The notes below the pieces were generated by a model that was not told the origin of the DNA, made no database searches, and saw only the letters and a list, made by a program, of their open reading frames with translations. This document shows positions 1-40,000 of a stretch of 40,000 nucleotides of DNA, in pieces; positions within the stretch are counted from its first letter, which is position 1; each line of letters starts with the position of its first letter. The translations under genes were made by a program, and so were the position numbers. Source of the DNA: Methanohalophilus halophilus (GTDB taxonomy: Archaea; Halobacteriota; Methanosarcinia; Methanosarcinales; Methanosarcinaceae); NCBI RefSeq assembly GCF_001889405.1, contig NZ_CP017921.1, positions 222,057-262,056 on the forward strand, in the 5' to 3' direction.

Positions 1-214
1 GATATGCAGCTGATAAAAAAGCAAATGCAGAGAGATTAAAAAGGCAACTTCAGAAGTAAATAAGATCATATTTATTAAATTATTATTGCCTTACCATTTG
101 TCGCCTTGTATGGATGAGTTTATATAAAATAGCGACCTTCAACCTCCCTCAAAATACGCATATAGTAGAAAATATATAATATACTGTGTGTTTTGGATGT
201 TGATTTAGGACATA

Positions 215-1108
215 TCATAAATGAACATAATCATATGACATCTGCATTAATCTCCTGATTATTTCTTCATTATCTACAAGATCTTTTTTTACCAAACGGA
301 TTCTTTGAAGCCCACTTCTACGGTTGTAATCCATAAGGTCTAAGCCTGATTCAAGAAGCTCGTTTTGGATATCTTCTGAGTCTTCTAGTTTTAATCGCAT
401 AATCAGGTAACTTTTCCTTGCCTTAAAACTTACAAAATTATCTGCTGAACCGTCTTTTGCCAAACCAATATAATATTTGTTATATTTGAGTTCAAAGGTG
501 GGATCGATCTCTTTGATTAATTGAAGTAAATTATCCGTCAGTTCCACTGTTTCTTTAGATCCTTTATTTTCCCAATAATACCTATCTACAACTTCAGTTA
601 CTTCCTCATCTTCATCGATGAGACCAAGTTCAAATTCATCCAGTATCTTTGTGAAAGTCAGAGCAAGGCCGGAAGTATTTTCCACTTCATAAGCATTCAT
701 TTGGATGGCAACAATAGGTATGTTGCCGTTAAAGAGCTGGATTACATTAAAAAATCGACTTGTAATATCCTCGGCTATAATCACAGCACAATGGTCATAT
801 TGTGGATATTTCTTTCTTTCATTATCCCAGTATTCTATAGTCCTTATTATGTGAGATTCATCTGTTTTACCTAATTGAATTTCAACTTCATATCTTTTTA
901 AAGAATCAGGGTCCTGAAGTAATAAATCAAGCCGACCAGCACCTCGATGATTGCGTTCTATATCTTTCAGAATCAAATCTCCAAACCCTAGTATTGAAGG
1001 ATCAGAAGATATTTGCTCCTGTATCCATTTTTCATTTATACCAGAATTTCGTTTCAAAGAAATCTTTTTAAGGTTTATTAAATGCACACCGACCACACCC
1101 CAATACAT
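215..1108 (-). CDS. PD-(D/E)xK nuclease-like protein (NucS/RecB-like core) with uncharacterised C-terminal domain
   Basis: 297-aa ORF. The N-terminal half carries a nuclease-fold style motif string (GRLDLLL ... YEVEIQLGK). The C-terminal half is unassigned. The family call rests on motif recognition only. Confidence 0.5.
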   Translation of the reverse strand: MYWGVVGVHLINLKKISLKRNSGINEKWIQEQISSDPSILGFGDLILKDIERNHRGAGRLDLLLQDPDSLKRYEVEIQLGKTDESHIIRTIEYWDNERKKYPQYDHCAVIIAEDITSRFFNVIQLFNGNIPIVAIQMNAYEVENTSGLALTFTKILDEFELGLIDEDEEVTEVVDRYYWENKGSKETVELTDNLLQLIKEIDPTFELKYNKYYIGLAKDGSADNFVSFKARKSYLIMRLKLEDSEDIQNELLESGLDLMDYNRRSGLQRIRLVKKDLVDNEEIIRRLMQMSYDYVHL

Positions 1109-1306
1109 TACTATAGAATAGATATGTGGAAGTCAAGATATAAAAATTATTTTTACCAAAATTCTGAACATGTCTAACAAAAACAGCATAAAATCATTAA
1201 ACTTTTAATTAACAAACATATTATAGATAAATACAATGATCCAGACCTATCCACAATTAATCTCCATATCCTAAAAAAATAAGTTTACTTCAGCGAGATC
1301 AAACGC

Positions 1307-4063
1307 ATGAGCCACAATCAAAAACCCGAACAAGTAGCCAGAGATCTTATAGATAAAAAGTTGGATGATTCGGGCTGGGCTGTGCAGGATAAGAATCGGC
1401 TCGACTGGAACGCTTCGACCGGTGTTGCGATAAAGGAATACCAGACCGAGGTGGGACCTGCAGACTATGTACTTTTTGTGAATCAGAAGCCTGTCGGAGT
1501 TATTGAAGCCAAAAGGGAAGAGGAAGGTCACCACCTTACTGTTGTTGAAGAGCAGTCAGCTGAATATGCTACGAGCAAGTTGAAGTACCTCAATAATGAA
1601 CCACTTCCTTTTGTGTATGAAAGTACGGGGAAAGTTACAAGATATACTGATTATCGGGACCCAAAGCCAAGATCCAGGCCTGCTTTCTCATTTCATCGTC
1701 CGGAAACATTTCTGCATTATCTCAAACAGGAGAAGAGTTTAAGGGAAAGACTCCTTGAAATGCCCGATTTTAAAACAGATGGATTACGTGATTGCCAGAT
1801 TCGGGCCATTTACAATCTTGAAGAATCTTTTAAAGAAAACCGTCCCCGTGCTCTGGTGCAGATGGCTACAGGATCGGGAAAAACCTATACTGCCATCACG
1901 TTCATTTACAGATTGCTGAAGTTTGCCGATGCTAAGAAAATACTTTTCCTTGTGGATACACGTAACCTGGGAGAACAGGCTGAACAGGAATTCATGGCCT
2001 ATGTACCCAATGATGATAACCGCAAATTTACCGAACTCTATAATGTCCAGCGCCTGACTTCCAATTATATTTCCTCGGATAGCCAGGTGTGCATCTCCAC
2101 TATACAGAGACTTTATTCCATACTGAAAGGTGAAGAACTGGACGAGGAATCAGAAGAGGAAAATCCGGCTGAAAAAGAGTGGAAACCAAAAGAACCCCTG
2201 CCGGTTGTATATAATGAGAATGTTCCCATAGAAGAATTTGACTTCGTGGTTATCGATGAGTGTCATCGCTCCATCTACAATCTGTGGCAGCAGGTGCTTG
2301 ATTACTTTGATGCTTTCCTGATCGGCCTGACGGCTACACCAGATAAACGTACCTTTGCTTTTTTCAATGAGAATGTGGTGAGCGAGTACAGTCATGAGGA
2401 AGCCGTGGCAGACGGGGTGAATGTGGGTTATGAGGTTTATACGATTGAGACCGAGATCACCAAAAACGGAGCAGAGATCAAGGCCGAGGAGTTTGTCGAT
2501 AAACGTGAGAAACTGTCCCGCAAAAAACGCTGGGAGCAGCTTGATGAAGATTTCACATATACTTCAAATAAACTGGATCGTGATGTGGTTAATCCCAGCC
2601 AGATAAGAAATGTGATTCGCACTTTCAAGAATAAACTTCCCGAGATTTTCCCGGGCAGAAAAGAGTTACCCAAGACCCTGATCTTTGCCAAGACGGACAG
2701 CCATGCGGATGATATTATCCAGATCGTGCGAGAAGAGTTCGGAGAGGGGAATGCTTTCTGCAAGAAGGTGACGTACAAGGTGGATGAAGACCCGAAATCC
2801 GTCCTGTCCCAGTTCAGGAATGATTACAATCCCAGAATAGCGGTTACTGTGGACATGATTGCTACCGGCACGGATGTCAAGCCGCTGGAATGCCTTATGT
2901 TCATGAGGGATGTGAAGAGCCGCAATTACTTCGAGCAGATGAAGGGACGCGGTACACGCACCCTGGATTTTGATGATTTGCAGAAGGTGACTCCCTCGTC
3001 AATCTCGGCCAAGACGCATTTTGTGATCGTGGATGCTGTGGGTGTTACCAAATCCATGAAGACCGACAGCCGGCCTCTGGAGCGCAAGAAGGGCATTCCT
3101 ATGAAGGATCTGCTTGGAGCGGTCACCTTCGGAGCAGAGGATGAGGACGTTTATGTTTCTTTGGCCAACCGGCTGGCAAGATTGGAAAAACAGATTACAC
3201 CACAGGAGCGGGAAACCTTTGCCGAGAAGACTGGCGGGAAAGAAATCAATGAGGCCATTAAGGATTTGCTCAATGCCCACAACCCGGATGTAATCGAGGC
3301 AAAGACGCAAATGATTCAGACAGAAGAGCCGGAAATGTCTGAAAATGAGGCCAGAAGGAAGGCACGGGAGAATTTATTCAGCACTGCAAGGGCTACCTTT
3401 ACCGGCCAGTTGAATGAGTATCTGGAAAATGTGCGCAAGGTCCATGAACAGATTATCGATACGGTAAATACGGATACAATCCTGAGAGCGGAATGGGACG
3501 AGGATGCTGTTATCAGGGCTGATGAGGTGGTAAGTGATTTCAAAACCTATCTGGAGGCAAACCGGGAGGAGATCACGGCCCTGAAGATTTTCTATAACCA
3601 GCCCTATCAGCGCAGGGATGTCACTTTCAGGATGATCAAGGATGTGCTGGAAAAACTAAAAGCTGAGAAGCCCTATCTGGCTCCGTTGAGGGTCTGGCAG
3701 GCCTACGAGCAGCTGGAGGAGGTCAACGGGAATTCCCCGAAGAACGAACTCACAGCCCTGATCTCCCTGATCCGCAGGGTTACCGAGATAGACCCGGTAC
3801 TGACTTCCTATGACTTAACCGTAAGCAGGAATTTCCAGAACTGGGTATTCGATAAGCAGGCCGGTACCCTGAAATTCAATGAAGACCAGATGGGCTGGCT
3901 GCGAATGATCAGGGATTACGTGGCTACCAGTTTCCATCTGGAAATCGATGACCTGGATTATCCTCCGTTCGATGCACTGGGAGGACGTGGCCGGATGTAC
4001 CAGCTCTTCGGAAATGAGATGAACACGATGATTGATGAATTGAATGAGGCACTGGCGGTTTGA
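1307..4063 (+). CDS. hsdR: Type I restriction enzyme R subunit (HsdR)
   Basis: 918-aa ORF. It has an N-terminal nuclease region (DKKLDDSGWAV ... VIEAKRE), SF2 helicase motif I (QMATGSGKT), motif II (VIDECHR), later helicase motifs (TATP, QMKGRGTR) and a long helical C-terminal domain typical of EcoEI-like HsdR. It lies in an operon with hsdS and hsdM. Confidence 0.95.
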   Translation: MSHNQKPEQVARDLIDKKLDDSGWAVQDKNRLDWNASTGVAIKEYQTEVGPADYVLFVNQKPVGVIEAKREEEGHHLTVVEEQSAEYATSKLKYLNNEPLPFVYESTGKVTRYTDYRDPKPRSRPAFSFHRPETFLHYLKQEKSLRERLLEMPDFKTDGLRDCQIRAIYNLEESFKENRPRALVQMATGSGKTYTAITFIYRLLKFADAKKILFLVDTRNLGEQAEQEFMAYVPNDDNRKFTELYNVQRLTSNYISSDSQVCISTIQRLYSILKGEELDEESEEENPAEKEWKPKEPLPVVYNENVPIEEFDFVVIDECHRSIYNLWQQVLDYFDAFLIGLTATPDKRTFAFFNENVVSEYSHEEAVADGVNVGYEVYTIETEITKNGAEIKAEEFVDKREKLSRKKRWEQLDEDFTYTSNKLDRDVVNPSQIRNVIRTFKNKLPEIFPGRKELPKTLIFAKTDSHADDIIQIVREEFGEGNAFCKKVTYKVDEDPKSVLSQFRNDYNPRIAVTVDMIATGTDVKPLECLMFMRDVKSRNYFEQMKGRGTRTLDFDDLQKVTPSSISAKTHFVIVDAVGVTKSMKTDSRPLERKKGIPMKDLLGAVTFGAEDEDVYVSLANRLARLEKQITPQERETFAEKTGGKEINEAIKDLLNAHNPDVIEAKTQMIQTEEPEMSENEARRKARENLFSTARATFTGQLNEYLENVRKVHEQIIDTVNTDTILRAEWDEDAVIRADEVVSDFKTYLEANREEITALKIFYNQPYQRRDVTFRMIKDVLEKLKAEKPYLAPLRVWQAYEQLEEVNGNSPKNELTALISLIRRVTEIDPVLTSYDLTVSRNFQNWVFDKQAGTLKFNEDQMGWLRMIRDYVATSFHLEIDDLDYPPFDALGGRGRMYQLFGNEMNTMIDELNEALAV

Positions 4064-4084
4064 ACTCTTATGGTCTTTCAATAA

Positions 4085-5587
4085 ATGAAGTTGTGTGATG
4101 GCATGAAAATTCTATATGATACTAATATTTTGATTCACATACAGGACCCGAAAATTCTTTCTCCAGATCTTCAAGAGTTACTTGCACTAATCAGAGAACA
4201 TAGTCATCAAGAGGTTATTCATCCTGCTTCTCTCAAGGATATAGAAAATGATAATGACGCTGAAAGAAGAGAGATGATTCTATCAAAACTTCATGGTTAT
4301 CCAATACTACCATCACCACCTCAACCAAATGATTCATTTGTGTCTTTGGTAGGCACACCTTCAAATTCACATGACATAAATGATAACGAAATACTGTATT
4401 CACTTTATAAAGATCTCGTAGATTTTATTATTACAGAAGATAAAGGAATACGGAGAAAAGCATTCCGACTGGATGTTGACGATCGCGTTTTTTCTATCTC
4501 TTCAGCACTTGACTATTTCAAAAGATTATATAAAAGGTACGAACCCAAACATACATTGTTAAAGCAATTATATGCTCATGAAATTGACATTGATCAACCC
4601 TTTTTTGATTCTCTAAAAAGAGATTATACCAATTTTCAGCAGTGGTGGACGGAAAAATGTGTGAAACAAAGTCGTAAATGTTGGATATATGAAGAGGAAG
4701 GGGAAATAAAGGGATTTCTGATGCTCAAAGAGGAAACTGAAGCAATAGACACATATCCTCCTCAACCTATTAAATCTCGGGTCAAAATAACAACTTTAAA
4801 AGTAGATTTGTCCGGTTCTAAAATGGGAGAACTGTTTCTAAAAATAGCATTTCAATACTGCATAAATAACAATTTCTTTGAGATATACCTCACCCATTTT
4901 GAAACAAACGATGATTCTCTAGTATATGTAATTGGAAATTATGGTTTTGAGAACATTGGAAAGAGAACCTCCAATGGTGAAGATGTATATTTAAAAAAAT
5001 TCAAAGTGGAAGACACAGGGTTAGAACCTCTTACGATTGCCAATCGATATTATCCATGTTTTAAAGATGATGAAAACATCAAAAAATTTATCATTCCAAT
5101 CCAACCAGACTATCACGATACTCTTTTTCCTGATTGTTCCAGAAGACAGTTGACTTTTGATGACTATACAAAAATAAACGTTCCTGGAAACGCAATTAAA
5201 AAAGCCTATTTGTCGTCCTCAAGAATAACAAAAATAACTCCGGGAAGTATAGTTCTGTTCTATCGCTCTAGAGATCAAAAAGCAATTACAGCTGTAGGTG
5301 TGGTCGATCAAGATCCAATTAGAACAACAGACCCCGCAGAACTGAAAAGAATTGTGGGAAAAAGAAGTGTGTATTCCGATGAAGAACTCATGGGATGGAC
5401 AAAGAAAAACGTATTTGTGATTCCATTTAAACACCATTTATATTTACCAAATCCCTTAAACTTAAACTATTTGAAGGAAAAAGGTATTCTTAAGAGCCAC
5501 CCCCAATCAATAACAGAAATAAACCATGAACGATATGTAGCCCTAAAAAGTGGTGGCAAACTCGATGAACGTTTTACTGTCAATTAA
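4085..5587 (+). CDS. PIN - GNAT acetyltransferase - PUA-like (EVE/ASCH-like) multidomain protein embedded in the type I R-M operon
   Basis: 500-aa ORF between hsdR and hsdS. The N-terminus has PIN-like acidic motifs (ILYDTNILI, DNEILY, ITEDKG). The middle looks like a GNAT fold (GELFLKIAFQYCINNNFFEIYLTHF ... NYGFENIGKR). The C-terminus has a beta-barrel-like signature (PGSIVLFYRSRDQKAITAVGVVD) reminiscent of EVE/ASCH PUA-like domains. The true start may be the second Met at 4103. Domain calls are motif-based. Confidence 0.6.
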   Translation: MKLCDGMKILYDTNILIHIQDPKILSPDLQELLALIREHSHQEVIHPASLKDIENDNDAERREMILSKLHGYPILPSPPQPNDSFVSLVGTPSNSHDINDNEILYSLYKDLVDFIITEDKGIRRKAFRLDVDDRVFSISSALDYFKRLYKRYEPKHTLLKQLYAHEIDIDQPFFDSLKRDYTNFQQWWTEKCVKQSRKCWIYEEEGEIKGFLMLKEETEAIDTYPPQPIKSRVKITTLKVDLSGSKMGELFLKIAFQYCINNNFFEIYLTHFETNDDSLVYVIGNYGFENIGKRTSNGEDVYLKKFKVEDTGLEPLTIANRYYPCFKDDENIKKFIIPIQPDYHDTLFPDCSRRQLTFDDYTKINVPGNAIKKAYLSSSRITKITPGSIVLFYRSRDQKAITAVGVVDQDPIRTTDPAELKRIVGKRSVYSDEELMGWTKKNVFVIPFKHHLYLPNPLNLNYLKEKGILKSHPQSITEINHERYVALKSGGKLDERFTVN

Positions 5588-7550
5588 ACCAGAATATGTT
5601 GATGAAATCCTAAAAGGAAAAAAGAAATTCGAGTTCAGGAAGTCCATTTTTAAAAGAAGAGATATCACCAAAGTCTTCATTTATTCAAGTTCACCAGTCA
5701 AAAAAATTGTTGCATCATTTGAAATTGCCGGCATCATCGAAGATTATCCCGAAAATATATGGGATCAATGCCATGAATATGGAGGTATTACCAAAAACGA
5801 TTTTTTTGACTATTTCAGTAATACTCAAATTGGTTATGCAATCAAGATTTGCAATCTCCATGAGTTCTCCAAACCAATCGATCCCTATCTGCTAAAAAAA
5901 GACTTCAGGCCACCTCAATCTTATTATTATCTGCCTTTAGATTATTTCAGAGATTATGAACCAGTATTAATGGAATCTGGTAACGAGTATCGTACTGAAA
6001 TGGACAGCAAATTAGATACGCAAAAAAACATGCTGAATAAGAATATTTTAAAATTTGAGGAGAAGTACGGGTGGAAAACAGTTCGTTTAGGTGATTTTGC
6101 CATATATAAAAAAGGAAAAAAACCAAAAAAACAACAATCAGAAGGGTCTGATGTATTCAAATATCCATATATCAATATCAGAGCTTTTGATAAAGGGGAA
6201 ATAAAATATTATACTGATGGAGAGAATTGTGTAATATGTGAAGAAGATGACCTAGTAATGGTTTGGGATGGGTCTCGTAGTGGTTATGTTGGAAAGGCAA
6301 TAAAAGGTGCATTAGGTAGCACCTTAATGCGTCTCAAGATCCAAGCTACAGAAAATAAATTTGCTTATTATTTTCTGAAATCTAAATATCTTGAAATTAA
6401 TACAAGAACAAAGGGAACAGGCACACCTCATGTTGACCCTGCTATCCTGTGGAATTATCAATTTCCCTTACCACCCCTCCCCGAACAACGCGCCATCGTT
6501 TCCAAAATCGAGCAACTCTTCAGCGAACTGGACAACGGCATAGCCAACCTCAAAAAGGCACAGGAGCAACTCAAAGTGTACCGGCAGGCGGTGCTGAAGA
6601 AGGCATTTGAGGGAGAACTTACGCGAGAGTGGCGACAGCAGCAGACTGACCTGCCGGATGCGGAGGAATTGTTGGAGCAGATTCGAAAGGAGAGGGAAGA
6701 AAGCTACAACAGGAAACTGGATGAATGGAAAGCGGCGGTTAAAGAGTGGGAAGATGGTGGAAAGAAAGAGAAGAAGCCTTCCAAACCAAAAATGAGCAAA
6801 GAAAACAATCTCCTATCTGAAAGTAAAATAAGTAACTTATCCAATTTACCAAAAAAATGGACATGGACAAAGATAAAGGAAATTTCAATTGTAGGAACTG
6901 GAATCACACCTCTAAAAAAAAGACGGGATTTCTACGAAAATGGAACAATTCCTTGGATTACTAGTGGAGCACTAAACAAATCCTATGTGAATCTACCATC
7001 TGGATACGTTACTGAAACTGCTTTAAATGAAACAAATCTGAAAATTTATCCTAAGCATACTCTACTTGTAGCTCTTTATGGAGAAGGAAAAACACGCGGT
7101 AAGTGCTCTGAATTGCTAATTGAAGCAACAACAAATCAAGCTATTGCTGCAATTGTTCAAGAAGGAACTGAAGAAAAAATAAGACCATATTTAAGATGGT
7201 TTTTGATGAAAAATTATGATGAAATTAGATTAAAATCTTCTGGCGGAGTGCAACCAAATCTAAATTTAGGAATTATAGAAAATACATTCGTACCTCTTTG
7301 CCACTTAAATGAACAACAAGCCATCGTCTCCGAAATCGAAACCCGCCTTTCAGTTTGCGATAAAGTTGAGCAGGACATCGAGGAAAATCTGGAAAAGGCA
7401 GAAGCGCTGCGCCAGAGCATCCTGAAAAAGGCCTTTGAGGGGAAACTGCTCAACCAGCAGGAACTGGAAGAGGTACACAATGCACCGGACTGGGAACCTG
7501 CAGAGGTGCTGCTGGAGAAGGTACAGGCGGAGATAGCCGGTGCGAAATAA
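5550..7550 (+). CDS. hsdS: Type I R-M specificity subunit (HsdS) with N-terminal ASCH (PUA-like) domain fusion
   Basis: 666-aa ORF, longer than a typical HsdS. The first ~115 aa (MNVLLSIKPEYVDEILKGKKKFEFRK ... ) match the ASCH-domain N-terminal signature. Two TRDs follow, each ending in the conserved HsdS region (LPPLPEQRAIVSKIEQLF ... LKKAFEGELT and LCHLNEQQAIVSEIETRL ... LKKAFEGKLL). The start overlaps the upstream gene by 23-38 nt. The likely start is 5565. Confidence 0.88.
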   Translation: MVANSMNVLLSIKPEYVDEILKGKKKFEFRKSIFKRRDITKVFIYSSSPVKKIVASFEIAGIIEDYPENIWDQCHEYGGITKNDFFDYFSNTQIGYAIKICNLHEFSKPIDPYLLKKDFRPPQSYYYLPLDYFRDYEPVLMESGNEYRTEMDSKLDTQKNMLNKNILKFEEKYGWKTVRLGDFAIYKKGKKPKKQQSEGSDVFKYPYINIRAFDKGEIKYYTDGENCVICEEDDLVMVWDGSRSGYVGKAIKGALGSTLMRLKIQATENKFAYYFLKSKYLEINTRTKGTGTPHVDPAILWNYQFPLPPLPEQRAIVSKIEQLFSELDNGIANLKKAQEQLKVYRQAVLKKAFEGELTREWRQQQTDLPDAEELLEQIRKEREESYNRKLDEWKAAVKEWEDGGKKEKKPSKPKMSKENNLLSESKISNLSNLPKKWTWTKIKEISIVGTGITPLKKRRDFYENGTIPWITSGALNKSYVNLPSGYVTETALNETNLKIYPKHTLLVALYGEGKTRGKCSELLIEATTNQAIAAIVQEGTEEKIRPYLRWFLMKNYDEIRLKSSGGVQPNLNLGIIENTFVPLCHLNEQQAIVSEIETRLSVCDKVEQDIEENLEKAEALRQSILKKAFEGKLLNQQELEEVHNAPDWEPAEVLLEKVQAEIAGAK

Positions 7551-7586
7551 AACGTTACAACTAAAAACATTATCAAAGGTCCAACA

Positions 7587-9098
7587 ATGTCAGAAAACAC
7601 ATCATCCATAGTATCCAAGGTATGGAGCTTCTGCAACGTCCTGCGTGACGGCGGGGTCAGTTACGGAGATTATCTGGAGCAGCTGACCTATCTTATTTTC
7701 CTGAAGATGGCCAGTGAGTATAACAAGCCGCCCTATAACCGGGATATCGGGATTCCTGAAGAATACTCATGGGAGGAATTGAAACAGAAACGGGGTGCAG
7801 AACTGGACACTCATTACAGGAAGCTGCTTGAGGAAATGGGGAAAAAGCCCGGTATGCTCGGCCAGATCTTCCTTAAAGCCCAGAACAAGATCAGTGACCC
7901 GGCAATGCTGTACAAGGTCATTGATATGATCGATAAGGAAAGCTGGGTCATGATGGGTGTGGACACCAAGGGAGAGATCTACGAAGGGCTCTTGCAGAAG
8001 AATGCGGAAGATACCAAAAGCGGTGCAGGCCAGTATTTCACACCCCGGCCTCTCATCAAGGTCATGGTGGAATGCCTGCAGCCCGAACCCCTCAAAACCA
8101 TCGGAGATCCCTGCTGTGGTACCGGTGGGTTCTTCCTGGCAGCCTATGACTTCCTCAAAAACCGGGAAGGAGGATTGAACCGGGAACAGAGCCGCTTTTT
8201 GAAAGACAAAACGTTTTCAGGCAACGAAATCGTGGCCGGGACACGCAGGCTGGCACTGATGAATCTCTTTTTGCACAACATCGGTGAGATCGACGGAGAA
8301 CCGATGATCGACAACACCGATGCACTGATTGCCGACGCAGGTAAACGCTACGACTACGTCCTCACCAATCCCCCTTTTGGAAAGAAGAGCAGCATGACCT
8401 TCACAAACGAAGTCGGGGAAATCGAAAAGCAGGATCTCACCTATAACAGGCAGGATTTCTGGGTCACTACAAGTAACAAACAGCTCAACTTCTTGCAACA
8501 CATCCGCACCATGTTAAAAGCCGCAGGTCAGGCAGCAGTGGTCCTTCCTGACAATGTTTTGTTTGAAGGCGGAGTTGGTGAAACTGTACGCAAAAAACTT
8601 CTTGAAACCAGCGATCTGCATACCATACTGAGATTGCCTACAGGCATCTTCTATGCAAACGGTGTGAAAGCAAACGTGCTTTTCTTTGAAGCAAAAAAGG
8701 CTGCTAAAGACCCCTGGACAAAAGAAGTCTGGATTTATGATTATCGTACCAATGTACATCATACCCTGAAAAAGAATCCGATGAAATACTCCGATCTTGA
8801 CGACTTCATCAGGTGCTATAATCCGGAAAACCGTTTCAACCGGGAAGAAACCTGGGGTGAAGACAATCCAGAGGGACGTTTCCGTAGATTCACCTACGAT
8901 GAAATTGTAGCACGGGACAAAACCAATCTGGATATATTCTGGCTCAAGGACGAAAGCCTCGCTGACCTTGACAACCTGCCTGAGCCTGACATTCTGGCAA
9001 ATGAAATTGTGGAGAATCTTGAATCAGCTCTTGAAAGCTTTCAGGAGATTATAACTACGGTTAATGTGCAGGATGAAAAACCAGATGAAGAGGGTTAA
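7587..9098 (+). CDS. hsdM: Type I R-M N6-adenine DNA methyltransferase subunit (HsdM)
   Basis: 503-aa ORF with an HsdM N-terminal domain (WSFCNVLRDGGVSYGDYLEQLTYLIFLKM), SAM motif I (GDPCCGTGGF) and catalytic motif IV (TNPPFG). Confidence 0.95.
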   Translation: MSENTSSIVSKVWSFCNVLRDGGVSYGDYLEQLTYLIFLKMASEYNKPPYNRDIGIPEEYSWEELKQKRGAELDTHYRKLLEEMGKKPGMLGQIFLKAQNKISDPAMLYKVIDMIDKESWVMMGVDTKGEIYEGLLQKNAEDTKSGAGQYFTPRPLIKVMVECLQPEPLKTIGDPCCGTGGFFLAAYDFLKNREGGLNREQSRFLKDKTFSGNEIVAGTRRLALMNLFLHNIGEIDGEPMIDNTDALIADAGKRYDYVLTNPPFGKKSSMTFTNEVGEIEKQDLTYNRQDFWVTTSNKQLNFLQHIRTMLKAAGQAAVVLPDNVLFEGGVGETVRKKLLETSDLHTILRLPTGIFYANGVKANVLFFEAKKAAKDPWTKEVWIYDYRTNVHHTLKKNPMKYSDLDDFIRCYNPENRFNREETWGEDNPEGRFRRFTYDEIVARDKTNLDIFWLKDESLADLDNLPEPDILANEIVENLESALESFQEIITTVNVQDEKPDEEG

Positions 9099-9165
9099 CC
9101 AGATAAACTCCTATGAAGCCTTGAACGCCCTCTGTGCCAATCCTCGGCGATATTGTGATTATGCT

Positions 9166-9765
9166 CTAGGCCCGCCTGCCCCAGTGGATACAGGATTATC
9201 GCAGTCAGATATATGCCACTACACCGGATACCCCATAGGAAGCCCACAGAAGGCCGTGACAAAGAGCAACCCTCAATCAATGTGTAGGCCCTGTCTACCC
9301 CTCTGCGCCTTGTGAGCGGGCTCTGTGTTAAGCCTCGTGGATATTTGGGCCTAACTCCCTTCTAGACTGTCAACCTATGCAGTTATGCGCACATATCCGC
9401 CAGCCCCCATGAATGACACCACTCATCCGTCAAAGAATTTCAACCCACAACCTGCTAAAAAATAACCAAAAAAGCCGCCTGTTGGTGGTTTGTACATCGC
9501 CGGTTATGCAATGACGGCACAAAACCGTTCCCTTGCTAGCGATAAGTCACAAAACCCTGTCAAAAGCCCTATTGTTTTATTACACGTATTTTTATTATTT
9601 CACGTATTAGGCCACCCTAATTTTAAATTTAAGTGTGTCGTATAGAGTTTTTTACCCTATAGAGGGGGGTTTGTGACGTATCGCTATATAGCGCCTTGTT
9701 TTAGTATGACATTAGTTTACCATCTAAATTTTTTTATGTCTAAAACACTAGCAGGCGGGCCCTAG
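9166..9765. repeat. GC-rich noncoding block bounded by 14/15-bp inverted repeats (MITE-like candidate)
   Basis: ctaggcccgcctgc at 9166-9179 and its reverse complement with a 1-nt indel (gcaggcgggccctag) at 9751-9765. A third partial copy (agcaggcggg) lies at 9839-9848. There is no convincing ORF inside, and CTAG/TAG sits at both outer edges. Confidence 0.3.
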
Positions 9766-10365
9766 GTTTTCGACAGTAAATTTTGGAGTTTGACGTCTTT
9801 AAAAACCAGTTAAGCCTAGAAGTAAATAATCATATATCAGCAGGCGGGTTATAATAATAAAGGATAATAAAACACAAAAAGTAAACAACAAGTTTATAAG
9901 GTAAAATAGTTTAAAATGTTAAAGTTTGACGGATTTGTGACGGCACTGTAAAAATTTATTTGAAAAATATGGTAGTGGTGAACACGGGCTTAGAATCATA
10001 TTGTCTGGAGTGACAGACCCGTGCTCATGGTAGTGGTGTGCCAGTGGAATTTGAAATCATTTAACAAAGGAAACAAAATCTTCAGATTATAACAATATAA
10101 TGGAAGTTGAAAAAAGTCTTTTAAATCTGAGTCAGAAACTGTTCATGTATGTCAGATCCAAAAAGATAAAAACGCATTAACAGTAATAGTTTTGTTGGGT
10201 TTAATAAAGAAGAAATATTGAAACATATTTTCACAAAAACAACCATTGATGGAAATACATCGCCTCCATTTATTTAATTTTTGTATCTCTAGCAGTTAAA
10301 TTGAATCATCAGAGACAGTGAATTGGTGGATAATTTTTCCGTAATGGAAAATATGATTGAATAGC

Positions 10366-11967
10366 TCATTCATAATCAAAACTATAATAAATATATTCAC
10401 CATAGGGTTCGTCTCCATCTGAATTACCTTCTTCATCTTTTATTTCAATCGGTGTTAATTGCTTATCTTCATCATAAAACGAGATATCATTCTCCTTCAG
10501 AACACTGAAATAATCATCATTATCTAAAAGACCTGAATCATTTGGCGTAATCCATCCTTTCATTGTTGCTTCATAAGTCAACAACCACTTATTTTCGTAT
10601 AGTGATTCTGATGTTAGTTCATCAGCTAAAAAAGATGTATCTAAATCTGAATCAAGTAAATTTTTGTTTATCAGATCCAACACCAAAACCTGTGGAATAA
10701 CATCATTAGAACGAAGAATCGTATTCGCAAAATTTGCTGGGATTTTTATTTCAAATGTCTTAGCCATCCATAAAATCCATGAAAGTTCATAAGAATGCTT
10801 TTTGTAAAGATGTTGACCAAGTAATGTATGAATCAGATCTTTTATTTTGTTTTGGTTTTTAAATTCCTTATAATACAATAAAATTTCTATAATTGGTTTT
10901 ATTGTTTTTGCATCCAATAAAGTGCATTTAAATAATAGCGATTCAAACAAATCCCAATTTGATTCATAAATTTCATATTCTTTTATTCTTCTGATCGCAT
11001 ACTTAAGTACATGTTCACTTCTGTGTTCATCGAACAAATCAAAGGCCAAATTAAAATATTTCCAAATATCTTTTTCTTGCATGGATTCGTTTTTCCTTAA
11101 AGAAAAAGTACTTAGAGATAAAACCCATGGATCATCATAAGCCATTGGATAATGATTAATAATTGTTTTTTGTTCGTTTAAGACTAATTGATACTCATTT
11201 AAAATAGATTGTAAATAGACAATAAGGTTGTCAACATGATCTCTGTTTGACAAATAGAAGCAATAATCATCATAGTACCTATAACCCTTAAGATCAGGGA
11301 ATTCTTCTTTAAGTTTTTGATCTATTGCACAAAGTATAATTTCAGCAATAATGTGAGAATTATCAGGCCCGGTAGGAATTCCATTTGTTTGGCCTGACTG
11401 ACACGCTCTCATATATTTATCTAGTACATTGCCATAATATCTTTGGTAATCATTACGATTGTTTTTTGCTTCCTCTTTGGTATGCAATGCCCACGGAATT
11501 GAATGTGTGTAAATAGAAGGGTAAAACCAGGAAATATCTGTTTTTAGTTCAAACATTCTATCATAAGAACAAGTAATACATTTCTTCTTATATTGCTGAA
11601 ATGAGTTTAGAGTTTGTATCGAACGTTTATTTTTTGGATTTTCAAAACAATTTTCGACGGGCCTGCTTGTAGAAAGTTCTGATTTACTACAATGAGCTTT
11701 TATTTCTGCCCAATTATCAATTATGAATTTTGATAAATAAAATTGAGATATGGGGTTCACAATACTTAGTTTTCTTCTAATATGATTCTTTTTAGGAATC
11801 AAGTAATCCGTAAGTTGTGTATTTGGTATTTTAGGAACATCATTTCTAGATGTCGGATTCCATTGTGAATCAATTATTTGATGTTTGCTTGCAAAAGATT
11901 CTGTTGAAAATGCAGGAGGTAGTTCTTTTGGAAAATATCCATTTTCAAGTAAATTTTTAAGATTCAT
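10366..11967 (-). CDS. Reverse transcriptase of the defence-associated UG/Abi type (AbiK/Abi-P2-like architecture: RT domain + helical-repeat C-terminus)
   Basis: 533-aa ORF. It has RT motif A (KTDISWFYPSIYTHSIPWAL), a motif B-like segment (NGIPTGPDNSHIIAEIIL) and motif C YxDD (GYRYYDDYCFY). The N-terminal GYFPKELPPAF motif and the ~250-aa helical C-terminal region match non-LTR, non-group-II, non-retron 'Abi' RTs. No maturase/X domain or En domain is visible. Confidence 0.8.
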   Translation of the reverse strand: MNLKNLLENGYFPKELPPAFSTESFASKHQIIDSQWNPTSRNDVPKIPNTQLTDYLIPKKNHIRRKLSIVNPISQFYLSKFIIDNWAEIKAHCSKSELSTSRPVENCFENPKNKRSIQTLNSFQQYKKKCITCSYDRMFELKTDISWFYPSIYTHSIPWALHTKEEAKNNRNDYQRYYGNVLDKYMRACQSGQTNGIPTGPDNSHIIAEIILCAIDQKLKEEFPDLKGYRYYDDYCFYLSNRDHVDNLIVYLQSILNEYQLVLNEQKTIINHYPMAYDDPWVLSLSTFSLRKNESMQEKDIWKYFNLAFDLFDEHRSEHVLKYAIRRIKEYEIYESNWDLFESLLFKCTLLDAKTIKPIIEILLYYKEFKNQNKIKDLIHTLLGQHLYKKHSYELSWILWMAKTFEIKIPANFANTILRSNDVIPQVLVLDLINKNLLDSDLDTSFLADELTSESLYENKWLLTYEATMKGWITPNDSGLLDNDDYFSVLKENDISFYDEDKQLTPIEIKDEEGNSDGDEPYGEYIYYSFDYE

Positions 11968-12112
11968 TGTGAAGTTTATACTATCGTATCAACATTTAAA
12001 TTTTTGTATTCATTTCAAAAAATTTTGCCGAATTCTAGTGTACTTATAACTAAAAAGAATAGGGCAGTATATAGTTAATAATAAAAAAAGCAAACACTTA
12101 GAAATTGTTTAT

Positions 12113-12587
12113 ATGACTTTACATTATGAGATAATTGCCGAAGAAAACATGTTGAAAATATTCCAGCCTTTATGCAATAACAAGATTGACTGCCACTACT
12201 TCCAATGTACTGGATAAATGCAAAGGTATTAATTATAACAAAGAACGGGAAGGACAGACCAAGCCATTAAGCAATACGATTCTTGAGTATGTGAATCATC
12301 CATAACATAAGTTTGAGGATTATATTGGTGTTCTTGAAAGGAAGCATATTGATATTGATGGTTTCGTGTATATTGGCAAAGAGGCCAATGAGATTGATGA
12401 GCAAACTATGGACGTTTCAAGGCCACAGAAATTCTTGAATAAGGGATATGTTATGCAGAAGATACTTGATTAATCTCAAAAACAGGATGAGGAATGGGGA
12501 GTAGATAGAAAGACGTTTCAGAGAATCAAGAAGAGGATAATTGAGAATAGTGACATTAAATTGAATACTGTTGCTGTAAAAAACTAA
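12113..12587 (+). pseudogene. Casposon PolB C-terminal fragment (frameshifted, internally deleted)
   Basis: Translations across frames give TLHYEIIAEE, SLYAITRLTATTSNVLDK, KPLSNTILEYVNHP*HKF and RKHIDIDGFVYIGKEANEIDEQTMDVSRPQKF. These are collinear with residues ~655-888 of the intact PolB at 21018-23684 (KLHYGIISEE, SLYAISQLTVSTSNVLDR, KPLSNTILEYIDHPEHKF, RKHIDIDGFVYIGKEANDIDEQELDVVRPQKF). The fragment contains stops, frameshifts and a large internal deletion. Confidence 0.85.
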
Positions 12588-12656
12588 CTTCATCTTTACT
12601 TAGTTAAAGTTAGTAATAAGAAAACGTTTTCTAATGTTAGAGATAATAAAAAAACT

Positions 12657-13532
12657 ATGACGCGGCTCAAAGAAAACACTATTAACCAATTATCACGCTT
12701 GATTTGTGGTGAGGATTTTGATTTTTTACCGTATCGCAAATCATCTCAATTAACTGATTTTTTTCAAGAGCTTGGTTTTGACTATACTCATGATGGATCT
12801 ACCCGAAGATATTGGGTAAGAGACGTGTTAAGCGAAATAAACACCGAAACACCTTCAGATTCCGTATTTCCGTCTCCAGAAATAATTGCTGTAATTGAAC
12901 ACATATTAAATCCAGTGAATTTTCTTGATCTTCCTGATTCTGAAGAAAAACAAAATTTAGGCATTGAACGTGTAAATAAGCTGTTATCTTTACAAGACTT
13001 GTTTGTTGAAAAAGAAGAAAACGGTGCTGTTCAACTTCATTCTAGAAAAGGTGACTTTGTATCTACATCAGTAAATAGGGATGAGAAAAAAAGAGTGATG
13101 ACTTTTTCTCCTTCTGTTTTTGAATTGCCTAAAGGTTCCACAATGAAAAACTGCGTTTCCATAATGATGCCTTTTTCGAAAGAATTTGATAATGTATATT
13201 CCGCAATAAAAGCAGCCTGTGTTAGCGAAGGAATACCCTTTCACAGAGCTGATGATTTCTGGAAAAATAGTGTCATAATTCAAGATATTTTTGAACTAAT
13301 ATGCCGTTCATCAATTGTTATTGTTGATTTTTCAAATAGAAATGAAAATGTATTTTATGAAGCTGGTATTGCCCATACTTTAGGAAAACATGTTATACCA
13401 ATAACTCAAAGTATCGACAGTATACCTTTTGATTTGAGACATCATCGGCATATAGTATATCTAAACAATGGCGAGGGTTTGAGAGGGTTAGAAAAAAAGT
13501 TGATTGACCGGCTAGCTTCTCTAAAAGAATAA
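12657..13532 (+). CDS. Two-domain protein: helical N-terminal domain + C-terminal TIR-like / nucleoside 2-deoxyribosyltransferase-like Rossmannoid domain
   Basis: 291-aa ORF. The C-terminal ~130 aa show the pattern VSIMMPFSKEFDNVY..I......G.PFHRADD...........I..SSIVIVDFSNRNENVFYEAGIAHTLGKHVIPI....D.IPFDL. This pattern is typical of TIR-like/deoxyribosyltransferase-like domains, with the conserved Glu in YEAG. Confidence 0.55.
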   Translation: MTRLKENTINQLSRLICGEDFDFLPYRKSSQLTDFFQELGFDYTHDGSTRRYWVRDVLSEINTETPSDSVFPSPEIIAVIEHILNPVNFLDLPDSEEKQNLGIERVNKLLSLQDLFVEKEENGAVQLHSRKGDFVSTSVNRDEKKRVMTFSPSVFELPKGSTMKNCVSIMMPFSKEFDNVYSAIKAACVSEGIPFHRADDFWKNSVIIQDIFELICRSSIVIVDFSNRNENVFYEAGIAHTLGKHVIPITQSIDSIPFDLRHHRHIVYLNNGEGLRGLEKKLIDRLASLKE

Positions 13533-13590
13533 GTTTTGGAGAGGCGATGTTATGAAAAAAGACAATTTCGTCTATAAAGGGGAGTAATAG

Positions 13591-13929
13591 ATGAGTCATG
13601 AAGAACATTCTAAAATAACAAACGGTATCTATGTGTCTTTTGGAGAATTTGTAATTAATTCTGAATTAGTTGTAGAAAATATGAAACTATGTATTTATGA
13701 AATGTTTAGTAAAAGAGTGCTTAGTAATACCTTTGAAGGGCAGCAGTACTTAAATCTACTTTTAGCAGATTTTACATCCGCCCCTGTCAGGATGAAAATG
13801 AGAGTACTCATGGTTGAATCCTATATTAAGTTATCCAGAGACAAAATTCTCTGGTTGTTTTTTATTATTCTGTATGAGAAATCAAAACAAAAAAATATAC
13901 AAAATATTCTCAAATGCAACCTTTCATAA
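13591..13929 (+). CDS. Hypothetical small protein
   Basis: 112-aa ORF preceded by a purine-rich SD-like ggggag about 8 nt upstream of the ATG. No recognisable motifs. Confidence 0.35.
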   Translation: MSHEEHSKITNGIYVSFGEFVINSELVVENMKLCIYEMFSKRVLSNTFEGQQYLNLLLADFTSAPVRMKMRVLMVESYIKLSRDKILWLFFIILYEKSKQKNIQNILKCNLS

Positions 13930-13990
13930 TACTCAATAATCTTCAGGCAATATAATTGTGAATTTTCCTATTTCGTTTATTGCAATATAG

Positions 13991-14156
13991 ATATTCTGCC
14001 GTATTCCACTGGGCAATTCTATCTCTCCTGCTGAAGCTAAAGAAATCGGGATTAATAGTAGGAGTACATTGAATAAATTGAAAAAATAGGGCGAAAGAAG
14101 GGCATTTTAATTTGAATACGAAGGAGATGAGGAAGATATCCTTAAGTTTAATTTAA
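13991..14156 (+). pseudogene. Second casposon PolB extreme C-terminal fragment (HTH tail), frameshifted
   Basis: Translation gives IPLGNSISPAEAKEIGINSRSTLNKLKK*. After a 1-nt frameshift it continues NRAKEGHFNLNTKEMRKISLSLI*. This aligns with the intact PolB tail ILGLTPEDARRIGIKHRSALAYLKKKAKEGELNFKSRNMERIMDAFM. Confidence 0.7.
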
Positions 14157-14176
14157 TTATTCTCTAATCTATTTAC

Positions 14177-15025
14177 TCAAATATGCTTATAAAGACCCAT
14201 TTTAATCTTCCCACCTTCACCGAATTCAAGCTCTGAAAAACTAACTCCTTCAAGAAAGGTCATATCTGAATCTTCATAGCGGATTATATCTGAAATCGGG
14301 AGCTTTTTTAGTTCCTTCCACAAATGAACTTCAGCAGTAAAACCTTTTAACTGATACATTTCAGTTTCAGAAATCTCCATTTTATAGATTTGGTCTTTAT
14401 CAGCAAATGCAACTTTCTTTTGAATTCGAATTCCATCTTCTGGAATATCTTTGAATATTTCACTTTGTTTTACAATTACTTCTTGATAGAACAGTTCGTT
14501 CAAAGATAACTTTTCATTATTGGACATGAATTTTTCTTCATCACTTTCAAATTTAATATTATTACCATTATAATCAACTAATTCAAAAGTAAGTATTTTT
14601 ATAATTTCATATTGCTTATGTATTACTGGTAGACAATCACCTAAAAACCAAGAATGGATATCTTCTTTGCCGATTTGACTTAACACTCGTGTTTCAATTC
14701 CATAATGTTTTGCCGTTGTTTTTGCTGGTTCTGTAAAATCGTTAGATGAAACAGCTATTACTTTTTGAACGTTGAGATTTTGACACTTTGTTGCTAATTG
14801 CTCAATCCACATTGAATCCTGTTTAGTATTTCGATCTCTGCATTCTATGATTATTGTTAAAGGTATGGAGCCAATGTTTGCTTTAATTGAGATATCAACT
14901 TCTCTTTGCTGCCCAGTAATTTTGTCGATTAGAAAATCTGGAGAGGTAATTTCATATTCGTCTTTTGTTAATATTTTATGTAGCAGAGAAACCGTTTCTT
15001 CTAATTCTTTCCCTTTTCGTGCCAT
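14177..15025 (-). CDS. Restriction-endonuclease-fold (Mrr-cat-like) protein with unknown C-terminal domain
   Basis: 282-aa ORF. The N-terminus reads GKELEETVSLLHKIL ... QREVDISIKA ... TIIIECRDRNTKQ ... VIAVSSNDFTEPAKTTAKHYGIE, which fits the D...(D/E)xK nuclease core of Mrr-type enzymes. The C-terminal ~140 aa are unassigned. Confidence 0.55.
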   Translation of the reverse strand: MARKGKELEETVSLLHKILTKDEYEITSPDFLIDKITGQQREVDISIKANIGSIPLTIIIECRDRNTKQDSMWIEQLATKCQNLNVQKVIAVSSNDFTEPAKTTAKHYGIETRVLSQIGKEDIHSWFLGDCLPVIHKQYEIIKILTFELVDYNGNNIKFESDEEKFMSNNEKLSLNELFYQEVIVKQSEIFKDIPEDGIRIQKKVAFADKDQIYKMEISETEMYQLKGFTAEVHLWKELKKLPISDIIRYEDSDMTFLEGVSFSELEFGEGGKIKMGLYKHI

Positions 15026-15180
15026 TAAAAATTAAATTAATTGTCATGGTTAAAAAAGTATCTGATAATGATTTCTTTTTAATGATAAATGTGGTTATTT
15101 GAGTTTTTTATTTTTGGGTAAAGGTGTACATTTTTTCTTAGGAAATTAAAAAAATGGTTGTGCGTACAGAGTGCAAAACG

Positions 15181-15211
15181 CCGTACACTTTTTTCGCGTT
15201 GTATATATCCC
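15181..15211. repeat. Degenerate casposon terminal inverted repeat (right end of decayed distal element)
   Basis: ccgtacacttttttcgcgttgtatatatccc aligns without gaps to the intact right TIR gcgtacaaaaaattggagataactatatccc (19/31 identical). The cgtaca block and the terminal tatatccc sit at the same spacing. It directly abuts a TSD copy. Confidence 0.6.
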
Positions 15212-15225
15212 AGAAAAATAGTGCG
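15212..15225. repeat. Target-site duplication copy 1 (agaaaaatagtgcg)
   Basis: Exact 14-bp match to 19588-19601 and 28530-28543. It lies between a TIR-like right end and a TIR left end. Confidence 0.85.
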
Positions 15226-15387
15226 GGGATATAGTTATCTTAGATTTTTTGTACGGTATCTGTATTCTTTGTTCTTACTTAAAATAGAATGATTTATTTT
15301 AATAGTGGTTTTATATATTTGACAATATATTAATTCAAAATATGTTTTGGTTTAAGAGAAATTATTTTGTACAAGTATATTTAATGA

Positions 15388-15750
15388 TTGGGTATGAAGA
15401 AAGATGAACTTTTTATTAGAGAGTTTATTGTTGGATTAGGCTTTGTAAGTGGTTTATGGATTGCTGTTGGAATAAATCCAGAATCCCTAATAATTGAACA
15501 ACTAGTAAAAATTGGGAATACATTAACACCAAAACATAATTTTGGGTTTCTATTAATACTACCAAGCATAACTACTTTAATATCAATTATAAGTGCGTGG
15601 TTTTATGGTGGAGTTTTGGGTATGATTGCTATATTACTTGCTTTTATTAGTGGCATACTAATAATTCATTTTACCATGATAGCATCTGTTTTTTTGATGC
15701 TTTCTTTATTATTGGCTTCATTATCTGTAGATAATAATTATACTTATTGA
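15388..15750 (+). CDS. Small integral membrane protein (about 3 TM helices)
   Basis: 120-aa ORF with hydrophobic stretches: VGLGFVSGLWIAVGI, FGFLLILPSITTLISIISAWFYGGVLGMIAILLAFISGILIIHFTMIASVFLMLSLLLASL. Confidence 0.55.
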   Translation: MGMKKDELFIREFIVGLGFVSGLWIAVGINPESLIIEQLVKIGNTLTPKHNFGFLLILPSITTLISIISAWFYGGVLGMIAILLAFISGILIIHFTMIASVFLMLSLLLASLSVDNNYTY

Positions 15751-15764
15751 ATTGATTCATGGCC

Positions 15765-16070
15765 TTAATAAACATAATTAATAAGATAGTTATTGAGATT
15801 AGATATGGTTTTGTATTGTAATTCTATTAAGTCAGGTAATTTTTTAACAATTGGTAGTTCTTGGCTATAAATACTTGTGGGATATATGACATTTCTAAGC
15901 CTTGATTTGCTATTACTTTTTGTTCTTATCGGATAACGTGATAATATTGAATGAGTTAGTGGGATTTTTGCTAAAACATAAAGTGGTCCCAATACACTTA
16001 TGAATTTAAGGGCCTGCAATATTATTTTTTTTATATCAATCGAAAGTTGCAGTAATTGTGAGTCATTCAA
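15765..16070 (-). CDS. Hypothetical protein downstream of the HEPN gene
   Basis: 101-aa ORF located 6 nt downstream of the HEPN gene stop on the same strand. It has no recognisable motifs and is not an MNT nucleotidyltransferase (no GS...D.D motif). Confidence 0.4.
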   Translation of the reverse strand: MNDSQLLQLSIDIKKIILQALKFISVLGPLYVLAKIPLTHSILSRYPIRTKSNSKSRLRNVIYPTSIYSQELPIVKKLPDLIELQYKTISNLNNYLINYVY

Positions 16071-16076
16071 TTCAGA

Positions 16077-16664
16077 TTAAATATTAACAGATCCCAATTG
16101 TTCTTTATCTATATATTCACATTTCTCAAAATTACTAACTAATTGATTTATATTGTCTTTCCATTGTTTTAGATCTATCGAAGATTGATCTAAGGATTCA
16201 ATACTTTTTTTAATAGAAATTTCTAATTCAGAGACACTCTGAAAAATATCATTTATCTCGCGGGTTGATAAGAAATAAGGATTACGCTTAGATTTTTGCA
16301 TCTTGCCAATTTCCCGCAAGCCATTTTCACAGTGTACTATATTTTCTTCAGGTGATATTTCAATCAAAGAAAATATTTCATTAATTTCTGGAATATGATT
16401 AAGTAATTTAGCAGATCTTTGATATTTTTCTTTTTGGTCAATAAGCATTCTTTTATATATTTCCATAGGATCGTGTCTGATTTCTAGCATGGATTCTTCA
16501 TCGAATTTTCCAGAAGATAAAGCAAGTGCTTTGTTTGCCTTTTCCACACTTTGGGCAAAGAAAAAGATTGATTGTGGATAACATTTATTTTCATATAATA
16601 CAACTGAAGATTTTAAATCAGATTTTGCGAGTTTTACAAATTCTTTTACATATTTCATACTCAT
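16077..16664 (-). CDS. HEPN domain protein
   Basis: 195-aa all-helical ORF. The N-terminal signature AKSDLKSSVVLYENKCYPQSIFFFAQSVEKANKALAL is the classic HEPN helix 1-2 pattern (A..DL..A........y.....a.Q..EKa.KA). Confidence 0.65.
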   Translation of the reverse strand: MSMKYVKEFVKLAKSDLKSSVVLYENKCYPQSIFFFAQSVEKANKALALSSGKFDEESMLEIRHDPMEIYKRMLIDQKEKYQRSAKLLNHIPEINEIFSLIEISPEENIVHCENGLREIGKMQKSKRNPYFLSTREINDIFQSVSELEISIKKSIESLDQSSIDLKQWKDNINQLVSNFEKCEYIDKEQLGSVNI

Positions 16665-16705
16665 TCTCTCGTATATAATTATGCCATATTTATACCTTCA
16701 CTCAA

Positions 16706-16786
16706 AAAACACAACAAATTTATAATTCATCATATAAATCTTACTGCATAATAATTGTGTGATAAATTATAAATTTGTTGTGTTTT
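16706..16786. promoter_or_regulatory. Perfect 22-bp inverted repeat in the divergent intergenic region (operator or RNA hairpin candidate)
   Basis: aaaacacaacaaatttataatt (16706-16727) and its exact reverse complement aattataaatttgttgtgtttt (16765-16786), separated by 37 bp. It lies between the divergently oriented HEPN gene and the 754-aa gene. Confidence 0.6.
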
Positions 16787-16958
16787 ATTAAGTGTGGGGA
16801 ACAGATTTCTATAGAAATTACTACCTCTGGATAAACAACACAGATAGATATTATAATGATAGATTTAAATGAAAAATGCTTAATAAAGACCTACAAAATA
16901 TATAATATGAAGAAGAATGAAATTTTAATTATGGAATATCAGATACAATTTACTTGGA

Positions 16959-19223
16959 TTGAATAGCATGGGCACATATAAAAAAGAGACGCATAGCAAA
17001 GACTTATATGAGCTATATAAGCATGCAGAGAAAAACACAAAATCCGATTTCATTTCTATTTTTCGATGGTTGCGTAATCAGAATCAAATACTTGGCATAA
17101 ACGATTTACTCAAACTTCAACAGTATAATTCTCCTAACTATGGACATTGGGAAGTACCACTTTCAGTTATCCAATTATACAATATATTGCTTAATTCGAG
17201 AAAGTCTAAAAATATTCTTGATCCAGTAGGGAAATTAGGTTTGTTAGGGGGCATAATCTCAGAAAATGAAAATGTTCAAAATGTCGACATTGTAAGCAGT
17301 TTGCATGAATCTGAAGAAATAATACAATCAGTAAATATGCCAAAAGTTTCGCTTACTATTGGAAATATTATTGATCTCAAAGATAATTTAAAAGATAACT
17401 ACGATGCAATAATAGGCATACCACCAATAAATAACAAGGGGGATGTCAATAATAATTTAGTGGAAACTGCAAAAATGTTGTCCAAGGAAGGAATAATTGC
17501 TTTTGTAGTACCACCTCGCATTGCTTGGGATAAAAGCAAAAAATCAATAAAAGTGTCTCTAGAAAACAACGGATTATACCTGTCAGCATTATTGCAATTC
17601 CGTCCGGGAACATTTACTACAACAAATATACCTTTTTATCTTGCAATTTTTGAAAAAGTCAATCATGATACTTTGTTCGTAGGGGAAGTTCCTGAAAAAT
17701 ATGATGAATATGATGAATTGATAAAATGCTTTTCAAAAAGAAAAGAGGGAGAAACTATAAATCAAGGAAGATTGGTAGACCCCAATAATTTTAATGGGAT
17801 CAAATCTCTCAAAGCAAAAGAAAGAGCAAAAAAACTTGCTTCAGAAAGAGGACTTAAACCCATTCCTTTTGATAAGGTAGTTCACACAATAAATACTCCT
17901 AAAAAGAGAGGAAAAGATTTTGAAAGATTTGATGAACACCCAGATGCGGTTTATTTGCCTCAAATGGCAACAACAGAAGCAAAAACTCATCAAAACGATC
18001 TATCTCCGAAATTGAAATCATATTTGCAACTGATAGTCAATCATGATGTTGTTTTACCTGAATATTTAGCTGAATGGCTTAATACAACATTGGGTATTGC
18101 CTTTCGGGAATCAGCAATGCAAGGAATAACTATACCCAGAATAAATAAGAGCAATCTTCTATTAAGTAACCTTTACTTGCCTTCTGTTATAGATCAGCGT
18201 AAGGCATTAGATGCTCTTCTTTCAATTCAAGAAATGAAGTCTGATCTAGATGAGCTTGGGTCCAAAATATGGTATCAACCTTTAAATGTGTCAGAGGTCA
18301 TAACATCTTTAGAAAAAATTAATAGAGAGGAAGTATTTGGCGATTGGATAGAATCTCTTCCATACCCCCTCGCTTCAATTCTTAGATCATATGATACAGT
18401 AGACCAAACAGACAAAGACAAATATGAACGGCTCTTGCTTTTTTATGAAGGATTTGCTGAATTTTGCGCAACGGTGCATATTAGTGCATTTAAGAAACAG
18501 CCAGCTATTTGGGAGCCATTGAAAAATAAAATAAAACAAGTAATGGCTGAGAATAATTTTTCATTTGAAAAACCAACTTTTGGTTTGTGGGCCTCTATAA
18601 CAAGTATATTGGCGAAAGAATTACGTTCAATGATTAATGGAAAACAAGATGATAAAGATGCTACAAATGCACTTTATGAAACAGCTGATTTAGAACCATT
18701 AGAAATATTGTCATCCAAATCTTTAGTTAATTTAATAAACGAAACTAATAAAAAACGCAATGATTGGAGTGGTCACACAGGGGCTGTTTCCCAAAAAGAA
18801 GCTCGTGAAAGACATGACCACCTGAAAAACCAACTATCAAATTTGCATAAAATAATAGGTGATCTCTTCCAACAATATAAGCTTGTGGAGGCCGAGCCAT
18901 CAGGAATTGATGCTTTGACAGAGTCAAAGTTTAAGTGTAAAGTTAAATTAGTAATGGGTTCAAATCCTCTTCTTGAACGTCAAACATTGCAATTGAGTAT
19001 GACGTTAATTACAGGGTCATTATATATGTATAACATTGGAAATGATAGGGTTCTTGAACTGGTCCCATTTATTCAGGTCACTGAATCTCCACAATCTGCT
19101 AGTTACTTCTATAATAGAGTGGAAAAAGAAGGGTTACGCCTTGTTTCTTATCAAGTTATTAATGAATCAGAAATATTTAGAAAAAATCAGTACCTAGAGG
19201 ATTTGATAAAAAGTTTTACTTAA
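16959..19223 (+). CDS. Fusion protein: degenerate N6-MTase-like domain + HsdS-like TRD + C-terminal helical domain with HEPN-like Rx5H motif
   Basis: 754-aa ORF (TTG at 16959, first ATG at 16968). It has a Rossmann-like ILDPVGKLGLLGG and an atypical motif IV, AIIGIPPIN (I instead of N/D/S before PP). An HsdS-like segment reads GITIPRINKSNLLLSNLYLPSVIDQRKALDALLSIQEM. The C-terminal helical region contains KKRNDWSGHTGAVSQKEARERH. Confidence 0.55.
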   Translation: MNSMGTYKKETHSKDLYELYKHAEKNTKSDFISIFRWLRNQNQILGINDLLKLQQYNSPNYGHWEVPLSVIQLYNILLNSRKSKNILDPVGKLGLLGGIISENENVQNVDIVSSLHESEEIIQSVNMPKVSLTIGNIIDLKDNLKDNYDAIIGIPPINNKGDVNNNLVETAKMLSKEGIIAFVVPPRIAWDKSKKSIKVSLENNGLYLSALLQFRPGTFTTTNIPFYLAIFEKVNHDTLFVGEVPEKYDEYDELIKCFSKRKEGETINQGRLVDPNNFNGIKSLKAKERAKKLASERGLKPIPFDKVVHTINTPKKRGKDFERFDEHPDAVYLPQMATTEAKTHQNDLSPKLKSYLQLIVNHDVVLPEYLAEWLNTTLGIAFRESAMQGITIPRINKSNLLLSNLYLPSVIDQRKALDALLSIQEMKSDLDELGSKIWYQPLNVSEVITSLEKINREEVFGDWIESLPYPLASILRSYDTVDQTDKDKYERLLLFYEGFAEFCATVHISAFKKQPAIWEPLKNKIKQVMAENNFSFEKPTFGLWASITSILAKELRSMINGKQDDKDATNALYETADLEPLEILSSKSLVNLINETNKKRNDWSGHTGAVSQKEARERHDHLKNQLSNLHKIIGDLFQQYKLVEAEPSGIDALTESKFKCKVKLVMGSNPLLERQTLQLSMTLITGSLYMYNIGNDRVLELVPFIQVTESPQSASYFYNRVEKEGLRLVSYQVINESEIFRKNQYLEDLIKSFT

Positions 19224-19587
19224 TGAAAGAAGGGAGTTATGAAGATTCTAACTATTACCAAATATAATATAAAAAGTACTCTTAGACAGTTTCCAAAAAA
19301 ACAATCATTAATGATGAAAATATATTCTTTTCATCAGCATTTCGAGTATCCATGCACAAAGTGATAAATGTATTTTGAGTAGTAGGTCCTTTCAAAAATA
19401 GATTAATGCAGTTTGGTCAAATGTTGCTTTTTATTAGTTAGTAAGTATAAAATACGAATTAATATAATTTTTTGGTGGTTGTATTTTTCAATTCTACCTA
19501 TAACCCCGATTTTATGTGTGAGTGATAAAATTCGAACCAAAACTTTCTAAAATTCTGAGTATCTTATTTTCAGGATACCTATATCCC

Positions 19588-19601
19588 AGAAAAATAGTGC
19601 G
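19588..19601. repeat. Target-site duplication copy 2 (agaaaaatagtgcg)
   Basis: Exact 14-bp repeat. It separates the right end of the non-autonomous element from the left TIR of the intact casposon. Confidence 0.85.
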
Positions 19602-19632
19602 GGGATATAGTTATCTCTAATTTTTTGTACGC
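19602..19632. repeat. Casposon left terminal inverted repeat
   Basis: See the casposon feature (19602-28529). This TIR matches the reverse complement of 28499-28529 at 30/31. Confidence 0.9.
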
Positions 19633-19845
19633 TAAGTATTTACAGACTTATTTAAATTAACTACTGGGTTAATCTTTTAAATTGAAACCCAGATAAATGT
19701 ACAGAACGTTCAATTCACATCTTCTTTTAAAAGAGTGTCACTTTTTCGCAAAAGGAACATTTTTATAATAAACGGTTTATGATCCATTATCATTATACTT
19801 TTTTATAAAATGATGTAATATATCATGTTAAATATAGTTTGATTA

Positions 19846-20787
19846 TTGGGTGGTATTATGTATTGCCATAATTGTGGTTCAGAAATAGATGATAATGATG
19901 CTGCATTTTGCTCAAAATGTGGAACTAAAATCAAAAAAATAGAAAAAGAAATATTGTCCTCTACACTTGATGTAAAAAATGAAGAAAGTAGGAAGGATGA
20001 ATCATATATTGAGTTAGATACAGCCAACCAAAATAACACATCTATTAAAAAAGAAAATCCAGATTCGTGGGTTTTTATAAAAATATGTGCATATATAATT
20101 TGTGCTGTGGTTATTTCTTCCTTATTTATAGGCCTGTATAATATTGGTAGTGATTTTTATGGGGGTGAGGGAGCGTTTGTACAAGGTGAAGGTGGAGAAG
20201 GATTCGTTGCTTCAAATTCTGATATTACCCATAGCTTAACACAAGAACAAAAAAACACTCAAATTTGTGAAGAAATTGTACAAAACTACTATGAAACCCA
20301 TACATACGTATCGGATGATGTTTTTGATTGCGATAACATGGCAATGGATGTTTGGAATTTAGTAGAAAGTAAAGGAATAAATGCTGAAATTGCCGTGGGT
20401 AATGTAGATATGAAGGATGCAAATTTAGAAGATATCAATCATGCTTGGGTAATAGCAGAAGTTTCACCACAAAATTGGGTAGCTATAGAATGTACCAGTG
20501 GTTATCTTACATATGATGATGTGTATTATTCGGGTTGGTTCTTTGACAACCCTAAAAACTATCAAAGTTTTTTAAATGTATATACCACTTGGGAATATAA
20601 ATATCAAGAATATGAAAATTATAGATTATATTATAATGAATTGGTTGAACAGTTTAATGAGGCTGATGCCTATGAGCAAGCCTCACTAAGAAGTGGTCTT
20701 GAAATTGCAAGAGAAAATCTTCATCAAAAAGAAAGAGATTTTTTACAGGCTAAAACCGAATTAAATGCATTATTAGAATATGGGTAA
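19846..20787 (+). CDS. Zinc-ribbon / TM / transglutaminase-like cysteine-protease-fold protein (casposon cargo)
   Basis: 313-aa ORF whose likely true start is the ATG at 19858 (MYCHNCGSEIDDNDAAFCSKCG zinc ribbon). It has one TM helix (WVFIKICAYIICAVVISSLFIGLY). A Cys...His...Glu/Asp arrangement (FDCDNMAMDVWNLVESKGINAEIAVG ... INHAWVIAEV ... WVAIECTSG) resembles the transglutaminase-like core. Confidence 0.6.
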   Translation: MGGIMYCHNCGSEIDDNDAAFCSKCGTKIKKIEKEILSSTLDVKNEESRKDESYIELDTANQNNTSIKKENPDSWVFIKICAYIICAVVISSLFIGLYNIGSDFYGGEGAFVQGEGGEGFVASNSDITHSLTQEQKNTQICEEIVQNYYETHTYVSDDVFDCDNMAMDVWNLVESKGINAEIAVGNVDMKDANLEDINHAWVIAEVSPQNWVAIECTSGYLTYDDVYYSGWFFDNPKNYQSFLNVYTTWEYKYQEYENYRLYYNELVEQFNEADAYEQASLRSGLEIARENLHQKERDFLQAKTELNALLEYG

Positions 20788-21017
20788 ATATCATTATGAA
20801 ATTGAATATATTTCAAAAACATCTTTCCAGAAAACTTCAAGGACTGCAACAATTAAAATTACAGTTTCATCGCGAAAAGCTTTATTGTTTAAATTATTGA
20901 TTTTTTCAAAATTTATTTCAAATGCTTTGTTAATATCTTGTATTCATGGATTTTATCATTTTGAGACATAAACAAAATAATGTATGTCAACACTTATTGT
21001 TTTATTGATTCAGAGCT

Positions 21018-23684
21018 TTACATAAAAGCATCCATAATTCTCTCCATATTCCTACTCTTAAAATTCAACTCTCCTTCCTTTGCTTTTTTCTTCAAGTAAG
21101 CCAAAGCACTCCTATGTTTAATTCCAATCCTTCTGGCATCTTCAGGAGTTAAACCAAGAATAAACTTCTCCACTGCTTTTCCATCAATGAACTTTTGAGG
21201 TCTTACAACATCCAACTCCTGCTCATCAATATCATTGGCCTCTTTACCAATATACACAAACCCATCAATATCAATATGTTTTCTTGCAAGAGTGCCAGTA
21301 TCACCCCCAAACTTATGCTCTGGATGATCTATATACTCAAGAATCGTATTGCTTAATGGCTTGAAATAGTAAGATCCTTGCCTGACTTCTCCAGTCTGAT
21401 AATCAATAAAAGACTCATAAACTATCTTCTGATAATCCTTAGTAAAAGGTGCTAAAGGCTTGACAACCTTGTCATTTTCTTCTGTTGTCTGAAACCCAAC
21501 CAGAAAGAAATTGAATGGTTTGATCTGTTCTCTCCATTCCTTGACAGCATTAAGATCCTTGAATCTATCCAATACATTGGAAGTACTGACAGTAAGCTGA
21601 GAGATTGCATACAGGCTAGAATATTTCTCAACAATATCTTCCTCAGAAATAATCCCATAATGTAACTTGAGTATATCTTGCCAAATTTCAGCCTGCCAAT
21701 CTTCAACATCCTTTGGAAACGGATTTGTTAAATGACCAAGCCCATGAAGTTTGTAAGATCTCTCTCCTTCCATGAACTCAATTTTATCCTTGTTTAAGTT
21801 GTAGAGTGCATATCTCTTGGAAGAGATCCCATAAAACCACATATCCTCTTTCTCAGGCTTCAATAAAGGAATATCCAGAGCATAAGGATTCAATGGCTGG
21901 AAATAATCAACTATCTCCTGTGCATTTTCAGGAGGAACAAAGATTGAATCTGTATCCATATAAGCATGAGTTCCACCAAGTTCTTTGAGTCTGGCTTCAG
22001 CCATAGCCAGAAAAAGCCTTGAACCTGCTGTAATCATGACTGCCACAAAAGGATGATAGAAATTACCTGGCTTTTCAAACCTATTCTCTGAAGTACTGAA
22101 ATCATCAAGCCCATAAACCTGAATATCACTTTTCTTATCTTCTGGATTAAGTTCAATAAAGATCCCATAACTCATTGCGTTAACAAGAATCTTGATGGCC
22201 TGTGCTCTGCTCTTTAGATGTTGATATTCAGGATCTTTTTTATCAAGACTTTTCATATCCTGTTTTATCTTTTGCCTTTCCTCAACCATTATCTTGGTTA
22301 GGCTTTCTTTGGATGGATCAATATTTATTCCAAGTATCTCCTGAATGTTCAAGTCATCCTGAATCCCAACAGGAACAAACTTGACAGCCTCTATGATCTC
22401 AGGGGTCTTTCCAGTTAATAGGACAGAACCGATAACATCAGGCAAAGCATACCATAAACCATCTTTAGAACTTACATGATTTAATCCAACATTATAACTC
22501 TCATTCTTGCCTTTGTAATCCATCCTTACAGGCAATATATCCTCATCTGGTTTCAATTTAACAAGGATATTGAAATGAGGCCAGTTATCTGGATTTTGTA
22601 AATAATCAAGATCTATATTGGAAAGAATCTTTTTTGCTTCCTCTGTTGCATCTTCAGTCTCAATCCTGTCAGCAATCAAAAATGGCCAGAGATCCAACAT
22701 TAAAGTAATAGTAGGATACATACTGGTAAAATCAAGAACTGTAACTTGGGTTGGTGTTTTCCTGATCTTGCATTCACACCTGCCACCAAAATAAGCAGTC
22801 ATTATATTTCCTAACATCTCAGGAGAGAAATCAGGATTCTTTTCTAAAAATGGGTTTATTCCAATTTGTTTCATGGCATGTTTACCAAGAGAAGCAGCAC
22901 TAAACACTCTGGTTATGGGTATATCAATACCATAAAGATCCAGTTCTTTCACAAGTTCCCTGTAAACTTCAAAAGTAGTTTTGACATCAGTTACAAGATA
23001 GTCAATATACTTCTCAGTAACTCGGCCATGTTTTATATTCTTCTTTTTCTTAATGTTGGTATTGAGCCTCTCTCCTACCTTATCAAGTGAAATATGATTC
23101 TTTGATTGAAGGAGTACTTCAGCCAGTTTTTGAGCATCTAAAAAGTATCCCCCAAAATACTCTTTACCCTTGTTTTGCTTGGTTGTTGTGAATTTGAAGG
23201 AATAAGCAGTACCAAGTTTTTTGATAACAATTGGGGGTTTAACTCTATCATCTGACAGAGTAAGAGTAAACCCACCTTTGTTTTTCCCTCTGGAATTTCC
23301 AGATCTCTTGGCTATCCTGCTTATATCAAAGGCCAGATTGAATCCAACACATAAAGTTTGGAAATCATATACCTCTGTATAGAACACATTATCTACAAAA
23401 TCAGATAGAGTATAGATAGATATAGTATGTCTAGATGCATAGATATTCAAGGCTCTTGTTTCCCTTACATCCAGCATTGAAGGATCATAAAATAACCCTT
23501 CATGCTGAATATAGCCATCCTGATATATCTGGAAATATCCAATTTTCATGTTTTGGTACTGGTCTGTTGTAGTCTCAGTATCAAAGACCAATACTCTATC
23601 ATGTCTCAAAGGTGTGGTTGGAGTTTCACCCTTCCATGCTTTCTTTTCTTTGTGGGTGTATCCCCTCACAGCAACCTTAGTCAT
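21018..23684 (-). CDS. polB: Protein-primed family B DNA polymerase (casposon PolB)
   Basis: 888-aa ORF with Exo I (VLVFDTETT), Exo II (GFNLAFDISRI), Pol motif B (KILVNAMSYGIF), Pol motif C (HAYMDTDSIFV) and a C-terminal HTH-like tail. Confidence 0.93.
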   Translation of the reverse strand: MTKVAVRGYTHKEKKAWKGETPTTPLRHDRVLVFDTETTTDQYQNMKIGYFQIYQDGYIQHEGLFYDPSMLDVRETRALNIYASRHTISIYTLSDFVDNVFYTEVYDFQTLCVGFNLAFDISRIAKRSGNSRGKNKGGFTLTLSDDRVKPPIVIKKLGTAYSFKFTTTKQNKGKEYFGGYFLDAQKLAEVLLQSKNHISLDKVGERLNTNIKKKKNIKHGRVTEKYIDYLVTDVKTTFEVYRELVKELDLYGIDIPITRVFSAASLGKHAMKQIGINPFLEKNPDFSPEMLGNIMTAYFGGRCECKIRKTPTQVTVLDFTSMYPTITLMLDLWPFLIADRIETEDATEEAKKILSNIDLDYLQNPDNWPHFNILVKLKPDEDILPVRMDYKGKNESYNVGLNHVSSKDGLWYALPDVIGSVLLTGKTPEIIEAVKFVPVGIQDDLNIQEILGINIDPSKESLTKIMVEERQKIKQDMKSLDKKDPEYQHLKSRAQAIKILVNAMSYGIFIELNPEDKKSDIQVYGLDDFSTSENRFEKPGNFYHPFVAVMITAGSRLFLAMAEARLKELGGTHAYMDTDSIFVPPENAQEIVDYFQPLNPYALDIPLLKPEKEDMWFYGISSKRYALYNLNKDKIEFMEGERSYKLHGLGHLTNPFPKDVEDWQAEIWQDILKLHYGIISEEDIVEKYSSLYAISQLTVSTSNVLDRFKDLNAVKEWREQIKPFNFFLVGFQTTEENDKVVKPLAPFTKDYQKIVYESFIDYQTGEVRQGSYYFKPLSNTILEYIDHPEHKFGGDTGTLARKHIDIDGFVYIGKEANDIDEQELDVVRPQKFIDGKAVEKFILGLTPEDARRIGIKHRSALAYLKKKAKEGELNFKSRNMERIMDAFM

Positions 23685-24018
23685 GTTTCATCAACTCATG
23701 TCCATAACTGAGCAACTGATCCCCTATACCCCTGAGTAATGCACCAACTGAGATAAACCAAAATCCCCTCTGTTCAATAGGTTTGGCCTTTTTTGACCTT
23801 TTTTTAGGACTTACCTTGTTCTGTTCTGCTGTAGTTTTGAAATGGCAGCTCTTGCATAGAGGAATTGTTTCATCAGAATTGCATCTACCATAAACATGAT
23901 GCATCTCTATGACAGAAAGATCATCCTCTCCACATTCAACACAACAAAGAGATGTTTGCTTGTTTCTCTTCTGCTTCCTTGTAGCCTTTAGATATGTTTC
24001 TTTATCCATCTGTATCAC
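23677..24018 (-). CDS. HNH endonuclease
   Basis: 113-aa ORF with CCVECGEDDLSVIEMHHV ... TIPLCKSCHFKT (HNH/zinc-finger signature). It overlaps the PolB start by 8 nt, which suggests translational coupling. Confidence 0.85.
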   Translation of the reverse strand: MIQMDKETYLKATRKQKRNKQTSLCCVECGEDDLSVIEMHHVYGRCNSDETIPLCKSCHFKTTAEQNKVSPKKRSKKAKPIEQRGFWFISVGALLRGIGDQLLSYGHELMKHD

Positions 24019-24023
24019 CTCCT

Positions 24024-24665
24024 TTAGCTCTTGTAAATCTCCAGAAATTCAGGTTCTTCAATAGTTTCTCCAATTTCATACAGTCTCTCAAGGCTGGTCT
24101 CAAGTCTGTACTCGTTACCATCAGCATCCTTTATCTTCATATCCTTGAACTTCTCAAGACCTGAAGGATCTCCTGTTTTCAAGGCCTTCTGTACAGCAGC
24201 AAAATATTTTCCAATCCTTGATCTATCTCTGGAATTGGTGACAACAATACTGGTTACTCCTTCATCTTCAGAGTAGATCAGCATTTCAGACTGAATAGAA
24301 TCAGTTTTTGTGACCTGCCATCTGCCACCCTCTTTTTCCAGATGTGTTCCAAGATGCTTGAGAGCAAACTGTTTGTTTACTCCAAGTTTACTGGTGGCCT
24401 CACTCAGAGTTTTACCATGTCTCATTTTCCTCAAAATTTCAAGGGATAGGTTTCTATCCCTTTTCTGACTTGAAGACAGGTTTTGCCATACTGTATTGCT
24501 GAGGTCATAATCACTTATCTTCAGATTCCTTAATTGCTTCAGACTTTTATCAGGGGAATACTGATGTTTCCTGATTATCCCCTTTGCATACCTGGAAGTC
24601 CTTGATTGAGCATTGAGCCACTCACCATAGGTTCTGTGCTTTCTGGAGAAACGTGGTCTTCCCAT
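24024..24665 (-). CDS. HTH DNA-binding protein (casposon core-associated)
   Basis: 213-aa ORF with an HTH-like segment KTLSEATSKLGVNKQFALKHLG. It is in the same operon as HNH and PolB. Confidence 0.6.
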   Translation of the reverse strand: MGRPRFSRKHRTYGEWLNAQSRTSRYAKGIIRKHQYSPDKSLKQLRNLKISDYDLSNTVWQNLSSSQKRDRNLSLEILRKMRHGKTLSEATSKLGVNKQFALKHLGTHLEKEGGRWQVTKTDSIQSEMLIYSEDEGVTSIVVTNSRDRSRIGKYFAAVQKALKTGDPSGLEKFKDMKIKDADGNEYRLETSLERLYEIGETIEEPEFLEIYKS

Positions 24666-24805
24666 TATTTCTCAGCCTCCCAGAGTTTCAGTAATGCTAT
24701 CCTGATAACTTCAGCCTGAGAGCATCCAAACTTATCTGACAACTGTACAAGTGTCTCCTTGAGATAAGGAGAAAGTGTTGTTATTATTCTTTCACTTTCA
24801 TTCAT
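24665..24805 (-). CDS. Small ribbon-helix-helix (CopG-like) protein, absent from the supplied ORF track
   Basis: Manual translation of the minus strand gives MNESERIITTLSPYLKETLVQLSDKFGCSQAEVIRIALLKLWEAEK* (46 aa). This is a beta-strand followed by two helices with the typical S..EVIR.AL pattern. Its TAA overlaps the ATG of the next gene by 1 nt (ATAATG). Confidence 0.5.
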   Translation of the reverse strand: MNESERIITTLSPYLKETLVQLSDKFGCSQAEVIRIALLKLWEAEK

Positions 24806-24939
24806 TGGTTTTCACCAATAGACTGTATGTACAGCCATACTGATATTAACAATGATATTGATTTTAATACTAAAATGAGCATTAATGATATAAACCATAA
24901 CAAATATGATATTATATTAGATAGTGAGAGGTAGAAATA

Positions 24940-25848
24940 TTGATACAAAATGAGGCTGATTTTGAGGAGGAAGTTGTTCAGTATTTAAACAAGAATGGCA
25001 AGATGCGAAGAGAGCAGTTGATTAAAGTACTTATTGAGGCGCATACACAAACAAACGAAAAAGGAGACAAATTTGTAGATGGTGGATATAGTAAACCCAC
25101 AATTAATAGAAAACTTGGAGATATGCTTGGATCTGGTAAAATCATAAGATTGAATTACCACCAGCTTAAAAACTATGGCTTTTCTGAAGATGATGGGAGG
25201 GCAACATATCTGTTTACTGAGGAAGGGCTACGATTGAAGACACATATTGATGAGGTACTCAAGCTTCTTGCTTCAGATGATGAAATTGATAAACAGATTG
25301 CTTTGAAAGAATTAAACCGATACAGTGAAATTTACTCTTTTGATGAAACTCAGCTAGATTTAATCGTGCAAAATCTAGCCTCCAAGAACGCAGAATTGAC
25401 AAACAAGTTTCTTACTACTCTCAAAAATTACATCATCAACAGAGGAAAAGAGCCGACGGATAAAAAAGCCTTGTTGAACGCTCTAAAGATCGTGCTGGAG
25501 AAGCATGGAGAACCAGCCGGAAAAAACAAGGTCACTAGAGAAGTGGCCATCCTTTTACTTAGCCACTATAAAGACGAATATGTACTTGACCAGCTCATCA
25601 AAGATGCAAATGCCTTGGATAATCCTCTAGAAGTAGAAGAGGATTATGCCCATGACCCTTCGATGATTGCTGATATTATCATAAAAAATCCTTCAAGACT
25701 ATTTGAGGCTGAAAGGCAATTGACAAAAGAAGGAAAATATGATGCTTCTCAGTTCATTTCAAATATAAGGGGTCGGTGCATGAGGGCATTTCGAATGAAT
25801 GATGCTGAAAAAGCAGAGATTCAGAAAAAACTAGAAGAGGAGTTATAA
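24940..25848 (+). CDS. Hypothetical protein, N-terminal winged-helix-like domain + helical repeats
   Basis: 302-aa ORF with a TTG start preceded by gagagg. The N-terminus reads VVQYLNKNGKMRREQLIKVLIEA ... YSKPTINRKLGDMLGSGKIIRL, which is wHTH-like. Its stop overlaps the Cas1 start (TAATG). Confidence 0.5.
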   Translation: MIQNEADFEEEVVQYLNKNGKMRREQLIKVLIEAHTQTNEKGDKFVDGGYSKPTINRKLGDMLGSGKIIRLNYHQLKNYGFSEDDGRATYLFTEEGLRLKTHIDEVLKLLASDDEIDKQIALKELNRYSEIYSFDETQLDLIVQNLASKNAELTNKFLTTLKNYIINRGKEPTDKKALLNALKIVLEKHGEPAGKNKVTREVAILLLSHYKDEYVLDQLIKDANALDNPLEVEEDYAHDPSMIADIIIKNPSRLFEAERQLTKEGKYDASQFISNIRGRCMRAFRMNDAEKAEIQKKLEEEL

Positions 25849-27050
25849 TGAAACTCCTTTTATTGAATGGTCATGGAATCGATATGCGGGTGAGCGGGGC
25901 AAAACTGCATATCAAGGATGGTAGGTTCACTACTGCTGAAGATCCTCAGAAGTATGTATTCCATCCCAAAAGGGTAGATGTGGATAATGTTGTTATCTAT
26001 GGGCAGAGTGGCAATCTTACAATTGAGGCTATCAGATGGTTGATCAAACATAATGTTCAAATTACAGTTCTGGATTGGAATGGAAAACTCCTTACTACAA
26101 TGTTACCTTCTGAAAGTACCAATGTCAAAACCAAGTTTGCTCAGTATCATGCTTTTGAAGATGAACAAACCAGAGTTAAACTGGCAAGGAAGTTTATTGA
26201 GGCCAAGATCTCCAAATCTGAGAGTGTTCTTGAGTATTTAAAACAGAGATATCCTGAGATTGAGTTTGATTTTTCAGAAGATCTTGATAAACTTAAAAAG
26301 ACAAAATCTGTCAGGGAAATTCTTGGTATTGAGGGTGGAGTTGCATGGAAGTACTGGAAAGAGTATGCTAAAGCAATTCCTGAAAAATATGAGTTTAATT
26401 CAAGGGTTGATGAATACAGGAGGCCTGTGGCAGCAGGAGATAAGGTTAATGTAATGCTGAATTATGGTTACTCACTCCTTGAGGCTGAATGTTTAAGAGC
26501 CATTAATACTGCTGGTCTTGATGGACATGTAGGCTTCTTGCATGAAATGAATCCAAGTAAATACAGTTTAGCCTATGACCTTCAAGAGCCTTTCAGATTC
26601 CTTGTTGAACTTACAGTTCTGAATTTGATTGAAAGAGATGTGATGGATAAACAGGATTTTATCAGAACTGAGAACTATGGTTTAAGGTTTAAACCGACTG
26701 GTGCTAGAAAATTAACCTCTGAGTTTAACGTTATGTTAAACAGGAGTTTAACGTATAAAGGTAAAAACTCATCATGGAGTTATATCTTGTTGTTGAAAAC
26801 AAGAGAACTGGCTTTTTATCTTACGGGTAGAAGGAAGACTTTGGAGTTTGTCGATCCAGTCTATAAGGTTGAAAGGGATGATTCTGAGGAGTTGAGGCAG
26901 AAGATCCTCTATATGCCTTACTCTGAGTGGAAGAAGATGGGTTTTTCTAAGGGTACTCTTCATTACATGAAGCAGAATGCTAAGTCTGGTAAGCCTTTTA
27001 GTTTAAATGCCCATGTGAGGGAGAGGTTGGAGATGTGGGAAGTACATTAA
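25848..27050 (+). CDS. cas1: Cas1-family integrase (casposase) with C-terminal HTH
   Basis: 400-aa ORF with Cas1 signatures: GIEGGVAWKYW (catalytic Glu region), NVMLNYGYSLLE, GLDGHVGFLHEM (His) and SLAYDLQEPFR (Glu/Asp). A C-terminal HTH-like tail (WKKMGFSKGTLHYMKQNAKSG) is typical of casposases. No cas2, other cas genes or CRISPR array are present in the window. Confidence 0.92.
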   Translation: MKLLLLNGHGIDMRVSGAKLHIKDGRFTTAEDPQKYVFHPKRVDVDNVVIYGQSGNLTIEAIRWLIKHNVQITVLDWNGKLLTTMLPSESTNVKTKFAQYHAFEDEQTRVKLARKFIEAKISKSESVLEYLKQRYPEIEFDFSEDLDKLKKTKSVREILGIEGGVAWKYWKEYAKAIPEKYEFNSRVDEYRRPVAAGDKVNVMLNYGYSLLEAECLRAINTAGLDGHVGFLHEMNPSKYSLAYDLQEPFRFLVELTVLNLIERDVMDKQDFIRTENYGLRFKPTGARKLTSEFNVMLNRSLTYKGKNSSWSYILLLKTRELAFYLTGRRKTLEFVDPVYKVERDDSEELRQKILYMPYSEWKKMGFSKGTLHYMKQNAKSGKPFSLNAHVRERLEMWEVH

Positions 27051-27163
27051 TTAAGTATATTTTTTTACACAAAAAGGTGAATATAAGCAACTATATTTTT
27101 TATATAATTTTATATCTTATAGACTACAAAAATGATTTATAGAATTTTGTTTCATTTATACAT

Positions 27164-27838
27164 ATGCATAGTTTGGAAGTAGTCACTCTTTTTTTACAAG
27201 CAATTGTAACTCTGTATGCATTTTTCTTTGCAGTATATGCGCTTGGGATAAAAAAATATGCTAAAAATATTACTTATCATTCTTATTTTGACGCAATATC
27301 ATTAGCAGTTTTAAGTTCTATATTTATATATACTTTAATGCTGTTCATTTATTCACAAGATTTAAATTTATTATCTTTTTATATTCATATCAATATATTA
27401 GAAATTATATTGAGTTTTATAGAACGTTCAAATATTAATTATTTTAATGTTGCATATAGTATATTCATTTTTATAATCGGATTGATGTTTATATATGCAA
27501 AGATTTTACTGGATTTGAATAAGTCAGAAGAAAGATTTTCCCAAAAAATAAGTAATATTCAGCTAGAAAAGGGGAAGGTAAAACCATTATTTAAAATAAC
27601 TTATTACATCTTTAAATATTACTTGTCTAACATGGGGATCTATGGAAATTTAGTATTTATTTTAATGTTAATTTTTCTTGTTTTACAATTTCCAGAGATA
27701 TCCTTTTTCGGATTAATTACATTTATTATTGGAGTTTATTTGTTTTTAGGGGCTTTTATTTTTATAACAACATTAATCATATTTTGTGTTTCATTTTGTA
27801 AAGTAAGACTACTCCAAAATAGACTGAAGCATCTCTGA
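27164..27838 (+). CDS. Polytopic membrane protein (casposon cargo)
   Basis: 224-aa very AT-rich ORF with at least 5 hydrophobic helices. No family assignment. Confidence 0.5.
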   Translation: MHSLEVVTLFLQAIVTLYAFFFAVYALGIKKYAKNITYHSYFDAISLAVLSSIFIYTLMLFIYSQDLNLLSFYIHINILEIILSFIERSNINYFNVAYSIFIFIIGLMFIYAKILLDLNKSEERFSQKISNIQLEKGKVKPLFKITYYIFKYYLSNMGIYGNLVFILMLIFLVLQFPEISFFGLITFIIGVYLFLGAFIFITTLIIFCVSFCKVRLLQNRLKHL

Positions 27839-28048
27839 GGCCACATAAACATAAAAAGAACTTACATAGTATAATTATTTTTAATTATGCAGATGCTTTG
27901 AAAACGTATTATTCTTGTTCAATTACTTAAATAATATTTGAGATAATATTACAAAATCTAGTGCTTTTAAAGATAACTTTAAGTAAAATATTATTTCTAA
28001 AAATATTACAAAAGATTCAAATAAATTCTTATAAAAATATATTAGATA

Positions 28049-28435
28049 TTATTCTGCTCGAACTTTATCAATTTTTAGGTTGATTTTTCCATTTTTACTT
28101 TTTAATTCATGCCATTCGCTGTTTGTTAAAGTTACAGAATGAGTTCTTTTCTTTTGCACATTCGCCCCATCCCTAACTGTACCAAAATATATTGTATTCG
28201 TTTCTAAGATTCTATTATCGAAAAGAAGTGAATAATCAACCTGGACATTATCAGCATCCATTGTGCCAATATTTGTAGTATCGAAATAACATTCCACAAT
28301 TATATTGTCATTTGATAATGTGTTATATTCATAAGTGTTTTGTCCATCAACAATAACTTCATAATTACCTGTACAACCTGATATAAATACTATGCAAATA
28401 ATGGATAGAATGAGTGTCGTTTTATTACAAAACAT
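28049..28435 (-). CDS. Putative secreted/lipobox protein (casposon cargo)
   Basis: 128-aa ORF with an N-terminal signal-like helix ending in FISGCTG (lipobox-like Cys). Confidence 0.5.
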   Translation of the reverse strand: MFCNKTTLILSIICIVFISGCTGNYEVIVDGQNTYEYNTLSNDNIIVECYFDTTNIGTMDADNVQVDYSLLFDNRILETNTIYFGTVRDGANVQKKRTHSVTLTNSEWHELKSKNGKINLKIDKVRAE

Positions 28436-28498
28436 ATATTTTTAATATGTACTCCTAATATATATATTTTTTATATGCCCTAGATTTTACATAAAATA

Positions 28499-28529
28499 GC
28501 GTACAAAAAATTGGAGATAACTATATCCC
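28499..28529. repeat. Casposon right terminal inverted repeat
   Basis: gcgtacaaaaaattggagataactatatccc is the reverse complement of 19602-19632 with one mismatch. Confidence 0.9.
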
Positions 28530-28543
28530 AGAAAAATAGTGCG
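28530..28543. repeat. Target-site duplication copy 3 (agaaaaatagtgcg), overlapping the tRNA-Leu 3' end
   Basis: Exact 14-bp repeat. Positions 28540-28543 are the last 4 nt (CGCA on the gene strand) of tRNA-Leu. Confidence 0.88.
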
Positions 28544-28624
28544 AGGGGTGGGATTCGAACCCACGGACTCCTACGAGAATGGGTCCTAAGCCCATCGCCT
28601 TTGGCCTGGCTGGGCAACCCTCGC
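28540..28624 (-). tRNA. tRNA-Leu (anticodon UAG)
   Basis: Manual cloverleaf of the 85-nt minus-strand sequence GCGAGGG-TT-GCC..GGC-G-ATGGG-CTTAGGA-CCCAT-(14-nt variable arm TCTCGTAGGAGTCC)-GTGGG-TTCGAAT-CCCAC-CCCTCGC-A. The long variable arm and TAG anticodon indicate Leu. CCA is not encoded. Confidence 0.9.
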
Positions 28625-28719
28625 CCGATTGATGTTGGTTAAATACATACCTTACATATTAAATTGACGGATTATTGAAAGCAAATTTGTGGAAAACAAT
28701 ATGCAGCCCTATGAATATA

Positions 28720-28761
28720 GTCCTAAGCCCTGCGCCTTTGGCCTGGCTGGGCAACCCCCGC
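28720..28761 (-). pseudogene. Orphan 5' half of a second tRNA-Leu(UAG)-like gene
   Basis: The minus-strand sequence GCGGGGGTTGCCCAGCCAGGCCAAAGGCGCAGGGCTTAGGAC matches tRNA-Leu positions 1 to ~41 with 3 substitutions. Similarity stops just after the anticodon loop. No matching 3' half (no gcggggg on the plus strand) occurs in the 95 bp before the intact tRNA. Confidence 0.7.
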
Positions 28762-28878
28762 AAGAAGATTGAAAATTGTTCTGCATACTTCCGGCATCAC
28801 AACCCGTACCTGATGATACGGCTGTGCGGGAAGTGGTCTTACATGGGCGCACACAGATATTAATGTTGCGCAAAAATG

Positions 28879-29385
28879 TCATTCAATCCTGATACCAATC
28901 TCATGGCGTTTCAAAAAATTCGGAACCCAGGGCGGGTCATAACTTAGCCGGAAAAATTTGCCTGTGCGGATGTACTCATGGGAATCCAGGAACTGTTCAA
29001 GGTAACTGCGTTTATGGGAGATGATGGCATCGGATATGCTGCCCCTGAACTTAACCACCGCAATCCTGCGAGGGGACAGTGTTTGCAGGGCCACTTCCTT
29101 TGAAAAAGGAGCAGGCGGTTTTGTGGAAGTAAATTCGCCAGGTAGCACAAAAGCCATCTCCACTTCCTTCTCCTGAGGATAACATGTTATCACAGGAGTG
29201 GTCATTGAAATCTTCAGCCGATTTTCATTGGAGCCGAAGATGTATGCAGCTATTTTCCTGAAAGCCTCATTAGAACTCGATGCATTAGTCCTGGCGACTA
29301 TCATTTCCGGATAATAACGAATTTCGATATCATCAGCCGGCTTCTCCAATATATCATATTCAGCAGTAGGAACCCCCATAATCAA
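28879..29385 (-). CDS. SOUL heme-binding family protein
   Basis: 168-aa ORF. The N-terminal YDILEKPADDIEIRYYPEMIVART and the overall length fit the SOUL/HBP family pattern. Confidence 0.7.
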   Translation of the reverse strand: MIMGVPTAEYDILEKPADDIEIRYYPEMIVARTNASSSNEAFRKIAAYIFGSNENRLKISMTTPVITCYPQEKEVEMAFVLPGEFTSTKPPAPFSKEVALQTLSPRRIAVVKFRGSISDAIISHKRSYLEQFLDSHEYIRTGKFFRLSYDPPWVPNFLKRHEIGIRIE

Positions 29386-29432
29386 ACCCCATTATACATG
29401 GGCAGCAAACATTGATCACTGTTTCGAACCAA

Positions 29433-30131
29433 TCAAGGATTCTTAGCAGCCTTGCGGTTAAGTCTTTCCAGAACCTTTTCACTGCGAAGTTGCCGCAGAG
29501 CATCCGAAGCAATCCAGCCGGCACTTTTCGAATCAATATCTCCTACACGTTCAGCACATTCTATGGCCCTGTTATTAAGGTACAGACTGCGTTTTCCTAT
29601 CTGACGCAGAGCCCAGTTTACAGCCTTTTTCACCATATTGCGCCCGTCGACAGCTTCACGTTCAATTACAGGGAAAAAAGCAAGAAAGTTTTCATCAGTA
29701 GCCTGTTTATCGCTTACAGCCAGCCGGGCCATCATAACAAACCCGGCCCTTTTGACAAACTCCTCATGTTTGCCACTCCACTCGAAAGCCTTCTTCCAGG
29801 CAAGAGAGGTCTTTTCAAACAGGTTCATGCAACACTGATCGCAGATCTCCCAGTAATCAAAATCCCTTGCCCACCGATCCATCTGTTCTGTCGTGACCTT
29901 TGAAGGTTCATCCATCATACTGGCAAGAATACGAGTCTCCCTCAAATCGATATTCCAAAGCTCAAGGGCCAGTTCATGATTTGTTCCTATCTCCTTTGCA
30001 ATGCTGCGCAGAATCGGTATTGAAATTCCCAATGCCTCAGATGGCGTGATACCATAATTTTTCATACCATCCACAGCAGTGGGATTGGCATTCTCATACA
30101 ATTTTTCAAGAATAGTATCTGTTGTTGTCAT
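29433..30131 (-). CDS. DNA alkylation repair protein (AlkD-like HEAT-repeat family)
   Basis: 232-aa helical-repeat ORF with YGITPSEALGISIPILRSIAKEIGTNHELALELW ... ETRILASMM ... WEICDQCCMNLF, characteristic of the DNA alkylation repair enzyme family. Confidence 0.75.
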   Translation of the reverse strand: MTTTDTILEKLYENANPTAVDGMKNYGITPSEALGISIPILRSIAKEIGTNHELALELWNIDLRETRILASMMDEPSKVTTEQMDRWARDFDYWEICDQCCMNLFEKTSLAWKKAFEWSGKHEEFVKRAGFVMMARLAVSDKQATDENFLAFFPVIEREAVDGRNMVKKAVNWALRQIGKRSLYLNNRAIECAERVGDIDSKSAGWIASDALRQLRSEKVLERLNRKAAKNP

Positions 30132-30196
30132 GAAAAGACATCAAATACTTAAACATAAATATCTTTGTCCAAAAAAAGATTGTAAGAAAAAGAGAA

Positions 30197-30268
30197 TGCG
30201 TCGACCGGGATTCGAACCCGGGTTTAGGGCTTGGAAGGCCCCAGTCATAGCCACTAGACCATCAACGC
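30197..30268 (-). tRNA. tRNA-Gly (anticodon UCC)
   Basis: 72-nt minus-strand sequence GCGTTGA...GGGGC-CTTCCAA-GCCCT...CCGGG-TTCGAAT-CCCGG-TCGACGC-A. The acceptor stem pairs 7/7 (one G-U) and the anticodon is TCC. Confidence 0.9.
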
Positions 30269-30358
30269 TCACTGCAACCTCTTGATAGTATTTTTCAGAT
30301 ATAACCCTTTCGGCCATGCCATTTATGAATACACGGTATTGCCACCAGCAAAATACAA

Positions 30359-32335
30359 TTAGAGAGAATAGGTTTCCCTCATTTCCCTGATAGCATCCCT
30401 CAGACGAGCTGCTTCCTCGAATTCCAGGTTGCGGGCAGCCTCATGCATCTCCGCCTCCATATCAATGAGCATGCTGTTGGCCTCCATTTTGGAAAGACCC
30501 ATGTCAACTCCGGTAGCAGGAGTGGATACTTCTTCAGCCTCCACGATTTCACGCTGAATTTCCTTCATGATACTGGTCGGTGTAATGTTATGCTTGCGAT
30601 TGAATTCCAGTTGCAGATTACGTCTCCTTTCCATCTCACCCATTGCACGGGACATTGAACCGGTAATCCTGTCCGCATACATAATAGCATAAGCATCCAC
30701 ATTCCGCGAAGCCCGGCCAATCGTCTGGATGAGAGAGCGTTCCGAACGCAGGAAACCTTCCTTATCTGCATCAAGTATTGCCACAAGAGCGACCTCGGGA
30801 ATGTCCAATCCCTCACGTAACAGGTTGATCCCCACAAGCACATCAAAGGTACCCTTACGCAATTCCCGCACGATCTCGGCCCGCTCCAGGGTATCGATGT
30901 CCGAATGCATATACCGCACCCTGATACCCATCTCCAACAGGTAGTCGGTCAGGTCCTCAGCCATTTTCTTAGTCAGAGTTGTCACAAGAGTCCTGTAACC
31001 TCTTTCCGATATCTTCCGGACTTCTTCCATCAGGTCATCGATTTGATTGGCCACAGGCCTGACCTGGACCGGTGGATCAACCAGCCCTGTAGGACGAATG
31101 ATCTGCTCCACTACCTGATCACTCAATCCCAGCTCATAATCCGCAGGTGTGGCGGAAACATAAACCGCCTGATTGATCCTCTCCTCGAATTCCCTGTAAT
31201 TCAGAGGCCGGTTATCGAAAGCCGAAGGCAGACGGAACCCATATTCAATGAGGGATTTTTTGCGTGCCCGATCCCCGTTATGCATCCCCCCTATCTGCGG
31301 GATAGTCACATGGGATTCATCGATGATGAGTAAATAATCATCCGGAAAGAAATCCAGCAGTGAAGAAGGAGCCTCGCCTGGTTTGCGCCCGTCAAAATGA
31401 CGGGAATAATTTTCAATACCACTGCAGTACCCAAGCTCTTCTATCATTTCAATATCAAACCTTGTGCGTTGCATTATACGCTGGGCTTCCAGTAATTGAC
31501 CCTGTTTTTCAAATTCGGAAACTGTATCCTTCAATTCCTCTTCAATAGCTACAAGGGCACGATCAATCTGTGACTGGGGCATAACAAAATGTTTGGCAGG
31601 ATAAATCACAACCTGCATATCATCTTCCACTTCACGTACAACCTTTCCGGTCAGGGGTTCAAAATAAGAAATCCTGTCAATCTCATCACCGAACATTTCT
31701 ACCCGCACTGCTACATTATCCTGCGCCGGGAAGATCTCAACAGTGTCCCCACGGGCACGAAAAGTACCCTGGGTGAATTCCACATCATTCCTTTCATACT
31801 GGATATCTACAAGTTTACCGAATATCCAGCTCCTGTCAACCTCATCTCCCGGTTTCAGGAAAAGGGACATTTCCTGCCATTCCTTGGGTGAACCCAGGTT
31901 GTAGATGCATGAAACACTGGATACAACAATTACGTCCCTGCGTTCCATAAGCGACTTGGTGGCAGACAATCTCAGCCTGTCTATCTCTTCATTTATGGAA
32001 GAATCCTTTTCAATGTAGGTATCCGTTGTGGGGAGATAGGCCTCTGGCTGGTAATAATCGTAATAACTAACAAAATATTCCACCGCGTTGTCCGGGAAAA
32101 AGTCGCGGAATTCTGAAAACAACTGGGCTGCAAGGGTTTTGTTATGAGCAATTACAAGGGTCGGTCTCTGCACATTTTGAATGACATTTGCCATTGTGAA
32201 AGTCTTACCTGATCCGGTCACACCCAGCAGTGTCTGGTGCCTAAAATCACCGATTATACCATTCGAGAGGTTTTCGATCGCCTGTGGCTGGTCACCACGA
32301 GGACTGTAGTTTGATACAAGTTCAAACTCCGGCAT
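30359..32335 (-). CDS. uvrB: Excinuclease ABC subunit B
   Basis: 658-aa ORF with [17 protein letters not shown], Walker [17 protein letters not shown], the beta-hairpin region and a C-terminal UVR domain ([12 protein letters not shown]). Confidence 0.97.
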
Positions 32336-32368
32336 ATTACATCCTATCTGTTGTGAAAACGTATATAA

Positions 32369-32695
32369 TTATACCAATATTACCATCAAAAGGTAAATCA
32401 GCATCAGAATGAGGGCAAGCAACATCGCCTTTTTAGAAGTGTTGCTATCTGAGCCAAAAATTATCGGCAGGGGACCGATCATTATCACTCCTCCACTATT
32501 CACATCGGAGCGAAAATAATCTCCCTCATCACCTGTTTGAACTCCATTCACAGTACCATGTGTATGTGATGACGGCTGTTTTTTGTGAAATGCGTGTTGT
32601 TCACGGACACCCCGTATTATCAGGAAAAGGCCAAGCCCGATAAGGGTCATTCCTCCGTAAACGAGTAAATTCCCGATCAACGGTTGGTCCTCCAT
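32369..32695 (-). CDS. DUF131/TIGR00304-like small membrane protein
   Basis: 108-aa ORF with two TM helices and the conserved GGVIMIGPLPIIFGS motif. It is a paralogue of the adjacent gene. Confidence 0.65.
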   Translation of the reverse strand: MEDQPLIGNLLVYGGMTLIGLGLFLIIRGVREQHAFHKKQPSSHTHGTVNGVQTGDEGDYFRSDVNSGGVIMIGPLPIIFGSDSNTSKKAMLLALILMLIYLLMVILV

Positions 32696-32925
32696 AACAA
32701 AATGTAAATCGCAAATATTAAAAGTCCTAATAAAAGCATTGAATAGGAAACACCTTCAGAAGAACCTATAACAATTGGAATAGGACCTATCAGCACAAGC
32801 CCGCCAAATTCTGACTGGGTTCCATTTTCATCAATCACTTTTGTAATAAGACCTAAAAACAATAAAAAAAAGCCGATTGCAGTCAGCACGAAACCCTTTG
32901 TTATAGAATTCTCTGCTGAGCTCAT
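32677..32925 (-). CDS. DUF131/TIGR00304-like small membrane protein
   Basis: 82-aa ORF with the GGLVLIGPIPIVIGS motif. It overlaps the downstream paralogue by 19 nt. Confidence 0.65.
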   Translation of the reverse strand: MSSAENSITKGFVLTAIGFFLLFLGLITKVIDENGTQSEFGGLVLIGPIPIVIGSSEGVSYSMLLLGLLIFAIYILLWRTNR

Positions 32926-32955
32926 GAGAAAAGATAGGGATTCAGATTTTAAATA

Positions 32956-33699
32956 TCATGTCCTCTGGATATAACCTGGAGAAAAGGACTGATGAACTGA
33001 AGATTGCTCTTCCATATCGCCCACATAAAGATACTCCCGGTTGGTGCGATTGCCCCGTCTCTGGAGGAGGTCTTTACGATACATCCGGGAAAGGTATGTG
33101 GATACAGTGCTCAGTTTGATTGGGCCATATACCTGCTCATACTGATGCTGTATTTCCTGTGAAGTACCCCACATACGTGGGAACTCGTATTTCAGGAACA
33201 ATTCAAGTCTTTCACTTATTGTCAACGAGGGATCTGGTTTTGATTTATTCACCTGTTGAGAAGGAAAAGACCGGTTTACGCTACCACCTTGCTTTCCTTG
33301 CTGGACATGAGGTGGCTGGGACATCGATGGTGCTTGGGTGGTGGGTTGCATGGGAGGTAAGGGTTGTGGCATCATCGACGGGTAGTAAACCGGTGGGTAA
33401 TACATTGGATTATAGTAATGTTGTGCTGGCATAGGCGGATAATTTGGAGGAACCATCTGTGGCGGAACCTGTTGCTGCTGTGGTGTATATTGAACACCGG
33501 CATGTGAAGGCGTGTTTACTTCATGACTGTTTTGTGATTGTGAAGAAAGGTTAAAAGATGAAGATTCTTCCGATTGAGGTTGCGCCTCACCGAACATGTT
33601 GATAAACTGGATCGAGCGATTTTGCCAAGTATCTCCTTCAAATTGGACTCTGGCAACCTCGTTATCATCATCATCGAATAACTCGAGTCGAATTTTCAT
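32956..33699 (-). CDS. Q/P-rich low-complexity protein with C-terminal winged-helix-like domain
   Basis: 247-aa ORF. The central ~110 aa are rich in Pro/Gln/Tyr/Met (QQQQVPPQMVPPNYPPMPAQHYYNPMYYPPVYYPSMMPQPLPPMQP). The C-terminus reads TISERLELFLKYEF ... LSTVSTYLSRMYRKDLLQRRG, which is wHTH-like. Confidence 0.6.
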   Translation of the reverse strand: MKIRLELFDDDDNEVARVQFEGDTWQNRSIQFINMFGEAQPQSEESSSFNLSSQSQNSHEVNTPSHAGVQYTPQQQQVPPQMVPPNYPPMPAQHYYNPMYYPPVYYPSMMPQPLPPMQPTTQAPSMSQPPHVQQGKQGGSVNRSFPSQQVNKSKPDPSLTISERLELFLKYEFPRMWGTSQEIQHQYEQVYGPIKLSTVSTYLSRMYRKDLLQRRGNRTNREYLYVGDMEEQSSVHQSFSPGYIQRT

Positions 33700-33719
33700 C
33701 CTTTAGCCTCTGCATAAGT

Positions 33720-33771
33720 CCATTCATCCCCTCAGATGCAATGGAGTGCAAAGCCATTCATCCCCTCAGAT
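33720..33771. promoter_or_regulatory. Two perfect 18-bp direct repeats upstream of the Q/P-rich wHTH gene
   Basis: ccattcatcccctcagat occurs at 33720-33737 and 33754-33771 (34-bp period). The copies begin 21 nt upstream of the minus-strand start codon at 33699. Confidence 0.55.
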
Positions 33772-34204
33772 TTATGGTTTGCATTGTTTAGATTGATTTG
33801 TGAAGTGTTATCACAGTTTCACACACATCCATTATATGCAATATTTGATATGATAAGATCATATATAAGTCTTTTGTTATATATTTGTTTTAAACTGTTT
33901 TTTACTTGTGAAAAACAATAAAATAAAAGTAAACAATTTAAAAATCCATATTCTCCCCCTATTCACAACAAAGAAAGAGAACAAAGTGATATAAATATTA
34001 CCATAACTTGCCTATTGTTCCAGCGGAAACAAGGGGGTTGTTTTTATCTGTATAGAAGTGTGAAACAAGACATATAACAAGATAATATGCGTAAAAACAC
34101 AGATAAGAGTCATAAAAACATAGGTAAAAATACATATAACACGCCCAGATAATACCCGAAAACAGGAGTGGATTTATATTCGATGATATGCATAGGGACG
34201 CATT

Positions 34205-35431
34205 ATGTCCGATGCAACTGCAAATACTCCTATTGAAAATACCAATAATAATGTCGATACTGCGGAGGAGATGGACTCTGAGATCGAATCACTCAAAAAG
34301 GAAAATGAGGAACTCCGAGTCCAGAGTGAATCAATGAGAGCAAAGCTTCTTGAAGCCAATATGCTGGCAAACAACTACCTCGAGGAAATGGAAAAACTCA
34401 AGGAGCAACTCGAGCGTATTACATCACCCCCCCTTTTCATTGCAACTGTCATGGAAACAGAAGATGACATGGCACTTATCCGCCAGCATGGTAACAATCA
34501 GGAAGTAGTTACACAGATTCCCGCGGAGTTCAAGGAAGAAATCGAACCAGGAGTGCGTGTATCAATCAATGCTGCATTTTCTATTGTATCAATAATGCGA
34601 AAAGCAACCGACATGCGCGCCCAGATTATGGAAGTAATCAACTCCCCTGATGTAGATTATGATATGATAGGCGGCCTGGATGACGTACTCAACGAGGTAA
34701 TCGAATCCGTAGAGATGCCCCTTACCGAACCCGAACTATTCGATAAGATCGGTATCGAACCCCCATCCGGCGTCCTTATGTATGGCGACCCTGGCACAGG
34801 AAAAACACTGATTGCCAAAGCAGTGGCATCCCGTGCGCATGCAAGTTTCATACGCATGTCTGGTTCGGACCTGGTCCAGAAATTCATCGGAGAAGGAGCA
34901 AGGCTTGTGAAAGATGTATTCCAGATGGCCCGGGATAAATCCCCATGCATCCTGTTTATTGATGAGATTGATGCCGTGGGCGGAATGCGTACCCACGACG
35001 GCACCACAGGTTCTGCAGAAGTAAATCGTACAATGCTGCAACTGTTGTCCGAAATGGATGGATTCGAGCCACGCGGCCAGGTCAAGATCATAGCGGCCAC
35101 AAATCGTATTGACCTGCTTGACCCGGCACTTCTCCGCCCGGGAAGGTTTGACAGGGTAATCGAGGTACCAATACCCGATGAGAAAGCGCGCGAGGACATC
35201 CTCAGGATCCACACCCGCCATATGAATCTTGCAGATGATGTGGACATGACCAAACTCGCCAAGATGGCAAACGGACTGAGTGGAGCAGACCTCAAGATCA
35301 TTGTCAAGGAGGCAGGGATGTTTGTCCTGCGTCGCAGGGGCGAACAAATCACCATGAAGGATCTGACTGAAGCCTTCAACAAGGTCACAACTGAAGAAGA
35401 ACAGAGCACAGCAAGCGGGATGTTTGCCTAA
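34205..35431 (+). CDS. pan: Proteasome-activating nucleotidase (AAA+ ATPase)
   Basis: 408-aa ORF with an N-terminal coiled coil, an OB region, Walker A GDPGTGKT, Walker B ILFIDEID and second-region-of-homology motifs. The C-terminal hydrophobic-Tyr/Phe-X-like tail (GMFA) is consistent with proteasome docking. Confidence 0.95.
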   Translation: MSDATANTPIENTNNNVDTAEEMDSEIESLKKENEELRVQSESMRAKLLEANMLANNYLEEMEKLKEQLERITSPPLFIATVMETEDDMALIRQHGNNQEVVTQIPAEFKEEIEPGVRVSINAAFSIVSIMRKATDMRAQIMEVINSPDVDYDMIGGLDDVLNEVIESVEMPLTEPELFDKIGIEPPSGVLMYGDPGTGKTLIAKAVASRAHASFIRMSGSDLVQKFIGEGARLVKDVFQMARDKSPCILFIDEIDAVGGMRTHDGTTGSAEVNRTMLQLLSEMDGFEPRGQVKIIAATNRIDLLDPALLRPGRFDRVIEVPIPDEKAREDILRIHTRHMNLADDVDMTKLAKMANGLSGADLKIIVKEAGMFVLRRRGEQITMKDLTEAFNKVTTEEEQSTASGMFA

Positions 35432-35502
35432 CCCCGCTTCTTGTTTTTACAAAAGCTTAATATAACATAAATTGCTTTAGAATTGTGCCCTCATGGCAAT
35501 GC

Positions 35503-35577
35503 GCTCCGATAGTGTAGCACGGCCAATCATACAGGACTCTCACTCCTGTGACTCGGGTTCGAATCCCGATCGGAGCA
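35503..35577 (+). tRNA. tRNA-Glu (anticodon CUC)
   Basis: 75-nt sequence GCTCCGA...CAGGA-CTCTCAC-TCCTG-TGAC-TCGGG-TTCGAAT-CCCGA-TCGGAGC-A. The acceptor stem is perfect and the anticodon is CTC. Confidence 0.9.
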
Positions 35578-35617
35578 CCTATTTTTCACCACCAAAATAA
35601 AAATACAGCAAAATGCA

Positions 35618-37213
35618 TCAGTAGTTAAAATTAATCGAACCAACTTTTTCCAGAGTGTCAACTTCAGGAGAATAATGCACATTATCCCCTGTTACAACCC
35701 TTTTCGAGATCTCAATCTCCATTTGCCTCATGAACTCATCCACGGTATTACCCATAAGGATAACAGGCAATCCTATCCCGACCATTTCATCAAGCACTTC
35801 TGCCGGATCAGCCTCGGCGCTGAATTGGCGGGTAGGCGCCCTGATATTCCTGGCAAAAGCCTTTGTGGTGCGGCCACCCATGAAAACCTCATCAATGTAA
35901 TCTTTTTCAAAAAGGTGGTTCAGATATTTCACAAAAGAATATGACCTACCCCTTCTTTCATCCCGCAAGTAAACAAAGGGCAGAATCTTCTCTTTACCTG
36001 CAAGCTGCTGACGTATCATTTCCGTGCTTTCCACATCATTCACTTCAGCAGCATTAAAAAGTACACCCGATTCAAGCTCCAGCCACCGAGGTTGCATTGA
36101 CTGCAGATAGGAATCCAACTCTTCATCAGGGATAGGGTCACTGCCAATTTCAGCAAGCACATAATTTAACCCATAAACGGTTTCAGCACCAAGTAAACCC
36201 CTGTGCGTTTCCGGTATTTCTACATTTATTGCAGTAGCCCCACGTTTTTCAATTTCTTTTTTAATATAATCCTGCAACACAGGATTCTGTTCACAGTTAA
36301 TAACCACAGTATTTCTGGGAACTGAACGTGCAAAGGACCTCGCAATCTCACGCTTATCCCTGCCCAGGGTGGAAAGATGGTCCTGTCGCACATTGGTGAT
36401 CACGATAATACGTGGTTTCACAAAAATCTCATTAACCATTCTTGTGGTATATTCAGTTATCGCCTGATTTTCAATGATGACAACGTCCTGCCTTTCATCA
36501 GGAGTATAGGACTCTATTACAGGTACAAATTCCTTGTATCCATGGATGTTTTCATACAACATGACATTTGGACCCAAACGTTCAATCGGTATTGCATAAC
36601 CATTAATTATAAGGTGGGGACGATTGCCGGTAACCTTGGCCAATGTATTATAACCACGCCTTATTAGTATCTCAGAAAGACGACTAACTGTAGAAGATTT
36701 ACCACGAATCCCGACAACATCAATACGTATGTCCGTCATTTCCAGCAGGTCACGATGCTTAATACCTCTTTTAAGAAAACATTTGAAACATTTCAGGGGA
36801 CTGCGTTCTCCTACTTTGATAGTCAGCAGGTCATCACTTTCATCCATTACAAAGCTTTTTTCTGCACCCATCATGTCCATTAACAATGATTGGCGCATTT
36901 TCTCCGCTTCTTCAGATAACTCGAAGTGTTTGGCGCTACATGCAAGCGTATTTCCGGAACAGAAGCTCAATTGCCAGTCCTCTGCATCGGCATGGGCAAC
37001 TTCCATGGAAGGCACTTCATTCAGAGGTACTTCCCTGTATGCATCCACCCCGGCAAGTTTTGATGCCATGGCACGCACCCGGTCCACTTCCCCCCAGGCT
37101 TCCGAGGATAATGAAAACATTTTCCCACTGTAAGCAAGAATGTCTTCATCACTGCGCAATCTCCAGGTCCATTTCCCATTTTTGTTATATATTTCATAAA
37201 TAGCCCGCCTCAT
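35618..37213 (-). CDS. DUF1508(YegP-like) x2 + PgsB/CapB-like Mur-ligase-family amide ligase
   Basis: 531-aa ORF. The N-terminus has two YegP-like repeats (IYEIYNKNGKWTWRLRSDEDILAYSGKMFSLSSEA and WQLSFCSGNTLACSAKHFELSEEA). The core reads IDVVGIRGKSSTVSRLSEILIRRGYNTLAKVTGN ... VVIIENQAI ... IIVITNVRQDHL, collinear with the poly-gamma-glutamate synthase PgsB/CapB P-loop and downstream motifs. Confidence 0.65.
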   Translation of the reverse strand: MRRAIYEIYNKNGKWTWRLRSDEDILAYSGKMFSLSSEAWGEVDRVRAMASKLAGVDAYREVPLNEVPSMEVAHADAEDWQLSFCSGNTLACSAKHFELSEEAEKMRQSLLMDMMGAEKSFVMDESDDLLTIKVGERSPLKCFKCFLKRGIKHRDLLEMTDIRIDVVGIRGKSSTVSRLSEILIRRGYNTLAKVTGNRPHLIINGYAIPIERLGPNVMLYENIHGYKEFVPVIESYTPDERQDVVIIENQAITEYTTRMVNEIFVKPRIIVITNVRQDHLSTLGRDKREIARSFARSVPRNTVVINCEQNPVLQDYIKKEIEKRGATAINVEIPETHRGLLGAETVYGLNYVLAEIGSDPIPDEELDSYLQSMQPRWLELESGVLFNAAEVNDVESTEMIRQQLAGKEKILPFVYLRDERRGRSYSFVKYLNHLFEKDYIDEVFMGGRTTKAFARNIRAPTRQFSAEADPAEVLDEMVGIGLPVILMGNTVDEFMRQMEIEISKRVVTGDNVHYSPEVDTLEKVGSINFNY

Positions 37214-38373
37214 TCATCACCCTCCGAGAACAGAGAAGCATCCCATACATTTTTTTCCATGGGTTTGCCTACCCAGTTAATTTTTACAAAAGCTATCGAT
37301 ATAACAGCGGCCAGCAAAGCCAGAAGTATCTGATAAATACCCACTTCATGGAACAAACCCGTCGATTGTCCCTCCCCCAGGATCCCGGCCAGTATTATGA
37401 GAGGGGCCAGAATGGATATCTGTAGAGGAATGAACAATTTCCTCTCAGCAGGAGGAGTGACATGTAGATTATAAGCATTTAGACCGGCAATCAAACCCAG
37501 GAAAAAGATGGACAAACCACGAGATACCGGGAAAATGAATACAAAGGGAATTGTTAACGCAAGAGAGATAGAAGTTCCAAGCCCAATGAGATTCCTTCCA
37601 TAAAGCAGAGTTGCTTTCTGGATTATGGTTATGCCTATGAAGGAAGCAAGCAGGTTGAAAAAGTAAAGCATCAGGAACCACTTGTTTTCCAGACTGAAGA
37701 TAGCCAGGATGGCCATTGAAACAACACCTACACGAATTCCATAGGACTGCCTGACAATTTCGGAAAATGCCAGAGAAACGATGAACAGGACAAAAGCAGA
37801 AAAACGGTTCATAATGGAAGAGGCAGGATAAACGTCCACTGCAACCTGTTTTAGTAAAGCTATATCTGACTTCGGGCTGAAAAGAATTGGCGGGGTGAGA
37901 CTGCCAATTGTTTCAGCTATAAAAGGATTGATCAACAACCAGGCTGCTGCGATCAGCCCCAGAAAAATACCCACAGAAGTCAATATATCCGCTACCCTGT
38001 ATTGAGGCTTTAGACGGGAATAATTATAAGCCGCCAGCCCGGGAAGAATACTACCAAAGAATACAACTTCAGTGAAATCGTAACCAAGTCCCTTCAGGGA
38101 AAAAAGACCCACCACAGGAAATACCGAACCTATCAGTAATGTGGCAACAAGTTCATTTCTTCCATATATCATTGTATTCTTCTGCAAGTAGAGAAGGCCC
38201 ATGTAAGCAATAATAACACCTACAATGAATAATGGCAACATTAAGAAATTTTTGCAGGTGTAGATGGCAAGCACAGGAACAACAATCACACCTCCCAGAC
38301 GGTAACCAAATAACTGGGTCAATATGATTACTTCCAGAATTCCAATTATAGCCAGGATTACCGCAATGAGCAT
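37210..38373 (-). CDS. Internally duplicated PgsC/CapC-like membrane protein
   Basis: 387-aa polytopic ORF. Both halves contain PgsC-like signatures (GYRLGGVIVVPVLAIY ... MIYGRNELVATLL ... ILPGLAAY, and GIRVGVVSMAILAIF ... LLYGRNLIGLG). Its stop overlaps the start of the PgsB-like gene by 4 nt. Confidence 0.6.
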   Translation of the reverse strand: MLIAVILAIIGILEVIILTQLFGYRLGGVIVVPVLAIYTCKNFLMLPLFIVGVIIAYMGLLYLQKNTMIYGRNELVATLLIGSVFPVVGLFSLKGLGYDFTEVVFFGSILPGLAAYNYSRLKPQYRVADILTSVGIFLGLIAAAWLLINPFIAETIGSLTPPILFSPKSDIALLKQVAVDVYPASSIMNRFSAFVLFIVSLAFSEIVRQSYGIRVGVVSMAILAIFSLENKWFLMLYFFNLLASFIGITIIQKATLLYGRNLIGLGTSISLALTIPFVFIFPVSRGLSIFFLGLIAGLNAYNLHVTPPAERKLFIPLQISILAPLIILAGILGEGQSTGLFHEVGIYQILLALLAAVISIAFVKINWVGKPMEKNVWDASLFSEGDE

Positions 38374-38588
38374 AGATAATATATTGCGTTAAATATATAT
38401 TAGTCTTTCCAAACGATTAATGCAGACAGTTACCTGCATTACCATATACACATTTACCCATAGTGGAACACAACCGCCATAAAATAAATAAAATATATAT
38501 TACAAAAATTATATATGCATATAAGGCTTACTAATAAATAGATAGGGAGCAAGAAGACATCCATCCATTAAAAGGGAAAAGGTACTGA

Positions 38589-39815
38589 ATGCTACTTACA
38601 TATAAAATCCGACACAAAAAGGACTTTTCAGAAGAGATTCGGAAAGCCCGCAAAATTGCCGAATTATGCATCAGGGATCAGATTTCCTCCCGAAATGCTT
38701 CATCTCCCGTGCAAAATGAAAATTCTATACCTTCCTTCCCTCTAACTTCTCAAGAACCCCTCTTTTTTACCCCTATTCCTTCTTTGACCCATCCCCAATC
38801 TTTTTCCAAAACTGGAAATAAACCGATTATGACCTATGATGACGTGAAACACATTGGCCTAAAATCCATTATTTCCAACCAGATACTGAAAAAATATTCG
38901 AAAAATAAAGGGATGAAGAATGTAAAAAATGTCAAACTGGTGATACCAGAACAGGGCATAAAACTAGATAAAAAGCAAAAGGTCCTTTGGATACCATCCA
39001 TTAAATTCAAACTGGAATACCACTTTGATAATAGTTTCAAAAGAATTACCCAGATTGAAGTAGACAATGAATTTGCCCATATCGCGATTGTTTACCCCGA
39101 AAAAGAAACGGAATACCCTGATTCCTACATAGGCGTGGATCGCAACACCCGTGGACATATTGCAGTGGTAGCCCATCCTGAAACAGGAAAAGTGTGGAAA
39201 TTCGGTAAAAACCGGATGCACACACACAAGAAATATGAAAATATGAAAAGACAAGTTGAAAAAAAGGGTAAATTCAAGAAACTCAAAGCACTCAAAGTTC
39301 GTGAAAAGCGAAAGATAAAGGACATGAACCACAAGATCAGTCACAAGATCGTGGATATTGCAATCAGAAATAATAGTGGCATTAAACTGGAAAACCTGAG
39401 TGGCAATAAGAAAAAACCCAGGATTACTAAAGAATACTCCCTGAACAGCTGGTCCTTCCATCAATTACAGCAATTCATAGAATATAAGGCCAGGCTGCAT
39501 GGAGTAAAAATTGCCTATATTGATCCACATTCAACGAGCAAGAATTGCAGCCTTTGTGGACTTACAGGCAAGCGCCACAGTAAAAATTTTGAATGCCCAC
39601 ATTGTGGACATGTTGACCATGCTGATGTCAATGCTTCCTTTAATATCGCATTGAAGAAAAATAGCATAGGTCAATTCACTGCAGAAAGAGATGCAGTGAA
39701 AGGGAGCACTGATGCCCCTCGAATGGCCCTGGCAAGGAACCTCAAAAGGACCCGCAAAGCCAACCATAAAACACCCATACAATATGCATGGGAAGTATGT
39801 CAGTTTTTACCCTAA
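38589..39815 (+). mobile_element. tnpB: IS200/IS605-family TnpB (IS1341-like RNA-guided nuclease gene), no TnpA
   Basis: 408-aa ORF with a RuvC-I Asp (YIGVDRN), a RuvC-II Glu (GIKLENL), a zinc finger (CSLCG ... CPHCGH) and a RuvC-III Asp (HADVNASFNIAL). No Y1 transposase ORF is adjacent. Confidence 0.88.
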
Positions 39816-39822
39816 CAACTTA

Positions 39823-40000
39823 TCAGACAAAATTAGAATACATTTGATCGAAATCTTTGCCTGAAATCGATTCAATTATTGAAATATGATCAGAAGTATC
39901 CACATTACCGGAGGCCAGCAACTTCCTGTTGGCAATTTGCATTCTTTCAAAGCCAACTTTTTCATAAATATCCGATACGAAAACAAAAGATTTACTGTAA
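39823..40000 (-). CDS. Partial CDS (C-terminal 58 codons), possibly GNAT-like; continues beyond the window
   Basis: Manual minus-strand translation gives ...YSKSFVFVSDIYEKVGFERMQIANRKLLASGNVDTSDHISIIESISGKDFDQMYSNFV*. The Y.K.GF pattern resembles the end of GNAT motif A/B. The ORF is truncated by the window edge. Confidence 0.3.
   Translation of the reverse strand, partial: YSKSFVFVSDIYEKVGFERMQIANRKLLASGNVDTSDHISIIESISGKDFDQMYSNFV

Follow-up and report, generated by a model that had tools for sequence, protein, structure and literature searches.

An apparently complete family 2 casposon and remnants of probably older insertions beside a tRNA-Leu gene of Methanohalophilus halophilus

Results

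[quoted passage not shown] We refer to it as element A, and its features are the following.

19588..19601, tRNA-distal copy of the TSD of element A (AGAAAAATAGTGCG; CGCACTATTTTTCT on the tRNA-sense strand), from the exact copy and junction alignment
19602..19634, plus strand, left TIR of element A (GGGATATAGTTATCTCTAATTTTTTGTACGCTA), from inverted-repeat alignment and shuffles
19846..20787, plus strand, cargo ORF of 313 aa with an N-terminal zinc ribbon and a predicted membrane segment (Pfam Zn_Ribbon_1, E 2.8e-07)
21018..23684, minus strand, family B DNA polymerase (PolB) of 888 aa, uninterrupted (Pfam DNA_pol_B_2, E 6.8e-15; DNA_pol_B, E 7.4e-06)
23677..24018, minus strand, putative HNH-type endonuclease of 113 aa (CxxC...HH...N...CxxCH), from motif and synteny
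24024..24665, minus strand, conserved casposon core protein of 213 aa (15 loci with a syntenic homologue, the 7 aligned ones at 54-61% identity)
24940..25848, plus strand, conserved casposon core protein of 302 aa (syntenic homologues, 31-36% identical, in 11 loci)
25848..27050, plus strand, casposase, a Cas1 homologue with C-terminal HTH, 400 aa (Pfam Cas_Cas1, E 4.6e-68)
27164..27838, plus strand, cargo ORF of 224 aa, multi-pass membrane protein, with no homologues found
28049..28435, minus strand, accessory ORF of 128 aa with a lipoprotein-like N-terminus (homologues: 59% after Cas1 in casposon L002, 38% in metagenome contig L088)
28497..28529, minus strand, right TIR of element A, from inverted-repeat alignment and shuffles (37/37 against the right TIR of the L088 casposon)
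28530..28543, tRNA-proximal copy of the TSD, exact, its last 4 nt being the tRNA 3' end
28540..28624, minus strand, tRNA-Leu (anticodon UAG/TAG), the integration target (Rfam tRNA, 49.9 bits; ARAGORN gives 28539-28624)

Element A extends from 19602 to 28529 and measures 8,928 bp, exactly as proposed in a first-pass annotation made from the sequence alone. That annotation had also described TIRs of 31 bp, identical at 30 positions; the alignment confirms this shorter version and extends the arms to 33 nt with a single mismatch (32/33; 97% complementary). No comparable inverted repeats occurred in 100 shuffles (expected 0.00), and the chance expectation for the 14-mer, at two mismatches or fewer, is about 0.42 matches. 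The TIRs and the exact 14-bp repeats on both flanks, likewise reported at first pass, are thus far beyond chance, and the TIR and TSD pattern holds on computed alignment. Since Rfam and ARAGORN place the end of the tRNA at 28540 and 28539, respectively, the tRNA-proximal repeat shares its last four nucleotides (CGCA) with the gene, an overlap already noted at first pass. The tRNA-Leu(UAG) itself is undamaged, with only its final 4 nt lying within the duplication. The TSD CGCACTATTTTTCT agrees with the rule of CGCA followed by AT-rich sequence (PMC4779613, PMC6977970), and is similar in sequence to the experimentally used tLEU2 site CGCAcTtAttTTtT (PMC10359463).

The central gene product is an uninterrupted Cas1-family integrase with a C-terminal HTH, as first annotated. 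Its residues 1-399 align with residues 18-416 of the chain of the Methanosarcina mazei casposase (PDB 6OPM; E 3.5e-192), gap-free over 399 aa, with 67% identity and the C-terminal HTH region included; within the HTH tail (the last 69 residues) 45/69 are identical. The residues for catalysis and DNA contact are conserved where they align with 6OPM, and the target-contacting R191/R192 are kept. CRISPR Cas1 structures match at E 1e-41 or weaker, which puts them 150 or more orders of magnitude behind the casposase. Moreover, every subtype-specific Cas1 model of NCBIfam falls below cutoff and the generic cas1 model alone passes. No CRISPR array and no tandem or CRISPR repeats were found in the 40-kb window, and no cas2 among the ORFs or annotated neighbours of the Cas1 gene. 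Judged by these comparisons, the Cas1 of element A is a casposase and not a CRISPR Cas1. The closest full-length Cas1 in databases outside M. halophilus is a JGI metagenomic protein (P0129; 93% amino acid identity, same 90% cluster) and the closest from a named organism is that of Methanococcoides (74%). The Cas1 sequence is the same in all three M. halophilus assemblies of the protein collection.

The first-pass reading of PolB stands in part. The gene is uninterrupted and the translation displays readable Exo I-III, A, B, C and KxY motifs, motif C being YMDTDS. The label “protein-primed”, in contrast, is not supported, since the literature relates family 2 casposon PolBs to the RNA-primed PolB3 (PMC4046053) or places them in a separate “PolB_CDTDS” cluster (PMC7544198). 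The best Pfam model, DNA_pol_B_2, covers the exonuclease part only, the best PDB match, to an RNA-primed PolB of archaea, is weak, and a gene for a terminal protein was not found. A likeness between the C-termini of PolB and Cas1 in their HTH, a trait of family 2 (PMC4046053), is present, as a weak but specific match between the two C-termini (single BLASTP comparison; 9/30 identical, 57% positives, E 0.001).

The HNH nuclease of the first-pass annotation is borne out by synteny and by a motif (C26, C29, H40, H41, N47, C55, C58, H59) that is invariant in 8 homologues. The protein shows 51-61% identity to its syntenic counterparts in the aligned casposon loci, the upper value being that of Methanosarcina sp. 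2.H.T.1A.6, and its profile scores are weak (Pfam HNH, E 0.34; PDB ZRANB3 HNH, E 0.25). The two conserved small proteins had been given an HTH/RHH fold, which is a putative one: Pfam (E≤5) and PDB profile searches with the 213-aa and 302-aa proteins returned chance-level matches only, and no HTH or HEAT. In the literature the counterpart of the 213-aa protein is annotated as an HTH protein, and described family 2 casposons have an HTH-HEAT protein at the position of the 302-aa gene. Both the HNH and the HTH assignments are therefore putative ones drawn from motif, synteny and literature, with profile matches below significance. The 302-aa core gene is missing from the closest relative, L088, and the complete gene set of the casposon is consequently uncertain. 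Among the cargo, the 313-aa ORF is variable between casposons, with one distant homologue only among the fetched loci, and the 128-aa ORF occupies the same position in two other casposons (L002 and L088). All eight ORFs, five core and three cargo, are uninterrupted.

Element A was also compared with other loci. First, described casposons share the synteny of the five-gene core (PolB, HNH, 213 aa, 302 aa, Cas1), in at least 11 loci. Secondly, a junction scan of more than 30 Methanosarcinaceae sites revealed the same design, a tRNA T-arm followed by CGCA-N10 and, at the junction, GGGATATAG; complete elements with exact repeats ranged from 8.6 to 15.2 kb (L001, L002, L006, L007 and L089). Thirdly, the TIR type of element A recurs at six different CGCA-N10 targets in eight metagenome contigs. 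By its Cas1, its core synteny and its target, element A is a complete casposon of family 2 (Methanosarcina type), and the casposase match, the repeats and the core synteny together support the initial proposal of an intact, Cas1-dependent element of this type at a tRNA-Leu 3' end with a 14-bp duplication. The core genes are under purifying selection, as indicated by dN/dS values of 0.12-0.33 for Cas1 (0.12), PolB (0.14; 90% amino acid identity to that of L088), HNH and the 213-aa gene against a metagenomic relative of about 90% identity.

The M. mazei family 2 casposons at tRNA-Leu (e.g. MetMaz1FA1A3-C2; 6OPM) share with element A a 14-bp, CGCA-first TSD over the last 4 bp of the tRNA, a TIR of about 31 bp beginning GGGATATAG, and a gene set of C-terminal-HTH casposase (67% identical), PolB, HNH and two conserved small proteins; in both, either orientation relative to the tRNA is permitted. 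Element A differs from them in its host genus, in a TIR inner half of the ...AATTTTTTGTACGC and not the ...AAAAAAACGCAACGG type, and in its cargo, which consists of two membrane proteins, one of them with a zinc ribbon, and of a lipoprotein-like ORF. MetMah-C1 of Methanohalophilus mahii DSM 5219 (16,366 bp, tRNA-Leu; PMC4046053 supplement) belongs to the same genus, target class and family. Element A has another TIR and another repeat sequence, reaches about half its length and lacks a KAP ATPase, and therefore represents a separate lineage; that it is simply the known MetMah-C1 is ruled out by the differing TIR, repeat, size and Cas1 sequence.

To the left of element A, further TIRs and copies of the 14-mer delimit what appear to be two older remnants, B and C.

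9846..15211, remnant C, probably the oldest; left border uncertain, 9846 being a weak candidate
10366-11967, minus strand, remnant C, Drt4-type defence reverse transcriptase
12119-12608, plus strand, remnant C, PolB C-terminal pseudogene
12657-13532, remnant C, weak TIR-domain-like ORF
14177-15025, minus strand, remnant C, Mrr-like nuclease
15181-15211, right TIR of remnant C (GGGATATA-N16-TGTACGG architecture)
15212..15225, third exact copy of the 14-mer, at the junction of remnants C and B
15226..19587, composite remnant B, 4,362 bp, without Cas1 or PolB, from junction and TIR alignments
15226-15259, remnant B, A-type TIR (27/31 against the TIR of element A)
16077-16664, minus strand, remnant B cargo, HEPN protein
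16959-19223, plus strand, remnant B cargo, 754-aa methyltransferase-like protein
19477-19506, remnant B, relic of a MetMah-C1-type TIR (GGGTTATAGGTAG...)
19507-19543, remnant B, degenerate tRNA 3'-end-like piece and old target
19544-19587, remnant B, TIR of a third type, about 44 bp

Three back-to-back TIR-repeat-TIR junctions with identical 14-mers are present, the casposon ends to the left of element A are of at least four types and lie among defence-type genes, and decay rises away from the tRNA. Element A is thus the tRNA-proximal, and probably the newest, unit in a tandem array of decayed casposon remnants, and its left “flank” is itself casposon DNA. Neither the array nor the third exact repeat copy had been noted in the first-pass annotation. 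The matching 14-mer flanks of remnant B were also weighed as evidence of a unit that had transposed, and were rejected as such, because all units of the tandem array share the 14-mer; the two ends of remnant B are just 19/31 alike, and two further end types lie inside it. At the left end of remnant C we found no repeat copy and no convincing TIR, the candidate at 9846 matching at 18/30. The rest of the array and a second locus in the M. halophilus genome hold decayed copies only. A type I restriction-modification system is located just past the array.

Element A is missing from the corresponding junction in the sister species M. euhalobius, a comparison that is not strictly orthologous. The tRNA beside element A is another allele, with 10 differences that include compensatory changes in the stems. 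The locus has also been rearranged, as revealed by an orphan tRNA half 95 bp upstream of the complete gene:

28720..28761, minus strand, 5' half of a second tRNA-Leu(UAG) gene, an orphan that stops just past the anticodon loop (identical at 42/42 to the same half of tRNA-Leu in M. euhalobius)

A displaced 3' half matching this orphan was not found in the window. In M. euhalobius the tRNA directly abuts the old TIR piece that is found to the left of element A, with nothing between them, and the right end of remnant B is common to both species. Metagenome contigs scanned for the exact pattern of the empty-site junction (tRNA end, 14-mer and old TIR) gave 0 matches. No empty-site or circle junction for element A was found, and the relatives did not carry the same content without repeat boundaries.

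Discussion

We consider it very probable that the locus as a whole is best explained by an autonomous family 2 casposon in the M. halophilus chromosome, with the mechanism and array polarity set out here. By analogy with the M. mazei system, a tetramer of the element A casposase would bind the 3'-OH ends of the TIRs and insert them into opposite strands at a spacing of 14 bp, and repair of the gaps would duplicate these 14 bp; integration would thus be site-specific and catalysed by the casposase. PolB presumably replicates the element, and the HNH protein and the two conserved small proteins may assist. In M. mazei, tandems arise by insertion into the resident repeat, and the repeat together with 30 bp of the tRNA is required (PMC10359463, PMC6977970). 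If the upstream recognition sequence is kept solely by the tRNA-adjacent repeat copy, new insertions would fall between the tRNA and the previous element, and the order from the tRNA outward would run from newest to oldest, A, B, C.

Recent activity of element A is plausible, and by its anatomy it may still be mobile. It could also be genuine but immobile by now, recently fixed or silenced, with the array as a graveyard without a living member, and we hold this to be a possibility of some substance, if a doubtful one. The scan of metagenome contigs provided no evidence of polymorphism or excision, the Cas1 sequence is shared by 3/3 M. halophilus assemblies, the remaining array and the second genomic locus are all decayed, and in M. 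mazei excision is a very rare event (1e-5 to 1e-9 per genome; PMC10359463). However, an immobile copy would have had to retain its eight uninterrupted ORFs, TIRs matching at 32/33 with exact repeats, the residues conserved with 6OPM and the low dN/dS values on its lineage.

A further alternative concerns the extent of the mobile unit, which could be a 13.3-kb composite from the TIR at 15226 to that at 28529, with the defence-like genes of remnant B as cargo and 19588-19634 as an internal relic. The outer ends are 27/31 alike and flanked by the identical 14-mer, although this flank match is uninformative when all array units share it. Family 2 casposons of 15-16 kb do exist (L006, 15,223 bp; MetMah-C1), and a homologue of the HEPN protein lies within a casposon of about 15.9 kb in Methanolobus sp. 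WCC5. Against the composite, the internal junction displays the full back-to-back TIR-14-mer-TIR mark of two separate insertions, and the right end of remnant B bears two more TIR types and a pseudo-tRNA end and is present in M. euhalobius, which is without element A. Moreover, the relatives L089 and L091 (8,597 bp) point to the short unit alone at other sites. We therefore regard a composite unit as very unlikely. The reading of Cas1 as a CRISPR adaptation module, or of the region as an integrated virus or plasmid with a tyrosine integrase and the repeats as att sites, could draw on the public annotation in M. halophilus (“CRISPR-associated endonuclease Cas1”) and on the use of tRNA-Leu by integrase-type elements in Methanosarcina (PMC4779613), but it is scarcely credible and refuted for practical purposes by the ORF profiles (none of the ORFs between 9.1 and 28.5 kb being an integrase), the structure scores, the absence of an array or cas2, and boundaries that consist of inverted repeats and a 14-bp duplication and not of a tRNA-fragment att pair.

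The autonomous casposon that we favor does resemble CRISPR adaptation (Cas1-Cas2 at the leader-proximal repeat) in its homologous integrase, in a staggered integration that duplicates the target, in the need for an upstream “leader-like” sequence and in the polarised growth of the array at one end. It differs from adaptation in that Cas2, CRISPR repeats and spacers are absent, and in that what is inserted is a self-encoding element of 9 kb. The array is a natural example of leader-proximal polarised growth by a Cas1 integrase, and it is this behaviour that CRISPR is thought to have co-opted.

Tandem casposons have been described in Methanosarcina sp. 2.H.T.1A.3/.6/.8/.15 (PMC4779613) and, with a mini-casposon, in M. 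mazei (PMC10359463). As in M. halophilus, the units are back-to-back beside tRNA-Leu with nothing but a shared target duplication between them, and one copy is intact while the others are inactivated. The M. halophilus array differs in its at least four TIR types (at least three units) and in a clear decay gradient from the tRNA, and Cas1 and PolB are gone from its older units, in which defence-type genes are now found. Element A is a good specimen of a known kind of element and not a new kind, and current understanding is unchanged by it or by the array. Its value lies in being a clean and seemingly complete family 2 casposon in a halophilic methanogen that can be grown in culture (M. halophilus DSM 3094 / Z-7982), and in offering a second test case for target recognition (14-mer and tRNA end), excision and tandem formation beside M. 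mazei and A. boonei, on which nearly all work so far has been done. The layered array adds defence-type cargo, comprising the Drt4 reverse transcriptase, the HEPN protein and the Mrr-like nuclease.

More speculatively, the tRNA-Leu site could be a polarised recorder of casposon invasions, in which gutted older units form a defence island and cargo-only units with usable ends are natural non-autonomous casposons, moved in trans by the casposase of an intact neighbour. We think this unlikely on present evidence, and the searchable literature yielded no account of non-autonomous casposons in nature. Such units would be comparable to the artificial mini-casposon that was moved in trans in M. mazei. 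Two candidates can be named: remnant B with its HEPN and methyltransferase-like genes, and a 2.76-kb single-gene unit with exact 14-bp flanks on metagenome contig L088.

Results and Discussion

Our results favor the view, with little residual doubt, that element A (window 19602-28529) is a family 2, Methanosarcina-type casposon inserted at tRNA-Leu(UAG) by its own casposase. The longest inverted repeat across the region pairs 19602-19634 with 28497-28529 (33 nt, 1 mismatch), as expected for the terminal inverted repeats (TIRs) proposed in the first-pass annotation, and in a computed test the 31-nt arm matched only two sites at ≤3 mismatches, with none in 100 shuffles. The proposed 14-bp direct repeats, AGAAAAATAGTGCG, are exact at 19588-19601 and 28530-28543, and 8,928 bp lie between them, the size originally given. 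The tRNA-Leu gene (anticodon TAG) occupies 28540-28624 on the minus strand according to Rfam (ARAGORN start, 28539); consequently, the tRNA-proximal 14-mer includes the final four bases of the tRNA, CGCA, which upholds the overlap reported earlier. Read on the tRNA-sense strand the target is CGCACTATTTTTCT. Like the target of M. mazei, it consists of CGCA followed by AT-rich sequence, the first 4 bp being derived from tRNA-Leu (PMC4779613, PMC6977970), and it is a near-match to the tLEU2 site CGCAcTtAttTTtT of M. mazei, into which integration of MetMaz-C1 has been observed in vivo (PMC10359463). A scan of all fetched loci revealed more than 30 junctions of the design tRNA T-arm, CGCA-N10, GGGATATAG..., as well as 6 further complete elements (8.6-15.2 kb), each flanked by exact 14-bp repeats.

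All eight sizeable ORFs of element A are uninterrupted. The claimed Cas1-family integrase is a 400-aa ORF at 25848-27050 (Pfam Cas1, E 4.6e-68), and by far its best solved relative is the M. mazei casposase (PDB 6OPM, E 3.5e-192), to which residues 1-399 align with 67% identity and 0 gaps. R191 and R192, reported to contact target bases in the M. mazei enzyme (PMC6977970), are conserved in this alignment, and the C-terminal HTH noted earlier corresponds to a family-specific tail with 45 of 69 residues identical to 6OPM. Structures of CRISPR Cas1 proteins rank far below (E 1e-41 and worse), and the 40-kb window contains no CRISPR array; the public record (APH38235.1 / WP_072560461.1) is labelled “CRISPR-associated endonuclease Cas1”. 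Exact sequence matches assign the host to Methanohalophilus halophilus (assembly GCA_003722055.1, contig RJJG01000001.1). The nearest Cas1 from a named organism is that of Methanococcoides (74% identical).

The claimed PolB is an 888-aa ORF at 21018-23684, in the translation of which Exo I-III and motifs A, B and C (YMDTDS) are readable. The description “protein-primed”, on the other hand, is not supported, since the literature does not assign the PolBs of family 2 casposons to that class (PMC4046053, PMC7544198). These PolBs have been related to the RNA-primed archaeal PolB3 (PMC4046053), and that of the A. boonei casposon has been assigned to a distinct cluster, “PolB_CDTDS”, with ties to both the main and the protein-primed groups (PMC7544198). 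The mixed matches of the PolB of element A (Pfam DNA_pol_B_2 and DNA_pol_B, and a weak PDB match to archaeal PolB) fit such a placement. The HNH nuclease was also recovered, as a 113-aa ORF with a CxxC...HH...N...CxxCH pattern that is invariant across 8 homologues. The gene order PolB, HNH, 213-aa, 302-aa, Cas1 is common to at least 11 fetched loci, including Methanosarcina sp. 2.H.T.1A.6, the casposons of which have been described (PMC4779613), and the set equals the published family 2 core (PMC4046053). Judged by synteny and homology, the 213-aa and 302-aa genes are core casposon genes; the HTH/RHH folds ascribed to their products found no Pfam or PDB profile match.

Element A thus agrees with family 2 in every structural feature that could be tested, and as far as sequence can tell it would work like the tRNA-Leu casposons of M. 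mazei. Identity with MetMah-C1 of M. mahii, a known Methanohalophilus casposon, was rejected because TIR, repeat and size all differ. Tandem arrays of casposons at tRNA-Leu are already known (PMC4779613); we found no description of a casposon in M. halophilus in the searchable literature.

The 14-mer recurs without mismatch at 15212-15225, a third copy that is absent from the first-pass annotation. This copy is followed directly by a TIR (15226-15256) identical to that of element A at 27 of 31 positions, and preceded by a casposon end (15181-15211) with the same GGGATATA-N16-TGTACG architecture, such that three junctions align as ...TATATCCC / CGCACTATTTTTCT / GGGATATAG... Two further pieces lie on the tRNA-distal side, remnants B and C.

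Features of the tRNA-distal part of the window
1307-9098: complete type I restriction-modification system directly beyond the array (HsdR of 918 aa, an unassigned 500-aa protein, HsdS bearing an ASCH domain, HsdM)
Remnant C (to 15211): weak TIR-domain-like ORF
Remnant C: Mrr-like nuclease
10366-11967, minus strand, remnant C: full-length reverse transcriptase of the Drt4 defence type (PADLOC Drt4 E 2e-194, Drt6 E 4e-173; NCBIfam Drt4 score 267.6 bits, under the cutoff of 450)
12119-12608, inverted orientation, remnant C: PolB C-terminal pseudogene, the only casposon core gene kept (tblastn segment 12156-12536, 41% amino-acid identity)
15226-19587: remnant B, a composite casposon piece
16077-16664, minus strand, remnant B: HEPN protein
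16959-19223, plus strand, remnant B: 754-aa protein weakly similar to methyltransferases (MTS, mad2) and to type I specificity domains
19477-19506, tRNA-side end of remnant B: MetMah-C1-type TIR
19507-19543, tRNA-side end of remnant B: degenerate tRNA 3'-end-like piece and old target
19544-19587, tRNA-side end of remnant B: solo TIR of ~44 bp, of the type bounding a 15.9-kb casposon of Methanolobus sp. WCC5

The distinct ends in element A and remnants B and C show that this one tRNA-Leu has accumulated casposon ends of at least four types. No trace of Cas1 or PolB was found in remnant B, and GC content is ~0.27-0.34 over 10-20 kb of the window against 0.41-0.47 in the host flank. The HEPN and 754-aa genes form a divergent pair, with a near-perfect 38-nt palindrome, possibly an operator, between them (16706-16786); a 43% identical HEPN homologue resides inside the 15.9-kb Methanolobus casposon (L004 16718-17632). 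The TIR and the pseudo-tRNA piece of 19477-19587 are shared with M. euhalobius, and at several further loci pseudo-tRNA ends of similar kind (~20 nt) stand in front of casposon TIRs. In remnant C, the reverse transcriptase occupies the place expected for most of the PolB gene.

Published work on M. mazei suggests how such an array may arise. First, the casposase requires, besides the 14-bp target, ~30 bp of the tRNA-Leu sequence upstream of it (PMC6977970). Secondly, a mini-casposon inserts in vivo into a resident duplication, giving a tandem, and excision leaves one target copy (PMC10359463). At the present locus the sole good target would be the 14-mer adjoining the tRNA, and each new element would consequently land between the tRNA and the preceding element. 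Such a rule predicts an intact element beside the tRNA and decay growing with distance, as observed. For the catalytic steps, the order of insertion and the copying of element A by its PolB, we rely on inference.

Whether element A is still able to move is a closer question, to which we give a slightly favorable answer. Its TIRs match at 32 of 33 positions, the repeats are exact and none of the ORFs is disrupted. A metagenomic relative (JGI contigs L088, L089 and L091), situated at tRNA-Leu(UAA) with a different 14-mer, has core genes ~90-92% identical, a Cas1 with 93% amino-acid identity and a right TIR identical at 37 of 37 positions. The dN/dS values between the two (PolB 0.14, HNH 0.33, 213-aa gene 0.25, Cas1 0.12) indicate purifying selection on the lineage of element A. 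Moreover, the A-type TIR occurs in 8 more metagenome contigs, beside 6 different CGCA-N10 targets. In M. euhalobius, a 16-nt CGCA... sequence joins tRNA-Leu to the same old TIR piece as is found left of element A, with nothing between, a comparison that is imperfect because the locus is rearranged; an exact-pattern scan of the metagenome contigs gave 0 matches to the empty site, and neither an empty-site nor a circle junction of element A was found. Every M. halophilus assembly on record has the same Cas1.

When L088 6925-7254 is compared with window 24674-25847, the 302-aa “HTH-HEAT” core gene proves to be absent from this closest relative, which still has intact Cas1, PolB and HNH genes, exact flanks and good TIRs; the gene may thus be non-essential, or its function provided in trans.

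At a second M. halophilus locus lies another array in decay, in which a Cas1 fragment shares 92% identity with the Cas1 of element A. This casposon graveyard (L093 1-13092; FNMU01000002.1, also RJJG01000010.1) comprises 3.3- and 3.7-kb units in which TIR types are mixed, the repeat CGCACCAAATTCTT with one copy inverted, 2 Cas1 genes, both truncated, and a toxin-antitoxin pair (HepT/MNT).

It could be hypothesized that the stripped-down units represent non-autonomous casposons of natural origin, which carry defence genes and are mobilised in trans. We consider this unlikely, and speculative since any piece of a tandem array is expected to have matching flanks. The best candidate is a 2.76-kb unit in L088 (10805-13564; JGI 3300035542, Ga0376504_000251), which has TIRs of the casposon type, is flanked by the exact 14-bp repeat CGCATCGTTTCTTT and contains one ORF of 608 aa. 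In the tandem at tRNA-Leu(UAA) a complete casposon precedes this unit, and a third unit, with HsdR-like genes, comes after it.

The tRNA locus itself is rearranged. Upstream of the complete gene, at a distance of 95 bp (28625-28719), an orphan tRNA-Leu(UAG) 5' half (28720-28761, minus strand) ends just past the anticodon loop. It equals the corresponding half of the M. euhalobius tRNA at 42 of 42 positions; no matching 3' half was found in the window. Compared with the M. euhalobius gene, the complete tRNA beside element A shows 10 differences, its stem changes being compensatory, and is thus a coherent, different allele. Recombination or another element may have brought in this tRNA along with the youngest part of the array.

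Elsewhere in the window, a GC-rich stretch of ~460 bp (9100-9560) between HsdM and the AT-rich array contains no convincing ORF and no Rfam match. A 408-aa ORF at 38589-39815 (plus strand) with a Cas12f1-like_TNB (TnpB-type) domain (precomputed Pfam, identical Logan contig) is probably an IS200/IS605-family TnpB.
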